Below, in pieces: positions 1-64,000 of a stretch of DNA of 64,000 bases. This DNA is from a bacterium. Lineage in GTDB: Bacteria; Patescibacteriota; UBA1384; XYA2-FULL-43-10; JAKAMI01. Within the stretch, counting starts at the first letter, position 1. Every line of letters starts with the position of its first letter. Where the stretch lies: the NCBI GenBank assembly GCA_021812945.1, contig JAKAMI010000001.1, positions 3,637 to 67,636 on the forward strand, in the 5' to 3' direction. The notes beneath the pieces were generated by a model. The model made no database searches. It was not told the origin of the DNA and saw only the letters and a list, made by a program, of their open reading frames with translations. A program made the position numbers and the translations under genes.

Positions 1-2137
1 CGTAGCGTTCGTCGTTGGTGATCAGGCCGCGTTGATACTGTTGGTTGATCTGAGCCAGAGATTTTTCGGCTTTGGTAATGATCTCGCCCTTGGCATCCGG
101 GACTTGGATGTCGTCGACCGAGAAGGTGATACCCGAGTAGCCGGCATATTTGAATCCAACGTCCTTCAAGTCATCCACCAGTTGGCTGGTCCGCTCGACT
201 CCGTATTCGCGGAAAACTCGAGCCACCAAAGCCGAAACACCTTTGCGGTCAAAAAGATAATTTTGGAAACCCAATTCCTCCGGAAAAATTCGGTTCAGGA
301 TAATGCGGCCGACCGAGGTTTCAACCATCTCCCCCTCCTGCCGGACCTTGATTTTGGCCTGAATCTTGATAAATCCGAGATTGAAATAGGAATAGGCTTC
401 ATTGAATGAATTAAAAACTTTGCCTTCGCCCCTGAGACCTTCTTTAATGTATGAAAGAAAGTAGCAGCCAAGAACAATGTCTTTCTGGGGGGTGACTACC
501 GGCTCGCCAGAGGCGGGTTTCAGAAGGTTTTTTGAGGAAAGCATGATCTCGCCAGCCTCTTTTTGGGCTTGCTCGGACAGCGGAATATGGACAGCCATCT
601 GGTCGCCGTCAAAGTCGGCATTGAAAGCGGTACAAACCAGCGGGTGTATCTGGATGGCGCGGCCTTCTATCAGTTTCGGTTTGAAAGCCTGGATACCCAG
701 ACGGTGAAGCGTGGGGGCGCGATTCAACAGGACATAATGGTTGTCTGTAATCTGCTCCAAAATATCCCAAACGAAAGATTCGCCTCGCTCGATAAGCCGG
801 GTGGCGTTTTTGACGTTGTGGACATAGCCGTCGGCTATCAGCCGGCCGATAACAAAAGGTTTAAACAGTTCCAGAGCCATTACTTTCGGCAAACCGCATT
901 CGTTGAGCTTGAGATTGGCGCCGACTACAATAACCGAACGACCGGAGTAATCGACTCGTTTACCCAAAAGATTTTGGCGGAAACGCCCTTGTTTGCCGCG
1001 AAGCATATCGGAAAGAGACCGTAATTTTCGGCGATTGCCGGTGGCTTGAGCTACTTTGCCTTGTTTGGCTGAATTATCTATGAGCGAATCGACGGCTTCC
1101 TGCAGCATCCTTTTTTCGTTGCGGCAGATAACTTCCGGTGCGCCTTGATTGACTAATCTTTTCAGTCGGTTGTTGCGGTTTAGGACTCGGCGATAAAGGT
1201 CGTTTAAGTCCGAGGCGGCAAAACGGCCGCCGTCAAGCTGAACCATCGGCCTTAGATCGGGCGGTAAAACCGGCAGCCGTTTCAGGACTAGCCAATCGGG
1301 CTTAATCTCAGCCTTCTTCATATTGGTAAAAATCTTCAAGCGTTTTAGGGCTTTGCGTTTGTTGGCGCCAATGGCTCTTTCGGCTTCCAGCTTGAGGTTT
1401 TCGATTTCTTGGTCAATGTCGATGGTTTTGAGGAGCTCGAAAACCGCCTCGGCGCCGATCCCGACTTTGACTATAGAGCCGTAATTGATGGAAAGATCGT
1501 GGAATTTGGCTTCGGAAAGTATAGTTCGAGGGGCAAGTGATTCCAGCTCAGACTTGGCGGCCTTGTAGGCGGATTCCATCCGAGCGACTCTCAGATCCAG
1601 ACTTCCGGAGGCATCCTTAAGTTCCATCTCGCGCTTTCGATTTTCTTCGTATTGATTCTTGAGTTCCTCCAGAGCCTGCATTTTCAACTCCTCGTCGACT
1701 TTGGTCACGATAAAGGAAGCAAAGTAGATAACCTTCTCAAGCGCTGAAACCGGCAGGTCGAGAATCATCCCCATGACACTGGGCACGCCGCGAACATACC
1801 AGATGTGGGTAACCGGCACGGCCAGGTCGATGTGGCCCATCCGGACACGGCGGACATTGGAGCGGGTGACTTCGACTCCGCACTTATCGCAAACTACGCC
1901 CTTGTAGCGAACTTTGCGATATTTGCCGCAATAACACTCCCAGTCCTTGGTCGGCCCGAAAATGCGTTCGTCAAAAAGACCGTCGCGTTCCGGTTTTTGG
2001 GTGCGATAGTTGATAGTTTCCGGTTTTAGGACCTCACCGTGAGACCAACCCAAGATTGCATCCGGGCTGGCAATAAGCAAACGGATTGCATCGAAATCAG
2101 TCGATGTCACCTGATCTTTTACTTCGACTTTCTCCAT
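1..2137 (-). CDS. rpoC: DNA-directed RNA polymerase subunit beta' (partial, 3' end beyond window)
   Basis: The reverse complement of 1..2137 is one open frame with no stop. It runs off the window, so it is absent from the ORF track. It starts at the ATG ending at 2137, preceded by AAAAGAGGAG. Translation begins MEKVEVKDQV.... It contains the zinc-binding CYCGKYRKVRYKGVVCDKCGVEV and the universal catalytic motif NADFDGDQMAVH, encoded around 590-650. Confidence 0.93.
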   Translation of the reverse strand, partial: MEKVEVKDQVTSTDFDAIRLLIASPDAILGWSHGEVLKPETINYRTQKPERDGLFDERIFGPTKDWECYCGKYRKVRYKGVVCDKCGVEVTRSNVRRVRMGHIDLAVPVTHIWYVRGVPSVMGMILDLPVSALEKVIYFASFIVTKVDEELKMQALEELKNQYEENRKREMELKDASGSLDLRVARMESAYKAAKSELESLAPRTILSEAKFHDLSINYGSIVKVGIGAEAVFELLKTIDIDQEIENLKLEAERAIGANKRKALKRLKIFTNMKKAEIKPDWLVLKRLPVLPPDLRPMVQLDGGRFAASDLNDLYRRVLNRNNRLKRLVNQGAPEVICRNEKRMLQEAVDSLIDNSAKQGKVAQATGNRRKLRSLSDMLRGKQGRFRQNLLGKRVDYSGRSVIVVGANLKLNECGLPKVMALELFKPFVIGRLIADGYVHNVKNATRLIERGESFVWDILEQITDNHYVLLNRAPTLHRLGIQAFKPKLIEGRAIQIHPLVCTAFNADFDGDQMAVHIPLSEQAQKEAGEIMLSSKNLLKPASGEPVVTPQKDIVLGCYFLSYIKEGLRGEGKVFNSFNEAYSYFNLGFIKIQAKIKVRQEGEMVETSVGRIILNRIFPEELGFQNYLFDRKGVSALVARVFREYGVERTSQLVDDLKDVGFKYAGYSGITFSVDDIQVPDAKGEIITKAEKSLAQINQQYQRGLITNDERY

Positions 2138-2162
2138 TATGAACTCCTCTTTTAATGGGAAC

Positions 2163-2265
2163 GGTGACCTCCACTGATCAATTCCACTGATAAGCCACTC
2201 CTGCCTGCAGGCAGGCAGGCAGGGATCCTGTAGCCTAATCTGTGGTGTTAATCTGTGGCGGTCAC
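2163..2265. repeat. Inverted-pair palindromic element, GGTGACC/CCACWGAT family copy A, with central CTGCAG-centred palindrome CCTGCCTGCAGGCAGG
   Basis: Left arm GGTGACCTCCACTGATCAATTCCACTGAT, right arm TAATCTGTGGTGTTAATCTGTGGCGGTCAC. Each arm is a near-reverse-complement of the other and carries two 9-mer direct repeats. It sits in the rpoB-rpoC spacer, directly before the rpoC RBS. Confidence 0.7.
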
Positions 2266-2277
2266 TTCATCAATTTA

Positions 2278-5200
2278 TTAGTCTGCAACCTCGTCCGGAG
2301 CGGCAACGACATCTTCTTCCGGAGCGGTTTGACCGGCAGCGATCTCGGTGATTTCTTCGTCTATCTCCTCGGTTGATTCCTCTTCTTCAAGTCTGGTTTT
2401 TTCTTTAAGCTCAAGTTTCAGCTTGTCCGGACCCTCGGTGCCGACCCCTTCGCCCATAATATCGACCGAAAGACCCAAACTCTGTAACTCCTTAACCATA
2501 ACGTTAAAGGCTTCGGGCAAGTTCGGTTTCTGAATTTTCTCTCCCTTGATAATTGACTCGTAAGCACGGCTGCGACCGATAACATCGTCCGATTTAATGG
2601 TCAGCATTTCCTGTAAAGTGTGGGCGGCGCCATAGGCTTCAAGCGCCCAAACTTCCATTTCGCCGAATCGCTGGCCGCCGAACTGGGCTTTGCCGCCGAG
2701 CGGCTGCTGGGTGATCATGGAGTATGGCCCGACGGAACGGGCATGCATTTTATCTTCGACCAAGTGGTGAAGTTTCATCATATAGATAACCCCGACCACG
2801 GTTTTCTGATCAAACGGTTCGCCGGTGCGGCCGTCGATCAACTGGACTTTGCCGTCTTCGGTTAAGCCGGCCTCTTTCATCATCGGTTTAATGTTGTCAA
2901 AACTGATACTTTCAAAGACCGGCAAAGCTATTCTCTGATTGGTTTCTTTGGCCACCCAACCAAGATGAGTTTCCAAAATCTGGCCGATGTTCATCCGCGA
3001 GACCACGCCAAGCGGATTCAAGACAATGTCGACCGGCCGGCCATCCGGCAGGTATGGCAGGTCATGGACAGGCAAAACCTTGGCGATAACGCCTTTGTTG
3101 CCGTGTCGTCCGGCAAGCTTGTCGCCGACGGAAATCTTTCGAAGCTGAGCCACGGCTACTTCAACCCTTTGGTAAACGCCGCTCGGAAGTTCGTCCTGAT
3201 TTTCTTTGGAAAATATTTTGACTTCAACCACCTTACCCCGTTCGCCGTGTGGCAGACGCAAGCTGGAATCGCGGACATCCTTGGCTTTTTCGCCGAAGAT
3301 GGCGCGAAGCAGTCTTTCCTCGGCCGAAAGTTCGGTTTCACCTTTAGGCGAGATCTTGCCGACCAGAAGGTCTCCGGCAGAAACTTCGGCGCCGATTCGG
3401 ATAATGCCTTCTTCGTCCAGATTGCTCAAAGCCTCTTCTGAAACATTTGGGATATCTCGAGTCAGGATCTCGGGGCCGAGTTTGGTATCGCGAACTTCAA
3501 GCGAATATTTTTCAATATGGACCGAAGAGAGATTGTGTTCTTCGACCAGTTTGTCGGAAATGATGATAGCGTCCTCAAAGTTGGCTCCGCCCCAAGACAT
3601 AAAGGCTACGACCAGATTTTTACCCAGAGCCAACTCACCCTTGTCGGTAGCTGAGCTGTCGGCCAAAAGGTCGCCTTTTTTCACTCGGTCGCCCAAAGTC
3701 ACCCGAGGGGTCTGGTTAATGCAGGTTCCCTGGTTTGAGCGGACAAATTTTTCGAGATAATAGTCGTGTTTCTCGCCGTCTTCGGATTTGACCCGAATCA
3801 GATCGGAGGAAACATGGGTGATTTCGCCTTCGAATTGAGTGGTCAAAATCTGACCGGAGTCGGCGGCAGCTGATTTTTCCATGCCGGTCCCGATCATCGG
3901 AGCTTCCGGTTTGATCAGAGGTACGGCCTGACGTTGCATGTTCGAACCCATGGAAGAACGCGCAGCGTCGTCATGCTCGATGAAAGGGATAAGAGCGGCA
4001 GTAATAGAGACAATTTGCTTCGGAGTAACGTCCATAAAATCGATGTTTTCGACCTCGTAAATAGCCGGATCGCCTTGGTGGCGAGCGATAACTTTGGGTT
4101 CGGTGAAGTGGCCGTCTTTGTCGACTTCAACTGAGGCCGGAGCAATGTAAGCCCGTTCTTCCTGTCCGGCATCCAGATAGACAATCTTGTCGGTGACCCT
4201 AGGGGCTTTGCCTTTGACTTTCTCAACCGTTCGATACGGGGTTTCGATGAAACCGAATTCGTTGATCTTGGCATAGCTGGAAAGATAGCCGACCAAGCCG
4301 ATGTTTTGGCCTTCCGGAGTCTCGATGGGGCAGATCCGGCCGTAGTGCGAGGTGTGAACATCGCGCACTTCGAAGCCGGCGCGGTCGCGGGACAACCCTC
4401 CGGGACCGGTGGCGGACAAAGTCCTTTTGTGTTCCAGCTCAGCCAGCGGGTTGGTCTGATTCATAAACTGCGACATTTGGGACGAGGCGAAAAATTCCTG
4501 GAGAGCGGCGGCGATGGGCCTGGAGTTGACCAGCTGGGCCGGAGTGACAGTCGCCGGTTCGTTGACCGACATGCGATCCTTAACTATTCGTTCGACACGC
4601 AGAAGTCCGATCCTAACCCGTCCCTGAACCAGCTCGCCCACGGTTCGAACTCGGCGGTTTTTGAGATTGTCAGTGTCGTCCGGTTCGGCGTCGGGCGTAT
4701 TATTTAATCGAATGATCTCTTTGACAATGGCCACAAAGTCTTCTTTGCGCAAGACTCGATTTTCGGGAGTGTTCTCGACATTTAGATCCAGTCGTTGATT
4801 CATTTTGTAACGCCCAACCCGACCCAGATCATAACGCTTGGGATTGTAAAACATGGATTCGATGAAGAGTTTGGCGCTTTCGAGCGTGGCCAAATCCCCC
4901 GGGCGGATCTTTTTATAGACCTCGATCAGGCCGGTATTTTGATCTCTGGCGGTATCTTTTTCCAGGGTTTTCTCGATGTATTTAAGATCCGGATTGTCGT
5001 CTACATCAGTGAAAAGCGCTTGAATTTCGTCGTTGAAGTTGTAACCGAGTGAGCGCAAAAAAGTCGTTACCGGAATACGTCTTTTGCGGTCGATTTTGAC
5101 CGAGACTACCCCTTTGGCGTTTGTTTCGAGTTCGAGCCAAGCTCCACGGTTCGGGATAATCTTAGCTCCAAACAGCTTGCGGCCGCCGAATTCTTCGGCG

Positions 5201-5634
5201 GTAAAGAGCACGCCGTAAGACCGGACAATCTGAGAGACAACCACCCGTTCGACTCCATTGATGATGAAAGTGCCTCGGTTAGTCATCACGGGGAAATCGC
5301 CAAGAAAGACTTCGCCTTCTTTGATCTCGTTGGTTTCTTTATTGACCAAAGTGGTCTTGACCTTAAGAGAGGTTTTGTAGGTGAGATTTTTGTGTTTGGC
5401 GGTCTTCTCGTCAATTTTGGGTTTCTCCAGGTAGAAATCGTTAAACGAAAGAGAGAGTGACCGTCCCGAGAAATCCTCTATCGGGGAGATCTCATTCAAA
5501 AGCTCCCTCAGCCCCTCCTTGAAGAACCAATCGTAAGACTTGGTTTGAACTTCAATCAGATTCGGGAGGCTGACATCAGCCGAGGCGTTGCTTTTCGACA
5601 ACACCACCCGAGAAGAATTGTGATTCTCTTTCAT
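2278..5634 (-). CDS. rpoB: DNA-directed RNA polymerase subunit beta
   Basis: 1118-aa ORF with a typical RpoB N-terminus (LPNLIEVQTKSYDWF) and conserved blocks (GEMEVWALEAYGAAHTLQEMLT, NMQRQAVP). Confidence 0.97.
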   Translation of the reverse strand: MKENHNSSRVVLSKSNASADVSLPNLIEVQTKSYDWFFKEGLRELLNEISPIEDFSGRSLSLSFNDFYLEKPKIDEKTAKHKNLTYKTSLKVKTTLVNKETNEIKEGEVFLGDFPVMTNRGTFIINGVERVVVSQIVRSYGVLFTAEEFGGRKLFGAKIIPNRGAWLELETNAKGVVSVKIDRKRRIPVTTFLRSLGYNFNDEIQALFTDVDDNPDLKYIEKTLEKDTARDQNTGLIEVYKKIRPGDLATLESAKLFIESMFYNPKRYDLGRVGRYKMNQRLDLNVENTPENRVLRKEDFVAIVKEIIRLNNTPDAEPDDTDNLKNRRVRTVGELVQGRVRIGLLRVERIVKDRMSVNEPATVTPAQLVNSRPIAAALQEFFASSQMSQFMNQTNPLAELEHKRTLSATGPGGLSRDRAGFEVRDVHTSHYGRICPIETPEGQNIGLVGYLSSYAKINEFGFIETPYRTVEKVKGKAPRVTDKIVYLDAGQEERAYIAPASVEVDKDGHFTEPKVIARHQGDPAIYEVENIDFMDVTPKQIVSITAALIPFIEHDDAARSSMGSNMQRQAVPLIKPEAPMIGTGMEKSAAADSGQILTTQFEGEITHVSSDLIRVKSEDGEKHDYYLEKFVRSNQGTCINQTPRVTLGDRVKKGDLLADSSATDKGELALGKNLVVAFMSWGGANFEDAIIISDKLVEEHNLSSVHIEKYSLEVRDTKLGPEILTRDIPNVSEEALSNLDEEGIIRIGAEVSAGDLLVGKISPKGETELSAEERLLRAIFGEKAKDVRDSSLRLPHGERGKVVEVKIFSKENQDELPSGVYQRVEVAVAQLRKISVGDKLAGRHGNKGVIAKVLPVHDLPYLPDGRPVDIVLNPLGVVSRMNIGQILETHLGWVAKETNQRIALPVFESISFDNIKPMMKEAGLTEDGKVQLIDGRTGEPFDQKTVVGVIYMMKLHHLVEDKMHARSVGPYSMITQQPLGGKAQFGGQRFGEMEVWALEAYGAAHTLQEMLTIKSDDVIGRSRAYESIIKGEKIQKPNLPEAFNVMVKELQSLGLSVDIMGEGVGTEGPDKLKLELKEKTRLEEEESTEEIDEEITEIAAGQTAPEEDVVAAPDEVAD

Positions 5635-5841
5635 AAACCCTCGAAGTTAATTAAGACCTGAAGACCTGAAAATGACCACCTGAAGCGGTCAAATTAAAAG
5701 ATTAATTGAGTACTGCTTAAAGCCAAGGCTGGTTCGCAATTTATCTAATAATGCTTTTATTTTTACAATCTAAACATACCACAGCAAAAGCTGCATGTCA
5801 AGCGCATAAATTTGTCCCCTAAAAAAAGCTCATCACCTACT

Positions 5842-5869
5842 ATTTTAGAGGTTATTAACTTCTTGTCAA
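5842..5869 (-). promoter_or_regulatory. Sigma-70-like promoter for rpoB-rpoC (-35 TTGACA, 16-nt spacer, -10 TAAAAT) with a ~200-nt leader
   Basis: Minus-strand reading TTGACAAGAAGTTAATAACCTCTAAAAT. Motif read by eye. Confidence 0.4.
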
Positions 5870-5880
5870 TAGCCACGCTC

Positions 5881-5940
5881 AAGTCCGAAGGTGTGAAGCT
5901 ATTACACATCCGATGTGTAATAGCTTCACACCTTCGGACA
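5881..5940. terminator. Long perfect hairpin (25-bp arms) downstream of obg, upstream of the rpoB promoter
   Basis: TCCGAAGGTGTGAAGCTATTACACA-TCCGA-TGTGTAATAGCTTCACACCTTCGGA. Confidence 0.55.
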
Positions 5941-5974
5941 TTTTTGAGATTTGAGGCTGAAGGGTTGCTAATAG

Positions 5975-7033
5975 TTAGAGCGATTCAAGGAGCTGTTTGG
6001 TGCCGAGGTGGGTGGAAGCAGAGAGAGCTAATATCATAGAGCCCTTGAGAGCTTTTTGGAGAATGTTCAATTTCTTTCGGAGATCTTTTTCGTCAATAGT
6101 TTCTATCTTACTCAAAACCACTATCTCTCTTTTTGAGGTTAATTTTTTGCTGAATTTTTCCAGTTCCGATCTGATTATTTTATAATCTCGCAACACGTCG
6201 TCGCTACCGGCGTCAATTAAATGAATGAGAGTTTTGGTGCGTTCGATATGGCGTAAAAACTTATCACCAAGACCTTTCCCTTGGTGAGCGCCTTCAATCA
6301 GCCCGGGGATATCGGCGATAACGAATTCTTTTCGGCCAATCTTGGCCACTCCGAGATTGGGCGAGAGAGTGGTAAAAGGATAATCGGCAATCTTCGGTCC
6401 GGCATTAGTAATGACAGACAATAATGTTGATTTTCCGGCGTTTGGCAGGCCGATGATGCCGACATCGGCTATTAATTTTAACTCTAAAAACAATTCCTGC
6501 TTCTCGCCCGGCAAACCCTCTTTGGCCCACTGCGGAGCCTGTTTGATCGAAGTCTTGAAATGCCAGTTACCCCAACCGCCGTTGCCGCCTTTGGCGATGT
6601 TTAATTCTCGATTCTCGGCGGTGAAATCAAATAGTAATACTTTATTGAGTGGATCCCGGGTCAAGCCCGGGATGACAAAAGAAGAGTCAGGGATGACAAA
6701 AGAGGAGTCGAGGGTGGCAAAATGAGAAGATTTTAAATTTTTGATGTATATCTGAGTCCCGACAGGGACTTTGAGAATGAAGTCCTCCCCGTTTTTACCC
6801 TTTTTTCGATCGGTCATGCCGTTTTGACCGTCCTCGGCTTTGAAATAGCCGATTCGGTCTAGGTCGGTCAGAGTGGTGACATCGCGGTGAGACACTAAAA
6901 TTACGTCGCCGCCGCGGCCTCCGTCGCCGCCGTCCGGACCGCCTTTGGGACGATATTTTTCACGCAAAAAAGAAACGGCTCCGTCGCCGCCTTTTCCCGC
7001 CTCCACCTTGATTTTTGTTTGGTCTAAAAACAT
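5975..7033 (-). CDS. obg: GTPase Obg
   Basis: Obg-fold N-terminus (MFLDQTKIKVEAGKGGDGAVSF), G1 GIIGLPNAGKSTLL, G3 DIPGLIEGA. The ORF-track start at 7075 is a read-through extension over the upstream palindromic element. The ATG at 7033 gives the canonical N-terminus. Contains an in-frame 21-bp tandem duplication (DSSFVIP x2). Confidence 0.9.
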   Translation of the reverse strand: MFLDQTKIKVEAGKGGDGAVSFLREKYRPKGGPDGGDGGRGGDVILVSHRDVTTLTDLDRIGYFKAEDGQNGMTDRKKGKNGEDFILKVPVGTQIYIKNLKSSHFATLDSSFVIPDSSFVIPGLTRDPLNKVLLFDFTAENRELNIAKGGNGGWGNWHFKTSIKQAPQWAKEGLPGEKQELFLELKLIADVGIIGLPNAGKSTLLSVITNAGPKIADYPFTTLSPNLGVAKIGRKEFVIADIPGLIEGAHQGKGLGDKFLRHIERTKTLIHLIDAGSDDVLRDYKIIRSELEKFSKKLTSKREIVVLSKIETIDEKDLRKKLNILQKALKGSMILALSASTHLGTKQLLESL

Positions 7034-7043
7034 AATATTGAAC

Positions 7044-7110
7044 GGTGACCGCCACTGATCAATTCCACTGATCATTGGGTTAATCTGCGGTATAGATCTG
7101 CGGAGGTCAC
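7044..7110. repeat. Inverted-pair palindromic element, GGTGACC/CCACWGAT family copy B
   Basis: GGTGACCGCCACTGATCAATTCCACTGATCA ... TAATCTGCGGTATAGATCTGCGGAGGTCAC. Lies between the LysM-CHAP gene stop and the obg start. Confidence 0.7.
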
Positions 7111-7125
7111 TGTTACAATTTTTTA

Positions 7126-8043
7126 TTAGTAAATGAAGCCCTTGACTGCGTATGGTGACATGGTGCGTGAACTCACAATCCCCCAGCCTTCGTAGTTCAT
7201 CTCGGTAGTCGTAAATGATCCGTCCGAGTTCACTCCGGTGACAACCCCGACATGTCCGGCCCAGCTTTCACCCGTGACAAAGACCGCTCCAACCCGAGGC
7301 GTTGTTCCAGTCGACATACCCCGAGCTTGAGCGTTTCTATACCATTGTCCGCCATTTCCCAGCCCACCGGGAACCCCGGCGACTTCGGCGGCATATTCCG
7401 TACAATAACCCGGCGCATAGCCCATGCCTCCAAAACCGAGCCTTCGTCCGTTGTTTGAAACTGTGCTGGCGTCTCGGCTTGAACTCGAGCTTCTGGTGGT
7501 GGTAGCGCGACTAGCCAAGGCCAGTTTCTTGTCTTTTTGGGCTATCTTGCTCTCAGAAACCGTGTAACCTACCGGAGGAACCTTAAGACTTTGGCCGGGT
7601 TGTATAGAGTCAACATCGGTAATATCATTTACATACTTAAGAGAGGCTAGTTCCACTCCGTATTTCCAGCCGATACCGGAGAGAGTATCACCGCTTCCCA
7701 CGGTGTAGTTGATGGTTTTAGAGCTGTTGTCAAGAGCGACAGGCGCGGCAGCGGCCACGGTCCTATCGGTACGGTCGGTAATGTTGGTCAAAACAACCTG
7801 CTGCTTTTCCAAATAACCGTTGCTCAAAGCCAGAGTAGTGTTGGTTTCAGCGTCATAAATAGCGGCATCGTTGCCGATGGGGGTATACTTATCTACTTGG
7901 CCGATAACGGCGCGGGTTGTTTGGGGATCGGACATAGCCAGGCTGAACGAACCATCGGCTTTGGCGGCGGAGATATTGCTAAGTCCCGCCATGAGAGCAA
8001 AAGTTAGAATCCCAGCATGAGGTAAATACTGCCTCTTGGACAA
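7126..8043 (-). CDS. Secreted peptidoglycan hydrolase, LysM domain plus C-terminal CHAP domain
   Basis: Signal peptide, LysM (TVGSGDTLSGIGWKYGVELASLKYVN...QPGQSLKVP), CHAP-like Cys/His (YAPGYCTEYAA ... WAGHVGVV). Apparent TTG start. The in-frame upstream stretch has no ATG/GTG. Confidence 0.75.
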   Translation of the reverse strand: MSKRQYLPHAGILTFALMAGLSNISAAKADGSFSLAMSDPQTTRAVIGQVDKYTPIGNDAAIYDAETNTTLALSNGYLEKQQVVLTNITDRTDRTVAAAAPVALDNSSKTINYTVGSGDTLSGIGWKYGVELASLKYVNDITDVDSIQPGQSLKVPPVGYTVSESKIAQKDKKLALASRATTTRSSSSSRDASTVSNNGRRLGFGGMGYAPGYCTEYAAEVAGVPGGLGNGGQWYRNAQARGMSTGTTPRVGAVFVTGESWAGHVGVVTGVNSDGSFTTTEMNYEGWGIVSSRTMSPYAVKGFIY

Positions 8044-8451
8044 AAGAAAAGTTCGAGTCTTTTGATATTGAGAAACAAGCAGCTCTTTATTTTGTATAAG
8101 ATGATCGACTTGAGCCTGAAAAGCTTTGATCTGGTGACCAATTAGGCTTTTTATATTATTGAATTTATCTTCCAGATTACTATCTTCCGCAGACTGAGGG
8201 CTAGGCTCATCGAGGGCGATAATACTCCTTTCCCTTTCGGGAAACTTAGTTGCAGTCCTCTAAAGACCGCTCATCCACTGACTAGGCGGATGCAAACATT
8301 AACTACAATCGGATACGCGCTCAACCTCAATAAAAAAGGATCCGATCTCCCGCCGCTTAAGCGCAGTCGGGAATCAAGATTCGTAAACTAGTTTACCAAC
8401 CTCCAAAAGGGGTGTCAAGACCTTTAGGCGTGAAATGGTTAGAAATTGAGG

Positions 8452-9666
8452 CTATTTTTGGCCTATAGCAACTGAGAGACTTGAGGGTAGAAACGAAGCC
8501 ACTGTGACTCCGGCTGGAACTTTAAACATTGCGGCGGTAAGATCGACGCCGATACCGCTACTCGTAGATTTATTTGCTAGATCCAAATTTAGAACGACAT
8601 CGGCGGAGGTCAGATTATTCACTAAATTCGCCGGCCCCGAGGCTACGATTTTAACGGCACTCGGGGTATAACCGGTCACCGCAAGACCGGGATTCAGATT
8701 GATCGGATTGATAGTCGCAACAATTTCTTTCGAAGTTGAAGTGCCGCTAAACGAAATTGTTACTTTAACCTTCTGGTTGCTGTCTTTTTGCAAAGTTATT
8801 CCCGCTGGCAAAGATAGGGCGACTGTTTTAACCAGAGTATCGCTTTGGCCGGCAATGTCGACAGGAAGTGTCTCGATATATTGGGTGGTTCTCAAAAGTG
8901 AATCCTGGCCGACAACATCGACCGTCGCCGGGTCCACAACAATGTTCGAAACAAAGAAACCGCTGGCTGCCAGGCCGGTGGTGACCGCCTTAACTCCGAC
9001 CGTTTTATTATTTCCTGCTTTAACTATTGTTACATCCGCCTTAGCCGTGGCTGGATTGATTGTGATCTCGTTTATCGCTTCGTTTTTATCATTTAGTACG
9101 GAAAGGGTAATGTCTCGGCTGAAACCGTCCGACTCGCCGTTTAGTTTGACGATGGCCGAGGCCGCCGTAGCTCCCCCAATCAGGCTTTTGGGGCCGGAAA
9201 TTTCGACTTTATCGGGAGTAAAATCAATGCTACCGATGGTCCGACCGTCGGCAGCCTGGCCGATGATGACTGCCGCCACCGAGACCGTTTTTTTCTCAAC
9301 CGGTTCCAACCGCACCATAATATTGGCCGGATCGACTTCTATGACCGAAACATTTGGCAGGTTCGGATTGACTATTACTTTAAGGTTGTGAGTTCCGGCG
9401 GCCAGACCGTTTAAGTCCACAAAAGCTGAAAAATTGTCGCTCGAAAGCTGTTTCCAGACGCTTGGATCGGCGGCAATCTTTAAGTTCACTTCTTTGGTAT
9501 CGTAAATAGCGGAAAAGTTGGTCGGGACATTGACCGCTTTGACCGGGATGCTTCCCGGGAATTTGGCGACATTGTTCTGAGCCGCGGCTACAAAAACCCA
9601 CAAACCCAGCGCCAGGAGCAGGGCAACTATTTTCATACCCAGATTGTGTGTTACCAGCCTAATCAT
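8452..9666 (-). CDS. cdaR: CdaR/YbbR-like regulator of diadenylate cyclase (repeated YbbR domains, N-terminal TM)
   Basis: 404 aa with an N-terminal TM helix, then repeated beta-rich YbbR-like segments. Immediately downstream of cdaA, as in cdaA-cdaR operons. Confidence 0.7.
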   Translation of the reverse strand: MIRLVTHNLGMKIVALLLALGLWVFVAAAQNNVAKFPGSIPVKAVNVPTNFSAIYDTKEVNLKIAADPSVWKQLSSDNFSAFVDLNGLAAGTHNLKVIVNPNLPNVSVIEVDPANIMVRLEPVEKKTVSVAAVIIGQAADGRTIGSIDFTPDKVEISGPKSLIGGATAASAIVKLNGESDGFSRDITLSVLNDKNEAINEITINPATAKADVTIVKAGNNKTVGVKAVTTGLAASGFFVSNIVVDPATVDVVGQDSLLRTTQYIETLPVDIAGQSDTLVKTVALSLPAGITLQKDSNQKVKVTISFSGTSTSKEIVATINPINLNPGLAVTGYTPSAVKIVASGPANLVNNLTSADVVLNLDLANKSTSSGIGVDLTAAMFKVPAGVTVASFLPSSLSVAIGQK

Positions 9667-9667
9667 C

Positions 9668-10507
9668 TTACTTTTCTTTCTTTAGGTTGCTTCGGAAATG
9701 TCTCGCAAGCTGCGACCTTAGCTCCTCGGAATCTAGTTTTCTTTGGAGTCGGCCTTCAATCGCTAGCGACATGGTCCCGGTTTCTTCCGAGATAACGATG
9801 ATAATGGCGTCTGAGAGCTCGGAAAGGGTCACAGCAGCTTTATGCCGCGTGCCCAGGCCCATATTTTCCAGAGAATCGCCGATAGGCAAAGTGCAACCGG
9901 CGGAGATGATCTGATTGCCGACGATAATGGTTGCTCCGTCGTGAAGCGGTGATTTCGGAAAAAATATCGAAAGCAATAACTCCGCCGAAACTTTCGCCTC
10001 CAAACTGACACCACTTGAAATATACTCTCCCAGAGCCGTTTTTCTCTGGATGACAATGAGAGCGCCGATTTTCTGGTCTGACAAAACTTCGGAGGCAGTC
10101 ACTAGTTCGTTGATTAGTTTTGTCTGTCCGGATCTGGATAATGATGATAGATCGGACAAAAACTTGGCGCGGCCAAGCCGTTCCAGAACCGCCCGAAGTT
10201 CCGGCTGAAAAACTATCGGAATAGCTACGACCAGCATAGTCATAAGATATTTTAGAATCCAGTTGAGTAGTACCAAATCCAGAACCCGGCCGATAATAGC
10301 CAAAATACCCAAAAATAAGAAACCATAGAGAATCCGCATGGCCCGGGTTTCTTTGAGGAATACATAGATCCAGTATATGAAAACCGCTACGATAAGGATG
10401 TCGAGAATCATAAAAGGCGTTATGGCCATCGACAAACTATCCCAGAAATAACTGGCCTTATCAAACGAACCGAGTACTTGTCCAATCTCAACCATTACCC
10501 TCCACAT
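9668..10507 (-). CDS. cdaA: Diadenylate cyclase CdaA (c-di-AMP synthase)
   Basis: Three N-terminal TM helices and a DAC domain with motifs GALIVIQ, PLHDGATII, LGTRHKAA, ISEETG. Confidence 0.88.
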   Translation of the reverse strand: MWRVMVEIGQVLGSFDKASYFWDSLSMAITPFMILDILIVAVFIYWIYVFLKETRAMRILYGFLFLGILAIIGRVLDLVLLNWILKYLMTMLVVAIPIVFQPELRAVLERLGRAKFLSDLSSLSRSGQTKLINELVTASEVLSDQKIGALIVIQRKTALGEYISSGVSLEAKVSAELLLSIFFPKSPLHDGATIIVGNQIISAGCTLPIGDSLENMGLGTRHKAAVTLSELSDAIIIVISEETGTMSLAIEGRLQRKLDSEELRSQLARHFRSNLKKEK

Positions 10508-10712
10508 GATACTCTTGACCTCAAGACTAGTTCTATTTTAGCAAAACGAGTAGCATAAGCAAACTTTTCCAGGGAAATTTCAATAACCAAGACACAATAA
10601 CCAAAACTAGCTTGATTTAATTTTGTTTGAAACAAAAAAATGAGAGACGAATGAGTAGGCTGGCTAGGGCGGCCGGGAGCGCAGACAAAATCCTTAAGAC
10701 GTTAGAGTTAAA

Positions 10713-12590
10713 CTACTCCACAGTCCTTTTGATTTCGTCAATTCGATAAGCGATGAGTTCATCGTCTTTGAGCACGTCGATCATTCCGGCTACCGAGACG
10801 CCGGTTTCGCTGCCGCTTTTGGCCTCAACCACCTCGTCTTTGCCGGATCGAAGAGTCTCTATCTTGCCGCTATAAACTTCTTTTTCTCCGCGCATTATTT
10901 TGATGAGGTCGTTTCGCTTTAGTTCGCCCGACTCGATCATCCCGCCAAAAATGGTGATTTTTCGGTCGAATCGGAAAGTCGCCAAGACTTTGAGCTTGCC
11001 GGTTTCGACAATTCGTCTTTCGGGCGGCAGTATCTCCGACATCCGGGCTTTAACGTCGTCAATAAGATCATATATGACATCGTATGACTTTATCATAACT
11101 TTTTCGAGTTCGGCCAAGCGCTTGGCGGCACCCATTACGGATACACGAAATGCTAAAAGTAACGCTTTTGAGGTTGAGGCCATATTTACGTCCGACTCGG
11201 AAACTGCCCCGATCCCTTCGTGAACTATTTGAAGTTTCAGTTCGGGATGGCTGATAGCGTTCAAGGTTTGCTTGATGGCTTCCAACGAGCCTTTGACGTC
11301 GGCTTTAACCACCAAATTGAATTCATAAACTTTCACGTTTCCTTCACTTTCGCTTGAAACAATCTTTTTGGCTGAGACAAAATCACTGGCCGCTTGTTCG
11401 CGGTATTTTTCGGCTTGATCCTTGGCTTCTTTTTCGGATTTAACCACCAAAAGTCGATCTCCGAATGTCGGTAAACCGTTTAGTCCCGCCATTCGAACCG
11501 AGGTACTTGGCTTAGCTTCCGCAATCGGCCGATCTAATGTATCCGTTAGTATTCGAACCTTACCCCAGTATTTTCCCACAACCACCGACTGACCCTTGCG
11601 GAGCGTACCGTTTTCCACCAGCAAGATCGCCAGCGGTCCTGAGCCTTTATGCATGTGGGACTCGATAACTACGCCGGTGGCTTGCTCGGTTTCGTCGGCC
11701 TGATAATTCTTCAGATCGGCAAAGAGAGCGATGGATTCCAAGAGTTTATCTATCCCCTGTCCGGTCTTGGCCGAGACTTCGACCACTATAGTCTCTCCGC
11801 CCCACTCTTCGGAGGTTAGACCGTGTTCTACGAGTTGCTGTTTAACTTTATTGATATCGGCGCCCGGCTTGTCGACCTTATTGACCGCGACGATGATTGG
11901 AACATTGTTGCTCTTGGCTTGTTCGATAACTTCGACGGTTTGCGGCATGACCCCGTCGTCCGCCGCCACGATAAGGACTACCATATCGGTGATGGCGGTA
12001 CCGTGAGAGCGCATGGTGGTGAAAGCGGCGTGGCCGGGGGTGTCGATGAAGGTAATTTGCCTTTTTTCGTTTTTCTTTAGAGTTACTTCGACCTGAAAGG
12101 CGGAGATGTGTTGGGTGATCCCGCCGGATTCCCCCGCCACCACGTTGGCCCGGCGGATTTTGTCGAGTAGCGAGGTTTTGCCGTGATCGACGTGCCCCAT
12201 TATGGCCACGACCGGTGGTCGGGTGGTTAGTTTCTTGCCGGTTACTTCAATTTTTTGCTGGGCAATATTGGTTTTCTCTTCCTTTTTTTCGACGATCTCA
12301 AAGCCTAGGTCATCACCGATGATCTGGGCGGTCAGAAAATCGATGTTTTCATTTATATTGGCTAGGACTCCGTTTTTCATCAATGCTGAGATAATCGAAG
12401 TTACTGGAAGCGCCATGATATCAGAGAGATCTTTGACCGAAACAACCGCCGGAACTTCTATTTGCTTTTTGACTTTTTTAGGCGCCTCAACCGTCGTTTG
12501 CGTATCAGAAAACCGGCTGACCTGCCCCTCTTGCTTCTTGATCGCCGACGCTTCCTTTTTACTCAGTTTTCGTTTTTGAAACCTTGCCAT
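10713..12590 (-). CDS. infB: Translation initiation factor IF-2
   Basis: GTP-binding VAIMGHVDHGKTSLLD, DTPGHAAF, NKVDK. Domain order typical of IF-2. Confidence 0.95.
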   Translation of the reverse strand: MARFQKRKLSKKEASAIKKQEGQVSRFSDTQTTVEAPKKVKKQIEVPAVVSVKDLSDIMALPVTSIISALMKNGVLANINENIDFLTAQIIGDDLGFEIVEKKEEKTNIAQQKIEVTGKKLTTRPPVVAIMGHVDHGKTSLLDKIRRANVVAGESGGITQHISAFQVEVTLKKNEKRQITFIDTPGHAAFTTMRSHGTAITDMVVLIVAADDGVMPQTVEVIEQAKSNNVPIIVAVNKVDKPGADINKVKQQLVEHGLTSEEWGGETIVVEVSAKTGQGIDKLLESIALFADLKNYQADETEQATGVVIESHMHKGSGPLAILLVENGTLRKGQSVVVGKYWGKVRILTDTLDRPIAEAKPSTSVRMAGLNGLPTFGDRLLVVKSEKEAKDQAEKYREQAASDFVSAKKIVSSESEGNVKVYEFNLVVKADVKGSLEAIKQTLNAISHPELKLQIVHEGIGAVSESDVNMASTSKALLLAFRVSVMGAAKRLAELEKVMIKSYDVIYDLIDDVKARMSEILPPERRIVETGKLKVLATFRFDRKITIFGGMIESGELKRNDLIKIMRGEKEVYSGKIETLRSGKDEVVEAKSGSETGVSVAGMIDVLKDDELIAYRIDEIKRTVE

Positions 12591-12643
12591 AACTTACACA
12601 AATCTTATTCACAAATATCGCACAAATCAAAGACTGAAACAGC

Positions 12644-12718
12644 GACCTCTACAGATCAACTCCACCGATAAATCACTGATCCTGTCCCGATCTGTGGAAT
12701 TAATCTGTGGCGGTCACC
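12644..12718. repeat. Inverted-pair palindromic element, GGTGACC/CCACWGAT family copy C
   Basis: GCGACCTCTACAGATCAACTCCACCGAT ... GATCTGTGGAATTAATCTGTGGCGGTCACC. Lies between the gyrA stop and the infB start. Confidence 0.6.
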
Positions 12719-12814
12719 ATCCATATACTGATTAGAAGCATAGCACAAACCCCCCGTAGCTACAAGCTGGGGCAAAAACTTTCATCTTAGAGTACATCTA
12801 GGGTAATTGACTGA

Positions 12815-12850
12815 TGACTGATGACTGATGACTGATGACTGATGACTTTA
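12815..12850. repeat. Heptamer microsatellite (TGACTGA/GATGACT) x5-6
   Basis: TAATTGACTGATGACTGATGACTGATGACTGATGACTGATGACTTT, downstream of the gyrA stop. Confidence 0.85.
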
Positions 12851-12868
12851 GAACTTTCTACTTTTAGG

Positions 12869-12912
12869 ACATGAGATTGCCACGTCGATGACTCCTCGCA
12901 ATGACGAAGGGA
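12869..12912. repeat. ~40-bp dispersed repeat (GAGATTGCNACGTCGATGACTCCTCGCAATGACGAA), copy 1
   Basis: Near-identical to 54078..54120. Directly 3' of the gyrA stop. Confidence 0.75.
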
Positions 12913-12916
12913 GGGG

Positions 12917-15900
12917 CTATTGTTTTCCCCAATAGTTGGGTTCGTCGAAGAGTTTTTTGGAGGGTTGCTTTGGGGCGGGTTTCTTCTCCTCCTCAACATC
13001 TGCTTTGACTTTAGGATTATAAGTATTTACTTTAAAAATTGAAGGTTGGTTGAGATTCTCAGGCCAGGTCTTACCTTCTTCAGTATCGTCGACTTTATCG
13101 GGCTCAATAATGTCGGCCGGAGTTGTTTCCGATTCGACTGGTTTTGGGGGTTCTTTGTAAGTATTTATTTTGATCTCCGGACTTAGTTTTGGTTCGTTTT
13201 GTTCTTCTGGTTCATCGGTCTGGATTCCTGCCTTCGCAGGAATGACAGAGGGAGAGGCAGAAATGACAGTAGGGGTGGGTTTAGTCGGAATCGGTTTTGC
13301 TTTTAGTTTGGTGTCAGATATCGTCTTTTTGACTAAATCGATTGTTTCCGATTTTTGTTTCGCGACTGGTTCGGATTTTGAAGATTCGGACTGGATTCCT
13401 GCCTCCGCAGGAATGACAGGGTGAGAAGCGGAAATGACAGATGGGGAGGCAGTAATGACAGAAGAAGGGGAATCAACCTTTTTCGTTTTGGGTTTGGCCT
13501 CAATATCGGCCGGTTTGTCATGAGATGTTTTGGGCGGATTGCCTTTCGGGGGCTTGACCTCGCAAACTTGGTCTTCGGGTTTTTCTTCTTCCGGACGGAT
13601 GATGGTGACGGAAGAAACTCGGTCGTCGGTCAGGCGCATCAGAGTCACTCCCTGGGTGTCGCGTCCGAGCCGTTTGATAGTGGAGAGTTTCATCCGGATA
13701 ACTTGGCCGTTTCTGGAGGCTAGAACCACATCACCCAAGTCGTCGTGGATTATGTGCATACCGATAAGATTGCCGGTTTTCGTTGTGCAGTTAGCGGCCT
13801 TGATCCCGACCCCGCCGCGTTTTTGCAGGTGGAAATGCTTGAGCATAGTTCGCTTGCCGTAACCGTTTTCCAGAACCACCAGCATATCAGGAAAGCCGGA
13901 TTTTGGCGCATAGTCGGTAAATGGCGACAGAGCTTTCTCGACTACATCGACCCCCATGACAAAGTCGCCCGGCCGCAGGTTGATGCCGCGGACTCCGGCC
14001 GCCGACCGGCCCATAGCTCGAACATCGGTCTCCGGGTAGCAAATAGCTTGACCCTTGGAGCTGACTTGGACTATGACCGAGTCGCCTTCGGTCAGTTTGA
14101 CCCATTTGAGCTCGTCGGCTTTGTTGAGTTTGATAGCGATAATGCCGGACTTTCGAACGTTTTTATAGGCTAGGACTTGAGTTTTCTTGACCACGCCCTT
14201 TTGGGTCGCCATAAAGAAATACTTTGACTCGTCCAGTGCATTTTTCTTGACCATCAAAAGTGTGGTGACTTTCTCGTTCGGCGCCAGCTGGATAATGTTG
14301 ACCAAAGCCACACCTTTGGCCTGGCGTCCCGAAGCCGGAATCTCGTAGACCTTGGTTCTGAACAATCGCCCCTGATTGGTGAAGAACATCACGTCGTCGT
14401 GAGTCGAAACGCACAGCAGATGCTCGACGGCGTCTTCTTCCTTGGTCGTCATCCCGGTCACGCCCTTGCCGCCGCGAACTTGAGAACGATAAGTGTCGAC
14501 CGGTAAACGTTTAATGTAGCCGCCGGTGGTCAGGGTGACGATGACCTGTTCGTCCGGAATCAAGTCCTCGGCGGTGAATTTGCCGATGGCTTGCTCGACG
14601 ACTTGGGTCCGACGCTTATCGCCGTATTTGGTCTTGATCTCGTTTATTTCGGTTTTAATCAGAGCCAATATTTTGGCTGGATTGTTGAGTAGATCTTCCA
14701 GATAAGCGATCAGCTTGAGTTTTTCTTGGTACTCATCCTCGACCTTTTGCCGCTCTAAGCCGGCCAAAGCCGAGAGTCTCATCTCTAAGATGGCCGAGGC
14801 TTGTTTGCCTGAAAGACCGAAACGAGCCATCAAGTTCTTGTGGGCCGTTTCTTTGGTGGTTGATTTCTTGATGGTCTCGATAATCTCTTCGATGTGGTCA
14901 AGAGCGATCTTCAAGCCTTCGAGAATATGAGCCCGATCCTTGGCTTTCAAAAGATCATACTTTGTACGACGAGTTATGACAACTTGTCGATGGGCAATGA
15001 AAAAGCTAATGATCTCCGGCAGACTCATAAGTTGCGGCTCAAGAGAGGGTGTCAGCGCTAGCATATTGACATGAAAAGCCGTTTGCATCTGAGTCAGCTC
15101 GTAAAGCCGGTTTAGGATTTTGTTGGGATAAGCGTTGGCTTTTATTTCGATGACTACTCGGACACCGTTGCGGTCGGACTCGTCGCGAATATCGTAAATG
15201 CCCTCCAGTTTTTTCTCTTGAACCAGGTCGGCAATCTTAGAGATAAGAGTGGATTTATTGACTTGGTAAGGAATCTCGGTGATAACGATGCGAAAGCCCC
15301 GTTTTTGCTCCTCGATCTCGGCTTTGGCGCGGATAACCACCTTGCCCTTGCCGGTAGCATAGGCCTGTTTTATCTCGCTGATGTCATAAATGATACCGCC
15401 GGTCGGAAAATCAGGTCCTTTGACAAACTCCATCAAGTCTTCGACTGTGGCTTCGGGGTTATCTATTTGATAATTTATCGCGTCGCAAACTTCGGTCAGA
15501 TTATGAGGAGGGATATTGGTCGCCATGCCGACAGCGATACCCATGGAACCGTTGAGCAAAAGTTGAGGCACTTTGGCCGGCAAAACTTTCGGTTCTTTCT
15601 TGGTCGAGTCGTAGTTGTCCTGCCAGTCAACCGTGTCTTTGTCAAGGTCAAAGAGCATCTCTTCGGCCATCTTGGTCATGCGGGCTTCGGTGTATCGCAT
15701 AGCGGCGGCCGAGTCTCCGTCCATAGAACCGAAGTTGCCTTGGCCGTCAACCATCTGGTAACGCATCGAGAAATCTTGAGCCATCCGGACCAAAGTATCG
15801 TAAATGGCCATGTCGCCGTGCGGGTGGTAGTTTCCCATAACTTCACCGACAATGGTGGCGGATTTTCTGTATTTGACGTTTGACCTTAACCCCAGATTAC

Positions 15901-16186
15901 CCATAGCAAAAAGCACCCGGCGGTGGACCGGCTTCAAGCCGTCTCGAACATCGGGCAGGGCGCGCGAGACAATAATGCTCATAGCGTAGTCAAGGTAGGA
16001 CTCTTGCATCTCTCGGACTATGCCGCGGGATTTGATAGTGCCGATGTTGGGGTCGATGATGATCTGATTTTCTTCCACTAAAATAGGTTCCTCGACAATT
16101 TCCGGCAAGGTCTCGTTGTTTTCATCGACCACCGTCTCTTCCGGCTCGATTGGTTCGTTTTCAGTTGTTTGCTTTTCGTCAGCCAT
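12917..16186 (-). CDS. gyrA: DNA gyrase subunit A with ~250-aa low-complexity C-terminal extension
   Basis: Conserved GyrA N-terminal and core (RALPDVRDGLKPVHRRVL, active-site region AAMRYTE), GyrA-box-type beta-pinwheel repeats. The Pro/Ser/Lys-rich tail carries repeated VISASPSVIPAKAGIQ/VITASPSVISASHPVIPAEAGIQ. Confidence 0.93.
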   Translation of the reverse strand: MADEKQTTENEPIEPEETVVDENNETLPEIVEEPILVEENQIIIDPNIGTIKSRGIVREMQESYLDYAMSIIVSRALPDVRDGLKPVHRRVLFAMGNLGLRSNVKYRKSATIVGEVMGNYHPHGDMAIYDTLVRMAQDFSMRYQMVDGQGNFGSMDGDSAAAMRYTEARMTKMAEEMLFDLDKDTVDWQDNYDSTKKEPKVLPAKVPQLLLNGSMGIAVGMATNIPPHNLTEVCDAINYQIDNPEATVEDLMEFVKGPDFPTGGIIYDISEIKQAYATGKGKVVIRAKAEIEEQKRGFRIVITEIPYQVNKSTLISKIADLVQEKKLEGIYDIRDESDRNGVRVVIEIKANAYPNKILNRLYELTQMQTAFHVNMLALTPSLEPQLMSLPEIISFFIAHRQVVITRRTKYDLLKAKDRAHILEGLKIALDHIEEIIETIKKSTTKETAHKNLMARFGLSGKQASAILEMRLSALAGLERQKVEDEYQEKLKLIAYLEDLLNNPAKILALIKTEINEIKTKYGDKRRTQVVEQAIGKFTAEDLIPDEQVIVTLTTGGYIKRLPVDTYRSQVRGGKGVTGMTTKEEDAVEHLLCVSTHDDVMFFTNQGRLFRTKVYEIPASGRQAKGVALVNIIQLAPNEKVTTLLMVKKNALDESKYFFMATQKGVVKKTQVLAYKNVRKSGIIAIKLNKADELKWVKLTEGDSVIVQVSSKGQAICYPETDVRAMGRSAAGVRGINLRPGDFVMGVDVVEKALSPFTDYAPKSGFPDMLVVLENGYGKRTMLKHFHLQKRGGVGIKAANCTTKTGNLIGMHIIHDDLGDVVLASRNGQVIRMKLSTIKRLGRDTQGVTLMRLTDDRVSSVTIIRPEEEKPEDQVCEVKPPKGNPPKTSHDKPADIEAKPKTKKVDSPSSVITASPSVISASHPVIPAEAGIQSESSKSEPVAKQKSETIDLVKKTISDTKLKAKPIPTKPTPTVISASPSVIPAKAGIQTDEPEEQNEPKLSPEIKINTYKEPPKPVESETTPADIIEPDKVDDTEEGKTWPENLNQPSIFKVNTYNPKVKADVEEEKKPAPKQPSKKLFDEPNYWGKQ

Positions 16187-16195
16187 GTTACTACT

Positions 16196-16300
16196 CGTAA
16201 ATATAGATGATAATAGGGTGCTAAACGTAGCTAGACATTGTTAGACATGGGTAGACATCGTCGCGACTATTTCTTTCTATGTCTTGCTACTTCTTTCTAT
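16196..16300. repeat. Short direct repeats in inverted arrays in the gyrB-gyrA spacer (TAGACAT x3 facing CTTTCTATGTCT x2)
   Basis: GCTAGACATTGTTAGACATGGGTAGACATCG...CTTTCTATGTCTTGCTACTTCTTTCTATGTCTA. Confidence 0.6.
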
Positions 16301-16311
16301 GTCTAACGGAT

Positions 16312-18959
16312 CTAGACGTCCAAATTCTTGACCGCCTTGGCATGGGTTTGGATGAAGCGCTTGCGCGGCGGGACTTCGTCGCCCATCAGCATGGTAAATA
16401 TTTCGTCGGCTTTTTCGGCCTCTTCCACCGTCACCTGCAAAAGCACCCGATTGGCCGGATTCATAGTCGTCTGCCAGAGCTGTTCCGGATTCATTTCACC
16501 CAGACCCTTGTAGCGCTGAATACTGATCTTCCCAGGCTTTTTCTTATCCGATTTTGGATCATTGTCTTTTTCTGTGTCTCCCTCGGTTTCTTCAGTTTCT
16601 TCATCAACAATTTCTTCCGGACTTTCGGACTCTTGGACTTCGGACTGTATTTCTTCCGGCTCAAACCCGATTTTCTTTAAATAATCGTCCTTTTCCTGGT
16701 CGTTGTAGCATGGCACCTTTTCTTTGCCGTGGCTAATAATGTAGAGAGGCGGCTGGGCGATATAGATGTGGCCGTTTTCGACAATGTCGGGGAAATTGCG
16801 ATAGAAAAATGTCAAAAGTAGCGTGCGGATGTGAGCGCCGTCAACGTCGGCGTCTGTCATAATGATGATGCGGTGATAGCGAAGTTTCTTGTAGTCAATC
16901 TGGTCGCCGATACCGACTCCGACCGCCACGATTAAGGCTTTGATCTCGTCCGAGGACAACATCCGGTCCAGCCGGGCCCGTTCGACATTTAATATTTTCC
17001 CCCGCAAAGGTAATATAGCTTGAAAATTCCGATCTCGAGCTGATTTGGCACTGTTATGAACAAAAACTCCTGAAGCCAGTGCAAAGTTATGAGTGCTCGG
17101 TACTTCTATATCATAAACATCGATGTTCGTTTTTAATGACTCAATCCGCACCAATTTGAGATTACTGTGATCTATCTCGGATATGTTTGATGAAGTAATA
17201 TCAATATCAAAAGACATTAAACTTGAATCGGTTTTTAAGTCTTTCGCCTGAATAAAAGAACTGTCGCGCAACATGAACTTATGGTCCGGGGTACAAACTA
17301 TTTCTTCCCCATTATCAAGAACTAGTTTAATAACCGAGGCTTTTTTATGAGTCAACCGAGGATTTGTTATTTTTTCAATCCCTATTTTGCCACCTTGCTT
17401 TATCGTGTAACAATAATTTTGTTTCCCTTTTTTGTCTTCCTCAATAAGTTGCTTAAATGATAAATTTCTTCCGTCGGTTAGGGCTACTTTTGCATCACCT
17501 GAAAAACATCCACCGGCACTGTCGCCCTCCACAATATAGATTTCCGATCTGGAGGGATCTTTGCTGGAGCAGTCGGCCAGTTTACCCGGAAGCGTCATAC
17601 CCTCCAAAGCACCCTTGCGGATAATGGTCTCGCGGGCGGCACGAGCGGCGAGTCTGGCTTTGGCCGAAAGCGAACATTTTTCGACTATTCGGCGTCCCTC
17701 CTGTGGATTTTCTTCGAGGTAATAGGCAAAACCCTCGGCGGTGGCCGTCTCGGCGATGGAGCGGACCTCGGCGTTGCCGAGCTTGGCTTTGGTTTGGCCC
17801 TCGAACTGGGGTTCACGGAGTTTGACTGAGATAACGGCGGTTAGACCCTCCCGCACGTCGTCGCCGGAAAGCGCTTCGGAGGCGGATTTGATCCAGCCGT
17901 TTTTCTTGGCATAATCGTTGATAACCCGAGTCAATGCTGAGCGGAAGCCGGTCAGATGAGTCCCGCCGTCGGTGGTGTGAATGTTGTTGGCAAAGGAGTA
18001 AACGTGTTCTTTGAAATCGTCGGTGTAAACTACCGCGATGGTGGTTTGGACATCATCGATAATCTTTTCGTAGTAAAAAGGTTTCTCGTTGATCGGCTGG
18101 CGGTTTTTGGAGAGGCTAACGACGTAAGATTTGATCCCGCCTTCAAAATAAAAATTGTAAATTTTTGGTTTTAGAGACGGCTCTTTGGGCTGGATCGGTC
18201 TCGATTCTTTATTGTCAATATCGTCTTCTTCGATTTTTTCCCCAACAACATCGGTCTCGGTAATCTCTTCCTCGGATTCTATTTGATCGTCAAAATCTTC
18301 TTCTGCCGAATCTGTTACCCCGATCCGCTCGTCGGTTATGGTAATCCAAACTTTTTTCGTTAAATAGGCCTGCTGGCGGAGATGGTCGACGATAGTTTTG
18401 AAAGAAAATCGAATATTTTTGAAAATTTCCGGATCCGGTGAAAAGGTAATGATGGTTCCGGTACCCTCCGCAGTTCCGACCACTTTAATGTCTGAGAGCG
18501 GCTTGCCCTTCTCGTATTCCTGGGCGTAAAGTTTGCCGTCGCGTTTGACCTCGGCTCGAAGTTTGGTCGAAAGCGCATTTACCACTGAGACGCCGACACC
18601 GTGGAGACCGCCGGAGACTTTGTAGCCGCCGTCGCCAAACTTACCTCCGGCGTGGAGGATGGTCAAAACCGTTTCCAGAGCCGATTTGCCAGTCTGGCGC
18701 TGTTTGTCGACCGGAATGCCGCGGCCGTTATCGGTGATGCGTGCCGAACCGTCGGGAAGAAGCGTAACTTCGATCCGATCGCAGTAACCGGCCATCGCCT
18801 CGTCTAGGGAGTTGTCAAAAACTTCCCAGATCAAGTGATGCAGACCTTCCGGACCGGTACCGCCGATATACATTCCCGGACGTTTGCGAACCGGATCAAG
18901 CCCTTCAAGGACAGTGATCTGACTGGCATCGTATGTAGTTTTCTTTTTGTCGTCTGGCA
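16312..18959 (-). CDS. gyrB: DNA gyrase subunit B, interrupted in-frame by a mini-intein
   Basis: GyrB ATPase (HAGGKFGDGGYKVSGGLHGVGVSVVNALS), TOPRIM EGDSAGG / SAKSARDRNFQAILPLRGKILN. The likely start is MPDDKKK at 18959. The ORF-track start at 19053 reads through an upstream REP palindrome. Acidic insertions are also present. Confidence 0.93.
17053..17508 (-). other. Mini-intein (152 aa, no homing-endonuclease domain) inserted in the GyrB TOPRIM motif EGDSAGG^SAK
   Basis: N-terminal CFSGDAKVAL (block A), TxxH block B (IVCTPDHKF), C-terminal GVFVHN followed by +1 Ser. Flanking extein residues restore the conserved GyrB motif. Confidence 0.8.
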
Positions 18960-19022
18960 TATATTGAGATCCTTTCACAAACCTATTGCGCAGATAATAC
19001 CGATTTTGCCTACAAAGACAGT

Positions 19023-19063
19023 CTTTGCAAATGTGTCTAAAGACTGTCATCACTAGCCATCGG
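19023..19063. repeat. REP-like palindrome (AAAGACAGTCTTT family)
   Basis: ACAAAGACAGTCTTTGCAAATGTGTCTAAAGACTGTCATCA, upstream of gyrB. Confidence 0.75.
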
Positions 19064-19267
19064 TGTCGGTCGGTACATTACATTATATGTTAGCAATCAA
19101 GTCAAAAAACAATCACATGCTGGTGATTGCCCCTCACTACCCCCATTGTACCGATTATTTTAAATTCGATCAAGTACGGTGGATTATTGGGGATATCATA
19201 AAAAAAATGCCCGCAATCAAAGGATTTCGGTAATATTTTTAACTATCTAACGATAGGATTTAGGTAC

Positions 19268-19293
19268 GGAGTGGGCATATGCCCACTCCGTGG
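19268..19293. terminator. Perfect 26-bp palindrome downstream of the ankyrin gene
   Basis: ACGGAGTGGGCATATGCCCACTCCGT. Confidence 0.5.
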
Positions 19294-19313
19294 GATGTCA
19301 GGTCGTGTGTTGC

Positions 19314-20279
19314 TCACGCATTCAGAGCCTGCCATTGGACTGCGAACATCTCAGCGACCTCGCGGTGGCCGTGACTGAGGGCATGCTGGCTAGGGGTCAG
19401 CTCATCTTTGTCGGCGAGTGTGGGGTCGGCGCCATGCTCGAGTAGCGTCTTGAAGATCGAACCCATGTCGCCGAAGCGGCCGAGGTAGTGAGTCAGGACA
19501 GTCTGACCCGACTTGTTCTTGATGTTCGGACTGGCGCCAAGATCGAGCAGTCCGGTCACTGCCGCGGACAGGCGAGCTTCCGGCCAGTGCCAGACACTGA
19601 TTCCCTTACCGATGATGTGAAGCGGCGTCAGCCCGTCACTGTCCTGGGCATTGATCTCGGCGCCCAACTCAACCAGCTTGGCTGCCGTCAGGGGCTGACA
19701 CATCTCGGCCGCATTGTGGATAGGCTGGCGCCCTTTCTTGTTTCGAGGGCCGACCTTGGCTCCATGCCTGACCAGGAAAGCGACCTCGTCCGGGCGCGGA
19801 TAAAGCGACGTTGTCAGCTTGTGGAGCGGGGTATCCCCGTCCTGCTCGGTGGCGTTGATGTTGGCGCCCCGCTCTAGCAGAGCCTCGACCCTGTCATGCG
19901 GGATGACGTTCTGCAATGCACACTCGTAGTAGATCCAGAACAACGGAGTGTGCCCCCATGCCGAACGGCAGTCGACTTCACCGCCAGCGGTGATCAGAGC
20001 GTAAAGGTCCTCATTGGTTCCGTGCAACCCAACCCAATGAGGCAGGCAGCTGAGCTGGTCGCGCGCGGCGTTGGGGTCTCCACCCAACTCCAGATATTCA
20101 AGCAGTCTCTCACTACTGTAGTACGGAGGGTTGGTAGCCATCCAGTAAGCGTGGCCGATAACCCTCTCCAGATCTGGCTTATCCATGTCAATGACCTCCC
20201 ATCGGGTTTCAGGGGCTTGGTACCAGTATTTACCCCTGATGTTATCAGATAAGCACAAATTAAACAAAAACTCAACCAT
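19314..20279 (-). CDS. Ankyrin-repeat protein (>=5 ANK repeats), GC-rich relative to surroundings
   Basis: Repeated ANK consensus (DGDTPLHKLT, GRQPIHNAAE, DGLTPLHIIG, SGQTVLTHYL, LLEHGADP). Confidence 0.8.
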   Translation of the reverse strand: MVEFLFNLCLSDNIRGKYWYQAPETRWEVIDMDKPDLERVIGHAYWMATNPPYYSSERLLEYLELGGDPNAARDQLSCLPHWVGLHGTNEDLYALITAGGEVDCRSAWGHTPLFWIYYECALQNVIPHDRVEALLERGANINATEQDGDTPLHKLTTSLYPRPDEVAFLVRHGAKVGPRNKKGRQPIHNAAEMCQPLTAAKLVELGAEINAQDSDGLTPLHIIGKGISVWHWPEARLSAAVTGLLDLGASPNIKNKSGQTVLTHYLGRFGDMGSIFKTLLEHGADPTLADKDELTPSQHALSHGHREVAEMFAVQWQALNA

Positions 20280-20391
20280 TGCAGGTTAAGTTTCACAATT
20301 TTTTCTCTTAAAAATAAAATGGTCACGGGTGTGTGTTCCAAAATGAGAGCATGTGTATACAAAAAATACGGGGCCATAACTGTAAATTTCG

Positions 20392-20781
20392 TGGTGGAGG
20401 TGGCGGGAGTCGCACCCGCGTCCGAAAGGTAAAAACTTAAACTTCTACAGGCTTAGTTCCGATGAATTTTGTTTGAACAAGTGAAAATATCGGAACAAAT
20501 ATCACCTGCTCTATCTAAAGTAAGTCTTAAGGCGAATCGCTTTAGAACCGATAAGCCAGCAATTCGAAGTATGACGTGGTAATACTTTGGTCGAATAGCC
20601 AAAGTAGCCACGGTCGCGGCGATTAGGCTGCGACTGGCGCAAAAGTCATTCCTGCAAGAGCAGTATTGATTTTTGCTGAAAGTGATTTGACACTTAGTTT
20701 TGTCAACGCTTATACGGCGATTGACTCACCGGCCTGCTGCTTAAGTTTTTAATGTCCTTCCGTCGAAGCTAATACACCCCC
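20392..20781 (-). ncRNA. ssrA: tmRNA (ssrA), ~390 nt
   Basis: Minus-strand 3' end UUUCGGACGCGGGUGCGACUCCCGCCACCUCCACCA is nearly identical to the E. coli ssrA 3' end. 5' end GGGGGUGUAUUAGCUUCGACGGAAGG carries the UUCGACGG hallmark. Acceptor pairing GGGGGUG/CACCUCC. Candidate tag ORF GCA AAA AUC ...GUC GCA GCC UAA gives AKINTALAGMTFAPVAA. Confidence 0.88.
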
Positions 20782-20966
20782 GTAGTTTCGCCGTCGATAA
20801 CTCAATATCCAAGAGACAAATTCCAAACCTTGAATCCTAGACGCAAATGAGGATTTTCGAGTCTCTTGATTATACCGAAAATCAGTCTGGCAATCAAGCC
20901 CTGATGACCTTCGAGATCATTTTTGATACAATCGAACCAGCCTTTATTTTTTAGCTTAAAATTACC

Positions 20967-22136
20967 ATGGATCATGGCGAAGAGTCACTCAAACGTCACA
21001 AAAAGCTAAAGGGCAAGATCGGCATTTACTCTAAAATGGGGGTCAATTCTCTGGAAGATCTCTCGGTTTTCTACACCCCGGGAGTGGCGGCGGTATCCAG
21101 AGAGATCGCCAAAGACAAAGACAAGATCTGGGACTATTCAATGCGCAACAACAGCGTGGCCGTGATCACCGACGGCTCGGCGGTTTTGGGTCTCGGGAAT
21201 ATCGGTCCCGAAGCGGCTCAGCCGGTTATGGCCGGCAAGGCTCTGCTTTTCAAGGAATTTGCCGGTATCGATGCCTATCCTCTTTGTCTCGACACGCAAG
21301 AAACCGCTGAAATCATTATGATCTGCCGGTCCCTGGCGCCCTCTTTCGGCGGGATCAACCTGGAGGACATTTCGGCCCCAAGATGTTTCGAGATTGAAAA
21401 TGCTCTGCAGGATCTCGGCATTCCGGTCATGCATGACGATCAGCATGGGACGGCCATAGTGGTTCTGGCAGGACTGATAAATGCCAGTAAAGTTGTCGGT
21501 AAATCGTTGGAAAAATGCAAAATAGTGGTCAACGGTCTGGGAGCCGCGGGCACGGCCACTGCTCGGATGATTAGCGAATTTACCGGTTACAGAGCCAATA
21601 TTTTACTGGTGGACAGTCAAGGGTTAGTTTGTTCCCGCTCGAAAATTAGCGGATATAAGAAACAAATCTGTAAAACAGTCGGGATTAGTAAGCTATCCGG
21701 AGGCTTGGCGGACGCAGTGAGAGGCGCCGATATTTTTATCGGCCTGTCCGCTCCCCACGTGCTGACCAAAGAAATGGTTCGGTCGATGAATAGTAATGCT
21801 ATCGTTTTTGCTATGGCCAATCCCGTTCCGGAGATCGAGCCGGAAGAGGCTCTGGACGCCGGAGCGGCTATAGTCGCCACCGGCCGGAGCGACTTTCCCA
21901 ACCAGGTCAACAATGTCCTGGCTTTTCCGGGAATTTTTCGCGGCGCTTTGGACGCCAAAGCCACCAAAATTACCGAGAAAATGAAACTGGCCGCCACCAT
22001 GGCCTTGGCCGGGGCCACCGGCAAAGCCACGGCGAACCGGATCCTCCCGCAGCCTTTGGAAAAGCAAGTGGTCAAAAAAATCGCTCGGGCCGTCAAGGAC
22101 GCCGCTATTAAAAGCGGTGTTATCAGAAAATGCTAA
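20967..22136 (+). CDS. NAD(P)-dependent malic enzyme (short bacterial form)
   Basis: FYTPGVAAVS, VITDGSAVLGLGNIGP, VVNGLGAAGTA Rossmann motif. Confidence 0.88.
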   Translation: MDHGEESLKRHKKLKGKIGIYSKMGVNSLEDLSVFYTPGVAAVSREIAKDKDKIWDYSMRNNSVAVITDGSAVLGLGNIGPEAAQPVMAGKALLFKEFAGIDAYPLCLDTQETAEIIMICRSLAPSFGGINLEDISAPRCFEIENALQDLGIPVMHDDQHGTAIVVLAGLINASKVVGKSLEKCKIVVNGLGAAGTATARMISEFTGYRANILLVDSQGLVCSRSKISGYKKQICKTVGISKLSGGLADAVRGADIFIGLSAPHVLTKEMVRSMNSNAIVFAMANPVPEIEPEEALDAGAAIVATGRSDFPNQVNNVLAFPGIFRGALDAKATKITEKMKLAATMALAGATGKATANRILPQPLEKQVVKKIARAVKDAAIKSGVIRKC

Positions 22137-22260
22137 AGGAGAACACGGCATTTGCGTTGATCAATAATATCGGATAAACTCTGGTTAAGAATTGAAAATC
22201 GGCGATAGAATAGTTTTGAGCCTGTCTGATACGCAGACTCATAGAGACGGGGAGGTCTCG

Positions 22261-25200
22261 ATGCGGGGAGTTATTCTAAGAGGAATTTTCGGTTTTTTGA
22301 TCCCCTTTTTCGGGGTTTTTTTGTTTTTCAGCCACGCCCAGGCCGATTCGCCCGATTCGTACTTGAAAGGCGATGCCTTCAACTCCGGTATCGCCAGCGG
22401 CCATTTCAACCCCAAAGTCAAGAAACAATGGTCGATCTCCTATTCGAATTCCTTTTACGCTCCGGTGATCAGCGGCAACACCATGATTTACTCCGAATTC
22501 ATTAACACCCAAGTTCATATTAAAGCCGTGAACATTTACACTCGGGAGCTTAGCTGGAAATACGTATCCGCCCCCAACAGTTCTTTATGCTCGCCGACCC
22601 TAAACGGAGGATATGTCTTTGTTTGCGAAGGGCGGATCGCTATCCTGAATATTTCAGACGGGCAGCTGGCCGGTAGCATCGAGAAACCGCGGAGCGACGG
22701 GAGTTTTGTCCGGATCACGGTGACCGAGGACAAAGTTCTGGGTTTTACCGCTCCCAGCCATCGTCTTTATGCCTACCAAATGTCTACTTGGCAACCGCTT
22801 TGGAATCGGGCCGAAGCGGCTACCCCAAGCTCTGCGGTCATTACTTACAAACACCGAGTTTATTACAATGCCAATCCCTATGCCGGCATAACCTACGCCA
22901 TCAACCTTGCCGATGGGACTTCGCTCTGGGAGGTACAACACCTCGGTATGGTTGGGAATCTGGTTTTTTCGGACATTACCAAAATGTTTTACGATCCGAC
23001 ACGGCATTGGGGGATGGATGCGGAGACCGGAGCCAAAAGTGGTGCGTATTTCAACCAAGGTTGGCCGATTTTCGCCGGCGGCAACATCAATGCCTTTAGT
23101 AACGACGGAAACTACATCTTGCACATCCTCTATACTCCTCGGGGAATAACTTACGACGCCCCTTTTGCAGTCAATGAATATATCCGTTCAAACCCTCTAC
23201 TGGTCGACGGTAAAATCTACTTCGTCACCTCTAAACCGAGATTGGTGCAGTTTAACACCTCCGGACGGCTGACCGGATCCTTTGATCTGCCGGGTGTCAC
23301 TGTTTTTGGCGGCGAACTCACAATCGACCATGGGCGGCTGATAATTTACAATTTCGGCGCCAAGGAGCTGGAATACTTCGACGCCGACCGGATCTTGACC
23401 AAAGGTAGCGAAGCTTTCACTCTCCGTTCTCCCTATACCGACTACGGCCAGACTTTCTTGGGACAGTTGCATGCACACTATATTCCTGAAAATCCACTCA
23501 GCTGGGAATATTACATAAAAGATAAATTCTCTCCTAGCTTTACTGAATCAAAATACATGAACGAAGGATACAACTTTATTGCCTTGACCGAACATAATAC
23601 AGTCACCCCCGATCCTCATGTGCCCGGGATAATGCATATTATCAACTCAGAAGAAGACACCCAACCACCAGGTGGAAATCATCTTTTGGCCATCGGGATA
23701 CTAAACGCAATAGATGAAACAAAAAGTGATCAGGAGAGAGTTGACAGTATAACAACTCAAAATGGAATCGCTGTTGTTGCTCACCCTAACGAGAGAAGAT
23801 ATCGGATGTCATGGAGTAGAATATCTGCTCTGAATGGCCTAAATTTGTTCAATATCTACTCAAAAGGGAGTGATAATACTATAGTTACGATTGATTGCAA
23901 ACTGAAAAACTGCTCTAACTCGACAGATAATTGGGACTCAATTCTATCGGGGCGAAGATCTATATTCGGCACCGCTGATGATGACTATACTCCGGGGAAC
24001 ATTGGTTTTGACGGCGGAGCGGTGATGGTCAACGCACCTACGCTCTCCCAAGAAGCGATAATGGAAAACCTGAAAAAAGGCAATTTCTACGCGGTTCAAG
24101 GATCAAAAGCGCCTCGGATCAAAGTCACAAACTCCGCAGACACCGTTTCGGTTTTGTCCGGTAAGCCGGGTAAGATCAAATTCATCGGGCGTTTCGGTAA
24201 ATTGCTGAAAGAGTTTAAAGATGTTTCTTCCGCAAGTTATCAAGTTACCGGTTCCGAGCAATACCTCCGTGTCGAAGTTGAGGCCGATGGCAAAATCTCT
24301 TGGAGTCAGCCGATTTGGGTAGACAAGGTAGTCACCGGCCAGACAGCCTTCGGCCGCCAACACTACGAAAATTCCGACCTGACTCTGGAGACAAATACCA
24401 CGGAAGCGGTAAATATCGCAACTTCTCAAAACCAAAACTGTCCGGCGAGCGGTTGTATCACTCCTGTTTATTCTCTTGGAACTACCGGAGATCAGCTGGA
24501 GAGTCCAAATCTCACTTTTAATTATCCGGATAATCTCCCCGGGAAGCTGGAAAGATACCTATCGATTTTCACTCGTTCCACTGAGGGAAGCTGGCAAAAA
24601 GTTGCATCTTCGATAGATACCTCGCTCAACACAGTTTCAGCAACTCTGCCGCACTTTTCAGACTATGTTTTAAGTCCGGATCTACCGGCGACAGGTACCG
24701 TAGCTCCGGTTGTAGATATTTTATCGCCAACCCCAGACCAAGAACTTGAAGCTTCCCAAACACTAAATCTTCAAGCGCAAATCAGCAACAACCAGGCCGT
24801 CGACTCGGTGTTTTTGTATCTCGACGACCAAGCCATCGATTACCAAAACGATCTCCAGTCTTCGTATAGCTACAAGCTGCAACTGAATAATTTGCCTGAT
24901 GGGATACACAGAATAAAGTTAACGGTAGTCGATCTCTTTGGTAATTCGACCGAGAAAGAAGTAAACTTCAGAGTCATAAACAGTGGCTATTTCCTACCAC
25001 GACTTTCTATCGAAAGCATTGATCGGTCTGGAAATAACCTGAAAGTTTCGGGGTCAATAACAAATCTGCAAAACCTGAAACAAATCGACGTTTACGCCGA
25101 CGGATACTACCTAGAGACCGTCGAAACCGATCATCCCGGTCTGGAGTACAGCTTGGATCTAGCCAATCTCACCAACGCAACCCACAGTTTGGAGTTTAGA

Positions 25201-25593
25201 CTCTTGGCGACAAATGGTGAAGTAAGTCTCACCAGTCAGCAGTTCAAACTTGGACTTTCTGCCGTATCTGCCGCAAACATTGGTGCAATCGTGGACCCGA
25301 CCACAAACCAACAGACACAGATCGGTGTCGCAAAACTAATCGGGGTAGTTACCGAGTCTAATACCAACCTAACCCCCAACAAGGGACCTTTTGGTAGGAG
25401 CTCTGTAGCGTCAACAACAAACGCCCAGTCCCCAGAATCAACTCGTAACAATCTTGAAAAATATGAAGGAACAGGTCAGGTTAAGGGCACCAAGATAAAC
25501 AGGGAATCTGTAATCTCCGTATTAGTACTTGCAATATTAATATGTTTTTTATCGGTTCTAGCTTATCGAAAAAGAAAAAAACAGACAAAGTGA
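22261..25593 (+). CDS. Large secreted surface protein with C-terminal TM anchor plus basic tail
   Basis: Start preceded by GGGGAGG. N-terminal signal peptide, PQQ-like beta-propeller segments, a His-rich PHP-like block (QLHAHY...TEHNT...AHPNE), C-terminal LVLAILICFLSVLAYRKRKKQTK. Confidence 0.6.
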   Translation: MRGVILRGIFGFLIPFFGVFLFFSHAQADSPDSYLKGDAFNSGIASGHFNPKVKKQWSISYSNSFYAPVISGNTMIYSEFINTQVHIKAVNIYTRELSWKYVSAPNSSLCSPTLNGGYVFVCEGRIAILNISDGQLAGSIEKPRSDGSFVRITVTEDKVLGFTAPSHRLYAYQMSTWQPLWNRAEAATPSSAVITYKHRVYYNANPYAGITYAINLADGTSLWEVQHLGMVGNLVFSDITKMFYDPTRHWGMDAETGAKSGAYFNQGWPIFAGGNINAFSNDGNYILHILYTPRGITYDAPFAVNEYIRSNPLLVDGKIYFVTSKPRLVQFNTSGRLTGSFDLPGVTVFGGELTIDHGRLIIYNFGAKELEYFDADRILTKGSEAFTLRSPYTDYGQTFLGQLHAHYIPENPLSWEYYIKDKFSPSFTESKYMNEGYNFIALTEHNTVTPDPHVPGIMHIINSEEDTQPPGGNHLLAIGILNAIDETKSDQERVDSITTQNGIAVVAHPNERRYRMSWSRISALNGLNLFNIYSKGSDNTIVTIDCKLKNCSNSTDNWDSILSGRRSIFGTADDDYTPGNIGFDGGAVMVNAPTLSQEAIMENLKKGNFYAVQGSKAPRIKVTNSADTVSVLSGKPGKIKFIGRFGKLLKEFKDVSSASYQVTGSEQYLRVEVEADGKISWSQPIWVDKVVTGQTAFGRQHYENSDLTLETNTTEAVNIATSQNQNCPASGCITPVYSLGTTGDQLESPNLTFNYPDNLPGKLERYLSIFTRSTEGSWQKVASSIDTSLNTVSATLPHFSDYVLSPDLPATGTVAPVVDILSPTPDQELEASQTLNLQAQISNNQAVDSVFLYLDDQAIDYQNDLQSSYSYKLQLNNLPDGIHRIKLTVVDLFGNSTEKEVNFRVINSGYFLPRLSIESIDRSGNNLKVSGSITNLQNLKQIDVYADGYYLETVETDHPGLEYSLDLANLTNATHSLEFRLLATNGEVSLTSQQFKLGLSAVSAANIGAIVDPTTNQQTQIGVAKLIGVVTESNTNLTPNKGPFGRSSVASTTNAQSPESTRNNLEKYEGTGQVKGTKINRESVISVLVLAILICFLSVLAYRKRKKQTK

Positions 25594-25595
25594 AA

Positions 25596-25928
25596 TTAAA
25601 TAGAGGTGGTTGAGTAAACAATTACATAAGTCCAAAAAAATGCTAACAATGTCTCAAATATTAATAGGATAATGTTCAACTTGCTTCGTTTTATCGAAAT
25701 AATGCTGCAAAATATCGAGGCCAATAAAATTATCAAAATTAATATCTGTAGTGTACTAAACATTTCGGACGAGTAATTAGAAATATTTTCTATCGCAAAC
25801 ACCACAATCCCTGCCCCTAGCAACCCCCAGCTCCAGGCGGCGTAGTTGGGGCGATTTCCCGCACTCATAGTACCCTTTTTCATCTTTCCCTCCCTTAACA
25901 TTAAAAATATCTTATATTTTTCTAGCAA
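25596..25928 (-). CDS. Small hypothetical membrane protein
   Basis: ORF with predicted TM helices. No recognisable motifs. Confidence 0.4.
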   Translation of the reverse strand: MLEKYKIFLMLREGKMKKGTMSAGNRPNYAAWSWGLLGAGIVVFAIENISNYSSEMFSTLQILILIILLASIFCSIISIKRSKLNIILLIFETLLAFFWTYVIVYSTTSI

Positions 25929-25933
25929 ATTTG

Positions 25934-27934
25934 TTACCTAAAATCCGCTTTTAGGATCGTGTCCTGGTCAAGGACAAAGTTGATCGGATTTTTGTACTCC
26001 TCCGACTTTATATATATTTTCTTTCTGGGACTGCTTATTTCGATATTTTGGTTGCTCCCGACCGTCCCCGGTTGCTTCTGAATCAAAAGCTGATAATTGT
26101 CAGGAAAAATTAACTCCGGCGGAAGCTGATAATTGATCTGTAACTCACTCGTCTCCCCGGGCTTGGTATTCAGCCAAAAGGAAAAGACGGTTTTACCTTC
26201 CTCAAGAGAAGTGGCAATTCCTCCCTTGTCCCTGTTATTCCAATCGGAATAAGGAAAATCATCGCCGGAAAGAATCCGGTAATTGATGATCCTCGATCCC
26301 TCGGGGACGATAAGTTTGTTAAATGTTTTGTTGATCCCATCCGGCCAGTTGTAAGTGCCTTGATGAGATCTCTTGATATCGACTGTTTTTGAAACATGGC
26401 CGTCGGTGTCGAGGCTGATCTTCTGGCTCATTGCTTCTTTGACGTTTAAGCTACTCTTTTTGCCCCCGATATTTGAATTGCTGAGCAGTAAGTAATCACC
26501 ACCGAAGCTAGAAATCCTACCGGCATAATTCTGATCTTCGAGATAATTTTGAAGTGAAGTCTCATCGGCATAAAACAAAAGATGCTTACCAAACAAAGAA
26601 TCGTTTATCAAAGCCACTATTTGGGCACGCTTTTCTTTATTGTTTAATCCTGAAAAAGTTTTTTGAATAATCTTCGGCATCATCTCGGATAGTATCTTTT
26701 TGGGGGCATTTTCCGGCCAGTTGGACTTGTCCTTGAAATAGCCGATCTCGACTTGATACTCAATCTCCTGGAGGAAATTGTCGCCGGTCACAATCAGCCC
26801 ATAATCCGGCATCTCGATCGGTCCGATCAGCTTCAGAAGATTCGTTATTAAAGTGGTATCAAGAGCGATGACTCCGGCGGAGTTTTTTCCGGTTTCTTGA
26901 CTGTAAAACCACATCACCTTCTGTGCGGCTGGTTTGAAATCCTGATCGTAATTCGAATCGCGAAGCGCCAGGCTTGGGGTCACATATAAATATTCCGCAG
27001 GCGTAAAAATAGGATTTTTGGCCATATAAGGTTTGTCGATTTTGTAAATGTTGGTTTCAAAATCCAACTGTTTCAGGGCGCTGTCTTGGAATCCGGCCAC
27101 GGCGAAACTTCCCAAAAACCCTCCGGCCGGTCGCAGCTCTGAATTGTTTTGAAAGAGAATCAGATAATTTTTGGTGTCGTCGTGGGCAAATATCTTCGGG
27201 ATCAGATCATAAATATTTACCGCTTCTTTGACCTTGGACCGGATCTCCGGCAGGCTTGTCTTGAGTTGTTTTTTTAAGTCCGAATAATAGCCACCCCCGG
27301 ATGCCCCCAACATTTTGTCGGCATCGGACAATTCGGAATCGCAGATTTCAAGCCGGCCCTTATCGTTTAAGGCTACTTGGGTTAGTTTTTGAGTCATATC
27401 GGAAATTAACTGGATCTGATCGGTGGTTTTGGGGCCATTTCCGGAGGACAAAGCTTCAAGTCCGTTACTCAAAAGACTGACTGATCGGGTCATAGTTGAG
27501 ACGATTTTAATGATTTTCGTCGATTCGTTCAGTTTGGAATCGCTTTGGGGCAGATAAAAAAAATAGGGGATATACTGCCCGGTTTGCTGAAGCTGAACTT
27601 TGAGCGCGGTTAATTTTTTGTCGGCGCTTTTGAAACGGCCGGCAGCGGTTTGATAATCGTTTTCATTGATGCCCTTTAGCCCCTGCTCGATCTCGTCCTG
27701 AATGACACGGCTGTTCATTTCTAAATCATTTTTATAAGCCTGGACTCGGTCGAGGCTGAAAACCGTCCCAAAAGAGACAATCAGGAAAAATAATATGTAG
27801 AGAAGCCCCGGGATGATATTGACGGGTTTTTTGTTTCTTTGTTTTGAAAAATAAAAATCCTCGACAATGGGTTTTTGCCGCACATACCTAGGTCTTTCGA
27901 CGACTTTCTTTTCCAGCCCATCGACACTTTTCAA
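25934..27934 (-). CDS. DUF4012-like membrane-anchored protein (polysaccharide-cluster associated)
   Basis: N-terminal TM, then a large extracytoplasmic domain with LILFQNNSELRPAGGFLGSFA, recalled as the DUF4012 signature. Adjacent to a GT4 and a WbaP-like transferase. Confidence 0.5.
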   Translation of the reverse strand: MKSVDGLEKKVVERPRYVRQKPIVEDFYFSKQRNKKPVNIIPGLLYILFFLIVSFGTVFSLDRVQAYKNDLEMNSRVIQDEIEQGLKGINENDYQTAAGRFKSADKKLTALKVQLQQTGQYIPYFFYLPQSDSKLNESTKIIKIVSTMTRSVSLLSNGLEALSSGNGPKTTDQIQLISDMTQKLTQVALNDKGRLEICDSELSDADKMLGASGGGYYSDLKKQLKTSLPEIRSKVKEAVNIYDLIPKIFAHDDTKNYLILFQNNSELRPAGGFLGSFAVAGFQDSALKQLDFETNIYKIDKPYMAKNPIFTPAEYLYVTPSLALRDSNYDQDFKPAAQKVMWFYSQETGKNSAGVIALDTTLITNLLKLIGPIEMPDYGLIVTGDNFLQEIEYQVEIGYFKDKSNWPENAPKKILSEMMPKIIQKTFSGLNNKEKRAQIVALINDSLFGKHLLFYADETSLQNYLEDQNYAGRISSFGGDYLLLSNSNIGGKKSSLNVKEAMSQKISLDTDGHVSKTVDIKRSHQGTYNWPDGINKTFNKLIVPEGSRIINYRILSGDDFPYSDWNNRDKGGIATSLEEGKTVFSFWLNTKPGETSELQINYQLPPELIFPDNYQLLIQKQPGTVGSNQNIEISSPRKKIYIKSEEYKNPINFVLDQDTILKADFR

Positions 27935-28016
27935 ATTTCCCCTCCAAACATAACGAAGTTATTTTTGCCCCGCGAAGTCCCAAAGCGTCGGAACGAAGTG
28001 GGGCCAGTTAATTTCT

Positions 28017-28057
28017 GCAAAGACAGTCTTTACTGTATTTACAAAGACTGTCTTTAC
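28017..28057. repeat. REP-like palindrome (AAAGACAGTCTTT family)
   Basis: CAAAGACAGTCTTTACTGTATTTACAAAGACTGTCTTTAC. Confidence 0.75.
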
Positions 28058-28132
28058 TCCTCGACCTTGTTTGATTATTTGGATATTGATTATTGATATT
28101 TGTTTGTATCTTGTTTCTTGGTTATTATCCGC

Positions 28133-28187
28133 TAATCTGTGGAATTGATCTGTGGAGGTCACCCGTCGATCAGCGGAGTGGCGGTCC
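28133..28187. repeat. GGTGACC/CCACWGAT family copy D (two tandem right-arm units)
   Basis: TAATCTGTGGAATTGATCTGTGGAGGTCACC followed by CGTCGATCAGCGGAGTGGCGGTCC. Overlaps the 3' end of the GT4 gene. Confidence 0.55.
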
Positions 28188-29270
28188 GTTTTTTTGATAA
28201 TCTTTAACCATTTCGTCCACGGTTTCTTTGAAGCGGTGGCGGAAAATCGCATTGTCGAAATCAAAAGATGTCTGACGAAGCCTCTCCGGGTCGTAACGGT
28301 CGGGATCAAAATTCCGGATGGTATCGATAAGACATTGCGGGGTCTGTTCCTTAAAAAAAGTGCCGTTTATGCCCTCTTTGATCGTCTCAAGCGCTCCGCC
28401 GGAAGCGTAAGCTATCACCGGCCGGCCGGAAGCGAGGGCCTCGATCGGGACAATCCCAAAATCTTCGTCAGCCGGAAAAACAAAAGCCTTGGCCTTGCCG
28501 TAAACTTCAGCCTGTTCTTTGTCCGGCAGGCGACCGAGAAATTTAATATTTGACTTGGCCAAGACCTTAAGTTTCTTTTGCTCGGGGCCGGTACCAACTA
28601 CATAAAGAGGTTTTTTTAGATCGTTAAAGGCTCGAATAACCAGATCAACTTTTTTGTACGGCACCAGTCGACCGACACAAAGGTAGTAGTCTGAGATTTC
28701 GGATCTGTTGTAAGGTTTGAACCTGGAAGTGTCGACCGGCGGGTAAACCACCCTGCTCTCACGGCGGTAATATTTCCAGATTTTTTTCTTAATATTTTCG
28801 GAGTTGGCAATGAAATAATCCGGCCGCAGAGCGGCTAATCTGTCCCAGGTCAGGAGATTGTGGTTTGCCCATTTTTTCAAAGCGCTACCGGAGGCGCGGT
28901 TGTCCAGATGAGATTCCCAAAGATAGCGTGTCGGGGTATGGCAATAACAAATATGAGGCGTTTCGACTTTGGTAATGACCCCCTTGGCGGCGAAAGAGGA
29001 GTTCGATATGACAAGATCATACTTTCCTAAATCCAGGTTTTCAAAGGCATAAGGCATCAGAGGGATCATCAACTGCCTTTTCTTGACGCTTAGAGGAATC
29101 TTTTGCAGAAAACTGCTCCTCAAATTATGGCCCCGAAAGCGCACCAGGTTTTCAGAATCTGTGACTGAGGTGAAAATATCGGCTTTCGGATATATCTCGA
29201 CCAGCTGTTCCAGCACTCGCTCCATGCCGGCAAAGCCGGTCAACCAATCATGAATTATGGCGATATTCAT
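28170..29270 (-). CDS. Glycosyltransferase family 4
   Basis: GT4 C-terminal EDFGIVPIEALASGRPVIA...GINGTFF. Confidence 0.8.
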   Translation of the reverse strand: MNIAIIHDWLTGFAGMERVLEQLVEIYPKADIFTSVTDSENLVRFRGHNLRSSFLQKIPLSVKKRQLMIPLMPYAFENLDLGKYDLVISNSSFAAKGVITKVETPHICYCHTPTRYLWESHLDNRASGSALKKWANHNLLTWDRLAALRPDYFIANSENIKKKIWKYYRRESRVVYPPVDTSRFKPYNRSEISDYYLCVGRLVPYKKVDLVIRAFNDLKKPLYVVGTGPEQKKLKVLAKSNIKFLGRLPDKEQAEVYGKAKAFVFPADEDFGIVPIEALASGRPVIAYASGGALETIKEGINGTFFKEQTPQCLIDTIRNFDPDRYDPERLRQTSFDFDNAIFRHRFKETVDEMVKDYQKNGPPLR

Positions 29271-30690
29271 ATTTGCCCCCCACCATTTCTTTAATTATTA
29301 GAACCACGGTTTTTAGAATTATCTTCATGTCAAACCACAAAGACCAGTTTTCGATGTAAAAGATGTCGTAGCGAACCCGCTCCTGGATAGAGGTGTCGCC
29401 CTTGAGCCCGTTGGCCTGCGCCCAGCCGGTCAGCCCGGACTTGACCCGATGGCGGCGGAAATACTCGGGGATCTCCTTTTGAAACTTTTCGACAAAAGCC
29501 GGCTGCTCCGGACGCGGCCCGACAAAGCTCATATCGCCTTTTAGAACATTGGCAAACTGGGGGATTTCGTCGATATTGGTTTTGCGCAAAAATCTGCCGA
29601 ACGGAGTGATCCGATTGTCGTTTTTCTCGGTCCAGAAACGGCCGTTTTTCTCGGCGTCTTTGTACATGGAGCGAAACTTGATCAAACGGAAAGTCTTACC
29701 GTCGCGACCGACTCTGTCGTGCGTGTAAAATATCGGGCCCTCCGAGGTCAATTTCGTCCCGATGATCGCAATAATGGAAAAAGGCAGACTGACAACCAAA
29801 CCCATAACCGAGATCACAATGTCAAAAACGCGTTTGGCGATGCGTCCCCAGCCATCTAGCGGGGTGCTTCGGATCTCCATCATCGGCAAACCAACCAGCT
29901 CTTTGATGTCGACGTGGGAGGTGATCATGAAAAAGGTGTTCGGAATGAACTTAAAATCGACGTTGTTGTCGGCGCAGACCAGTACCAATGCGTTAATTTG
30001 CGACTCGGGGATTGACATATCTGTCAGAATAACTTCATCGACCTGTCGGCTTTTGATAATACTTTCCAGGTCACCTATCTCGCCGATGATCTTGAGGCCG
30101 TTGTCGTCGTGATTTTTAGCCCCGTTTAAGACCCCGATGACTTTCATTCCCAAAGAAACTTTTTGGTTGGAAAGTGAAATGATTTTCTGAGTGCATTCGT
30201 TGGCGCCGATGCAAATGGTTCGTCGGACACCGATGTCATAGCGAAAAAGTAGGGTGCGGATTTGGTCGATGATTACCCGACCGAAGAATACTAAAATAAT
30301 GGAGAGGGCCCAGGTGTAAACTAAGATTAATCTTGAAAAAAAGCTGACCTTGCCTAAGAAAATATAGACGATGAGGAGTAAGATCGCGGCCGAGGAGGAG
30401 ATGAATATTTTGTAAAGTTTGTTCGGCAGGTTGCGCTGGCGGCTGACATTGTAAAGTCCGGCAAGAGCAAAAAAGACCAGCCAGACTGGCAAAAGGTAGA
30501 CACCCGACCACAAGTAATCCTTCAGAAGCACGTTGGTGTAGGCGGGAATAATGTCGGTTTTGACTCGCAGCTGGTAGGCCAGCAGGAACGAGAAAAAAAT
30601 GGCGGCGGCATCAACCGGCAAGTGCAAAAAAGAAAAGAAAAGTTCGCTTCTTTTCATGACTTTATAGTAGCAAAGAACACTGATCTTCAC
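29248..30690 (-). CDS. Polyprenyl-phosphate sugar phosphotransferase (WbaP/bacterial sugar transferase family)
   Basis: TM N-terminus, C-terminal sugar-transferase domain (KRVFDIVISVMGLVVSLP, RDGKTFRLIKFRSM, DEIPQFANVLKGDMSFVGPRPE). Confidence 0.88.
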   Translation of the reverse strand: MKISVLCYYKVMKRSELFFSFLHLPVDAAAIFFSFLLAYQLRVKTDIIPAYTNVLLKDYLWSGVYLLPVWLVFFALAGLYNVSRQRNLPNKLYKIFISSSAAILLLIVYIFLGKVSFFSRLILVYTWALSIILVFFGRVIIDQIRTLLFRYDIGVRRTICIGANECTQKIISLSNQKVSLGMKVIGVLNGAKNHDDNGLKIIGEIGDLESIIKSRQVDEVILTDMSIPESQINALVLVCADNNVDFKFIPNTFFMITSHVDIKELVGLPMMEIRSTPLDGWGRIAKRVFDIVISVMGLVVSLPFSIIAIIGTKLTSEGPIFYTHDRVGRDGKTFRLIKFRSMYKDAEKNGRFWTEKNDNRITPFGRFLRKTNIDEIPQFANVLKGDMSFVGPRPEQPAFVEKFQKEIPEYFRRHRVKSGLTGWAQANGLKGDTSIQERVRYDIFYIENWSLWFDMKIILKTVVLIIKEMVGGKYEYRHNS

Positions 30691-30807
30691 AATATGCCAC
30701 TAACACTTCCTCACAAAAGTACAAAAATACGGATAATTATCTGACAAGGCAATCATCGCCTTATATTACCCTGCACAAGTTACTCGCTTTTCTGTCACCT
30801 CGGTCTA

Positions 30808-30900
30808 ATTTCAGTCATCCTGAGCTTGCGAAGGATCTACCGAAGCGGATTTGTCCGGATGATGACAGTCTTTGCAAATGCCTTTAAAGACTGTCATCAT
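30808..30900. repeat. Degenerate MITE-hairpin copy (TCATCCTGAGCTTGCGAAGGATC) fused to a REP-like palindrome
   Basis: GTCATCCTGAGCTTGCGAAGGATCTACCGAAGCGGATTTGTCCGGATGATGACAGTCTTTGCAAATGCCTTTAAAGACTGTCATCAT in a divergent intergenic region. Confidence 0.7.
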
Positions 30901-30962
30901 CCTATAGAATTTTTCAAGCGGTTTTGGCAGAGTCGGACTTATTGTGATAATATAACCGTAAG

Positions 30963-31493
30963 ATGGTACAGATAATCTTTGAAGCTCACGGCACGACTTT
31001 TGACAACGAGGCTAAGCGAGCCTCGGGGCACTTTGATGTTGATTTGTCCCCCTTGGGCGAAAAACAAGCCGAGGAGCTCGGAGAACGACGGGGCGATGAT
31101 AACTTTGATGCTATCTTTTGCTCAGACCTGAAGCGCTCTTTTCACACTGCCGAAATCGCTTTCGATGGAAAGACCCCGATCTTTCGAGACGACCGGCTAC
31201 GGGAGTGCGATTATGGAGACATGACTCTGAAGTCGAGCGATATTGTTGAAAAAGAAAAAGGCCAAAGAATCTCAAAACCCTTCCCCGGAGGAGAAAGTTA
31301 CGAACAAACGACTGAAAGGATGAAAGAATTTCTGACCAGTCTAAAAAGACATTATACCGGTAAAAAAGTCCTCGTGATTGGCCATCGCGCCACCCAGTAC
31401 GCTCTGGAGAATCTGATAAACAAAGTGCCCCTGGAAAAAGCGGTCACTGCCCCTTGGTCCTGGCAGCCGGGCTGGGAGTACAAATTATCATAA
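30963..31493 (+). CDS. Histidine phosphatase (phosphoglycerate-mutase-like) family protein
   Basis: N-terminal IIFEAHGTTFDN (RHG-like motif with Arg replaced by Ala), later GHRATQYAL. Confidence 0.65.
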   Translation: MVQIIFEAHGTTFDNEAKRASGHFDVDLSPLGEKQAEELGERRGDDNFDAIFCSDLKRSFHTAEIAFDGKTPIFRDDRLRECDYGDMTLKSSDIVEKEKGQRISKPFPGGESYEQTTERMKEFLTSLKRHYTGKKVLVIGHRATQYALENLINKVPLEKAVTAPWSWQPGWEYKLS

Positions 31494-31549
31494 TTTAGAT
31501 CCGATTTAGACTCCGAATTTAGACCCCAAAAAACTTTTGAAGCTATATT

Positions 31550-31599
31550 ATAAAATATGACATTATTTTCGTCATGACGAAAATAATGTCATATTTTAT
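31550..31599. terminator. Perfect 24-bp-arm palindrome, likely terminator
   Basis: TAAAATATGACATTATTTTCGTCA|TGACGAAAATAATGTCATATTTTA, followed by a T-rich run. Confidence 0.5.
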
Positions 31600-31693
31600 T
31601 ATCAACGCTCATCTGGTGTCCGGTGAATAAATTCTTAAATAAATTCTGGGTTAAAGTGTTAAAATATGTTAGTATCGGCTTAAGGAGAAATAA

Positions 31694-33064
31694 ATGGCGA
31701 AATTAAAGTCAATAAATCCGGCAAATGGTGAAGTAAATGGGGAGGTGAAGATCTCGATATCAACTGAGATCACGTCCAAAGTCGCGGCGGCTAGAAAAGC
31801 TTACGCCACTTGGCGAGAAGTTGGGCTAAAAGATAGGCTAAAATTTATCAAATCTATCAGAAACGAAGTTGCCAAGAATAAATCTGAAATAGCCAAATTG
31901 ACCACCATGGAGATGGGAAAGCCGGTTTCAGAAGCCAGACCGAGCGTCGAGTCGAACCTGAGGGCAATCGACTGGCTGCTTGATAACAGCGAAAGGATAT
32001 TGAAACCCGAAACGACCATCTCCAGCCCGTCCGAAATCCACCAGATTTTTTACGAACCGCTAGGGGTGGTCGCGGCTATCGCTCCATGGAATTTTCCCTC
32101 CGGCAATATGTTTATTCCTGTGTTAACTAATCTAATTGTCGGCAACACGGTGGTTTTCAAACATTCCGAGCTTTGCCCGTTGACTGGAGAATATTTGGCC
32201 AAAATATTTACTAAAATACTGCCAAAGGGCGTATTCAACCTAGTTAACGGAGACGGCAAGGTCGGCGAAGAACTGGCAAACCAGGACGTCGATTTGATCT
32301 ATTTCACCGGAAGCCAACCGGTCGGTCATAAACTTTACGAAACTGCCGCCAAAAAGTTCATTCGGGCATTTCTAGAACTTGGCGGTTCGGCTCCAGGCGT
32401 GGTTTTCGCGGATGCAGATCTTGGGCAATTAACTAAAAGTATCTTTGACCAAAGGTTTCACAACAACGGGCAAGTTTGTACCTCACTCAAGCGGTTAATA
32501 GTGGAAAAGTCGATCGCCGACGATCTGATCGACCGACTTTCCAAAATGTTATCCGCAAAGAAGATTGGTGATCCCCTGAAGAAAGAGACTGATTTCGGCC
32601 CATTGGCCAGCGAAAAACAGGTCGGACGCGCCAAAGTTCAACTGGAAGACGCTTTGAGCAAAGGCGCAAAGATCGTGGCCAAATTGGAATTACCGGAAAA
32701 TCTAAAAGGCGCCTTTTTCGCGCCGGTGATTTTGAAAAATATTCGGAAAAATATGAAGGTCTGGACCGAGGAAGTTTTTGCCCCCATATTGCCGATGGTA
32801 ACATTTAATTCTGAAAAAGAAGCCTTGGAGCTTGCCAACGAGACGCCTTTTGGCCTCGGAGGTTATGTTTATTCTTCCGACAAGAAAAAAGCCGAGCGAG
32901 TTGCCAGACAGATAGTAACCGGCAACGTCAGCATCAACGGACCCGAGTACTATCGACATCAAAATCCTTTCGGCGGGGCCAAAATCTCCGGCATCGGCCG
33001 CCAAAACGGCTCTCTAGGACTCCATAATCTTTGCAATATCAAAGTCATCGCCCACAAAAGATAG
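31694..33064 (+). CDS. NAD(P)-dependent aldehyde dehydrogenase
   Basis: RBS TAAGGAG. ALDH motifs ELGGSAP, catalytic Cys in NNGQVCTSLKRL, EEVFAPILPMVTF. Confidence 0.88.
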   Translation: MAKLKSINPANGEVNGEVKISISTEITSKVAAARKAYATWREVGLKDRLKFIKSIRNEVAKNKSEIAKLTTMEMGKPVSEARPSVESNLRAIDWLLDNSERILKPETTISSPSEIHQIFYEPLGVVAAIAPWNFPSGNMFIPVLTNLIVGNTVVFKHSELCPLTGEYLAKIFTKILPKGVFNLVNGDGKVGEELANQDVDLIYFTGSQPVGHKLYETAAKKFIRAFLELGGSAPGVVFADADLGQLTKSIFDQRFHNNGQVCTSLKRLIVEKSIADDLIDRLSKMLSAKKIGDPLKKETDFGPLASEKQVGRAKVQLEDALSKGAKIVAKLELPENLKGAFFAPVILKNIRKNMKVWTEEVFAPILPMVTFNSEKEALELANETPFGLGGYVYSSDKKKAERVARQIVTGNVSINGPEYYRHQNPFGGAKISGIGRQNGSLGLHNLCNIKVIAHKR

Positions 33065-33066
33065 AA

Positions 33067-33804
33067 CTATTGCCACAAAGGGCAGATGGTGCGAAAGTCA
33101 CACCAGATGCACTTTGGATTCTTTTTCGGTTTGAACTCTTTGGTCTTCTGGATATTTTCCGCGATCCCAAGAACTTTTTCTCGGGTTTTTTTGAACTCGC
33201 CGCTTGAGCAGGCAACTTCAACGAAGCGATTGTCGTAAAGATAATAGTACGATTTCTGGTGAATCGGGATCTCGGGAAATTTGATGAAAGCCGCAAGCGC
33301 ATAGAGATCCAGCTGGAGCGGATCCGGTTCGTCTTCAATATATTTGCCGGTTTTGTAATCGATAATTTTGAGGCCCTTAGCCGAGGTATCAAACCGGTCA
33401 ATCTTCGCCCAAAGCTCTACTCCGCCCAAATCGGTTTTGATGTTTTCCTCAGTGGCTACATAAGGGACAATCTCTGACAGCGGACTCTCCAGAAAATTAG
33501 TAAACTCCCGACCGGCCGTCTGAGCGTACCCCGTTACTGTCTTTCGATCCTTGAAAACGGCGTCGTGCTTGGCCTTATTAGCCTTATATTTTTGCTTAAA
33601 CAAAGCAATCATTTTCTCTTTGGTGCGTTCGGATTTTTCGAGATTTTTATAATAATCGTTTAGCACCGCGTGCATGATCGAACCGAAAATCAAAGGCGGA
33701 GTATCCTGATGGTACTTGTTGTAGACGCTTTTGTCGATATACCAGGCATACTCCTGCGGACAGCGCAAAAACTTCTCGATTTTCGTAAAACTCAGCTGAA
33801 ACAT
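33067..33804 (-). CDS. PD-(D/E)XK nuclease with Cas4/AddB-type Fe-S cysteines
   Basis: N-terminal Cys (RCPQEY), D...IDYKTGK nuclease core, C-terminal CIWCDFRTIC. Confidence 0.6.
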   Translation of the reverse strand: MFQLSFTKIEKFLRCPQEYAWYIDKSVYNKYHQDTPPLIFGSIMHAVLNDYYKNLEKSERTKEKMIALFKQKYKANKAKHDAVFKDRKTVTGYAQTAGREFTNFLESPLSEIVPYVATEENIKTDLGGVELWAKIDRFDTSAKGLKIIDYKTGKYIEDEPDPLQLDLYALAAFIKFPEIPIHQKSYYYLYDNRFVEVACSSGEFKKTREKVLGIAENIQKTKEFKPKKNPKCIWCDFRTICPLWQ

Positions 33805-33817
33805 AATTGCACTCGTT

Positions 33818-33866
33818 TATGCCTAAAGACAGTCTTCACACGCCTAGCAAGACTGTCTTTAGGCAT
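33818..33866. repeat. REP palindrome flanking the RAYT gene (3' side)
   Basis: TATGCCTAAAGACAGTCTTCACACGCCTAGCAAGACTGTCTTTAGGCAT. Confidence 0.85.
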
Positions 33867-34435
33867 TAATCTACATCAAATACATCTGCAGGGAATATCT
33901 GACTGGCATTTTCCATCATTTCGAGAAATGTTCTTTTATTTAATCCCAAAGGGGCCAATAATTTACGATCGCAGTATCTATGTCGAGCGGTATTTGTATG
34001 CTCTCTATAGCTGGAGTACGGATAATCCTCAGGTTGCTTACAAAGATTTTCTTTCACCGGGTTTAGGTGTATGTAATCAACCAGATAATGAAGATATTCA
34101 TCGACAGTTACAATTTTTTGTTTGTACCGATCTTGGAATAAATGACCAATCGAATTATATTTCTTATTAAAAGATTTAGAATAGCTTGTGGTTAAAGGGG
34201 ACATAATTTTGCTTGGGGGATTTTCCAACAGTTGCTTTACCAGTAGATGAAAATGGTTAGGCATCAAACAGTATGCGATGATCGAAAAATCATATTTGTC
34301 GCAATTTTCTTTCAGTCGTTTTAGAAAATATAAATAATCGTAGAAGTCCACAAAAATGTTCCTCTTTTGATTCCCGCGATTGTATAGGTGGTACAGACAA
34401 TTCGGGGCGGATTCCTTATACTTAGAGACACCCAT
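33866..34435 (-). CDS. IS200/IS605-family HuH tyrosine transposase (REP-associated tyrosine transposase, RAYT-like)
   Basis: HuH motif CLMPNHFHLL, catalytic Tyr in GHLFQDRY, N-terminal YHLYNRGN. Flanked on both sides by inverted REP palindromes. Confidence 0.82.
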   Translation of the reverse strand: MGVSKYKESAPNCLYHLYNRGNQKRNIFVDFYDYLYFLKRLKENCDKYDFSIIAYCLMPNHFHLLVKQLLENPPSKIMSPLTTSYSKSFNKKYNSIGHLFQDRYKQKIVTVDEYLHYLVDYIHLNPVKENLCKQPEDYPYSSYREHTNTARHRYCDRKLLAPLGLNKRTFLEMMENASQIFPADVFDVD

Positions 34436-34505
34436 TTTGACCCTCCATATGTGTATATATGTGTATTATACCACTTATACCACCTGTATTCCAGATTGAC
34501 AGCTT

Positions 34506-34554
34506 TATGCCTAAAGACAGTCTTGCTAGGCGTGTGAAGACTGTCTTTAGGCGT
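34506..34554. repeat. REP palindrome flanking the RAYT gene (5' side, inverted orientation)
   Basis: TATGCCTAAAGACAGTCTTGCTAGGCGTGTGAAGACTGTCTTTAGGCGT. Confidence 0.85.
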
Positions 34555-34636
34555 GAATGGCATCGGGTGCGGATAAGAAAAATCCCTGCATTGCTGCGGG
34601 ATTTTTCTTTTGATCAAAAACAAAAATTAAATCAGA

Positions 34637-34780
34637 CTATTCGGCTTTGCCGATACGATACATTCCGGTCCCGCAGTCCGGGCAAACGCCCTTGGTGGCC
34701 GGTTTGCCGTTTTTCATTTTGATCTGCTGAGGATTCTGCATCTCTTTCTTCGAGCGGCACTTTACACAATAAGCTTGCAT
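34637..34780 (-). CDS. Small zinc-ribbon protein (47 aa), below the ORF-track length cutoff
   Basis: RBS GGAGGTG. Translation MQAYCVKCRSKKEMQNPQQIKMKNGKPATKGVCPDCGTGMYRIGKAE with CxxC...CxxC. Confidence 0.5.
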   Translation of the reverse strand: MQAYCVKCRSKKEMQNPQQIKMKNGKPATKGVCPDCGTGMYRIGKAE

Positions 34781-34869
34781 GTCTATCACCTCCTCTCGGG
34801 TGGATTTTGTCTAATGACGTTTAAACCTAAACGTACATTAACATTGTATTAGCCTCGAGCTAGCTTTGT

Positions 34870-35040
34870 CAAGAGCGTGGCGTCAAGTTATAAAGTTGAA
34901 AGTAGAAAGTAGAAAGTTATTGAATTAGTATTTATTCAGTCTAGTAATGGTATAATAGCTTTTTTAGACGTGATTTACTTTACGAACTTTATTAACTTTA
35001 CAACTTTATAAACTTTACAAACTTTATAATTTTAAGTAGA
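34870..35040. repeat. Iteron-like inverted arrays of TAAAGTT-type nonamers
   Basis: AGTTATAAAGTTGAAAGTAGAAAGTAGAAAGTTA ... TTTACTTTACGAACTTTATTAACTTTACAACTTTATAAACTTTACAAACTTTATAAT. Confidence 0.6.
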
Positions 35041-35092
35041 TCCTTCGACTCGTTGACTCGCTCAGGACGACAATAAATGTCGCTTTATGAAC

Positions 35093-35545
35093 TTATCCCC
35101 CGAAGCCGGAAAGTTGAGCCAATTGGCTTAAAGTCTGCGTCCCGGAGACTTTTTGACCGTTGATCGTCCAAGTGGGATAACCCTCGACTCCGGCCGCCGT
35201 GCATTTATCCGGTTGGGCATTTTCGCCTTTTGGATCGCATTCGACATAAGTGATGTATTGCATGGCATCCCCAAAAAGTTTCTTTTGGTCCTGGCAATGA
35301 GGGCACCAATACGCTCCGTAAAAAACCGCCCCTTTTGAGGTTAGAAACTTAGCCAGCGCTACCGGATCGATTCCCGAGGTATCGGTGCTGGCGCCTTTGA
35401 CTTTGCCGGAAGTTACGGATCCAGCGACAGTCGAGTTGGCGGCTTGGTTGTTGCCCGGATTGTTATTTTTATTCGCTTTGATTCCGATAATGACGATAGC
35501 GGCTACTACCACCACAAAAACCACCATAGGTAAAAACTTCTTCAT
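35093..35545 (-). CDS. Secreted thioredoxin-fold thiol-disulfide oxidoreductase (DsbA/VKOR-associated type)
   Basis: Start MKKFLPMVV with RBS GAGGAG. Signal/TM, then WCPHC active site. The ORF-track start at 35677 is an upstream extension. Confidence 0.7.
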   Translation of the reverse strand: MKKFLPMVVFVVVVAAIVIIGIKANKNNNPGNNQAANSTVAGSVTSGKVKGASTDTSGIDPVALAKFLTSKGAVFYGAYWCPHCQDQKKLFGDAMQYITYVECDPKGENAQPDKCTAAGVEGYPTWTINGQKVSGTQTLSQLAQLSGFGG

Positions 35546-35734
35546 CTGACTCCTCTGATTGTAACCGCTCACTGTATTGTCATTCTTAAACCTTAAGTCT
35601 TCCGAAAGATGAGAAATCTCCTGACCTGAAAATATTCTGCAGGGGATTTCTCGCTCGACATGACAGTAAGAGGTCACTTCTAATTTTAAATTGCCACCCC
35701 GCCGACTCTTAACCTCGCGCTGATAGCAAAAAGA

Positions 35735-36391
35735 TTATTTTATCCCTCCGGCGCGGCTATCCGGCTGATTTTCCTCATTTGCCAAAGCTTTACTCTCTCC
35801 GGAAAATTCGAAGAGGCCATTTTTTAAAACATATTTATCGACTAAGTAATTTTTGAGCGGATCATGGTCATAGTCTCTGTTATAGACTAAAATGTCAAGA
35901 CCGTTTTGATCTTGCTGGAAGTCAAATTTCGGTAAATCCGAGACGATACTCCCCGTAGTCGTGCCGTCTTTTTGAAATACCGCTCCCGCCATTCCGTTTG
36001 AGGTTACCTTGACCGCCTCCAGATTTCGCGAATGGGCGCCTACATCCCCTAAAAAAAACAGATAGTCCGTACCGTCAATCAAATAATGATCTTCCAGAGA
36101 GCAAATCTGTTCAAATCCGCTTAGCTCGAGACGCTCTTTCGCTCCGATCAGGTTATATTTCACCAATTCAAACGCGCGGTCTTTGGCATTTTTCTCTTTT
36201 GTCGAGAGGACAAATCTTGTCTTGAACCGATTGTCGTTTAGCTTCAAGTAGTAGGTATCTCGACCGATGGCACCCTTTTCCACCCCGAACGTATCGGCAA
36301 ATACCGAACCGTGGTCATAGATAAAATAAGCTATCACCAGGATCGGCACCATAATCAAACAGCAGATTAATAACTTTCTGGAGAGACTCAT
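35735..36391 (-). CDS. Hypothetical membrane-anchored protein
   Basis: N-terminal TM. No recognisable domain. Confidence 0.4.
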   Translation of the reverse strand: MSLSRKLLICCLIMVPILVIAYFIYDHGSVFADTFGVEKGAIGRDTYYLKLNDNRFKTRFVLSTKEKNAKDRAFELVKYNLIGAKERLELSGFEQICSLEDHYLIDGTDYLFFLGDVGAHSRNLEAVKVTSNGMAGAVFQKDGTTTGSIVSDLPKFDFQQDQNGLDILVYNRDYDHDPLKNYLVDKYVLKNGLFEFSGESKALANEENQPDSRAGGIK

Positions 36392-36528
36392 TATTTACCA
36401 CCGATCGGTAAGTTATAAAGTTCATAAAGTCGTAAAGTTTGTAAAGTTCGTGAAGTTGTAAGGTTCGTGAAGTGACACAACTTTCAACTTTATAACTTTT
36501 TACTTTATAACTTTACAAACTTTATAAC
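36392..36528. repeat. Iteron-like inverted arrays of GTAAAGTT/AACTTTAT nonamers
   Basis: CATAAAGTCGTAAAGTTTGTAAAGTTCGTGAAGTTGTAAGGTTCGTGAAGTG-ACACAAC-TTTCAACTTTATAACTTTTTACTTTATAACTTTACAAACTTTATAACT. Confidence 0.65.
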
Positions 36529-39500
36529 TCATTGTCCCCTCATTTTGGTCAAAAACCTCGGCACCCAGGAGAAAGAACCGGTAATGGCGTCCATAATCAT
36601 CTGGAAGAGCTGTTTCTGCTTGGGCGGAGTGATCAGCGAAAAATCATCGGAAAAAGACTGATTGGCAGACCGATCCTTTGAGGTGACTCTGGCGTGGTAA
36701 GCCGAGTTTGCCTTGAGATCGTTCAGGATAATGACGTGAGTTTGGTTGAGAGACAAGTCCTCCTTTGTTTTCGAATCGTATGTTCCGGAAACCCCTTGGC
36801 CGTATTCGACCTGGCTTGTTGCCGACTCGTCGGTCTCCCAAGAGATGATGGCCTGATATTTGATGGCATTACCCGAACCGCTGGAGGTAATCTCGCTCTT
36901 CAGATTGGAAATGACCGGCGGAGTGGTATCGGCAGTGGTGGTGAAACTTATCTGACCGGAAACCGCGGTGTTGCCGAACTTATCCGTGCCTCTGGCAGTC
37001 GCGGTGTAGCCTTGCTTGGCCACCAAGCCGATGATAGTCACCGAGTGAATGGTGGTAGAATCGGATTTGCCCTGCTGACCCTGCTGGATGGCGGTTGGCG
37101 CATTTTGATCGACAGCCCGGCCTTCAACTTGAATAGCGGCGACGGGGGAGGTGGAAGCAAATTCAACATTGGAATCGGTATTGACGTTGGTATTCCAGGC
37201 GAGGGTGGCCGAGTTGGCCGAAGTCTCAGTAGCTTTGAAATCGGAGATTATCGGCTGCGCCGGAGTGGAAAAGACATAATCGTCCGAGGTGGTAATGTTG
37301 CCGTCCGTGTCTGTGGCTTTGATGCGGAGGTGATAAATGGCGCCGTCTTTAAGCTTGTCAAGCTTAAACTTGTGCTCGGTATTTAAGGTGGTGTCGATCA
37401 GGGTTGCGCCATAGCCGGTGGAATCGCCATAGTCCAAGCTAGTGATCGAGAGTTTGGAGGTGGACCAGGAGACCAGCGCTCCGGTCTGGGTAATGTCGGA
37501 GATAGTGGTGCCGGAAATCAGAAGCAGGATCCGCTCCGGTGTGGTGAAATCCAGCACATCGGAGTAACCAGCAATCTGAATCTCGTTCTTGGAGATAACC
37601 TTAAAGTAGTATTTAGCGGCCGGATCAAGATTGTAAAGCCAGATCTCGTGATTTAGAGTCATCTTCGGATCGCCGGCGATCTTAACGACCCCGCCATTAT
37701 CCGCAGTCATATCATCTTTGGCGTGGATTGAACTGGTCGAATAGGCCACCGAGGAGTCAGCGTTCTGATCGGTATCCCAGCTGATCTTGGCGCGAACTCC
37801 TTGGTCTTGTTTCCAGCCGAAGAGCTCGACCTTGGGTTTGGCCGTGACATCGGGTGCCGAACCGGGTTGAGATGAGAGCGGGCCGGCCGGAATAGAGAGG
37901 TTGCCGGCAGTGTCTTCGGCCTGAACCTTGTAGGCGTAAGTAATGCTGGAGGAGAGGTTAATATCCAGAAAGCCGTTTTTGGTGGTGGTGTCGACCTGAG
38001 AGTAAGTTGCGCCGTCGGTCGAACGGAAAACATGATAAGTCTTGGGTACCGGCACCACGTCATCCCAGACCAACGTCAAACGATACTTATTTGTCGCTAT
38101 GGTTGACCCATCCTTGATGGCAAAGTTGGCCGGCGTGCCATACAGAGTTTTGGAGGTCTGGGTTAAATTGTTCTCAAGATCCCTAAACTTGAAGTAGATA
38201 ATGTTTTTGTTTTGCAAATCAAAGTTATTCTTTGACGTTGCGTAACTCTCCCAGGAACCGCCGGCAAAGCCGGAGTCCATCGAGATCATCATCTGGATCG
38301 GATTTGAGTCATCGGTGACGTTTAAGACCAAGTTGACCGAGCCTCCGGCCGAGGCATCGCTAACAATCGAGTTGACCAACGGGTTCTTGGAGTCCAGAGT
38401 CAACAAGCTGGAATCGGCATAAGCATTTGAGCCTTGAGCGGTGACTTTGACCCGCATCTTGAAGGTGTTGTTCAAGAATTGGCCGTCAAAATCGACTTTG
38501 GGATCAAAGTAGGCGGTGTATTGCGGCAGGCTGGCGTCACCGTTGAAGCTGCCGTTGGTCTGTCCGGATTGAGCAGGGGCCGAAGCATTGGCCCAGGAGT
38601 TGCCGCCGGAGTTAAAGTAAGCGAGACTGACTTGGCTCGGCCAACGCAGTTTATACATCACCTTGACCTTGCCCGGATTGGCCGGATCGGTGCGGTCGAG
38701 CTGGACCGCCGTTACCTCTCTGGGGGCAATGTCGGCCGGCACGGCGTCTAAGGTGATACTCTTGTCGGTTTCAAGGTAAGAGTTGTCCTGTTTTTTGTAG
38801 GCATAAGAAACTTTGTAGTAGTAGTGGTTGCCGTTGGTCAGACCGGTGTCGGTGTAGTCAGTGCGCGTGCCGGCAGTTACCGCCAGCGGGTTGGGAGTGG
38901 TAACGATCTTGCTGTAGTTGGTCGGAAAGGCGGAACAGTCGGTGGTCGGGCTTAAAACGGGGCCTGCGGCGCAACGATAAATATAGGCCTGCGGCGTCAA
39001 GCCAGTGTCGGCCGGTATGTCAAAAGGATTGGTCCAAGTCAGGGTGACTTGCTGATAACCCGGGGCGGCTTCGATCAGATCGTTGACAAGGCCGGTGTGG
39101 TCGGTGGCGGTGTGGCGCGAGCCGGGAATATGAGTGGTAACGTAGACTTTGCTCGGATTGTTGGTCGAGGCCGGAAAGATACCGGTCGAGGCCGGATTTT
39201 TCGAAGGATCGGCCGGTTCAAGCCGCGGATCGGTTTTTTTGGTTGAAGGATCGGTAGCATAAGTCGAAGTTGGATCGACACATTCTGAGGCCGAAAGACT
39301 TTGGTAGCCGCCGGTTTGGAACTTGAAGTAATTTGTCGGGGTGTTTTGCGGAGTAAAGGTATGTGCCCCGAGATCGCCGGCCGGAAACTGGAAACAGCCG
39401 GAAGAGTCGGTCGAAACGGTCTTAGTGTAAGGCAAAACCGCTTGGGCATCGGAAGAATAAAAGTAAACCATACCGGCCTTAGAAGTCGGATCGTAGCCGT

Positions 39501-42500
39501 AGTCGGTTTTGACATTGCCGAAAGCGTCGAAGGCCGTCAGGGTGACATTTTCGCTAAAAGTAGTGTCGACTTGTTTTTCGTAATTGACCGAATTTCGAGA
39601 AATGATCGGGGTGGTGGTAATGCCGAAATGGTCGATCGACTGCGGTTTGACCGTGATGGTAAAGTCGGAAAACTTGTTGCCGTTATCCGAGGTCTTGACC
39701 CGAAAACGCAGATCTGTGCCGGAAGTCACCACGTTGAAACCGCTGCCGGCAAACTGATGAACACCGTTGTCGGCGCCGGTGCCCGAAGTAAAAGTATAAT
39801 GGGTGAGATAATCGTTGGCAAAGGTAAAATTGGCCGTGGAGCTTGCCGGATTGCCCGGGGTATCCGAGCCGCGATAAAGCTCAAACCAGACTTGACCGGT
39901 AAAGTTGTCTTTGACGTTGTTGTAGGCGTCGTAGGCGGTGACGTTGGGATTGTAGGGAGCGGCGGAGAAGCCGGGGGTATCCCAGGTGAAGTTACTCATA
40001 GCAAATCTTTGGGAGGCCGTTTGCGGGTAGGAAGCTAAGCCGAAATGGTCGGTTGAAGCGGCCGTGACGAAAATATTACCAATAGCATCGTATCTACTAC
40101 CTTCGGAGTTGTGCACCACAATTGACTGATTATCCTTGGTCTTTAGAACAAAGCCGGTGCCGGGGAAAGTATGAGCCCCGTTGTCCCCTCCGGCGCCGGT
40201 CGTGAAGGTGTATTTTACAACGTCCGTATAGGGAAAAGTCGCCTGCGAGTCGGAGGAGTAAAACCAGATTTGGCCGGTCCAGTCGTTTTTGGTATTGCCG
40301 TAAACGTCTTTGACCGTGACCACGATGTCATTGGCCGGCGAGGTAAAGGGAGTGCCGGCCACGATGTTAGTCGGATAACCGGAAAGCTGGAAGGAGCCGA
40401 AACCGGCCGGCTTGACGGTGATGCCTTGCGTCGCGTCTGTCCAGCCCAGCGACGGCGTCTCGGAAACAGTGATGGTATAGGGCACGCCCACCGGATTGGG
40501 CGAGGTGTCCTTGTAAAAGAAATTGGCGGAGTTTGAACCGACGCCGATTGTCAGGGTGTTGCTCGGAACCGTGGTCAAGCAACCGCCATCAGAGTAAAAA
40601 TGGCCGGTGGCGGAGTTGGTTTGCAGCACAAAGTTTTTCGCTCCCTCGGTGGCGGTTAAGGCGACGTCCTCGTTAATGACGTTTCGAATGCGATACTCCA
40701 TAATCGCCGAGCAGAAGGTGACGGTAATGTTTTGGGCGGCGGTGGTAAAAGCGGTGTGATCGATCGGAGCCACGGTAAAGGAACGGGCGGCCGAGGCGGC
40801 AGACCAGTGCTTGGAGCCGTCAAAGGAGTCCACACCCTCGGGGTCGTAAGCATAAGCGCGATAGTAAAAGGTGTCGCCCTGATGAAGTGCGGTAGCCAAA
40901 GTCAGCACGGCATCGCGGCCCGAGGAGTAGCCGCTGGTGCCGGCGACTTTGCCGGTAGCCATATCCTGATTGGAGAAATTGGCCGTGCGGTTGCCGTCGT
41001 TTGGCGTTTGCGACACGGTCTCGTCGAAAGTCGAGACATTCTGGCTAAAGCTGGCATCGGTCGCCAGCTGCAACTTATATTGAATCCAGTCACCATCCGG
41101 ATCGGTCGAATTAAAGTGAAAAGCGATAAGTTGAGATTGGTTGATGGCGCCATCAGTCGAGGGCGCGGTAATGGTCGGAGCGCTCGGCGAGTGCTGAACT
41201 TGAATAGTGCCGTTGCCGCCGGCCGCGCCGCCACCAACACCGCAAGTACCGCCGGTGGCAGTCTTGGCGCCGGTATATGTATCAGTAGCCGGATAAATAG
41301 CTATTCGCCCTCCGCCTCCGCCGCCGCCAAAAGAGGCGCTGTTGCCGCCGTTGGCGGTAATGGTTGCGCCGGTGGTGCCGGACAATGTGCCCGAGACAAC
41401 CACTTGCACCGAGCCGCCCGAGCCGCCGCCAAAACCGGCCCCGCCATCGGTACCGTTGGCGGTGATCTTGCCGGTTGCGCCCATCGCCAAGTTGCCGGTG
41501 ACGTTCATCTTGACCATGCCACCGCCGGAGCCGGCGTTACCGGCCCCCGACTGGCCGGCGTGCCCGCCGCCCGAGCCAAGATAATTGTTGTTTGTCTGGC
41601 TGCCGTAGGCCGCGCCGCCAACTGAGCCGCCGGAAGAGTTGCCGCCGGCTCCGCCGTAACCGCCGCCCGAGCCATAGGCCCAGTTGGCCACCACGCTCCC
41701 GTGCCCGGGTCCGGCGTCTTGAGCAAAGCCGTTGCCGTCGGCCGAAACCGTCCCCGAAAGAGTCAGATTGCCCCCGACATTCAAAGTCGGCCAAGCACCC
41801 TGCGTGGGCGTGCCGGAGTTGTCCGAGAGCATCGTGAGGGAAGAATTGGAAGCTATCGTAACCGCCCCGGTAGTGGTGACGATTTGGTTTTTTGAAAGAG
41901 CAAAATTACCCTTGTTGAGGATTGAAATAGAATCAAAAGCGTATGTTGCAGTATCTGTAGATGTTTTGAGAAAAGTATACCCGGGACCAGTGTTACCGTT
42001 ATTGTTAACAATGAGTCTACCATTTGCTTCACCTGGATGTATCTCAAAAACCGTCCCTGCTGATGCATAGAAACCATTATAGGAACCAAGACTATAAGCT
42101 GAGTCAACTCCGTTATATGTCCATGAAGAATTTGCAGAAATCTTGACCCGACCACCACTTCCGGCACCGCAACCAGTCGAGTACCCATTAGCCGATATGG
42201 CCCCATTTCCCGCAAAGTTAACCGTTGTAATATTTATAGAACCACCAGCTGCACTTTGATTGTTTCCCCCATTCGCCAAAATACTATTGGTCGAGTTGGC
42301 GCTTACTGTTCCGGTGGCATTTATTGCCGCTACACCACCACCACCGGTAGAATAGCCACAAACAGCAGTCCCTCCAAGTAACGAAGGATTCGAGTAGTCA
42401 CCAAAAGCATCGCCCTGCGGGTACCCCTGGCCGCCATAACTATAATTACCAGTACCTAATAATCCTTGGGTTGAAACATCTATTTTACCGCCATTCTGCA

Positions 42501-45500
42501 GAGTCAAATTAACAAGGTTAAGTATAAGTTTGTAGCTCTCAGACGTCGTATTTGCTACATGTGACACAACACCACCAGTATCAACAGTCATATTAAAGAG
42601 CGCTCCTCCGCTAGAATCTGTAATTTTACCAGTAATACTCCCCCCACTCGGTGCCTGATACCAGCCTGTATCGCAAAGCGTCGTGCCGTCGGCTTTTTTG
42701 CAGGTCGTACCCATCTCGAGGGTGTAATTCGAAACCGTCCAGCCAGTCGCCGGAACTTTCAGAGTACCATAAACGTCAAGCACACCGCTGGTCGCGCTGC
42801 CTGTAAAAGGAGTATTGGCCGAAATATCTAGTGTTTGGCCCGTAAAGATTGCTAATCGGCCCTGGTTCTTGACAGTTATCACATCAAACACGTACGATCC
42901 ACTGTCGCTTGAGGTTTTAAGGGCTGTGTTTTGAGAAGTCGCTTGGTTCGAGTTATCAATAATAATTTCACCGTTTGCTTCCCCGGGTTTTCTGACAAAA
43001 ACCGTTCCAGCAGCCCCCACATTGCCTCCGCCCCAATTACCACCATAGGCAACAGCTGAACTAACCGAATATGTCCCGGTGGCCTCCAAAGCGATTCTTC
43101 CACCCGATCCTCCGGGGTAAGCACTGCCGTCGCTCGCAGAAACAGTACCGGTACTTGTCAGGTTTGTGGTCTTTAGCCATATGCTACCGCCGGCGCCGTT
43201 TGAGGGCGCATTGGATAAGATACTGCCACTATTTGTCACGCTGGTTGCTATAATTTTGGCTACACCTCCTCCGGCTTGGCCGCCATAGTACTGAGTACCG
43301 CCGCTACCCAAGCGGTTGGGGGAATCATAACTGCCGTATTGGCTATTGGTATATCCATAACCATCACCGCCATATGAGCCACCCCTAGAGTTCAAAGCGC
43401 CGCCGGCCGGTCCCTGAATATATCCCATACCAGAGACGTCTACTTTACCCCCAGTTTGAATAGTTAAAGATCTCAAATTAACAATAAGTTTGTACTGTTC
43501 GGTGCTTGTATTCTGAACTAAATTGTAGGCTTGGGATAATGCTCCACCACTGGCTATCGTCAGATCCACAACATTACCACCAGTCGGATCGGTTATCTTG
43601 CCATAGAGGGTTGTATTGGCCGTAGTGTCGTCCCAACCGGGATCGCATCCGCCCCCGGCATTTTTGACACAACTGGTGCCGACGCCTAGAGTATAATTGG
43701 ATACCGTATAACTGGTCGGGACTTTGATCGTACCAAAAGTAGTTAGAGACCCAGTGCCATCCCCGCCGATAGTGGTGCCCGAAGTAATATCGAAAACCTT
43801 AGAGGTTCCGTTAATATCAAGTTTTCCGCCGGAATTGAGAGTAATGGCCGTAAAAGTGCTTCCGCCCGTGGAATTTTGAACGCTGTTCGACGAGGCTCCG
43901 TTATCAACGAGTCTGAAGCCGGAAATTGTTGGCGAATCTTTGAGCTTTATTACTCCGGTAGCCTTGATAAGCCCGGTACAATAGTAGCCGATAGCGTCAG
44001 CGCCACCGCCGTAAGTATTGCAGGCGCCACCGCCGGTAATGTCAAAAGCTGAGGCGTTTACGGTTTGGCCGGAAACAATTTCCAGCCGGCTTCCCTTATT
44101 GACTGTGATTGCATCAAACGTATATACCCCTGTGTCAGTCTCTCCCATCAGGGTTGCGCCAAGATCTGAGCCGTTGTCGAGACCGGCGTTATCCAAAACT
44201 AATCGCCCATTGGTGTCCCCAGGCCGTTTCTCATAAACCGTGCCGTTACCCCCGGCATCATTCCAGCCATCAACTACCTTGCTTGCCGACTCAGTTCCGC
44301 TAAAAGACCAAACGCCCGTTGCATAAATCGCTAATCGTCCACCACCGCCCGATGACGGAGCACAACAGCCATTTGAACCGCTCCTAGTCACGACTGAACC
44401 GTTACCCGAAAAGGACGCCGAGGTTATCCAAATACTACCTCCCGAGCCTCCGCCAGAACCTGTACCCGATGCCGACATTGTTCCGTTAACCGCCACTGAA
44501 CCGGTTGAGGTGATTTTGATCGCCCCACCAGAATTACCGCCACTGCCCAAGCTTACCGGTTGTGAATAACTCCCATAAGTAGCGTGGGTAGAATTATTAG
44601 CTGATCTGCCTCCATACTCACTGGTCGTTTTTAAGCCGGGGCCGTTTGATTTGCCTTTTGCGTCAGCGTTCATATTACCGTTGGTACCAATAACAAGACT
44701 GCCTACGGCATATTCATTCCCCCGCCCGTCAGCCAAACTACCATGCAATACAGTCGTGTCTCCGTCCGAGGTCACTATACCAGAATTGATAATAAATTCG
44801 CCGGTAATATTAATCTTATACGGGTCAACGTTCTGCGACGGCTTATTTTGAAAATTAATCGTGCCGGAGTAACCGGTCTCCACATATAGGCCGCCGAGAC
44901 CATCGACAATACCGTTGCCGGAGGTGAAAGTTGTTACCGTGCAATTTTGGACCGAAGATGGGTCAAAGACAACGATGTCGCCAGCCGCCGGCGCCCCTGA
45001 AGGCGTCCAGTTGGCTGCGGTTTCCCAGTTTCCGGCTGCCGCGGCGGTCCAGCGTTTGACACTCGGGGCGTAGTTTAAATTGTAAGGGCTGGCCGTACCG
45101 GAGACAAAGACCACCGGAGAATAGGAGTTAATGCCGCTGTTTCTGTTTGTAAATATTTTCGCGGATGCGGCCACCCAAGCGAACGAACCACTTAACGTCG
45201 CATTGTGCCCACCGCTAGAGGAATCGGCAGCTAATGTTCCAGATCCTTCATCAAAATGCCACAACCCAACGGTATTGCCGTCGGTTGTAAACTGATTTAT
45301 TGGGGGGGGAAAACTAGATGTATAACGCGCGATGTTTGAGATTCTAAGTTCGTCGATTGTTCCAAAATTTTGCCCTCCATAGGCCATACTGTTGCCAAGC
45401 ACAGTAATATCATCTGTCAGCTGCATATTTGCCGTCCCAACAAGCAAGCCGTCAATATACATTTTCGTCGTCCCGGAACTGCCAACCCCAGTAAGATAAT

Positions 45501-48210
45501 GCCACCCTGAAGTTAAACTAGTTACATTATAATTCGACGTGTAGAAGTTCCCGTTATAAACCCCCAACTGGCCATCTCTTTCAACAACAATATGCTGGTT
45601 ACTTATGGTGCCCTTTACAAGTGTCCGACGACCGTCACCGGTTGTTGGCAAAGGAAATTGCACCCACGCCTCCACTGTCCAAGTGCTACCAATTACAACA
45701 TTTGATACAGTGCCAGAACCAGAACTTGGGGAATTAAAGTTTATTGCTGCATTACTGGATCCCGTTTGCGTAACAGGTGTCGGCTTCAGTGCTGCCTGGG
45801 CGATCAGGTTGTTGCCGTTATCGGTGGTGACGGCCACGGCCACGCCGAAAGTGCCGGCAGAGCCGATTTTTTCCGCATACTTGATATTGTAAGAATTGAC
45901 CCCGACGTATTCCGAGTAGTAAAGGTAGATGGCATCGTTTAAGCCCAGGCCGAGACTGGGATTTTTGTCATTGGCGTGGCTGGCGCCGGTGGTGACGGCG
46001 GTTGAGGCGGCGTCCCAGCTGGCGGCGGCGTTGGCACATTTGCGGTATTTGATCCCGACCGAGTTGTCTTTCCAGGCCAGATGGAGGTAGTGATCGCTGG
46101 TTTCCTGCCCGATCGAGAACTCTTGGTTTAGGGCGGTTCCGACATCGGAGGCGATGGTCTCGTTGGCCCAGCCGGCCGTTTGGAAAGTGCCGGCAGTGGC
46201 GTAGTTCCACCTGAGAGAAGCATTGGCGAAGTTGTAGATAACAGCCGGATTATCATTCCAGAGAGTGAGGGCGGGGTAAGTGGCGGCATTGGTGTTGACG
46301 GCGGCCGATAATGTTGACGCCGCACCCCAAGTCGAGCCGTCGGCGGCAGTTGAGGCTTTGGCTTTGATAGTGTAGTTGGTGGCATCATAATACCGATAAG
46401 CGACAAAGATGGTGCCGGAAGATGTGACCGCAACGGCGGGGAAAGCCTGGGAAGTGCCGGCGCTCTCGACGGTTCTTTCGGTGCCGGTGGAGGTGATGGC
46501 GTGGGTAGCGGTGTCATAGGTCATCTGGCGGTAGAAGATGTAAGAGTTGGTGCCATTGTTGGAGTAGGCCAGATGGATCTTGTTGTCGGCGGTAATCCAA
46601 GAAGAGAAGCCGTAGTCATCGGTTAGAGTCGAGGCAAAGATTTGGGTGCCGGTGGCGCTCCAGGTGTTGCCGTGGTCGGAAGAGATTTTATATGAGAGGC
46701 CGTTACCGTCGGAGTAGATGTTGACCATATCCCCGTTGGTCGCCTCCAGTAGCGTCCGGTCTTTGGAGAAGGAGTTGGGGTTGGTGGTGGTGGAGGTAGC
46801 GACGGTGACGGTGGGGTCAATGGTTAGAGGATACTCAGGCGAGCCAAGACAGTCTTTCGGGGCATTGGCAAAGACTGTCTGGTTGCCGCTGCCTGAAAGA
46901 CTGTTGTCGCTGCCCGGAGACGACAGTCTTTGCCGGTAACAGGCATTGGTTTGAGCCAGCCAGTTTGGATCGATCTCATAGCGAGCTAGGTTGGCGCTTT
47001 GGTCTAGGGTTAGTTTAATCTTGTCGTCGAAATGATTGCCGGTTTTATCGGTTAAGGTCGCTTTGAGTAGGGTGAAGAGTCCCTCCTGAGTTTGTTGGTC
47101 TTTTAGCACATAGGAGCTGTCCGGGTTAGAGATGATACTTAAGTTGCTTAAATTACTTAAGTTAAAATCAATGGATGAAATGCTTCCAAGAGCTTTGGGT
47201 GAGTTTAGAACAAGGTCTTCTTTGAGCTTACCCGGGCTGACTTGGTAGTTGGCGGTAATCTCGGGGTTGATCTCGAGGGAGTACTTTTGCTTGGCTCCGT
47301 CGTTTTCGCGGATCTTGACACCGGAGGCAACCTCTTTCTTGGTTTTGACGTCATCCGATGTAACAGCTTTTGGCACATTGGGAGTATTTGTCTCGTTGGT
47401 CAGATTAGTCCCGTTGGTCGGGTTGGAACTGTCCGATGGAACATCAGCGGCTTGAGCAGTTTCAGCGAAGACAGCTTCAGCCAAGACAGTCTTTTTAGCT
47501 TCAGCAAAGACAGTCTTGTTGCTCCCCGAAAGACTGTTATCACTGCCCGAAGATGACAGTCTTTGCCGGTTTAAGGCAACCTGATCTTTGGGGACTAGAA
47601 GATCGAAACCGACTTTTCTAACCTCACCGTCTTTGTTCTGGGTAGCCACCGAGACCGAGGCATTTCTGGTTGTACGATCGGAGAGGTTGACCGTTAGCTG
47701 GTCGGAAGAACCGGTGATCGCGGCCGAGTCGTCAACTTTACCTTTGGCTTTTTCCTGAACATTGGGAATGTCCGCTCGCGAGCCGACAACAGCCACCGAA
47801 ACCGATTTAAGTCCGGAGAAAGGCTGATTGGCTTTTGTCTCCGAAAACGAGGAGGCATACAAGCTCAGCCCGAACACAAAAGACAGGCAGACCAAAGCCA
47901 AAGCTGAAATGTTTATCTTGGAGGCGTTGGGGTTTAAGTGCCAGAGGTAGTACCACCGCCACTTCATCCTGAGATTGTTGTGGACCGGGATAAAGAATCG
48001 AAAGCTAGTGCGAGTCGAGTTTTGAATGGACATCAACTGATTATTGAGCTTGGATTCGACATCCTGGCCACTGAACGATTCCGGTAATTTACCGGAAAGT
48101 TTGGCTGACCGGATAATTTTTTGCACCAGAAAAACGGCCGCCCCTTTAGGGAAAGTCAGAATTTTATGGATGATGTACCGGATTTTTAACATATAACCAC
48201 TAATAATCAC
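36529..48210 (-). CDS. Giant (3,893 aa) surface/adhesin-like protein. N-terminal membrane anchor, LamG-like lectin, BNR/Asp-box, long Gly/Ser-rich parallel beta-helix repeats, multiple FN3-like domains.
   Basis: Single uninterrupted ORF. BNR motif SDHGNTWS, LamG-like [19 protein letters not shown], extensive GGSGG/SGGSGGRI repeats, FN3-like C-terminal modules. Contains two in-frame REP-derived segments. Confidence 0.8.
46848..46935. repeat. REP-derived segment embedded in-frame in the giant protein gene
   Basis: CAAGACAGTCTTTCGGGGCATTGGCAAAGACTGTCTGG...GAAAGACTGTTGTCGCTGCCCGGAGACGACAGTCTTTGCC. Encodes [29 protein letters not shown]. Confidence 0.65.
47465..47575. repeat. REP-derived segment embedded in-frame in the giant protein gene (second copy)
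   Basis: GAAGACAGCTTCAGCCAAGACAGTCTTTTTAGCTTCAGCAAAGACAGTCTTG...GAAAGACTGTTATCACTGCCCGAAGATGACAGTCTTTGCC. Encodes [36 protein letters not shown]. Confidence 0.65.
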
Positions 48211-48221
48211 TAAAACTCAGT

Positions 48222-48260
48222 GATAACAGTCATTTTAAATGCAGTAATGACTGTCATCTT
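48222..48260. repeat. REP-like palindrome variant (AACAGTCATTTT...TAATGACTGTCAT) upstream of the giant gene
   Basis: GTGATAACAGTCATTTTAAATGCAGTAATGACTGTCATC. Confidence 0.6.
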
Positions 48261-48859
48261 TTTTGAATATATTTTTTGAGCAAATCAGCCAAATCGGAAG
48301 CCGAGGGCACCGCCGAGACCCCTTGCCGCAAAATCTCGATCGCCCGATCGGTCTTATTATCATTGTAATACATCACCGCCAGATTCATATACGAATAGGT
48401 TAGATGCGGATCGAGTCCGATGGCTTGTTTGTAGGCTGATTCGGCTTTTTCGGTTTGATTCTGATCCCGATAGATGTTGCCAAGATTGTTATAAATCATT
48501 GCGATTGACGACTTATTGGCTTTAGGGGACTGGGAAGCGATCGCGTAATACTTTTCGGAGCCGGCATAATCTTTTAAGCCGTAGTAGGCCATGGCTAGGC
48601 TGTAAACGGTGTTGTAATCGTTTGGTCTGAGCTCGTTTGCCTGCAACAATTTATCGACGCTTTCCTGATAGTTGCGGTTTGAAAGCGCTTCCTGGCCTTG
48701 GTTGAATAATTCGGTCGCCCGCTTGTTCCGCTTCTCGTCAGAATTTTTCTTCGATTTGGGCAACAGAATAAACAGCAGGACCAAAACAACCGCCAAAACA
48801 ATCAGCGCAATCAAAAGTTTGAACCAGCGTTTTTTTCTAATGTTTTTTGGATTGGTCAT
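48254..48859 (-). CDS. TPR-repeat protein with N-terminal TM anchor
   Basis: Three or more TPR units (YSLAMAYYGLKDYAGSEKYY, NLGNIYRDQNQTEKAESAYKQAI, MNLAVMYYNDNKTDRAIEIL). Confidence 0.75.
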   Translation of the reverse strand: MTNPKNIRKKRWFKLLIALIVLAVVLVLLFILLPKSKKNSDEKRNKRATELFNQGQEALSNRNYQESVDKLLQANELRPNDYNTVYSLAMAYYGLKDYAGSEKYYAIASQSPKANKSSIAMIYNNLGNIYRDQNQTEKAESAYKQAIGLDPHLTYSYMNLAVMYYNDNKTDRAIEILRQGVSAVPSASDLADLLKKYIQKR

Positions 48860-48906
48860 AGGTTAATCCCCATTTGCCCAATTGGACAAATTAGTCCAAT
48901 TGGTTT

Positions 48907-49086
48907 TTACCGGACAATACCGGCCAGCATTCTCACTACGAAAATGGCCATAGCGAAGCCGAAAACGGCACACAAGAAATAAATCAGAAAAGTAACCACA
49001 TACCAGCTTGACTGGCGCGTGATCACCAGCTTGGCCAGATCTTCTTCCGACACCGTGTATTTATGATTTTGAACGGTAGCAACCAT
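48907..49086 (-). CDS. Small hypothetical membrane protein (~59 aa), below the ORF-track cutoff
   Basis: MVATVQNHKYTVSEEDLAKLVITRQSSWYVVTFLIYFLCAVFGFAMAIFVVRMLAGIVR. Confidence 0.35.
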   Translation of the reverse strand: MVATVQNHKYTVSEEDLAKLVITRQSSWYVVTFLIYFLCAVFGFAMAIFVVRMLAGIVR

Positions 49087-49089
49087 AGA

Positions 49090-49235
49090 TTCCTAAAATT
49101 CTAAACTCTAAATTCTAAATCCTAATGAAATTCAAAGCTTCAAATTCAAAAACCCTAAACTTTTTTGAGTTTTGAATTTCAAAATTTTGAATTTTTTTAG
49201 AGTTTAGAGTTTCGGATTTAGAGTTTTTAGACATC
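49090..49235. repeat. Large nested palindrome built from TCTAAA(T/C) heptamer arrays and TTTGAATTT inverted core
   Basis: CCTAAAATTCTAAACTCTAAATTCTAAATCCTAA ... ATTCAAAGCTTCAAATTCAAAAA/TTTGAGTTTTGAATTTCAAAATTTTGAATTT ... TTTAGAGTTTAGAGTTTCGGATTTAGAGTTTTTAG. Confidence 0.7.
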
Positions 49236-49263
49236 GGTCCCAAGTAATTAATTTAGTTTGCTA

Positions 49264-50448
49264 TCATTCATATCTTAAAGCGTCTAGCGGATTCAGTTTA
49301 CTGGCTCTTTTGGATGGATAAAAACCGGTTGAAAACCCCACCAGCACCGAAAAAGCGATGATCCCGGCCGCCAGCCACCAAGGCGTGTAAAAAAGAGTCT
49401 GCGCCTCTCCTCCGACACTTTTGGCCAGAAGATTGATGATGATGTTGATGGCATAGCCGGTGACCAGACCGACCACCGTGCCCATAATACCGCCGAGCGT
49501 CGCGATCATTGTAGACTCCGACAGAAATATTTTTGCCACATCGATATTGTAAACCCCGATAGCTTTCATAATCCCGATGTCGCGGGTTCTTTCCAAAAGG
49601 GCGATGGTCATGGTGTTAAACATCCCGATAGCCGCTACGATCAAAGCGATGACCCCGAAAAGGGCCAAAACTATTTGAATGATTTTGAAGATTTGATCGA
49701 CTTGAGAGATCGTATCGGCTATAGAGGTGACCGTAAATCCGAGATCTTCAATGCTTTTTCTGGCCTCGGGAATCTTAGTCTGATCGGTAACTTTGGCTTT
49801 GATCGAATTGAACACGGTGGTATCCAAAACCCTGTCGGTATAGTTCTTCAGTGGGGCGTAAGCAAAACTGGTTGAATCATCGGCGACAATTCCCGATACC
49901 TTGTAATCCGTTTTTTGCTCTTCCGGCTGACCCTTGGCATTGGCAAAAACCAAGTTCAGGGTAACGGTTTGACCGATCATATTTTGCAGGTCTGCTCCCA
50001 ACGCTTTGGCTAGAGCGCTTGAGACTACTATCTCTTTACCCGAGTCGGTAAATAAACTGCCGAGTGAAGTTTTGGTGCCGTCGAGAGCAAAAAAGTTTTC
50101 ATCGACCAGATTGGCGACTAAGTCGGTTTTCTTACCGCTCAAGTCTATTTTTGACCCCACCATCATCACCGGCGACACTTTCTCGATACCGGGAAATGTT
50201 TTTATTTTTTCTGCGGTTTTTTTGTCAAGCTTGTTGAGATCCGATTTGCCGGCCGCCACGTCCAAAGTATTGATAGCCTCGATAGAGGCAATTTTTTTGA
50301 CCGATAGATTTTGCAAGCCGTAGCCCAAAGAGACCAAAAAAACAATAGCTCCGATGCCCACGGAGATACCGGCGACTGTCAAAATAGTCCTCATTTTATT
50401 GGACTTAAGATTTGACAGTGAGATTCTTAGGACCTGGCTAAACTTCAT
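49264..50448 (-). CDS. ABC transporter permease, FtsX/MacB-like
   Basis: N-terminal TM, large periplasmic loop, C-terminal FtsX-type four-helix region. Confidence 0.8.
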   Translation of the reverse strand: MKFSQVLRISLSNLKSNKMRTILTVAGISVGIGAIVFLVSLGYGLQNLSVKKIASIEAINTLDVAAGKSDLNKLDKKTAEKIKTFPGIEKVSPVMMVGSKIDLSGKKTDLVANLVDENFFALDGTKTSLGSLFTDSGKEIVVSSALAKALGADLQNMIGQTVTLNLVFANAKGQPEEQKTDYKVSGIVADDSTSFAYAPLKNYTDRVLDTTVFNSIKAKVTDQTKIPEARKSIEDLGFTVTSIADTISQVDQIFKIIQIVLALFGVIALIVAAIGMFNTMTIALLERTRDIGIMKAIGVYNIDVAKIFLSESTMIATLGGIMGTVVGLVTGYAINIIINLLAKSVGGEAQTLFYTPWWLAAGIIAFSVLVGFSTGFYPSKRASKLNPLDALRYE

Positions 50449-50576
50449 ACTTTCCTTAAATTACCAATAATCAACGATCAATGATCAATTAATTATCAAT
50501 GGACAAGGGGGAAATGAAAATTAATACTTGATTATTAAATGATAATTGAAAATTGATATTTGAAAATTGAATCCGG
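50449..50576. repeat. Solo copy of the AT-rich core found in the three rnpB insertions (TGATCAA-rich half plus TTGAAAATTGATATTTGAAA half), lacking the terminal hairpins
   Basis: CAATAATCAACGATCAATGATCAATTAATTATCAATGG...TTGAAAATTGATATTTGAAAATTGAAT matches the rnpB insertion cores. Confidence 0.6.
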
Positions 50577-51332
50577 CTACTGTCCGATGACGTGCTCTGA
50601 CGGCTTGAAACCGCCAACGTCTTTGATCGGTACCCGAGCGTGATTCTTATCTATCTTGTCTATCAACCCGTCTTTGAGGCGGATTACCCGATTAGCGTAT
50701 TTGAGATAATCCGGGTTGTGGGTGACCATAATGATCGTCTTTTTTGATTTTTGATTTAGGGTATTGAAAATACCCATAACCTCGCCAGCGGATTTCGAAT
50801 CCAGATTGCCGGTCGGTTCGTCGCAAATCAGAATCCAAGGGTTGGTGGCTAGCGCTCTAGCCATGGCCACTCGTTGCTGCTGGCCTCCGGAAAGCTCGGT
50901 CGGAATATTTTTTAAGTGGTCTTTGAGCCCGAACATTACCAAAAGATCCTCGGCGCGGTTCAAGGACTTGTAATAATCTCCTCCGGAGGACAAAAGCGGC
51001 AAGGCCACGTTTTCCTGAACCGTCATGGATTTTAGAAGGTTAAAGGACTGGAAGACTATGCCGATCTTGCTCTGGCGGAACTTGGCCATCTGGTTCGGGT
51101 CGTAATTGGCCAGCTCCTCGCCGCGAATTTTCAGGCTGCCTTCCGAGACGTTTTCCAGACCGGAGACGATATTGAGCAGAGTCGATTTACCGCAACCGGA
51201 AGGGCCGAAGATGATAATGAATTCGCCCGATTCGATATCAAAAGACACCCCTTTGATGACTTCGATCACGTTCGCCCCGAGATCAAATTTTTTCTTGATG
51301 TTTTTGGCTTCGATAACCTTAGTTTTCGCCAC
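50577..51332 (-). CDS. ABC transporter ATP-binding protein (MacB/LolD-like)
   Basis: Walker [10 protein letters not shown], signature [15 protein letters not shown], Walker [13 protein letters not shown]. Confidence 0.9.
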
Positions 51333-51389
51333 CTTATCCCCTCCGCCTTAGAACTTAAGTCTGTAGCGTTTTCAACTAAGATATGTCAT

Positions 51390-51475
51390 CCTGAGCTAAT
51401 TTCTGTCATCCTGAGCCTGCGAAGGATCTATTCCATAGACAAAGATTCTTCACTGCATTCAGAATGACAGTCTAA
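51390..51475. repeat. Degenerate MITE-hairpin copy (left boundary of GC-rich islet)
   Basis: ATGTCATCCTGAGCTAATTTCTGTCATCCTGAGCCTGCGAAGGATCTATTCCATAGACAAAGATTCTTCACTGCATTCAGAATGACAGTCT. Confidence 0.65.
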
Positions 51476-51669
51476 GTTGAAATGTGCAACAGCAGTATTT
51501 ATATACATCATAGCAGGAATGAGAAAACATCGTCAACGGTATTTACATCAAGATAATTATCTGATAAAAATGAATTGATGACTAAGCCAATCTGCCAAAA
51601 CATAATTAGCAATATCGTTACCCCAACCTCATAGGCGGTGGTGTTGTTTAGCTGGCCAAAAGATGATTA

Positions 51670-51695
51670 ACCCCGCCGCAGACGGGGTTTTTGTT
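51670..51695 (+). terminator. Intrinsic terminator-like hairpin plus T-run
   Basis: AACCCCGCCGCAGACGGGGTTTTTGTTTT. Confidence 0.5.
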
Positions 51696-51770
51696 TTATG
51701 CTTGGGCTGAAGGGACTTTTCTTCGGCCGAAGATGTGAGACAAAAACGCGAGAGATGGAGGTTAGAGACG

Positions 51771-52058
51771 ATGCCAATGTCGCATAAGCAAGCAGAGTCG
51801 TTGGTGAGAAAAGTTCGAGCCCAGATCAGACAGGAGGCAAACGCGAGAATTACAGCCATCAGGGCTGAGTCCGCCCGGGCGCAAGGACTTGTCGCCGTCC
51901 TTGACGAAGATAATGATTCGACCATTACGATCGGGGGGATTCACTGCTTCAACGAGATGGCTACCTACCAATCAGATAGCCAGATCATCAACAACTTGGT
52001 TGAGAAGGCCCAGCAGAAAGCAGCTACGCGGGCTCTTACACCCGCGACTTCTACCTGA
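51771..52058 (+). CDS. Hypothetical protein (95 aa) in GC-rich islet
   Basis: RBS GGAGG 8 nt upstream. GC-rich codon usage unlike neighbours. Translation MPMSHKQAESLVRKVRAQIRQEANARITAIRAE... Followed by the GC palindrome GGCCCCGGGGCCGACCGGCCCCGGGCC. Confidence 0.45.
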   Translation: MPMSHKQAESLVRKVRAQIRQEANARITAIRAESARAQGLVAVLDEDNDSTITIGGIHCFNEMATYQSDSQIINNLVEKAQQKAATRALTPATST

Positions 52059-52146
52059 AGCCGCGACGGTCAAGACACAAGCAGGCCCCGGGGCCGACCG
52101 GCCCCGGGCCCAACTGCTCCTGACATTGTTTGCTTGGTTTGATAAT

Positions 52147-52288
52147 ATTAGTTTGTAGCAAAATGTGGCTTGTTCCGTCATCCTTAAGCTGATGTCTGTG
52201 ATCCTTAAGCTTGTTCTGTCATCCTGAGCTTGCGAAGGATCTCTACTTATGGAATAGATCCTTCGCAAGCTCAGGATGACAAAATACG
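52147..52288. repeat. MITE-like element with perfect 24-bp hairpin arms (right boundary of GC-rich islet)
   Basis: ATTAGTTTGTAGCAAAATGTGGCTTGTTC...GTCATCCTGAGCTTGCGAAGGATC-TCTACTTATGGAATA-GATCCTTCGCAAGCTCAGGATGAC. Near-identical to 56385..56485. Confidence 0.85.
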
Positions 52289-52319
52289 ACGATAGACTCT
52301 AATTATTCACATCTGGTCT

Positions 52320-54086
52320 ATGAAATTGCTGGGAGGTAAATTTCTATGGCTCGGATTTTCTGTTCTGGTCGTCTTTTTATTGTTCCCGAATCAGGCTAAA
52401 GCCACCTCCGATCACTTGGTTATCAACGAACTCCTTCCTAACCCAAACACCGACGAAAAAGAATGGGTGGAAATCTATAACCCGACGGCCGCTTCCGTCG
52501 ATTTTGGCAACTACGTACTTATGGATGGAAGTAAAACCAAAAAAACCTTGTCTGGGTTTGTTGATCCGGACAGTTATTTTGTTTTATCCGTCTCAAGCGG
52601 TTGGCTAAACAATGACGGCGAGATTCTATTCTTGCTTCAGGAAAACAACAGTTTGATTATCGATCAAGCCGCATACGGTAATTGGTCGGACAAGGTGCTG
52701 GACGCTAATCTTGATTTTGACGGCACAAGCAATTTCAAACCGGCCCCGGCCAAAGGCCAATCGATCTCCAGAATTCCAAACGGACAAGATACCGATGTCG
52801 ATAAAAACGATTTTCGGATTGTGGCATCGACTCCGGGGACAAAGAATGTATTGCCGGTTTATCCCGACTCGATTAAGATCAACGAGGTCTTGCCGGCGCC
52901 GGCTAACGGCCAAGAAGAATTTGTCGAATTATATAATACGGGAGACCAAATAGTCGATCTCTCCGGCTGGCAACTGGACGATGCCGGGGACGGTAGCTCT
53001 CCTTACCCGATTCCGGACGGGACAACAGTTGATGCCGGCGGATATTTGATAATTAACCATGCCCAATCTAAAATATATTTCAACGACAGCGGCGACAGCG
53101 TTCGGCTATTCGATCCAAACGGGGATTTGAAAGATATGCTGGTATACGATAAAGCCAAAACCGGTTTTTCTTTCGCCAATGTTGGAGGCGCTTGGCAATG
53201 GACTAACCAACCTACGCCTTATTCTAAAAATCAATCTTCGATTTTGGAAGCGGGATCGGATTCTCCGAATTATCCGCAACTCTCTATCGACCAGGCCAAA
53301 GAACTGAAAATCGGCTCTTATGTTAAAGTCAGGGGTAAGATCAGTGTCAAAAACGGAGTTTTATCCAAGCATTATTTCTATCTGGAGGATAACACCGGCG
53401 GCCTGCAGATTTACAGCTACGACGCGGCTTTCCCCGAGCTGGTCGACGGACAGCCGGTCGAGGCCAAAGGAGAGTTATCGTCTTATCACGATGAGTTGAG
53501 ATTAAAAGTCTCTCCAGTAAGCGATATCTTAGTCATTCAGCCATCCAAAAATCCTCCGCCGGCGATCGCGCCGGTCACTCCGAAACCGATCACCGGCCAA
53601 CCCCTCCTAGTAACCGACGTCGGCCGTTTGGTTAGCCTAAAAGGCAAAGTCATAAAAAATAGCGGCCAGGACATTTATTTATCTCATCAAGACGGACCAG
53701 TAAAGGTTTATTTGATTGATTTGACCGGTATCAAAAAACCAAGACTAAAAACCGGCCGCGAGCTTGAAGTTACCGGCATTTTAAGTTACTATGATGACTA
53801 CTTCCGCCTTCTGCCACGCTATCAATCCGATATCAAAGTGCTCGAGACTTTACCAAATTCCGGAAGCGGACTATTCTTTCCCCTATTATTTGCGAGTCTA
53901 ACAACATTTTTGATTTATCTACTAACAGATCATCACGAAATACGACGAGCGTACTACTTCTACAAAAGACAACGTTTCTATCGAACGGAAAGTTCGAGGC
54001 GAGCTTTTGCTGAATTTCGACGGTTTAGAAGTGCTTTGAGACAACGATCTCAAAGAGCGCCTAGAAATTCAGCGAAGGCGAGCTGA
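52320..54086 (+). CDS. Surface protein with two lamin-tail (LTD) domains and two OB-fold modules, C-terminal TM anchor plus basic tail
   Basis: Signal peptide. LTD signatures (LVINELLPNPNTDEKEWVEIYNPT..., IKINEVLPAPANGQEEFVELYNTGD...LSGWQLDD). OB-fold-like beta segments. C-terminal LFFPLLFASLTTFLIYLL then an Arg-rich tail. Confidence 0.6.
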   Translation: MKLLGGKFLWLGFSVLVVFLLFPNQAKATSDHLVINELLPNPNTDEKEWVEIYNPTAASVDFGNYVLMDGSKTKKTLSGFVDPDSYFVLSVSSGWLNNDGEILFLLQENNSLIIDQAAYGNWSDKVLDANLDFDGTSNFKPAPAKGQSISRIPNGQDTDVDKNDFRIVASTPGTKNVLPVYPDSIKINEVLPAPANGQEEFVELYNTGDQIVDLSGWQLDDAGDGSSPYPIPDGTTVDAGGYLIINHAQSKIYFNDSGDSVRLFDPNGDLKDMLVYDKAKTGFSFANVGGAWQWTNQPTPYSKNQSSILEAGSDSPNYPQLSIDQAKELKIGSYVKVRGKISVKNGVLSKHYFYLEDNTGGLQIYSYDAAFPELVDGQPVEAKGELSSYHDELRLKVSPVSDILVIQPSKNPPPAIAPVTPKPITGQPLLVTDVGRLVSLKGKVIKNSGQDIYLSHQDGPVKVYLIDLTGIKKPRLKTGRELEVTGILSYYDDYFRLLPRYQSDIKVLETLPNSGSGLFFPLLFASLTTFLIYLLTDHHEIRRAYYFYKRQRFYRTESSRRAFAEFRRFRSALRQRSQRAPRNSAKAS

Positions 54087-54120
54087 GATTGCTACGTCGA
54101 TGACTCCTCGCAATGACGAA
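54078..54120. repeat. ~40-bp dispersed repeat, copy 2
   Basis: GAGATTGCTACGTCGATGACTCCTCGCAATGACGAAAGAG matches 12869..12912. Confidence 0.75.
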
Positions 54121-54553
54121 AGAGAAAATGGAAAAGATTCTCCACAACTTGGCTGATGCCCGAAGATTGGCATCCAAGATCGCCGGCAGGGTCAAATCCG
54201 GTCAGGTTTTTGCTTTTTACGGTGATCTAGGCGCCGGCAAAACCACCCTGATTCAGCAGATCGCTCTCAAGCTGGGAGTTGAGGAACCGGTCACCAGCCC
54301 GACTTTTGTCATCCAAAAAAAATACGCCACAAACAAAGGTTTCGATCTGATCCACATCGATTGCTATAGATTCCATAATGCCGTCGAGGCGCAAGATATC
54401 GGACTATTTGAGCTAATGAACCCTAGTAATGTCTGCTTTGTCGAATGGGCTGATAAGATAGAGCCGCTTCTGCCGAAAGATACCGTGAGGATTTTTTTGG
54501 CATATCTGAGCGAGACCGATCGCAAGGTCAGAATCGAGGGATTAGATGTATAG
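54113..54553 (+). CDS. tsaE: tRNA t6A37 biosynthesis protein TsaE (YjeE ATPase)
   Basis: Walker A GDLGAGKTTL, TsaE-type SPTFVIQKKY...HIDCYRF. The functional start may be MEKILHN at 54128. Confidence 0.8.
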   Translation: MTKEKMEKILHNLADARRLASKIAGRVKSGQVFAFYGDLGAGKTTLIQQIALKLGVEEPVTSPTFVIQKKYATNKGFDLIHIDCYRFHNAVEAQDIGLFELMNPSNVCFVEWADKIEPLLPKDTVRIFLAYLSETDRKVRIEGLDV

Positions 54554-54938
54554 CCTGTATCTTGACACCACAACCAAAGAAATCCGCATTTTATTGATCA
54601 AGAACGATAATATTGTGTCCGAGAAACAGTTTGCTTCAAATGATAATTCTGAGAACCAATTTATCGGCCAGATTGATAAATTGCTCAAAGAAAATAAGTT
54701 GGGGATTGATGATATTGATAATCTGATTGTCAATGTTGGCCCCGGCGGTTTTACCGGCACCCGAATCAGCGTGGCGTTTGCCAATGCCTTAAAACTCGCT
54801 CGACCCGAACTTAAGCTTTTTGGGATCAGTAACCCCGAATCACCGAAAGAAATTTTCGATATTCTTAAAGGTCGGCAAGTCGATATCCTGTCTGCAACTT
54901 ATTATTCAGGGCCATCTATCACCCGCCCCAACAGATAG
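54546..54938 (+). CDS. tsaB: tRNA t6A37 biosynthesis protein TsaB (YeaZ), short form
   Basis: N-terminal Kae1/YeaZ fold motif VNVGPGGFTGTRISVAFANAL. Only 130 aa, so C-terminally short relative to typical TsaB. Confidence 0.65.
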   Translation: MYSLYLDTTTKEIRILLIKNDNIVSEKQFASNDNSENQFIGQIDKLLKENKLGIDDIDNLIVNVGPGGFTGTRISVAFANALKLARPELKLFGISNPESPKEIFDILKGRQVDILSATYYSGPSITRPNR

Positions 54939-55021
54939 CAACCCTTTGACCATTGACTCGCATTATCGAAATTCGCTAGAATAGGTAGGTCCTTACTTCG
55001 CGGTAGGGGCAACCGAAAAGA

Positions 55022-55080
55022 AGATCCAAACGGTCTTTTTTTGTTCGACGAAAGACGCTGCATGACTTGCGGCGTTTTTT
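55022..55080 (+). terminator. Tandem intrinsic terminators after tsaB
   Basis: AAGATCCAAACGGTCTTTTTTT and ACGCTGCATGACTTGCGGCGTTTTTT. Confidence 0.55.
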
Positions 55081-55092
55081 GCTTTCAGACTC

Positions 55093-55115
55093 TTGACATT
55101 TTGTGGTATAATACG
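55093..55115 (+). promoter_or_regulatory. Extended -10 promoter (TGgTATAAT) for the DUF378 gene
   Basis: CTCTTGACATTTTGTGGTATAATACGG. Confidence 0.4.
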
Positions 55116-55147
55116 GATAGATTAGTATTAACATTTGGGAGGTCCAA

Positions 55148-55363
55148 ATGAAAAAGATGGGAACCGTCTCATGGATCGCGATGATCCTGGTCCTTATTGG
55201 AGGATTGAATTGGGGCTTGGTCGGCTTTTTTAGCTGGGACTTGGTCGCTAAAATCTTTGGCGATATGGCCACCGTCTCCCGCATAGTTTACGCCCTAGTT
55301 GGCCTCAGCGCTCTGTATCTTGTACTCTCAATGTTCGGTAGCGGCGGGGAAAAGTCCGAATAG
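55148..55363 (+). CDS. DUF378-family small membrane protein
   Basis: RBS GGGAGG. Sequence LIGGLNWGLVGFFSWDLVAKIFG, typical of DUF378. Confidence 0.65.
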   Translation: MKKMGTVSWIAMILVLIGGLNWGLVGFFSWDLVAKIFGDMATVSRIVYALVGLSALYLVLSMFGSGGEKSE

Positions 55364-55373
55364 TTGAAACAAT

Positions 55374-55441
55374 CTTGTCAACACAAAAACCACCCATGAT
55401 GGCGGTTTTTGTGTTGACAATCCGCTATAAATAGCTATAAT
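55374..55441 (+). promoter_or_regulatory. Terminator hairpin (20-bp arms) overlapping the rnpB promoter: -35 TTGACA 55414-55419, -10 TATAAT 55436-55441
   Basis: TTGTCAACACAAAAACCACC-CATGAT-GGCGGTTTTTGTGTTGACAA, then ATCCGCTATAAATAGC and TATAAT. The predicted start lands on the P1 5' strand. Confidence 0.5.
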
Positions 55442-55474
55442 TAAACTGCTTAAGTGAACCGGGTAATAGCCCTA

Positions 55475-55641
55475 CCGTGTAAAGCACGGAATGATCAAAA
55501 TAATATTCAATGATCAAGGATCAGTTAATGTTCAATTATCAATGATCAAGCAAGTACTTGAAAGTTGAAACTTGATATTTAATTGAAAATTGATATTTGA
55601 AACTTGAAAATTAATCTTTGATACTTCCGCGCTTTGCGCGG
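55475..55641 (+). repeat. rnpB insertion 1 (167 bp) at the P3 position
   Basis: Begins CCGTGTAAAGCACGG, AT-rich TGATCAA/TTGAAA core, ends CCGCGCTTTGCGCGG. The two termini are imperfect inverted repeats (14/15 pairs as RNA). Confidence 0.85.
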
Positions 55642-55738
55642 CTGGGGAGGAAAGTCCGGGCACCAAAGAGTATGGCACCAATGAAAGTTGGCTGGCGTAA
55701 TGCCACGGGAATAGTGCAACAGAAAACATACCGCCGAA

Positions 55739-55912
55739 CCGTGTAAAGCACGGAATGATCAAAATAATATTCAATGGTCAATGATCAATGATCAGTTAAT
55801 ATCCAATTATCAATAATCAATTTAACTATTGAAAATTGAGAATTGATACTTAATTGAAAATTGACACTTGAAACTTGAAAATTAATCTTTGATACTTCCG
55901 CGCTTTGCGCGG
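55739..55912 (+). repeat. rnpB insertion 2 (174 bp) at the P9 position
   Basis: Same termini and core as insertion 1. Replaces the P9 hairpin between ...ACCGCCGAAC and UGGUAAGG. Confidence 0.85.
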
Positions 55913-56076
55913 TGGTAAGGTTGAAATCGTAGTGTAAGAGACTACGCGTTTGATGGGAAACTATCAACTGTGAAAACCCTGCCTGGTGCAAGTTGGGTGG
56001 GCCCTTTATCATCATTTGCGGCTTCTCGTCGCGATGACCTCGGGTCCCAACGCTTAGATAGATTATTGCCGCCGCG

Positions 56077-56250
56077 CCGTGTAAAGCACGGAATGATCAA
56101 AACAATGTTCAAGGATCAATGGTCAATGATCAGTTAATATCCAATTATCAATGATCAAGCGAGTACTTGAAAATTGAGACTTGATATTTAATTGAAAATT
56201 GATATTTGAAACTTGAAAATTTATCTTTGATACTTCCGCGCTTTGCGCGG
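56077..56250 (+). repeat. rnpB insertion 3 (174 bp) in the linker between the P2 and P4 3' strands
   Basis: Same termini and core. Flanked by ...UUAUUGCCGCCGCG and CGAGGUACAGAACCCGG. Confidence 0.85.
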
Positions 56251-56345
56251 CGAGGTACAGAACCCGGCTTATAGGTTCGTTTAAGCACAGAGCTACATTT
56301 AGGCCTCCGTAACTTTATGGCCTGTCCCCTTCGGGGGAATGTGGC

Positions 56346-56380
56346 GACACCCCTACTAGCGTGGGGGTGTTTTAATTTTC
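56346..56380 (+). terminator. Intrinsic terminator downstream of rnpB
   Basis: ACACCCCTACTAGCGTGGGGGTGTTTTAATTTT, preceded by a UUCG-loop hairpin CCCCTTCGGGGG. Confidence 0.6.
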
Positions 56381-56384
56381 TAAA

Positions 56385-56485
56385 ATTAGTTTGTAGCGAA
56401 ATGTAGCTTGTTCTGTCATCCTGAGCTTGCGAAGGATCTATTCTATAGGTAGAGATCCTTCGCAAGCTCAGGATGACAAAATATC
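56385..56485. repeat. MITE-like element with perfect 24-bp hairpin arms (second full copy)
   Basis: ATTAGTTTGTAGCGAAATGTAGCTTGTTCTGTCATCCTGAGCTTGCGAAGGATC-TATTCTATAGGTAGA-GATCCTTCGCAAGCTCAGGATGAC. Confidence 0.85.
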
Positions 56486-56496
56486 AATCGGAGAGC

Positions 56497-57459
56497 TCAA
56501 TCATTAGTAATTTTCTTTACCTCTCCCTCCTTTAGCTCAACCCCATCGGACTTTTTAACCTCCTCCAGATATTGGTCGATTTTATCAAGACCCGCATCGA
56601 CATTCGTCTCCGGTTTTCCCGGTTCTTCAAGCCCTTGTTCATCGCTGATCCCGCGATCGGAGTTTTGCTCGTTCATCACCCCATCTCCTAATAACGACTG
56701 GGGAGGCTGCTGATATTGTTCAAAACTTGGTTCGGACTCATCATTCGCGCCACTAAAGTTATCACCTGTACGGTTTTCGGACAGGCTAGGATTCTCTGAA
56801 TTGTTCCGATCCAGCATCGGCAAACTCTCGATATATCTCGGATCGGCCGGGTTATTTTGTAATTCCTGAGCGGGCGGTTGAATCCTGGTTATGACCCCTT
56901 GCTCAATATTTTGCTCGGTTAGAATCCGATCCCGTTCGATCTGACTCTCGTGCAAATCGGCAATTTTTTTAGAGACTCGGTAGGGATGAGGGACGGAATA
57001 AAAAACAAAGTTCTCTCGCTCTCCAGCGGTCTGGATATGAACGTCTCCGTAGTGGAACATGGTCGGGAAGAAACCTTCGACTTTGGCGCTGACATCTTGA
57101 ACCTCTCTTAAGTGCAGTTCGGCGATTTCACGCCTAAAAAAACCGATTTGGCGGATATCGACTATTCTTTCGTCGGTAATTATGTAAACGTCGAGATAAT
57201 AATCGACAAAACCGTAAAGCAAAAGTCCGATGATAAAGAGCAGGTAGGCCGATCCGCCCAGAGTCAATAAGCTGTTCACAAGTTCGCTGCTGAACGTATC
57301 CGGAGAATGAATATAGAGAGCAACCAGTATGGCCAGGGGAATCATCATTATCATAGCTATGACTAAAAATGAGATGTAAGTGATCACGTCTCTTCTTAGA
57401 ACCAGAAAAATTCTTTCACTGGGCGCTTGACCCGGAAAATATCGACCCTCGATAGCCAT
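56497..57459 (-). CDS. Membrane protein with bacterial PH (bPH_2/YdbT-like) domain and acidic C-terminal tail
   Basis: Two TM helices, then a PH-like core (IITDERIVDIRQIGFFRREIAELHLREVQDVS...GDVHIQTAG). Low-complexity Asp/Glu/Gln-rich C-terminus. Confidence 0.55.
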   Translation of the reverse strand: MAIEGRYFPGQAPSERIFLVLRRDVITYISFLVIAMIMMIPLAILVALYIHSPDTFSSELVNSLLTLGGSAYLLFIIGLLLYGFVDYYLDVYIITDERIVDIRQIGFFRREIAELHLREVQDVSAKVEGFFPTMFHYGDVHIQTAGERENFVFYSVPHPYRVSKKIADLHESQIERDRILTEQNIEQGVITRIQPPAQELQNNPADPRYIESLPMLDRNNSENPSLSENRTGDNFSGANDESEPSFEQYQQPPQSLLGDGVMNEQNSDRGISDEQGLEEPGKPETNVDAGLDKIDQYLEEVKKSDGVELKEGEVKKITND

Positions 57460-57480
57460 AAATATCCTTTGATGATTCGA

Positions 57481-57708
57481 TTATGTTGCCGGCAAACCCA
57501 TAGTCCAAGAATGAGTCAGGATTAGAACAATAGAGGCAACAATTATAAGACTGGCAATAATAACGTATACCACCATCACCGGTTTGGTCAGATCGCCGAC
57601 ATAACCGAATCGCCAAAGATGGTACAAGCCGGCAATACTGAAAAGCGCAAAGCCGATCAGATAAACGATGTAAATGAGTAAAAAATAGATCATAATTACT
57701 TTTAGCAC
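57481..57708 (-). CDS. Small hypothetical membrane protein (75 aa)
   Basis: Two predicted TM helices. Confidence 0.4.
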   Translation of the reverse strand: MLKVIMIYFLLIYIVYLIGFALFSIAGLYHLWRFGYVGDLTKPVMVVYVIIASLIIVASIVLILTHSWTMGLPAT

Positions 57709-57755
57709 AAATCGGGGCGATGATTCAAGACTGGGGGCAATTCGACATCATTATT

Positions 57756-58769
57756 CTAAATCAGCTTAGCCTGGCCACCGGCTGATTTCCGGCCAAGGTG
57801 TTCATATCCTCCCGGAGTGACGATCCGTCCCTGACGGGTACGATCGATGAAACCAATCTGCAACAGGTAAGGTTCTATAACATCCTCAACCGTGTCCCGA
57901 TCTTCGGAAATGGCAGTGGCGATGGTGTCGATACCGACCGGTCCGCCGGAAAATTTATCGATAATGCACTCCAAGTAGCATCTATCATTTTTATCTAGCC
58001 CTAGACTATCTATTTTCAGTTGGTCAAGCGCTTTCTTGGCAATTTCCGCCGTGATTTTGCCTTGATGCAAAACTTCGGCATAGTCGCGGATACGTTTCAG
58101 CAACCGGTTGGCAATCCGCGGAGTTTTGCGAGCTCGTTTGGCGATCTCCTCAAGTCCCCCTTTATCTATCTCAACTTTTAATATTTTGGCTGCTCGTTTG
58201 ATGATTTGTTCCAGCTCTTCCTCAGAGTAAAATTCCAACCGCATGACATGACCGAAACGATCGCGCAGGGGAGAGGAAAGAGCGCCAACTTTGGTAGTGG
58301 CACCGACCAAGGTAAATTTGGGCAAATCTATCCGCATGGTCCGGGCCGAAGGACCCTTGCCTAGAACTAAGTCGATGGCGTAGTCTTCCATCGCCGGATA
58401 CAAAACTTCCTCAATGTTGCGGTTGAGACGATGAATTTCATCGACAAATAAAATGTCACCGTCGGTTAGATTGGTTAAAATCGACGCCAAATCGCCCGCC
58501 CGTTCAATGGCCGGTCCGGAGGTAACGCGAATACCGGTCTGCATCTCGTTGGCGATGATATGCGCCAGGGTGGTTTTGCCGAGCCCCGGCGGACCATATA
58601 ATATTAAATGTTCGAGCGGCTCCTGCCGCTTCTTGGCCGCTTGCAGACTGATCAGTAAGTTCTCCCGTATCGCTTCTTGACCGATATATTCGTCCAATTT
58701 TCGCGGTCGCAAAGTCACTAAGATTTCTTCCTCGACCTGCTCCTTGGGATCTTTAATATCGTCTTCCAT
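57756..58769 (-). CDS. ruvB: Holliday junction branch-migration helicase RuvB
   Basis: Walker [18 protein letters not shown], Walker [11 protein letters not shown], sensor motifs. Confidence 0.95.
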
Positions 58770-58800
58770 AACTTTATAACTTTACAAACTTTATAACTTT
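58770..58800. repeat. TAAAGTT-nonamer repeat filling the entire ruvA-ruvB spacer
   Basis: AACTTTATAACTTTACAAACTTTATAACTTT. Shared with 36490-36528 and 34990-35030. Confidence 0.7.
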
Positions 58801-59385
58801 CTACTTGCTTAGGTTCTTAAGCAGCCATCTTATTTTTCCCTCCGAATCGCCAATCTCTGCCGGCACCTTCGGAATCATCTTGACGATCTCGGCTCGTTTA
58901 TAGCCGAGTGATTCCAGCGCCTCCACCACCTCGTCGGCCTCTATGGTCTGGCCGATGACGCCACTGCCGTCCATCCCGCTTATCTTTGATTTTAGATCCA
59001 AAATAATCTTGGCCGCCACTTTCTTGCCGATGCCGGAAATGGCGGTAAAAAATCCCAGATCTTCGTTGACGATTGAGGCGATGATCCGGTCTGAAGACGC
59101 TGAGGCCATTATCAACATTCCCGCCTTTGGTCCGACCCCGTTGACCGAGATCAATTTTTCGAAAAGTTCTAACTCTTCAAACGTCCTAAAGCCATAAAAA
59201 TCATCCGCATCCTCCCGAATGTTCTCATAAATGAACAACTCTATAATTCCGGATTCTTCCTTTATTTTGAGATTTGAGATCTGAACTTTGAGATCTGTAA
59301 AAACTTTGTACCCGACCCCGCCGACATCCAGCACCACAAATCCCGGTTTCTCCAATATTATTTTTCCGCGCAAAAATGAAATCAT
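58801..59385 (-). CDS. ruvA: Holliday junction DNA-binding protein RuvA
   Basis: N-terminal OB domain (MISFLRGKIILEKPGFVVLDVGGVGYKV), HhH motifs (LISVNGVGPKAG, ISGIGKKVAAKI). Confidence 0.92.
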   Translation of the reverse strand: MISFLRGKIILEKPGFVVLDVGGVGYKVFTDLKVQISNLKIKEESGIIELFIYENIREDADDFYGFRTFEELELFEKLISVNGVGPKAGMLIMASASSDRIIASIVNEDLGFFTAISGIGKKVAAKIILDLKSKISGMDGSGVIGQTIEADEVVEALESLGYKRAEIVKMIPKVPAEIGDSEGKIRWLLKNLSK

Positions 59386-60719
59386 TTAACAATGCTTAAT
59401 AATTTTTCTTTCTCTCGTTTGAGAATTTCTTGGCTCTTGGCCTCCATGTTTAGTTTTACTACCGGCTCGGTGTTTGAGCCTCGAAGGTTGAAACGAAACT
59501 CTGGCGACTCCACCGTCAGCCCGTCAAGCTCATTTTGGGAGAATTCTCGATAATTCTCCTTAACGGTTTTAATCATTTCGGCTGGATCTTCGACCTGAAA
59601 TTTGATTTCTTCGCTCAAAGCATGACCGGCTTGATATTTTGAGAGTAGCTGGGAAAGTTTCTGACCGCTTTCTGAAATTATCTGCCAAACCAGTAAAAAT
59701 GGTATTATACCGTTGTCGCAGTAATGGTTTTCTTTAAAGAAATAATGAGCAGTCATTTCAGCTCCAAACTCGGCTCCCTCTTTTAACATTTTTTCCTTAA
59801 GAAAACGATAACCGGCTTTTGTTGAGAAAAATTGACCGTCGTTTTCGGTGACTGCTTTTTCGATTGGCCAAATAATTCTGGCATCGCCAACGACTTTCAG
59901 TTTAGGATATTTTTTGGAAAGCTGTTCGCACAATAAGGCTGTAATATACGGGGCGTCGATAAAATTGCCCGCTTCGTCGAGAAAGAAACACCGATCTCCA
60001 TCGCCATCCCAGATAACCCCGAATTCAGCACCAGATTTTTTGAATTTTTCAACAGATCCCCCTCTAACCTGGCTGTTTAAGGGGTTCGGTTCGGACAAAC
60101 CACCAAAATTTTGATCCGGGTCAGCGTTATTGTACACCGGTTCGACCGGCAATTCGTTCAAGAGGTCTTTAATGATTAAGCCCACAGAACCATAGAGTGG
60201 ATCAAAAAAGATTTTTGTTTTCTTTAGCTTGCTAATATTTACAAACTTTAATAAAAACTTAATATAATCTTTGTTTATATTCACTTCAGTGGCTGAACCC
60301 TTGTCTCCAAGAGAATCGAAGTTGCCTTCGATCACCCCGGACTTCAACTCGGTATCTTCGCCCGGGATAGAGACTGCGCCCTTACTCATCATTTTAATCC
60401 CACCGTAGCCGACCGGATTATGAGAAGCGGAGGCTATGATCCCGCCATCGTAAGCGTAAAACCAAGTGGCAAAACCAATCATCGGATTGGTCATTCGGCC
60501 AGCTAAAAAAACATCTACACCCTGATCGATTAGCCCTTCGACGATCTGGTCGTAAATTTCATCCGAAGCTTGCCGCATATCTTTGCCGACAATAACCTGC
60601 TTTGGTTTGATTTTTTTAGCGTAGGAAACTGCAATTTTATAAGCAATTTCTCCGTTTAGTTGATCCGGATAAATCCCCCGTACATCGTAAGCCTTAAAAA
60701 TCTTCTCGTTAATCTCCAT
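59382..60719 (-). CDS. Phosphohexomutase (phosphomannomutase/phosphoglucomutase family)
   Basis: Active-site phosphoserine loop ASASHNPVGYGGIK, metal-binding DGDGDR. Confidence 0.85.
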   Translation of the reverse strand: MEINEKIFKAYDVRGIYPDQLNGEIAYKIAVSYAKKIKPKQVIVGKDMRQASDEIYDQIVEGLIDQGVDVFLAGRMTNPMIGFATWFYAYDGGIIASASHNPVGYGGIKMMSKGAVSIPGEDTELKSGVIEGNFDSLGDKGSATEVNINKDYIKFLLKFVNISKLKKTKIFFDPLYGSVGLIIKDLLNELPVEPVYNNADPDQNFGGLSEPNPLNSQVRGGSVEKFKKSGAEFGVIWDGDGDRCFFLDEAGNFIDAPYITALLCEQLSKKYPKLKVVGDARIIWPIEKAVTENDGQFFSTKAGYRFLKEKMLKEGAEFGAEMTAHYFFKENHYCDNGIIPFLLVWQIISESGQKLSQLLSKYQAGHALSEEIKFQVEDPAEMIKTVKENYREFSQNELDGLTVESPEFRFNLRGSNTEPVVKLNMEAKSQEILKREKEKLLSIVK

Positions 60720-60755
60720 CTTGTCTCCTGAACACTAAATTGATTAAATGATTTA

Positions 60756-61757
60756 TTATTTCGTCTTGATAATCGCCTCAAACGACTCTCCGGCCGCTTT
60801 CAGATATCGTACCCAGATGTGATTATTTCTATTTTCATTGTCAGGCAACCTGTCAAACCATTCTGAGTTGGTAGTGACCGTCCTAATCACCACCGCTCGG
60901 AATAGATCCTTATCCTCCTTTGTTTTTATTTTTCGATCAACTAAATATTTTTGCCAATCTGGTAACCTCCATAAAAATAACCAGAGATAAGTAAGATCAC
61001 TCAGTCTATTGTCTAAACAAAAAAGCTCCAAGTCCGAAAACCTTACTCCAAAATTTTTGTCGATAATAATATTTGAAGGAAGAAGATCTCCGACACTAGC
61101 AGTCGTGTTGTCCTTCGACAAAAGTAGAGTTTTTATTCCAAAGAAAAATTCTACTTGGTTTGAAAGCGAAAATTGAAATTGACGCTCCAGATCAGTGACC
61201 GGATGATTTGTAACAGCTAACGGGAATCTTGGCTTGACTTGATTCCGGCTTAGACCGGCCAGTTCAATGAATTTGCCATCGATAAGTTGAAGACTATCGA
61301 GATAGTTTAATATCTGATCTAGTATCTTCTCTTTTGAATAAACAAATTTTTCTTGTACCAAATCGTGGTTAAAAAGAGCATTCAGATCTTTAAGTTTCCC
61401 TCTTGGATCAGCCAAACTCGAGCCATTATAGTATCTTCTAATAAGCCAAACGAATTCTCCGGCTTCGCCTTTTTGGATAACGTCAGTTTTTAAAATCTTA
61501 CTATCCGGATGTTTTGAGTTGAAACGGTCTAACATTCTGTCGACTGTAAACTCCTTATCAACCCTCTCCAAGATTTCTGGGTTTTTGTGATAGATTTTTA
61601 TTAAGGAAGGATCTCCCCGAAAAGTTCCCTTTATCAGAAGACGGCCTTTATCAGCTTCCTCTATTACAAACTCGGAAAAATTAAATCCTAGTTCATTCAA
61701 AATCTCTTGATAGTGTTGTTTGAGACCAATCATATATTTATAGTTAATTCTTGCCAA
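60756..61757 (-). CDS. Hypothetical protein, possibly kinase-like (APH/ChoK-type) phosphotransferase fold
   Basis: Segment LLPSNIIIDKNFGVRFSDLELF resembles the catalytic-loop/DFE region of small-molecule kinases. Confidence 0.3.
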   Translation of the reverse strand: MARINYKYMIGLKQHYQEILNELGFNFSEFVIEEADKGRLLIKGTFRGDPSLIKIYHKNPEILERVDKEFTVDRMLDRFNSKHPDSKILKTDVIQKGEAGEFVWLIRRYYNGSSLADPRGKLKDLNALFNHDLVQEKFVYSKEKILDQILNYLDSLQLIDGKFIELAGLSRNQVKPRFPLAVTNHPVTDLERQFQFSLSNQVEFFFGIKTLLLSKDNTTASVGDLLPSNIIIDKNFGVRFSDLELFCLDNRLSDLTYLWLFLWRLPDWQKYLVDRKIKTKEDKDLFRAVVIRTVTTNSEWFDRLPDNENRNNHIWVRYLKAAGESFEAIIKTK

Positions 61758-61770
61758 ATCTTGTTTTGAT

Positions 61771-62787
61771 TCAGTTGACCAGTTTTTCGTATACTTTTAG
61801 GTAATCATCCACCATCCGCTTCACCGAAAAATTATCTTCGACAAATTTACGGCAATCTTTACGACTGATTGTCTCGATTTTCTTTAAAGCTTCCTCTGCT
61901 CCTTCGATCGAATTATCAGTCAAAAATCCATTTACCCCATCTTTAACCAACTCAGGGAAAGCACCTCTCGGATTAACTATTACCGGAGTGCCGCAAGCGT
62001 TGGCCTCCGGCACTACCAATCCAAAAGGTTCCTCCCAGTTGATAAGTGACACCAAGGCTTTGGCACCTTTGAGTAATTTAAGCTTTTCGTCAAAACCCAC
62101 TTCACCCACATACACGATCTGTTCTCCATCGATTTCCGGTTTGACAAATTCTTCATAGTACTTTTCGTCTTCGATCCTTGCCGCGAGCAGTAATCGATGA
62201 TTTGTTCTTTTAGCCAAATCTATTGCTTCTTTGGCTCCTTTTACAGCGTCGAATCTTCCCAAGAAAAAGAGGTAGTCTTCGGACTTATCGTTAAAATCAT
62301 AATCATCGACAGGGATTCCATTGTAAACCGTTGCTGCATAATTCAGCGCCTCAAACCCGACTCTCTGATTATTTGAAATAGAAATTAGGTGAAAATTCTC
62401 GACTGATTGATATAAAACGGTCTTTTCTGGATTGGTTGGGACATGAAGCGTTGAAATGACCGGTTTGTTAGTTAATTTCGCTAGAAGTGTTCCAAGCGGA
62501 CCAAGATGGTCGTGGATCAGGTCATATTTGGCCGAATTTTTAGCTATTTTATACATCATCCTCAGCTGATCCGGCAAGGATGAGGTTTTACCTGTTTTTG
62601 ACCAACTACCTTTTTCGATGATTGGTATAAGATTGCCTGACGTTTCGGAGTCTGCAGTAGAGTACAAATCAACTTGATGGCCTCGCCTGACCAGTTCTTC
62701 CGTAAGATAGTAGATCACGAACTCCGATCCACCGTACTTGTCCGGAGGAACTTTGATGGCTAAAGGTGTAACCATAGCTATTTTCAT
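61771..62787 (-). CDS. Glycosyltransferase family 4
   Basis: GT4 C-terminal EEPFGLVVPEANACGTPVIVNPRGAFPELVKDGVNGFL. Confidence 0.82.
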   Translation of the reverse strand: MKIAMVTPLAIKVPPDKYGGSEFVIYYLTEELVRRGHQVDLYSTADSETSGNLIPIIEKGSWSKTGKTSSLPDQLRMMYKIAKNSAKYDLIHDHLGPLGTLLAKLTNKPVISTLHVPTNPEKTVLYQSVENFHLISISNNQRVGFEALNYAATVYNGIPVDDYDFNDKSEDYLFFLGRFDAVKGAKEAIDLAKRTNHRLLLAARIEDEKYYEEFVKPEIDGEQIVYVGEVGFDEKLKLLKGAKALVSLINWEEPFGLVVPEANACGTPVIVNPRGAFPELVKDGVNGFLTDNSIEGAEEALKKIETISRKDCRKFVEDNFSVKRMVDDYLKVYEKLVN

Positions 62788-63842
62788 TTCAACCTCCTTA
62801 AAATATCTCCTAGCATATTTTCCTCACCGACAATGTGATGGCCTTTTTGGAAGTTGATCATTTCCTCTCTTTTTTCATAGAATAAAAGTTGTTCAATCGA
62901 TTTCAACACTTCTGCGATATCATCACTATAATAATGCATTTTACATAACCCGGCTTTTTCAAAAGGTTTAACTTCCCATGCGTGAGTATGAATTTTTTCT
63001 CCGGGTTTCATAACTGAGACGTTAGAAACAGCCGGAACCATTGAGGAAATTGCTTGTTCCAGAGTGCCCAATCCTTGGTGTTGAAAAACCAGGTCTGAAG
63101 ATGCCAAATACTCATAAAAAGTTTGACTATCAACATTCCCACCAGTTTTTACTACCCAAGGTTTTTTGGGTTCTTCTCCACTGAGATATATGACCTTGAT
63201 ATCCTTGTGCCGACTATGGAGCCTATCGAATATTTGAACAAAACGTTGAAAATAATCATCACGAAAAGTTACTCCGCTTCCAATGTAAGTAAAGATTAAC
63301 TTTTCTGATTGTAGGACTCCGAGTTTCTTTCTTATTTTTGTTTTCATACGATGACTTAGAGGTGAATATGAAGGTATGAGACCCACTGTAGTAATAATAT
63401 TTTTTATTTTATCCGGGATAATATAGGCGCCTCCCTTTTCAACTAGTCCATACATAAAAACATCTTTTGGGAAATTCAAATATATTCGATCCAACCAGTT
63501 AATAAATGGAAACCTTTCAGCTTGGTTAAACAACCAGTTCGAGTCAAGCGATACGCAGAATGGTTTTTTTTCGGGAGGAATATTTTGAAAATCAGGTTCC
63601 ACTCCAAACATTTTGGAGTTGCAAAATACTACCGCATCATACTTTTCCGAAGCGATATGTCTTTTTACATCAGTACCGTTTTTGAACATAACTTTAGAAC
63701 AACTCATCCTTTTCAAAAAGTGTAAGTTTTCTTCGAGAAGCAATCCAAAAGTGACTTTGTGGTGTGCTTTGATCATGTATTTACCCAAAGCCGCACCCTG
63801 GGATGTCTCCCCCGGACCCATGGTTATTACCAAGAATCTCAT
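62784..63842 (-). CDS. Putative GT-B fold glycosyltransferase (GT1/GT28-like)
   Basis: C-terminal nucleotide-sugar-binding-like block YIGSGVT...VFQHQGLGTLEQAISSMVP. Overlaps the upstream GT4 gene by 4 nt. Confidence 0.45.
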   Translation of the reverse strand: MRFLVITMGPGETSQGAALGKYMIKAHHKVTFGLLLEENLHFLKRMSCSKVMFKNGTDVKRHIASEKYDAVVFCNSKMFGVEPDFQNIPPEKKPFCVSLDSNWLFNQAERFPFINWLDRIYLNFPKDVFMYGLVEKGGAYIIPDKIKNIITTVGLIPSYSPLSHRMKTKIRKKLGVLQSEKLIFTYIGSGVTFRDDYFQRFVQIFDRLHSRHKDIKVIYLSGEEPKKPWVVKTGGNVDSQTFYEYLASSDLVFQHQGLGTLEQAISSMVPAVSNVSVMKPGEKIHTHAWEVKPFEKAGLCKMHYYSDDIAEVLKSIEQLLFYEKREEMINFQKGHHIVGEENMLGDILRRLK

Positions 63843-63844
63843 TT

Positions 63845-64000
63845 TTAAACCTCGATTAATTGCGTGATATAATTCGCAAGCCTCCTGGCTCCTTGTCCGT
63901 CGACTATTTTGGCTTGAGCTCGTTTCATCTTATTCGTATTTTTTGGCTCTAAGACTTTATTTATTAAAGGTTTGATTTTACTCGACCAACCGGTTTGATT
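63845..64000 (-). CDS. Hypothetical protein, C-terminal fragment (start beyond window)
   Basis: Open frame from the right edge to TAA at 63845-63847. Translation ends ...MKRAQAKIVDGQGARRLANYITQLIEV. Confidence 0.35.
   Translation of the reverse strand, partial: NQTGWSSKIKPLINKVLEPKNTNKMKRAQAKIVDGQGARRLANYITQLIEV

Follow-up and report, generated by a model that had tools for sequence, protein, structure and literature searches.

Rickettsia palindromic elements (RPEs), described by Ogata and colleagues in 2000, are reportedly mobile, lie in-frame within ORFs and are translated at tolerant positions. RPE-1 is longer than the repeat considered here, at about 100–150 bp per single element. In the IS200/IS605 family, transposases of the Y1, HUH type (PF01797) recognise subterminal hairpins in their single-stranded DNA form. 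REP-associated tyrosine transposases (RAYTs) and their repetitive extragenic elements (E. coli TnpA_REP, PDB 4ER8; PMC2817692, PMC3479197, PMC3116915) form systems in which short palindromes are over-represented and almost all extragenic, and in which a Y1/HUH transposase gene lies between two inverted repeats; in the REPIN, two core copies are paired in inverted orientation (Bertels & Rainey 2011, PMC3116915). REPs have also been found wholly inside ORFs, more than half of them as dimers or grouped repeats encoding 20–30 aa, in GTAG-/CGTC-tagged superfamilies and in many cases within DNA-repair or replication genes (Di Nocera 2013, BMC Genomics 14:522, PMC3733652). Here we compare these systems with a repeat family in a Candidatus Saccharibacteria (TM7; Patescibacteria) genome, using a 64-kb stretch of DNA that we call the window.

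Both strands of the window together hold 16 exact matches to the 9-mer AAGACTGTC, where 0.27 would be expected, and none of 100 shuffles reached that count. With at most one mismatch allowed, AAGACAGTCTT is matched 26 times (0.93 expected); the commonest 11-mer of the whole window is the REP core. Ten of the 16 AAGACTGTC copies fall in five extragenic hairpins and the other six in two clusters within a giant ORF (Table 1). Outside the giant gene, each core copy forms half of an extragenic inverted pair, as in the REPIN, and no lone cores outside hairpin pairs were found within the window. The REP unit is a hairpin of 36–50 nt whose arms both copy the near-palindromic 13-mer AAAGAC(A/T)GTCTTT around a loop of 11–12 nt, with 23–25 nt spacing between the inverted cores. 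Besides the two in-gene clusters, there are five to six extragenic copies within 64 kb. One of these is degenerate (core ATAACAGTCATT / AATGACTGTCAT) and scores 55.3 bits with the covariance model, for which it is itself a training copy. Folding z-scores of the six extragenic hairpins range from -1.9 or -2.7 to -9.3. Across the 18 stem pairs, 84% of cells are paired, compared with 29–44% when the partner column is slid, and seven of the 18 show compensatory double changes.

Table 1. Features of the REP/RAYT system and the giant gene in the window
Feature	Position	Strand	Context	Measurements
Extragenic REP hairpin, dispersed	19008..19057		between ankyrin-repeat gene and gyrB	
Extragenic REP hairpin, dispersed	28013..28061		between glycosyltransferase gene and DUF4012 gene	
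Extragenic REP hairpin, dispersed	30855..30904		between divergent genes	stem up to 23 bp; -28.4 kcal/mol, z = -9.3
REP hairpin	33819..33866		adjoins RAYT stop codon	-27.3 kcal/mol, z = -8.5; 60.2 bits
RAYT gene	33866..34435	-	Y1 transposase	189 aa; PF01797 E 1.4e-16
REP hairpin	34507..34554		72 nt upstream of RAYT start	-31.8 kcal/mol, z = -8.7; 59.3 bits
Giant ORF	36529..48210	-	~11.7-kb gene	3,893 aa as listed
Segment 2	46834..46944	-	lineage-specific in-frame insertion	111 nt, 37 aa, aa 423-459
Core starts, segment 2 cluster	46846, 46871, 46897, 46922	+		
Covariance-model match	46842..46888		segment 2	26.7 bits, E 3.5e-5
Canonical REP hairpin	46846..46881		within segment 2	
Segment 1	47473..47577	-	REP-core array in length-variable linker	aa 212-246
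Core starts, segment 1 cluster	47463 (degenerate), 47483, 47507, 47530, 47555	+		
Covariance-model match	47500..47547		segment 1	27.8 bits, E 1.6e-5
Degenerate REP hairpin	48216..48264		between TPR gene and giant ORF	

This repeat truly earns the label of a REP family: the window encodes a RAYT, 13 kb from the clusters in the giant gene, with REPs in inverted orientation on either side of its gene. The RAYT protein narrowly passes the NCBIfam RAYT model NF047646 (80.4 bits, cut-off 80), while the IS200 model gives 22.9 bits, below its cut-off of 55. It matches E. coli TnpA_REP (PDB 4ER8) with an E-value of 2.4e-7, and the alignment places HFH opposite HMH (His-x-His) and 'DYI' opposite 'DYI' (Tyr). 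The two hairpins that flank the gene are mutual reverse complements, loops included, and so stand in inverted relative orientation, as in known REP/RAYT systems. Fold and chemistry are those of IS200/IS605 transposases, yet the flanking hairpins of the window are inverted instead of sharing one orientation, and the gene occupies one locus while hairpins are dispersed alone. The exact RAYT protein was recovered on seven same-species contigs, at an identical locus in all places listed, with one locus per contig. MAGs that contain the locus are GCA_021842785.1, GCA_021842565.1, GCA_027460745.1, GCA_027426595.1 and GCA_021842745.1. RAYT homologues on other contigs, with about 54% identity, have inverted flanking hairpins with the core AAGGAC(A/T)GTCCTT, which equals the window core except for one compensatory base-pair change; one of them (L027) comes from a MAG labelled Patescibacteria.

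The family differs from known REP/RAYT systems in its Saccharibacteria/Patescibacteria host, in a core that is itself a near-perfect palindrome, and in the absence of the GTAG/CGTC tag: when the flanks of these six extragenic copies are aligned, no tag is consistent among them, and CTAC occurs in just one. An Rfam search of the window returned tmRNA and RNase P alone, leaving the hairpins outside any Rfam family. A scan of 2.9 million viral contigs gave two isolated matches to the hairpin, which is background. The covariance model also matched positions 31550–31599, a separate AT-rich perfect palindrome that does not belong to the REP family.

The giant ORF has a frame that is uninterrupted through both REP clusters, and these motif counts and the open frame confirm the observation of a preliminary description that copies of the REP core lie in-frame inside the 3,893-aa gene. 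The repeated peptides quoted there are correct, starting at aa 215 and aa 426. The two segments that it gave as ~90–110 bp are best delimited as 47473–47577 (segment 1) and 46834–46944 (segment 2), and each cluster has four to five cores, at 20–26-nt spacing. The true start is likely M82 at 47967, directly before a hydrophobic anchor conserved among homologues. Two small N-terminal domains come after it, then a propeller-like one and, beyond that, long Gly-rich and Ig/fn3-like repeats; the homologues P0002/L019 and L011 share the N-terminal part of this architecture. Pfam matches are confined to Pur_ac_phosph_N and a weak match to fn3 near the C-terminus, and none of the annotation tools applied returned the label 'adhesin', so named in the preliminary description; a role in adhesion or host attachment is conjecture.

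The homology of the in-gene clusters to the extragenic hairpins is at the level of DNA. A covariance model trained solely on the six extragenic hairpins matches both clusters with E-values of about 1e-5, bearing out the proposed comparison with the intergenic consensus, and these are its top non-training matches across the 64 kb. In the in-gene hairpin the loop is GCCAATGCCCCG, similar to those of extragenic copies, for example GCAAATGCCTTT. Each in-gene unit consists of two hairpins. The first of them (AAAGACTGTC...ACAGTCTTT, central bases T...A) scores only 8.6 bits under the model and lacks a counterpart among the window's extragenic copies; a stem pair that is A-T in one of its two in-gene copies is G-C in the other, a compensatory change. 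The single DNA core corresponds to QRLS, NSLS, KTVF/KTVL, QTVF and KDCL, in three frames and two orientations, and therefore the shared feature is the DNA and not a peptide.

Homologues were sought by an exhaustive representative search together with genome and metagenome scans, while two word-indexed N-terminal searches gave none. In five homologues (P0002/L019, L011/L020, L021, L022 and P0004), '..IDPxFVxxAK' is directly joined to 'YPLYLDPTVT', where the window has 37 extra residues; these proteins thus lack segment 2 exactly, and the alignments with P0002 and L011 have a clean 37-column gap. At segment 1, the linker of the four homologues with DNA (L019, L011, L021 and L022) is shorter and of unrelated sequence, with no REP core. 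A 7-nt GTCTTTC in the L011 linker was dismissed as a REP relic, being within chance expectation. We also found no REP hairpins in 171 kb of relatives' DNA. Since the closest homologue compared (P0002/L019) has only about 50% identity to the giant protein, the insertions are not datable. Conservation blocks in the alignment, by which linker status was judged, place segment 2 at the junction of the second N-terminal domain with the propeller and segment 1 in a linker of variable length, in agreement with the proposed linker positions; a single-sequence AlphaFold model of aa 125–520 without alignment had a mean pLDDT of 32.8 and was useless for disorder. The end of segment 1, 'VFAE(T)AQA', aligns with 'LFSKAEAQE' / 'IFQAEAED' of orthologues, and for this reason the final VFAE (47461–47472) is probably ancestral and not REP-derived, as far as the alignment indicates. 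VFAE also resembles the two preceding REP-containing units, and so part of segment 1 may stem from local slippage.

It could be supposed that the clusters are ancestral coding repeats, a DNA-uptake signal or an operator instead of insertions of a mobile element. A short 'F..AEA' motif of the segment 1 linker is common to homologues, the 13-mer core is palindromic like an operator, and Patescibacteria are thought capable of DNA uptake. However, homologues lack segment 2 wholly and the cores of segment 1, so that the same segments are not conserved in distant relatives free of REPs, and the core occurs in three frames and two orientations. An uptake sequence of the DUS/USS type should occur as frequent single copies, but the extragenic cores of the window are exclusively hairpin pairs with covarying outer stems, and inverted pairs flanking a RAYT gene are the signature of REPs and of neither uptake sequences nor operators. 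Contradicted by homologues, frames, pairing and RAYT flanks alike, these readings are scarcely credible and we reject them.

Absence from homologues, the covariance-model matches and the reading of one core in several frames thus support REP insertion. Together with the RAYT gene, they uphold the earlier suggestion that a REP insertion was recruited as coding sequence, with the exception of the final VFAE. The history that we consider likely is the spread of a REP/RAYT hairpin followed by two in-frame insertions of a REP dimer into the giant gene. In this history, a Saccharibacteria genome would have had a REP/RAYT system that was active, or recently so, and its RAYT, as an HUH/Y1 single-strand DNA transposase, would have dispersed the hairpin among intergenic positions. 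Two adjacent hairpins, making up a composite unit of ~105–111 nt, would then have been inserted twice into the gene for the giant surface protein, presumably by RAYT-mediated transposition, the unit landing once in a variable linker and once at an exact domain junction. Both copies may have survived because the unit length preserves the reading frame, because the REP core is free of stops in all six frames, and because the sites tolerate an added Ser/Gly/Asn-rich peptide. Today the segments would be translated as passenger linker peptides that are probably neutral, and a peptide function of their own is not supported.

Segments 1 and 2 align over ~105 nt with 84 of 114 columns identical, a score not reached in 500 shuffles. 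Frame and orientation are common to both, as is a 5' flank of ~10 nt outside the core (TGCCTnnnAC), and therefore one segment could be a copy of the other. In that case a REP dimer would have been inserted once, and the other segment would have arisen inside the gene through ectopic recombination or gene conversion. The units are about 80% identical, the first 48 nt hold six differences, five of them synonymous, and the composite unit has no extragenic copy in the window, all of which would fit such copying. Yet the copy is non-tandem, lying 633 nt off and falling exactly on a domain junction, for which transposition is the only obvious mechanism, and the homologous 3' ends of the units fall in different frames (KTVLAEA versus KDCLGS). 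The common frame is partly survivorship because only three to four of the unit's six frames are open, and the common 5' flank could belong to the mobile unit. We therefore regard intragenic copying as unlikely relative to two separate insertions.

The 633 nt between the direct repeats are a multiple of three (211 codons), which raises the question of whether the clusters are maintained as functional DNA or RNA, either as RAYT or recombination targets through which the intervening domain could be lost in-frame or as mRNA hairpins that modulate expression of the gene. Their stems are still nearly perfect, with compensatory change, and segment 2 RNA folds well (-48 kcal/mol, z = -4.3), but the fold of segment 1 (z = -1.9) is no better than expected of shuffled sequence. 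In addition, the full-length form is present in every one of 14 contig pieces of this species, which come from several samples and assemblies and are 99.86–100% identical to the window; across the segments they are 100% identical, one with a single mismatch. Maintenance for such a function is thus very improbable. The same holds for the more specific proposal that the paired REP dimers are kept as RAYT or recombination sites that remove or restore the 211-codon domain in-frame, which we would give very little weight; if true, it would amount to a REP-driven switch remodelling the membrane-proximal part of an epibiont's giant surface protein. No polymorphism or deletion variant was seen among the 14 pieces, and no pair of filled and empty sites was found inside one species. 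The near-identity of these contigs makes them uninformative on presence/absence polymorphism, and the suggestion that REP insertion offers a route to variation in this protein is conjectural.

Insertions of this kind match the intragenic REPs of Di Nocera 2013 (PMC3733652), among which in-frame dimers were already known; the window REP differs in being untagged and in having as its target a giant surface protein of an epibiont lineage with a reduced genome. The analogy drawn earlier with Rickettsia RPEs holds functionally, in that both are palindromic in-frame inserts giving an extra peptide, but the likeness is one of mechanism and outcome and not of sequence relationship. In the portions of the RPE literature covered, a link to RAYTs is not evident, whereas the cognate transposase can be identified in the window.

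In-frame REP insertion is therefore of a kind already documented in other bacteria, and is met here in a new phylum; since the phenomenon was described in 2000 and 2013, the case of the giant gene leaves current understanding unchanged. It is a clear and internally controlled case, with transposase, extragenic copies, in-gene copies and homologues with empty sites together. For annotation, it accounts for two inserts of low complexity within an orphan protein of giant size, and is a caution against taking such DNA-level events for protein motifs. Our literature search found no paper joining RAYT, REP or REPIN to Saccharibacteria/Patescibacteria. The range of REP/RAYT systems is extended here to these bacteria, whose very small genomes might be expected to hold few selfish repeats, and the one-pair core change beside the RAYT homologues hints that enzyme and repeat have co-evolved, a relation open to study throughout the phylum.

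The window carries a REP family together with a REP-associated tyrosine transposase (RAYT), and two in-frame two-hairpin units within its giant gene are absent from homologues. The commonest 11-mer of the window is the REP core, with 26 matches at up to one mismatch against 0.93 expected. The 9-mer AAGACTGTC has 16 matches on both strands (0.27 expected), a number reached in 0 of 100 shuffles. Ten of these exact copies pair up in inverted orientation at five extragenic sites (19.0, 28.0, 30.9, 33.8 and 34.5 kb), and a degenerate sixth pair, at 48.2 kb, is extragenic too; the remaining six exact copies, with partial copies, fall in two clusters within the giant ORF. The extragenic copy is a hairpin of 36–50 nt whose arms consist of a near-palindromic 13-mer, AAAGACAGTCTTT, on one side and of the complement, AAAGACTGTCTTT, on the other, with a loop of 11–12 nt between them and extra complementary bases outside the core in some copies (ATGCCT/AGGCAT, GGATGATG/CATCATCC). 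The hairpins are much more stable than shuffled controls (z-scores down to -9.3), and the six-copy alignment has 7 of 18 stem pairs changed on both sides and 84% of cells paired, compared with 29–44% when the partner column is slid. In contrast to the two large REP superfamilies, which bear a GTAG or CGTC tag (PMC3733652), the repeat of the window is untagged and has a nested-palindrome core.

The Y1 transposase ORF narrowly passes the NCBIfam REP-associated tyrosine transposase equivalog (80.4 bits, cut-off 80) and, at 22.9 bits, stays below the cut-off of 55 for the IS200 model. A match to the solved E. coli TnpA_REP (4ER8; E 2.4e-7) aligns the His-x-His motif and the catalytic Tyr. Two 48-nt hairpins flanking the ORF are mutual reverse complements, loop included, and inverted hairpins on either side of a transposase are the hallmark of a RAYT. 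On these grounds the repeat is a genuine REP element, probably of REPIN type, with a cognate transposase. In all same-species contigs recovered, the RAYT gene is found at one locus; its nearest homologues are ~54% identical, and several of those listed are named 'Patescibacteria group bacterium' or 'RayT'. We inspected two homologues, P0017 (ENA and JGI metagenome contigs L025/L026) and P0022 (L027, from a MAG labelled Patescibacteria). Both loci also have inverted flanking hairpins, with a core, AAGGAC(A/T)GTCCTT, that differs from that of the window by one compensatory base-pair change. Additional to these hairpins, the homologue CDS itself contains one core, AAAGGAC(A/T)GTCCTTT, in its 3' portion in both L025 (10486–10507) and L027 (2220–2237); the RAYT gene of the window has no internal copy.

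A covariance model built from the six extragenic hairpins only was searched against the whole window with filters off, and its two top non-training matches, 47500–47547 (27.8 bits, E 1.6e-5) and 46842–46888 (26.7 bits, E 3.5e-5), lie in the two segments of the giant ORF, each scoring slightly better in gene-sense orientation. The preliminary description, which had noticed REP cores in these segments and an open reading frame, is confirmed: each cluster holds 4–5 cores spaced 20–26 nt apart, the frame remains open across both, and the quoted peptides, from aa 215 and aa 426 onwards, are correct. The hairpin at 46846–46881 has the canonical arrangement, with a loop, GCCAATGCCCCG (gene sense), similar to extragenic loops such as GCAAATGCCTTT. 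The segments are homologous over ~105 nt (84 of 114 columns identical; score equalled in 0 of 500 shuffles), and the stem of the first hairpin shows a compensatory A-T to G-C difference between them. Their common element is DNA and not a peptide motif, since one core is read as QRLS, NSLS, KTVF/KTVL, QTVF and KDCL, in three frames and both orientations, and the 3' ends are in different frames (KTVLAEA versus KDCLGS).

An exhaustive representative search with the N-terminal 394 aa of the giant protein found few relatives, and genome and metagenome scans added DNA loci. A word-indexed search with the N-terminus gave no match, though P0001 (identical) and P0002 (~50% identical; also encoded on contig L019) are present in the related collections; negatives of such searches are not trustworthy for very long proteins. 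Five homologues (P0002, L011/L020, L021, L022 and the more distant P0004) run uninterrupted from '..Y.IDP.FV..AK' to 'YPLYLDPTVT', where segment 2 gives the window protein exactly 37 extra residues (111 nt) between flanks aligned gap-free (NWLAQTN/YPL versus EFVKTAK/YPL), where the second N-terminal domain meets the propeller-like domain. Segment 1 occupies a linker that is variable in length and sequence among all homologues; in the four with DNA available it encodes 9–17 unrelated residues and contains no REP core. Single-sequence AlphaFold was uninformative (pLDDT 32.8). The alternative that the segments are ancestral coding sequence, conserved in REP-less orthologues, is not what we found, because the homologues lack them and 171 kb of relatives' DNA contains no REP hairpin; a single AGACAGTCT there is isolated, within coding sequence. 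The last VFAE unit quoted for segment 1 is probably ancestral, since 'LFSKAEAQE' and 'IFQAEAED' of homologues align with 'VFAETAQA' of the window; local slippage beside this unit may account for some of segment 1.

Other repeats of the window include a second palindromic family unrelated to the REP (GTCATCCTGAGCTTGCGAAGGATCT-loop-AGATCCTTCGCAAGCTCAGGATGAC; hairpins of ~65 nt), with no associated transposase seen in the window. A perfect AT-rich palindrome (ATAAAATATGACATTATTTTCGTCA/TGACGAAAATAATGTCATATTTTAT), a weak covariance-model match (24.4 bits), was rejected as a family member. The RNase P RNA match (RF00010; 124 bits, gathering score 100) extends over 681 nt where the model has 367 nt, with one insertion of ~150–160 nt and one of 155 positions. 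Three ~182-nt direct repeats overlap it, 72–89% identical to the reference copy, and each includes the P1-P3-like stretch CUUUGAUACUUCCGCGCUUUGCGCGG. Tandem short AT-rich motifs (ACTTTATAACT, with relatives ACTTTACAA and ACTTTCTAC) occupy intergenic sites, one array directly downstream of the giant ORF stop codon and two elsewhere.

Features of the window and their coordinates
Feature	Position	Strand	Remarks
Giant ORF	36529-48210	-	3,893 codons; open across both REP clusters
Segment 1	47473-47577	-	
Segment 2	46834-46944	-	
Y1 transposase ORF (RAYT)	33866-34435	-	PF01797, E 1.4e-16
gyrB with intein	16312-19053	-	PF14890 Intein_splicing, aa 525-667, between GyrB and Toprim domains
50-nt AT-rich palindrome	31550-31599		between histidine-phosphatase and aldehyde-dehydrogenase genes
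Second palindromic family	52218-52280, 56415-56477		partial near 30814, 51385-51405
RNase P RNA with overlapping repeats	55460-56287		
~182-nt direct repeats	55460-55641, 55731-55912, 56069-56250		
AT-rich motifs	34886, 36411-36530, 58771-58800		intergenic

We propose that the RAYT mobilised a two-hairpin unit via single-stranded DNA, the route put forward for REPs and REPINs (PMC2817692, PMC3116915, PMC3479197). The in-gene units may represent two independent transpositions, or one transposition and an intragenic copy; outside the genes of the window no copy of the composite unit occurs, and the covariance model gives the first hairpin of the unit a low score. Persistence of the insertions would be explained by a length that keeps the reading frame, by a core free of stop codons in all frames (3 to 4 of six frames are open across the whole unit) and by the position of both sites, which appear inter-domain; the resulting Ser/Gly/Asn-rich peptides are presumably tolerated passengers. 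The earlier reading of REP insertion as coding sequence is supported, and all three checks suggested with it agree; caveats concern the end of segment 1 and the functional claims. The 'adhesin' label is conjecture; Pfam detects only Pur_ac_phosph_N and a weak fn3 in the giant protein. The suggested route to variation has no support: both segments occur in each of 14 same-species contig pieces from several assemblies and samples, and these pieces match the window at 99.86–100% identity.

The classic precedent for in-frame palindromic repeats within genes comes from the RPEs of Rickettsia, and the mechanism is familiar from other bacteria. In-frame intragenic REPs have already been catalogued by Di Nocera et al. 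(PMC3733652). Our literature search found no paper tying RAYT, REP or REPIN to Saccharibacteria or Patescibacteria. Novel aspects of the present case are the host lineage, a REP class that is untagged and has a nested-palindrome core, and the target gene.

Follow-up and report, generated by a model that had tools for sequence, protein, structure and literature searches.

Short palindromic repeats tagged CGTC or TGTC have been described as a superfamily of REPs (Di Nocera 2013, PMC3733652), in a paper that also describes GTAG-tagged REPs. The four CGTC families have stems of 8-9 bp and loops of 4-5 nt. Their units typically occur as head-to-head dimers, as heterodimers and as in-frame units within genes. 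No tyrosine transposase gene was found to adjoin any CGTC unit, and the possibility that RAYTs move these repeats was left open (PMC3733652). The NTS and the Ssn-related motifs (SRM) have been described together with Ssn, a group of GIY-YIG single-strand nucleases (Chenal 2025, PMC11893778). In Neisseria and Wolbachia, Ssn homologues were shown to bind the cognate unit only as single-stranded DNA and on one strand only, and to nick a few nucleotides 5' of the tag. In the NTS, binding depends most on the C that follows the palindrome, and cutting depends most on the three bases just upstream of the palindrome. SsnA lowers transformation by NTS-containing DNA (PMC11893778).

This analysis concerns a 64-kb stretch of DNA (the window) from a member of the Patescibacteria (CPR); the nearest named relatives by RuvB are Berkelbacteria and Patescibacteria. 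The hairpins in it are copies of a short, selfish-looking repeat and a further example of the family described in 2013 and 2025, not a new kind of element. Their arms are likely to be oriented units of the CGTC/TGTC-tagged REP superfamily, the same one that includes Neisseria dRS3/NTS and the SRM. We give a probability of about three in four to the explanation as a whole, by which the hairpins would be doublets of Ssn-type units.

Hairpin Doublets in the Window

A sequence-only reading of this DNA had noted two near-identical full copies of a hairpin, and both were found to be perfect foldbacks with arms of 26-29 bp (Table 1). The arms of each foldback are 29 nt long and 97% complementary, with 13 nt between them. 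Folded as DNA, both are predicted to form a perfect 26-bp stem (-31.8 and -32.5 kcal/mol; z about -13), of which the 24-bp stem and 15-nt loop first proposed are the conservative core. The arm is (T)GTCATCCTGAGCTTGCGAAGGATC(T) in both full copies. With at most one mismatch, the core arm GTCATCCTGAGCTTGCGAAGGATC occurs six times in the window (30814+, 51405+, 52218+, 52257-, 56415+ and 56454-), and no match is expected in dinucleotide-preserving shuffles of the window. The family is dispersed rather than locally duplicated, with copies at 30.8, 51.4, 52.2 and 56.4 kb and sister units at 6.6, 12.9, 13.2-13.4 and 54.1 kb.

Table 1. Repeat units and doublets of the 64-kb window
Feature	Position	Strand	Details
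Doublet, copy 1	52214-52284	.	unit 52218-52241 (+) and unit 52257-52280 (-); TGTC tags outward; 13-nt loop 52243-52255
Copy 1, 5' region	52138-52213	+	flank common to copy 2 at 52138-52176; then decayed extra unit 52177-52209, GTCATCCTTAAGC...GATCCTTAAGC
Doublet, copy 2	56411-56481	.	units 56415-56438 (+) and 56454-56477 (-)
Copy 2, 5' flank common to copy 1	56376-56410	+	TTAGTTTGTAGCRAAATGTRGCTTGTTC
Heterodimer	51385-51468	.	truncated head 51385-51396; unit A 51405-51428 (+, one mismatch); unit B 51444-51468 (-, GTCATTCTGAATGCAGTGAAGAATC)
Doublet	30810-30866	.	unit A 30814-30837 (+, perfect); divergent inverted partner 30847-30866
Unit TGTCATCCCGGGCTTGACCCGGGATCCAC	6649-6677	-	exact match to published SRM search pattern; partial second unit 6685-6705
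Sister unit GTCATTGCGAGGAGTCATCGACGTGGCAATC	12875-12905	-	directly 3' of gyrA stop codon
Sister unit, second copy	54087-54117	-	spans junction of LTD stop codon and tsaE start codon
NTS-like unit GTCATTCCTGCGAAGGCAGGAATC	13223-13246	-	in frame in gyrA C-terminal tail; peptide VIPAKAGIQ
NTS-like unit, second	13394-13417	-	gyrA tail; peptide VIPAEAGIQ

The two full copies share about 40 bp of 5' flank (52138-52184 and 56376-56422, 87% identical), and the decayed extra unit of about 41 nt in copy 1 is absent from copy 2. The loop of copy 2 is the reverse complement of the loop of copy 1 (11/13 positions agree when inverted, 6/13 when direct), with the flanks in direct orientation. The LTD gene starts at 52320, 36 nt downstream of copy 1. 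Copy 2 lies between the rnpB terminator and the stop codon of a bPH_2 gene (56497). One copy thus stands 3' of rnpB (55607-56287) and one 5' of the LTD surface-protein gene, as first reported.

The window holds two homodimers and two heterodimers in which units are arranged head to head with the tags outward. Further copies at 30808-30860 and 51390-51450, which the sequence-only reading had called degenerate, are real but not degenerate: both are full doublets with a perfect or near-perfect left arm and a right arm of another type. The first lies between divergent genes. In the second, 51405-51428 pairs with 51444-51468 (AGATTCTTCACTGCATTCAGAATGAC), about 50 nt upstream of the start of an ABC ATPase gene (51332, minus strand). 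The statement that both abut REP palindromes holds in full for the first, which adjoins a RAYT-type palindrome at 30860-30895, but at the second only half a palindrome is present (51462-51474). A related 40-bp repeat placed at 12869-12912 and 54078-54120 is also real, and its two minus-strand copies (12875-12905 and 54087-54117) read GTCATTGCGAGGAGTCATCGACGTRGCAATC. The units at 6649-6705 are in frame within obg, where they form part of a 30-aa insertion. An NCBIfam scan of the hairpin-encoded peptides and the gyrA tail, for instance for RPE domains, gave no match, and the ORF between two of the elements (51735-52058) gave no credible family match.

Unit Plan and Family Membership

The unit of the perfect hairpins (the focal unit) is oriented. 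It consists of a 5' (T)GTC tag, a short stem A-YYYY/RRRR-T, a conserved interior GAGC..CGAAG and a C directly after the stem, and it reads (T)GTC-ATCCT...AGGAT-C. The tag is TGTC in five of the six focal units and AGTC in one (30813), and every stem starts with AT. The NTS and SRM likewise have a (C/T)GTC tag, an AT-starting palindrome and a C after it, and occur in many, mostly intergenic copies (PMC11893778); the NTS of Neisseria are also mostly tag-outward doublets. The GTC tag, AT-starting palindrome and following C common to the focal unit and the NTS (CGTCATTCCCGCGMAVGCGGGAATCYRG) argue for Ssn-type units, as do the strict SRM match (6649-6677) and the near-NTS units (13223 and 13394) in the same window. 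The CGTC REPs, including dRS3/NIME of Neisseria and RPE-4 and RPE-6 of Rickettsia, share the CGTC/TGTC tag and the AT first stem pair (PMC3733652). They also share head-to-head homo- and heterodimers with spacers of 1-100 bp, the lack of an adjoining tyrosine transposase, and occasional in-frame insertion in housekeeping genes, here obg and gyrA.

The differences lie in the stem, the spacing and the host. The Watson-Crick stem of the focal unit is 5 bp long and encloses a conserved interior of 10-11 nt, whereas the NTS has an 8-bp stem with a 4-nt loop. The focal unit also lacks the 8-9 bp stem and 4-5 nt loop of CGTC families 1-4, which are found in the units at 6652, 13223 and 13394. The predicted folding energy of a single focal arm is -1.7 kcal/mol, which does not improve on shuffled sequence; the NTS reaches -9.0. 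The published SRM search pattern, HGTCWYN(0-2)YYVSBRHN(0-5)WNVSBRGN(0-2)RNCYNB (PMC11893778), is fitted exactly by the unit at 6649-6677 and by the NTS control, but all focal arms are at least 3 substitutions off. In contrast to the NTS and SRM, the focal spacer of 13-15 nt gives one perfect 26-bp hairpin, the host belongs to the Patescibacteria and the window is without an ssn gene. Chloroflexota, Acidobacteriota, Armatimonadota, Abditibacteriota and Patescibacteria lie beyond the five phyla of PMC3733652. Several points count against Ssn-type units: the arm is 3 substitutions off the SRM pattern, the lone arm folds weakly, and the GTC tag of the perfect doublet is paired within the 26-bp stem while Ssn is reported inactive on double-stranded DNA.

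The short stem is supported despite the weak fold of a single arm, because its halves covary. Among 68 distinct units from loci selected by protein, the commonest stem halves are TTCT/AGAA (28), TCCT/AGGA (17), TTCC/GGAA (8) and CCCT/AGGG (7). All four stem pairs are Watson-Crick in 64 of the 68 units, against 6% expected. This covariation indicates that the 5-bp stem is under selection.

Link to an Ssn-Type Nuclease

In other bacteria, the same arms are found beside a nuclease gene. At a locus of Fimbriimonadaceae (L125), the exact arm stands on both sides of a 105-aa GIY-YIG gene (PF01541, E = 4e-16), and a GIY-YIG gene adjoins an arm at two further loci (L116 and L217). The L125 protein is 52% identical (E = 2e-28) to a gonococcal SsnA orthologue of 94 aa. 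This orthologue carries the residues Y6, Y17 and E64 given by Chenal 2025 (PMC11893778) and lies among 12 NTS units in 1.46 kb. A profile of 30 relatives (alignment A1) was matched by hhalign to the SsnA orthologue with 99.9% probability. Units on both sides of a single-domain GIY-YIG gene of about 95 aa are a further likeness to the NTS/SRM system.

The reverse comparison used 80 metagenome loci selected solely by the encoded nuclease protein. A focal-family unit lies within 300 nt of the nuclease gene at 41 of the 80 loci, and on both sides at 20. The motif density was 1.89/kb near the gene versus 0.02/kb in the far flanks. In an unbiased 7-mer count, the words found most widely in the flanks were AGCGAAG, CTGAGCG, GTCATCC and CGAAGGA; each was enriched 10-17-fold and present in 41-50 of the 80 loci. 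The published SRM pattern has a match near only 2 of the 80 genes, so that present counts of Ssn/motif pairs are probably too low. The usual layout is an arm(+) 9-95 nt upstream, the gene, and an arm(-) that overlaps the stop codon, with the TGA within ..ATGAC. Such arm-gene-arm units measure 358-455 nt, usually about 360 nt, and encode a single-domain GIY-YIG nuclease of 95-105 aa. In many relatives the C terminus is a translated arm, as in ..RDSSLRSE. A single sub-type of very wide occurrence, GTCATYCTGAG..GAAGRATC, is tied to a large clade of Ssn-like genes. This arm sub-type, with TGTCATCCTGAGCTTGCGAAGGATCT, is a candidate Ssn substrate.

No Ssn homologue was found in the 64-kb window, about 11 kb of adjoining contig or about 70 kb of relatives, using tblastn, a regular expression and a 30-member HMM, and this too counts against Ssn-type units; the GIY-YIG regular expression missed true genes elsewhere and was not relied on. 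Since the same two arms enclose a nuclease gene in other bacteria, the window hairpins are probably the gene-less, non-autonomous doublet form of an arm-ssn-arm mini-element, with a MITE- or REPIN-like architecture.

Spread Across Genomes and the MITE Question

Among the matches listed, more than 120 genome stretches contain the exact 24-mer, and they represent at least nine phyla: Bacteroidota, Chloroflexota, Acidobacteriota, Armatimonadota, Abditibacteriota, Verrucomicrobiota, Planctomycetota, Pseudomonadota and Patescibacteria. By our arithmetic, about 0.01 chance matches would be expected in 596 Gb. A looser motif pattern was found in 109 viral-contig stretches, where no Ssn gene adjoins the motif, and these loci are uninformative on the association of gene and motif for that reason. 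A plasmid search with the hairpin gave one partial match only, which is no evidence of plasmid-borne spread. At least 70 of the 133 genome matches listed have an inverted partner within 110 nt, and doublet spacers measure 2-120 nt, most often 15-17 nt. In one relative (L321), the same doublet of canonical arms GTCATTCCCGCGAAGGCGGGAATC has a 15-nt spacer, and a single focal-type arm stands at the orthologous site upstream of the LTD gene.

The hairpins had been put forward as a MITE family, with target-site duplications as a feature to look for. Part of that proposal stands. Like classical MITEs, for example Correia elements, the doublets are dispersed, non-coding and of miniature-element size (71-130 nt), and have terminal inverted repeats and a longer gene-bearing counterpart with the same ends. 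They are nevertheless not classical MITEs. The window copies show no target-site duplication, and 77 non-redundant doublets show no excess (2-nt direct repeats at 7 versus 4.8 expected, and none of 4 nt or more). Single arms are frequent, and the counterpart encodes a nuclease of 95 aa, not a DDE transposase or any transposase of a known IS family. We know of no report of transposition by such a GIY-YIG nuclease.

Weighing the Alternatives

The palindromes abutting two of the copies had been treated together with the hairpins, but they are a different family with its own RAYT. The RAYT gene of the window (33866-34435) matches Pfam Y1_Tnp (E = 1.4e-16) and the NCBIfam REP-associated tyrosine transposase (80.4 bits, cut-off 80). 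It is flanked by the palindrome AAGACAGTCTT-N12-AAGACTGTCTT at 33816-33872 and 34501-34557; the window holds 10 copies of this palindrome. The flanking palindromes have the form AAGACWGTCTT, and GTCAT arms are absent there. REPINs and RAYTs were reportedly described by Bertels and Rainey in 2011. The focal doublets resemble a REPIN/RAYT system in being inverted doublets of short palindromic units that form a long hairpin, in the lack of target-site duplications, and in relating, as a gene-less form, to a single-copy gene that has the same units on either side. A RAYT system is also present in the same window (33816-34557). Mobility is a demonstrated property of REPINs and a putative one of the focal doublets. 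Could the hairpins be REPINs of this IS200-type tyrosine transposase, recognised as single-stranded hairpins and copied? The architecture is exactly REPIN-like, two copies adjoin RAYT-type palindromes, and movement of CGTC REPs by RAYTs was left possible in 2013. We consider this very improbable, since the RAYT gene is flanked by a different palindrome with its own copies, the focal arms are tagged GTC and not GTAG, and the arms flank genes for GIY-YIG nucleases, not HUH tyrosine transposases, in other genomes. Di Nocera 2013 also found no CGTC unit beside a tyrosine transposase gene (PMC3733652).

The hairpins could also act at the RNA level, as terminators, as processing or stability elements or as small RNAs, with the SRM similarity being secondary. 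They are predicted to be very stable, copy 2 lies between the convergent rnpB and bPH_2 genes, and copy 1 would lie in the 5' leader of the LTD mRNA if a promoter-like site at 52120-52148 is used; many REPs have been argued to be transcribed (PMC3733652). The hairpins lack the 3' T-run of an intrinsic terminator, which also has a G+C-rich stem and a short loop, on both strands, and a terminator scan called neither copy, in keeping with the initial view that they are unlikely terminators. The rnpB gene already has a canonical terminator of its own (56346-56371), and two of the copies lie between divergent gene starts. A terminator would need neither an exact 24-nt sequence in at least nine phyla nor single arms that fold weakly. 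At gathering thresholds, Rfam identified only the tmRNA and rnpB in the window. A permissive scan of 51300-52400 matched the hairpin only to sub-threshold miRNA and snoRNA models, on both strands. The sole match with E < 0.01 was to a miRNA model (40.7 bits against a gathering score of 90; all others had E >= 0.5), and any long hairpin would give such a match. Action at the RNA level is thus most unlikely.

The perfect foldbacks are not assembly artefacts. Several assemblies of the same population do end inside the hairpins, at window positions 52156, 52248 and 56457, as might be expected of chimeric inverted joins. However, both hairpins are internal to contigs in independent assemblies (a 73,969-bp ENA contig and NCBI GCA_027460745.1), the 56.4-kb copy is also internal in GCA_021839875.1, and isolate genomes show the same architecture, among them those of Hymenobacter strains and the complete genome of Abditibacteriota IAD-21. 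The chance of an artefact is negligible. Independent assemblies over the hairpin region are 99.97-100% identical. The sequence of a relative with 93% identical RuvB ends before the hairpin sites, and relatives with 82% identical RuvB are rearranged. Neither an insertion polymorphism nor an empty site was seen among the near-identical assemblies and the rearranged distant relatives, which is a further point against the Ssn-type doublet explanation.

A last alternative concerns what the units do. They may be domesticated host marks at which Ssn cuts incoming or displaced single strands, limiting recombination near particular genes. The lowering of transformation by SsnA is the only role demonstrated for any Ssn/NTS pair (PMC11893778), and a focal-type arm occupies the same place upstream of the LTD gene in a relative with 82% identical RuvB, which suggests long residence there. 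Competence and Ssn are, however, both putative in this organism, and units also occur in frame in obg and gyrA and at random gene junctions. This pattern resembles tolerated insertions, not placed marks, and we regard such a role as unlikely. Because it concerns a consequence and not the origin of the units, it is compatible with the Ssn-type doublet explanation.

Proposed Mechanism and Outlook

Under the Ssn-type doublet explanation, the units in this genome would have been seeded and multiplied through an Ssn-type nuclease acting on single-stranded DNA in replication, transformation or repair. Two head-to-head units 13-15 nt apart would fold as a single strand into one long hairpin. The identity of the arms may be kept because the nuclease reads the arm sequence, possibly also by correction of one arm from the other, and recombination between the arms could have flipped the spacer. 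Effects on neighbouring genes would be by-products: the LTD 5' leader would contain a hairpin, rnpB would be followed by a structure, and obg and gyrA would carry in-frame peptides.

A bolder and rather doubtful possibility is that the units of about 360 nt are autonomous mobile elements, with a 95-aa ssDNA-specific GIY-YIG nuclease as their sole gene. The window hairpins would then be non-autonomous doublets that increase in number within a reduced CPR genome, perhaps in trans or once the nuclease had been lost, and that are tolerated even in frame in obg and gyrA. If true, the gene-bearing units would be among the smallest self-contained bacterial mobile elements. The nuclease would be the mover of CGTC REPs that was left open in 2013 (PMC3733652), acting by nicks and producing no target-site duplication, and the published SRM search pattern would miss a large, cross-phylum part of the family.

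The hairpins have practical effects as well. They break short-read assemblies and create spurious ORFs and C-terminal tails, and the units add peptides to essential proteins (obg and gyrA). A Patescibacteria genome joins the known carriers of such repeats of Ssn type. The compact gene-bearing unit and the gene-less doublets together provide a concrete, bench-testable model of how such repeats spread.

Hairpin doublets in the window

The two near-identical hairpin copies proposed by the sequence-only reading were borne out as foldbacks. Each is a doublet of focal arms, inverted and with their GTC tags outward; the foldback arms span 29 nt, are 97% complementary and are separated by 13 nt. Folded as DNA, copies 1 and 2 form perfect 26-bp stems of -31.8 and -32.5 kcal/mol, respectively (z about -13). 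Zero focal-arm matches are expected in shuffled sequence. The supposed degenerate copies at 30814 and 51405 exist, but each is a full doublet with a right arm of another unit type. Copies 1 and 2 have about 40 bp of 5' flank in common, and copy 1 also carries a decayed additional unit of ~41 nt. The copy-2 loop is the reverse complement of the copy-1 loop (11/13 matches inverted vs 6/13 direct) while the flanks are direct; hence the spacer has been inverted within its pair of arms. In agreement, the copies align at 94% inverted vs 91% direct.

Among named proteins, the closest to the window's RuvB come from Candidatus Berkelbacteria and "Patescibacteria group" bacteria, which makes the source a CPR bacterium. 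All focal copies are intergenic. An Rfam search matched no known RNA family to the hairpins, and the earlier observation that they have no T-run held for every copy by sequence inspection and terminator scan. Independently made assemblies from one population, 99.97-100% identical, place both hairpins inside contigs, and other assemblies of that population end precisely within them. The hairpins are therefore real and hard for assemblers, and an assembly artefact was excluded.

Features of the window, with coordinates and strand
Feature	Position	Strand	Remarks
Hairpin copy 1	52214-52284
Hairpin copy 2	56411-56481
Focal arm GTCATCCTGAGCTTGCGAAGGATC, exact	30814, 52218, 56415	+	24-mer scan
Focal arm GTCATCCTGAGCTTGCGAAGGATC, exact	52257, 56454	-	24-mer scan
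Focal arm, 1 mismatch	51405	+	24-mer scan
Two focal copies			Between divergent gene starts: ABC ATPase/LTD protein; sugar transferase/histidine phosphatase
One focal copy			36 nt upstream of LTD start codon
One focal copy			Between rnpB and bPH_2 stop codon; rnpB has its own canonical terminator, 56346-56371
GTCAT unit, exact fit to published SRM pattern	6649-6677
GTCAT units, near-NTS	13223, 13394
GTCAT units within obg	6649-6705		obg 5975-7075, minus
NTS-like units within gyrA	13223-13246, 13394-13417		gyrA 12917-16186, minus
CTGATGA, 5x tandem	12813-12847		Just upstream of related repeat unit 12875-12905
RAYT, 189 aa	33866-34435	-	Pfam Y1_Tnp 1.4e-16; NCBIfam NF047646 80.4 bits, cut-off 80
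REPtron, complete	33816-34557
Interval between two repeat elements, ~670 bp	51469-52137		No gene called in public assemblies
107-aa ORF in this interval	51735-52058		No credible family
Terminator-like hairpin in this interval	51669-51689		Bidirectional
G+C-rich hairpin in this interval	~52083-52110
rnpB	55607-56287		681 nt vs 367-nt model
gyrB	16312-19053	-	Intein
GGTGACCNCCACTGATCAAYTCCACTGAT/ATCTGTGGAATTRATCTGTGGNGGTCACC motif pair	2159-2266, 7040-7111, 12637-12718, 28135-28163		Also ~19100-19200 of the compared locus L322
ACTTTAYAA / CTTTACAAACTTTATAACTTTA arrays	34969-35035, 36425-36529, 58771-58806, 60228-60250

Affinity of the arm

The nuclease Ssn, of a family of ~94-aa single-domain GIY-YIG enzymes, has been shown to target NTS, a Neisseria repeat (CGTCATTCCCGCGMAVGCGGGAATCYRG), as well as related sequences termed Ssn-related motifs or SRMs (Chenal et al., 2025, PMC11893778). 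It binds one strand of the unit, solely in single-stranded form, and nicks such DNA a few nucleotides upstream (5') of its own unit; the repeats typically flank ssn genes (PMC11893778). The "CGTC-tagged REP" superfamily had been defined earlier, with a tag of CGTC or TGTC and AT at the stem start (Di Nocera et al., 2013, PMC3733652). Its units, known as dRS3 in Neisseria and RPE-4/RPE-6 in Rickettsia, mostly form head-to-head homo- and heterodimers with tags outward; some lie in frame within genes, and a dedicated transposase was not found (PMC3733652).

The window repeats belong to this superfamily, known since 2013; its partner enzyme was found in 2025. The focal arm follows the same plan of (T)GTC, then ATCCT...AGGAT, then C. 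However, it is three substitutions short of fitting the SRM search pattern, and its Watson-Crick stem has 5 bp around a 10-nt interior, whereas published units have 8-9 bp around 4-5 nt. A single focal arm folds as DNA no better than shuffled sequence. Even so, selection acts on the short stem: among 68 distinct units from loci picked by protein similarity alone, the stem halves covary (TTCT/AGAA 28, TCCT/AGGA 17, TTCC/GGAA 8, CCCT/AGGG 7) and all four stem pairs are Watson-Crick in 64. Under a general definition (GTC, a palindrome of at least 5 bp, then C), the window holds 17 units vs 2.4 +/- 1.6 in 200 shuffles, 12 of them GTCAT units of five sub-types.

Units also occur within genes. The GTCAT units in obg, which encodes an essential GTPase, are in frame and belong to an insertion of 30 residues (aa 114-143, peptide ..DSSFVIPDSSFVIPGLTRDP..) at the step from position 97 to 99 of the Obg profile, resembling Rickettsia palindromic elements in coding genes. 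The NTS-like units in gyrA are translated in frame as VIPAKAGIQ and VIPAEAGIQ within the low-complexity C-terminal extension of DNA gyrase subunit A.

Distribution across genomes

The sequence-only reading had correctly sensed a dispersed hairpin repeat of miniature-element architecture, and its distribution crosses phyla. The exact 24-mer (C or T at one position) was found in more than 120 stretches of a one-genome-per-species collection; hosts among the matches listed were Hymenobacter, Spirosoma, Cyclobacteriaceae, Rhodothermales, Chloroflexota, Terriglobia, Armatimonadota, Abditibacteriota, Chthoniobacter, Planctomycetota, Burkholderiales, Marinimicrobium and Candidatus Peribacteria. A looser pattern recovered 109 viral-contig stretches, with GTCATCCTGAGCGNAGCGAAGGATC the commonest form there. 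An inverted partner arm of the same or another sub-type lies within 110 nt in at least 70 of 133 genome matches. Among 77 non-redundant doublets, the spacer is 2-120 nt with a mode of 15-17 nt, the form seen in the window, and the palindrome extends at least 6 nt into the local flank in eight. Target-site duplications, raised earlier with the MITE label, showed no excess in these 77. In L321, from a relative whose RuvB is 82% identical, a lone focal-type arm occupies the orthologous site upstream of the LTD gene and a doublet of canonical NTS-type arms has a 15-nt spacer. Together, the two L321 observations show that one type of unit can stand in for another in the same architecture, and that the clade has carried such units for a long time.

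Association with an Ssn-family nuclease

The association of arm and gene was seen in both directions. A small GIY-YIG gene lies beside the arm in 3 of 120 genome loci recovered by the arm. In one of these three, L125 (Fimbriimonadaceae), a 105-aa GIY-YIG ORF (PF01541, E = 4e-16) has composite elements on both sides, each ending in an exact arm. Its protein has thousands of relatives, and 80 metagenome loci were fetched by protein alone with an alignment of 30 of them. A focal-family unit lies no more than 300 nt from the gene in 41 of these loci and on both sides in 20, at a density of 1.89/kb near the gene vs 0.02/kb further off; the published SRM pattern matches near the gene in just two. 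By an unbiased 7-mer count, the most widespread flank words are pieces of the arm. In the commonest layout, arm(+) lies 9-95 nt upstream of the gene and arm(-) crosses the stop codon, with TGA within ..ATGAC, giving arm-gene-arm units of 358-455 nt. In databases, many family members have a translated arm as their C-terminus.

The L125 protein is 52% identical (E = 2e-28) to the Neisseria orthologue, and the 30-relative alignment matches the latter with 99.9% probability (hhalign profile comparison). The gene bracketed by focal arms therefore encodes a nuclease of the Ssn family. The orthologue, of 94 aa and taken from a gonococcal chromosome, has Y6, Y17 and E64, which are the catalytic residues that Chenal et al. 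(2025, PMC11893778) mutated. The 1.46 kb around it hold 12 NTS units, for the most part as doublets with tags outward. This SsnA orthologue (locus 595-879) is unannotated in its record (N. gonorrhoeae NZ_CP119140.1, 1881681-1883141), a 2.17-Mb chromosome filed as "plasmid" in a plasmid collection. Many Ssn-family genes (loci L236-L315, proteins P0001-P0120) are on ~0.5-2 kb contigs, and their predicted proteins bear translated repeat arms as N- or C-terminal tails (e.g., ..RDSSLRSE, VILSGARNERSRRIS..); flanking repeats thus break assemblies and distort gene calls.

Other repeats and genes in the window

The RNase P RNA has inserts of ~175 nt in P12 and ~155 nt near P18, and a third copy of the ~182-nt insert unit lies just upstream, overlapping the rnpB 5' end (region 55460-56287). 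Each unit has AT-rich 7-nt-periodic repeats with CUUCCGCGCUUUGCGCGG at the end; the L321 RNase P RNA has a single such insert, and a similar AT-rich repeat is intergenic at 50465-50571. The gyrB intein lies between the gyrase B and Toprim domains (Pfam Intein_splicing, aa 525-667). A recurrent, conserved intergenic motif pair, GGTGACCNCCACTGATCAAYTCCACTGAT with its inverted partner ATCTGTGGAATTRATCTGTGGNGGTCACC ~50 nt away, adjoins rpoB/rpoC, obg, infB and a glycosyltransferase gene, and is also upstream of a translational GTPase gene just past the window; the pair may be a regulatory or promoter-region element common to these genes. A 9-nt-periodic motif forms short direct and inverted arrays in several intergenic regions.

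Interpretation

The window hairpins are best read as both arms of an "arm - ssn - arm" mini-element in which 13-15 nt replace the gene. An Ssn would act, or would once have acted, on the units in this lineage and may be responsible for their spread. Recognition constraints and/or arm-to-arm correction could keep the arms identical, and recombination between arms could flip the spacer. This interpretation is weakened because searches for an ssn gene in the 64 kb window, in ~11 kb of contig next to it and in ~70 kb from relatives gave none, and because no presence/absence polymorphism was found in same-population assemblies and relatives. It is further weakened because a perfect doublet buries the tag in its 26-bp stem, Ssn being reported inactive on duplex DNA, and because the source paper itself treats mobilisation by Ssn as hypothetical (PMC11893778).

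The window itself encodes a RAYT, a REP-associated tyrosine transposase, but this is unlikely to be the agent for GTCAT arms since its flanking palindromes are of another family, AAGACWGTCTT (10 window sites vs 0.01 expected), of which it is evidently a part. The REP palindromes said to abut the copies are of this separate family. In the REPtron, 57-nt inverted copies, each with AAGACAGTCTT-N12-AAGACTGTCTT, flank the RAYT. Where the copies lie, their missing T-runs and a sequence identical from phylum to phylum speak against a role of the hairpins at the RNA level, as terminator or stabiliser. Domestication of the units to restrain recombination, as in Neisseria, would be compatible with the mini-element reading.

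The RAYT/REP system in a CPR genome may merit separate study. What is new about the focal arms is incremental: their CPR host, a very compact gene-bearing unit, and a sub-type strongly linked to a large Ssn clade and yet missed by the published search pattern.

Follow-up and report, generated by a model that had tools for sequence, protein, structure and literature searches.

Positions 55448 to 56286 on the forward strand of the window, by which we mean the whole 64,000-nucleotide stretch of DNA analyzed here, hold rnpB, the gene for the type-A RNase P RNA of a Berkelbacteria-like CPR bacterium. As an earlier note on this DNA had proposed, three copies of the same hairpin element, which we refer to as modules, interrupt the gene, and all three lie in peripheral helices. 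The parts of the locus, all on the forward strand, are as follows.

55414-55441, forward strand: sigma-70-type promoter, TTGACA-16 nt-TATAAT, with 12/12 consensus matches
55448-56286, forward strand: rnpB, whole gene, ~839 nt, of which the modules make up 515 nt and the core ~325 nt
55448-55460, forward strand: P1 5′ strand, partner 56274-56286; 13 pairs in the unconstrained MFE fold of the whole transcript
55462-55469, forward strand: P2 5′ strand GGUAAUAG, partner 56063-56070 UUAUUGCC; 8 bp, read from the sequence
55470-55474, forward strand: P3 basal 5′ strand CCCUA, partner 55643-55647 UGGGG; alignable to the P3 stems found in relatives
55475-55641, forward strand: module copy 1, 167 nt, in place of the P3 tip
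55642-55738, forward strand: core segment 1, with the P3 3′ strand, P4 5′ strand, P5, P7, P8, P9, P10, P11, J11/12, and the base of P12, from the RF00010 alignment
55739-55912, forward strand: module copy 2, 174 nt, inserted within the P12 hairpin of the model, at its tip
55913-56076, forward strand: core segment 2, with the P12 3′ strand, J12/13, P13, P14, P11′-P5′, P15-P17, J18/2, P2 3′ strand, and the 5′ strand of the P19 base, GCCGCG
56077-56250, forward strand: module copy 3, 174 nt, capping a P19-like helix located between P2′ and P4′
56251-56286, forward strand: core segment 3, with the 3′ strand of the P19 base, CGAGGU, the P4 3′ strand, and the P1 3′ strand
56346-56381, forward strand: intrinsic terminator, an 11-bp stem and then a T-rich tail

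A covariance-model scan with RF00010 (RNaseP_bact_a, gathering score 100 bits) returned 124.2 bits over 55607-56287, despite the 515 nt of insertions. The model mapped P4, P5-P11, J11/12, P13, P14, P15-17, and P4′ onto the three core segments, in the order in which they had been proposed, and it aligned P13 and P14, which are traits of the type-A specificity domain, at high posterior probability. Both strands of P4 were found (GAGGAAAGUCCGGGC on the 5′ side and ACAGAACCCGGCUUA on the 3′ side), and all of the universally conserved rnpB segments are intact. P18, a known variable feature of RNase P RNA, is missing from the window gene and likewise from the rnpB genes of the relatives L090, L103, and L105.

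The promoter claimed in the earlier note matches the consensus throughout, and its position puts the transcription start at about G55448; a terminator follows at 56346-56371. P1 and P2 do pair at the outer ends of the gene, as had been said, at the coordinates listed above, which lie 1-2 nt from those first given. The counterparts of the P2 strands in L090 are GGCAGUAG and UUGCUGCC, so that this helix covaries, with compensatory changes between the two genes. The cmscan alignment misplaced the 5′ strands of P1 and P2 within module copy 1.

With the modules spliced out, the window core (328 nt) is colinear with the compact rnpB of L090 (346 nt) and makes 89 of 95 consensus pairs. Between these two genes, substitutions preserve pairing in 25 altered pairs, both sides having changed in 13 of them, and disrupt it in 2. 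These compensatory substitutions indicate continuing selection on the helices of the window rnpB.

A gene interrupted in this way might instead be a decaying pseudogene or an assembly artefact, with the real rnpB lying elsewhere. Repeats can cause assembly errors, collapsed contigs do occur among the 23S sequences described below (L096 and L101), and 64 kb of the genome is visible. However, a 1021-nt region is 100% identical in ERZ27237563, GCA_027460745.1, GCA_027348845.1, and GCA_021839875.1, and the agreement of four independent assemblies excludes the misassembly that the earlier note had raised as a concern. The promoter is also perfect and a terminator is present, the conserved segments are intact and differ from L090 by compensatory substitutions, and the only rnpB detected in the relatives lies in the same neighborhood as that of the window. 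We regard this explanation as most improbable.

Anatomy and predicted folding of the modules

The three modules lie exactly where the earlier note had put them, and their pairwise identities are 87.2-90.9%. It had assigned the first two copies to P3 and P9, which holds for P3; the second copy is in P12, flanked by J11/12 ACAGAAAACAUACCGCC and by GGUAAGGUUGAAA, and P9 is intact (GUAA loop, about 55690-55704). The third copy does fall in the region between P2′ and P4′, although not in the bare linker that had been described, since its site is the tip of a P19-like helix and a short P19-like hairpin is native to the rnpB of all relatives examined.

In the window the modules end in CCGTGTAAAGCACGG and CCGCGCTTTGCGCGG. 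A search of the window for these termini with up to 3 mismatches gave 7 matches versus 1.4 expected, and 6 of the 7 are module termini. The left terminus, CCGUGYAAAGCACGG (15 nt), and the right terminus, CCGCGCUUUGCGCGG, are conserved and each is able to fold on itself, while the left also agrees with the right's reverse complement in 12-13 of its 15 nucleotides. Together with the adjoining GGAA/UUCC, the two termini are predicted to pair as a GC-rich clamp of ~17-19 bp. Inside this clamp the module is AU-rich, with tandem heptamers in one arm and their complements in the other; TRF found a period of 7 in both arms of every copy (heptamers TCAATGA and TTGAAAA). No module contains an ORF, as stops fill every frame. 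In an Rfam scan over 55400-56400, the best match apart from RF00010 was a plant miRNA model at 27.6 bits versus a gathering score of 230, and no known RNA family was found for the module.

Folded alone, every copy is predicted to form one long hairpin, in agreement with the earlier description of a hairpin element (-55.8 kcal/mol with z = -8.1 in one calculation, and -56 to -65 kcal/mol with z = -8 over the copies). The predicted pairs number 61-68 per module, giving a hairpin of ~65 bp whose AU-rich stem is broken by many small internal loops. In an unconstrained fold of the 843-nt transcript, module bases pair solely within their own module and P1 forms; in this predicted structure, the ~65-bp hairpin projects away from the ribozyme core.

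Sense and antisense folds of the modules are about equally stable, and their G-U counts do not differ consistently. Strand asymmetry therefore gives no sign of selection at the RNA level, and a DNA palindrome would fit the modules as well. Among the termini, the self-hairpins are paired in 72/72 cells, with 5 pairs showing changes on both sides, and the left-with-right duplex is paired in 89.5%, with 7 pairs changed on both sides, loop triplets included; these counts come from 6 distinct rows and are partly circular, in that the L111 module at 1367-1494 came from a scan requiring these pairings.

One further hairpin in the window uses the same heptamers.

50449-50576, forward strand: intergenic hairpin, heptamers TCAATGA / TTGAAAA, between ABC ATPase and permease genes

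An exact match of 20 nt links it to the modules (z = 14 against shuffles). The earlier note had called it a solo copy of the AT-rich core, and it is a related hairpin; however, the GC termini are missing, so it is not a full copy of the module, and its relationship is to the module interior only.

Modules in the rnpB and 23S rRNA genes of relatives

We reached the rnpB loci of relatives through the neighboring bPH2 gene. L088 carries a single module, at the same P12 position and with the same termini, around an unrelated interior. The rnpB genes of L090, L103, and L105 contain none; relatives score 186-201 bits against RF00010, with the compact gene of L090 at 201 bits. Module counts are therefore 3 in the window, 1 in L088, and 0 in the other three, at ~75-82% RuvB identity, and the presence of modules among close relatives is sporadic. 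In the nearest GTDB MAGs (RuvB 70-75% identical), the surroundings of ruvB contained no rnpB, even when the cutoff was relaxed to E <= 1 or motifs were searched for.

A scan of metagenomes for both termini returned 8 contigs from one population, all of them LSU rRNA (1131 bits), and the proteins neighboring them are named Ca. Berkelbacteria CG1_02_42_45. The 23S gene of this population holds two modules, one in helix 25 and one in a hairpin at model positions 274-297, and both are bounded by the same termini as the rnpB modules, CCGUGYAAAGCACGG...CCGCGCUUUGCGCGG. The link between rnpB and 23S modules thus runs between populations, from the rnpB of the window to the 23S genes of relatives. Variant modules occur in two more 23S loci, whose taxonomy was inferred solely from the CPR type of their 23S genes and the related LAGLIDADG ORF that these carry.

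L110 23S, 3698-3838 and 4131-4302 (helix 25): variant modules
L111 23S, 1-63 (helix 25), 675-790 (helix 45), and 1367-1494 (helix 68 tip): variant modules

Lengths within the family range over 121-174 nt, and conservation is confined to the termini, with interiors that drift freely. In the DNA examined (the window, the fetched loci, and the metagenome contigs), all module copies found lie at helix tips of stable RNAs. A scan of 1.24 Mb of loci for the strict architecture turned up no further modules; the remaining 63 kb of the window and ~200 kb of Berkelbacteria-like loci likewise gave none, and no viral contig matched both termini. Gene callers called no gene inside rnpB or in the 5′ half of the 23S gene. 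The 23S contigs L096 and L101 show assembly collapse across two module copies.

Because the same termini or architecture recur in the 23S rRNA of related bacteria, the modules are best described, on sequence comparison, as a lineage-specific family of palindromic IVS-like insertions, homogeneous within a genome and sporadic among relatives. The earlier note had left three origins open (MITE-like, IVS-like, and self-excising), and this recurrence makes the IVS-like one the best supported.

The MITE-like origin deserves consideration, as the modules resemble MITEs and REP/BIME-type palindromic repeats in being short, non-coding hairpins with terminal inverted repeats and several copies per genome. 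Under a conventional MITE scenario, a transposase would recognize the 15-bp terminal inverted repeats, and the rnpB and 23S sites would be merely tolerated and easy to find by the searches we used. The inverted repeats do match at 12-13/15 positions, the elements are small and without an ORF, several near-identical copies occur per genome, and the genome encodes a transposase.

33866-34435: Y1/IS200-like transposase

However, this gene, the sole transposase seen, is bordered by its own hairpin repeats (core AAGACAGTCTT), which are unrelated to the modules, and no partner transposase for the modules was found in the window or the loci. The flanks of six different insertion sites contain no direct repeat, no target-site duplication, and no shared target sequence. 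All three window copies lie within one 0.33-kb gene and none in the other 63 kb, and every copy found lies at a stable-RNA helix tip, with none intergenic in the DNA examined. Of the earlier MITE-like proposal, then, the terminal inverted repeats stand, while neither a target-site duplication nor a copy outside stable-RNA genes turned up in that DNA, and we consider a conventional MITE unlikely. A mechanism of the IS200/IS605 type was rejected, given that the termini are inverted rather than direct copies and no conserved tetranucleotide lies 5′ of the left end.

It is also conceivable that the modules are introns of the group I, group II, or bulge-helix-bulge (BHB) type, with exons religated into a ~325-nt RNase P RNA. 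Group I and II introns are abundant in the stable-RNA genes of CPR bacteria (PMC11270868), the same 23S genes included, since LAGLIDADG ORFs are present in those of L099 and L110. Yet no Rfam intron or ribozyme model matches the modules even at E <= 10, at 121-174 nt each is a simple hairpin whose only conserved parts are the termini, and the helix runs on through the junctions with neither of the two 3-nt bulges that a BHB motif would have. We find introns very unlikely, and the self-excising element of the earlier note fails on the same grounds, having no Rfam intron or ribozyme match and consisting of a plain hairpin.

Excision or retention of the modules

Bacterial 23S IVSs are found in helices 9, 25, and 45, for example in Salmonella and Coxiella, and their defining property is excision by RNase III without religation. 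Compared on sequence and predicted fold alone, the window modules share several traits with them: each is an ORF-less insertion of ~100-250 nt in place of the tip of a surface helix, the inverted-repeat ends lengthen the host helix, occurrence is sporadic in close relatives with similar copies at different sites of one gene, and helices 25 and 45 themselves contain homologues of the modules. They differ in that their host is RNase P RNA rather than helix 9, 25, or 45 of rRNA, that three copies sit in one small ribozyme, and that their doubly palindromic termini, which are conserved across genera, enclose an interior of tandem heptamers. In the 23S genes of CPR bacteria, short non-intron insertions are common at known IVS sites (23IS2/23IS4), and RNase III is presumed to act on them (Tsurumaki et al. 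2024, PMC11270868). Given that related hairpins occupy classical 23S IVS sites, the RNase P ribozyme of this bacterium may be very large or in pieces.

We place high confidence in the identity of the gene, the positions of the modules, their predicted autonomous folding, the selection on the core, and the homology to 23S modules. The full explanation that we prefer, a working rnpB with three IVS-like modules that spread at the DNA level and are excised by RNase III, we hold to be moderately probable. In this explanation, the apical parts of P3, P12, and the P19-like helix would each have been replaced by a palindromic insertion module of ~170 nt, and modules would move between helix tips as DNA, via recombination or an enzyme acting on the palindromic termini. 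RNase III would then cut the long duplexes out of the transcript, as with IVSs, and the outcome would be a four-piece RNase P RNA joined by P1, P2, P4, and the GC clamps, with predicted pieces of roughly 27-45, 100-130, 165-200, and 40-55 nt. A bolder version, in which a mobile palindromic IVS element of Berkelbacteria targets stable-RNA helix tips generally (23S and RNase P RNA), RNase III removes the three copies, and the active RNase P is in four pieces, is to us a real possibility with a little less than an even chance.

Alternatively, the modules may be retained as giant helix extensions akin to rRNA expansion segments, giving a single-piece RNA of ~840 nt in which the GC clamp would serve only to keep the AU-rich hairpin apart from the core as the RNA folds. 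RNase III acts generically on near-continuous duplexes of 60 bp or more, which argues against retention, but AU-rich stems with many internal loops may be poor substrates, and the module sites tolerate extra RNA without steric harm. Conserved termini with drifting interiors are what a processing or mobility signal predicts, rather than a neutral extension. Homologous modules also occupy the 23S sites where RNase III cuts bacterial IVSs (PMC11270868), whereas large helix extensions in RNase P RNAs of CPR bacteria have been drawn as parts of continuous RNAs (PMC8172020). A motif search of the window and the fetched loci, which are partial genomes, found no RNase III gene. In this detailed form, with its insulating clamp, retention seems to us plausible at somewhat under even odds. 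On the narrower question of what becomes of the modules, RNase III excision would have an even chance or a shade better and retention as helix extensions an even chance or a shade worse; by analogy with IVSs, we lean slightly towards excision.

Repeats that lengthen a helix of RNase P RNA have a precedent in the cyanobacterial STRR repeats, which are retained in the RNA. There, too, tandem heptanucleotide repeats lengthen P12 of a type-A RNase P RNA and leave the catalytic core untouched, and the same kind of repeat is also found in intergenic DNA of the genome. The repeat sequences and the phylum differ (CPR for the window, with TCAATGA / TTGAAAA, set against the STRR consensus heptamers of heterocystous cyanobacteria), and the window repeats are packed in a discrete module with GC termini that is found in P3, P12, and P19 and also in 23S rRNA. 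Beyond the cyanobacterial STRR, we found neither an IVS nor a repeat element described for bacterial RNase P RNA in the literature searched. If the bolder version is true, we know of no earlier case of a bacterial RNase P RNA that is fragmented in nature, nor of an IVS family that rRNA has in common with another ribozyme.

Whether 2.5x the usual size or in four fragments, a natural RNase P RNA of this kind would provide new data on how much peripheral RNA is tolerated and on the need for covalent continuity in vivo. The link to 23S rRNA suggests that the "uncharacterised short insertions" of CPR rRNA are not specific to rRNA and would belong to a family colonizing stable-RNA helix tips. The origin, spread, and processing of IVSs become open to comparative and biochemical tests, and the conserved, doubly palindromic termini offer a handle for finding the enzyme involved.

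Diverged rnpB genes of CPR bacteria have large helix extensions or missing helices and often fall under Rfam thresholds (Lui, Nielsen & Arkin 2021, PMC8172020). The window gene is similar in its helix extensions and in its missing P18. It differs from the RNAs in the passages of that paper drawn on here, where single helices are extended (e.g., P15) and neither repeated copies of one element nor a link to rRNA insertions appears. Insertions such as the modules lower rnpB scores to near or beneath the Rfam thresholds and cause assemblies to break in rRNA genes, and both effects matter for completeness checks of MAGs.

The RNase P RNA gene and its insertions

Rfam places two RNA genes in the 64-kb window, a tmRNA and a bacterial type-A RNase P RNA, the latter matching at 55607-56287 with 124.2 bits against a gathering score of 100. 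In the Rfam alignment this gene (rnpB) consists of three blocks of normal sequence separated by long insertions, and the model puts P4 5' (GAGGAAAGUCCGGGC), P5-P11, J11/12, P13, P14, P15-17, and P4 3' (ACAGAACCCGGCUUA) on these blocks. Its 5' boundary is incorrect: the model makes the tail of the first insertion serve as the 5' strands of P1 and P2, which leaves many noncanonical pairs. The true 5' end is G55448, and the promoter from which an earlier note had placed the start at the P1 5' strand is indeed perfect.

55414-55441: TTGACA-16-TATAAT promoter, 7 nt upstream of G55448
55448-55460 with 56274-56286: P1, 13 bp (unconstrained fold of 55448-56290)
55462-55469 with 56063-56070: P2, read from sequence
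55475-55641: module copy 1, replacing the P3 tip, with the base CCCUA/UGGGG kept
55739-55912: module copy 2, within the model's P12 hairpin, between ACAGAAAACAUACCGCC and GGUAAGGUUGAAA
56077-56250: module copy 3, between P2' and P4', at the P19 position
56346-56371: terminator, downstream of rnpB

The three insertions, which we call modules, are 87-91% identical to one another; all start with CCGTGTAAAGCACGG and end with CCGCGCTTTGCGCGG, and these terminal 15-mers have no other occurrence in the 64-kb window. Both arms show a period of 7 (TRF), TCAATGA-type on the left and TTGAAAA-type on the right. The modules are predicted to fold autonomously, each as a single hairpin of 61-68 pairs (-56 to -65 kcal/mol, z ~ -8) whose bases, in the predicted fold of the whole transcript, pair solely within their own module. 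Together they load 515 nt onto a 325-nt core.

P3, P12, and P19 are peripheral helices of type-A RNase P RNA, so the modules sit where no known tertiary contact of this RNA is made. Copy 2 had previously been assigned to P9, but the Rfam alignment locates it in P12 and leaves P9 intact. Copy 3 had been placed in the P2/P4 3' linker, but the site is not a bare linker, since relatives have a native hairpin at the P19 position (ACCUuuuuuAGGU in L090, CCCAGC...GCUGGG in L088, 68 nt in L102, and GCUUGCAAAAGC in L103). The window flanks GCCGCG/CGAGGU form the base of the P19 helix that carries copy 3.

With these two positional corrections, the earlier note's central claim, that three copies of one hairpin element interrupt rnpB, is real and robust. 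A 1021-nt rnpB region is 100% identical across four independent assemblies (ENA and NCBI), which rules out the misassembly that the note had wanted checked. A pseudogene is likewise very unlikely. Once the modules are taken out, the remaining 328-nt core is colinear with the compact rnpB of relatives and forms 89 of 95 consensus pairs, equalling those relatives. Compared with L090 (81% identity), 25 changed pairs are still paired, 13 of them with both sides changed, and only two are broken; the helices have thus been kept under selection. P18 is missing throughout the lineage.

Related modules in rnpB and 23S rRNA

Proteins encoded next to rnpB in the window have their best matches in Ca. Berkelbacteria/Patescibacteria, and we recovered syntenic loci of relatives (RuvB identity 75-82%) via the bPH2 neighbor. 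The rnpB of L090 (346 nt, 201 bits) lacks insertions, those of L103 and L105 are similarly compact, and in that of L102 P12 is unrelated and P19 is long. L088 rnpB (529 nt, 186 bits) carries one insertion at the window's P12 position, bounded by CCGUGCAAAGCACGG and CCGCGCUUUGCGCGG, with an AT-rich interior of 91 nt that has almost no likeness to the window interior. Gene order in L088 and L090 is bPH2-QueA-rnpB on a single strand; relative to them, window 55448-57459 has lost or moved queA and queH, and its rnpB is inverted relative to bPH2, so this neighborhood has been rearranged.

A metagenome scan for both module termini 86-146 nt apart returned eight contigs of one population, which encode alongside the modules the Fpg and nucleotidyl-transferase proteins of Ca. 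Berkelbacteria CG1_02_42_45. The DNA is a 23S rRNA gene (LSU model, 1131 bits) with two nearly identical modules of 155-156 nt. One occupies helix 25, a classical site of RNase III-processed intervening sequences (IVSs). In helix 45 of this gene lies a third insertion, whose heptamer repeats are similar but whose ends differ. Variants of the architecture are carried by L110 and L111, two more CPR 23S loci, which were reached through an intron-encoded LAGLIDADG protein.

Ca. Berkelbacteria population: module in the hairpin at LSU model positions 274-297
Ca. Berkelbacteria population: module in helix 25
L110 3698-3838: variant module, termini CCAUGCUUCGCAUGG / CCCUGUGGAGCAGGG
L110 4131-4302: variant module in helix 25, termini CUGUGCGUAGCACAG / UUGCGCUAUGCGCAG
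L111 1-63: end of a helix-25 module copy
L111 675-790: short module copy in helix 45, GUGCgcaGCAC ... GCGCuguGCGC
L111 1367-1494: module at the tip of the LSU model 1861-1931 hairpin (helix 68)
L099 5325-5801 and 6552-7133; L110 6001-6453; L111 1795-2247: LAGLIDADG homing-endonuclease ORFs inside 23S

The L111 module interior is significantly similar to the window interior (z = 10.6). A strict architecture scan of 1.24 Mb of fetched DNA, mostly from unrelated bacteria, found no modules beyond those described here. Given the LAGLIDADG ORFs in module-bearing 23S genes, group-I-type introns and hairpin modules coexist in one gene. In L110, a plain native 23S hairpin at 3583-3597, CCGCGCTTTGCGCGG, equals the module right terminus. 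It lies in the hairpin that in L099 aligns to Rfam LSU model positions ~151-177, and it may be a module's target, precursor, or footprint. At L096 5407-5562 and L101 931-1086, a single module has the left flank of the first 23S site on one side and the helix-25 right flank on the other, so that ~290 nt of 23S are missing. These joins most likely reflect short-read assembly collapse across two module copies, and they call for caution in rRNA reconstruction in these organisms.

We compared pairing in six distinct terminus pairs, a small set in which the L111 1367-1494 row came from a scan requiring these pairings: the self-hairpin of each terminal 15-mer is paired in 72/72 cells, with five pairs changed on both sides, and the left-with-right duplex in 89.5% of cells, with seven such pairs, including the loop triplets AAA/UUU, GUA/UAU, and UUC/GGA. 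Since left and right pair with each other, the right terminus is an inverted copy of the left. One asymmetry is constant: the left hairpin GUGY...GCAC has U-A where the right, GCGC...GCGC, has C-G, so that the duplex of the two termini contains a U-G wobble and an A-C mismatch.

Origin and fate of the modules

Module termini are conserved across genera and host RNAs, whereas interiors diverge between genomes and are homogeneous within one; presence is sporadic among relatives, and all copies found sit at surface-helix tips of stable RNAs. Conserved termini, drifting interiors, sporadic presence, and helix-tip sites match the behavior of bacterial IVSs. The same features fit the "short, non-intron, ORF-less" insertions recorded at known IVS sites in CPR 23S genes (PMC11270868). 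CPR RNase P RNAs have been described as having large helix extensions and missing helices, but neither a repeated element nor any connection with insertions in rRNA is mentioned (PMC8172020). The nearest precedent in RNase P that we encountered, the STRR heptamers of heterocystous cyanobacteria (Vioque 1997, as cited in PMC2858038), is an analogue and not a homologue. New here are RNase P RNA as the host and the load of three copies.

Of the origins offered earlier (MITE-like, IVS-like and excised by RNase III, or self-excising), the IVS-like one is best supported, and it gains an unexpected tie to 23S rRNA. The modules do not fit intron models. They are also a poor fit to a classical MITE; flanks of the module sites show neither a target-site duplication nor a shared target. 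Spread probably occurred at the DNA level, and we favor a mechanism in which GC-rich palindromic helix tips recombine with one another or the template switches between them. The 23S of L110 even contains a plain hairpin, CCGCGCUUUGCGCGG, that equals the right terminus.

Duplexes of at least 60 bp are generic RNase III substrates. Given this, and given that homologous modules occupy IVS sites, we lean slightly toward excision of the modules from the transcript by RNase III, which would leave the RNase P RNA in four pieces, with P1, P2, P4, and the GC-rich clamps of paired termini holding them together. Almost as probable is that the modules stay in the RNA as expansion segments.

Other repeats and genes in the window

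20392-20781, minus strand: tmRNA, standard one-piece, 127.6 bits, tag peptide VKSLSAKINTALAGMTFAPVAA
33067-33804: PD-(D/E)XK/Cas4-like nuclease gene, adjoining the Y1 transposase gene
33866-34435, minus strand: IS200-like Y1 transposase gene (Pfam Y1_Tnp, 1.4e-16)
33816-33870 and 34504-34558: inverted copies of a 55-nt hairpin repeat, core AAGACAGTCTT, flanking the transposase
18984, 28013, 46883, 47476, 47516, 51433: short palindromes with the AAGACAGTCTT core
52138-52286 and 56376-56483: ~110-nt repeat ending in a long hairpin (GTCATCCTGAGCTTGCGAAGGATC ... GATCCTTCGCAAGCTCAGGATGAC), 87-91% identical; partial copies near 30810 and 51401
12808-12847, 34892-35034, 36416-36529, 49091-49226, 50449-50576: intergenic hairpins with arms of tandem 7-9-nt repeats and their complements
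16312-19053, minus strand: GyrB gene, 913 aa
36529-48210, minus strand: ORF of 3893 aa

The tmRNA has no module-type insertion, so at least one stable RNA of this organism is free of modules. Window 33816-34558 looks like a RAYT/REP ("REPtron") arrangement, and the scattered palindromes are probably the transposase's dispersed REP-like family, unrelated to the rnpB modules. The ~110-nt repeat, one full copy of which lies directly 3' of the rnpB terminator, is a second palindromic family distinct from the modules. The genome seems prone to building STRR-like hairpins (for example, TAAAGTTCG xN opposite AACTTTAT xN, after the giant ORF), and module interiors are of this tandem-repeat type. Ahead of its Toprim domain, GyrB carries an intein at residues 525-667 (Pfam Intein_splicing). 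Giant surface-type proteins are typical of CPR genomes, and the product of the 3893-aa ORF, Gly/Ser/Thr-rich and remarkable in size, looks like a surface protein.
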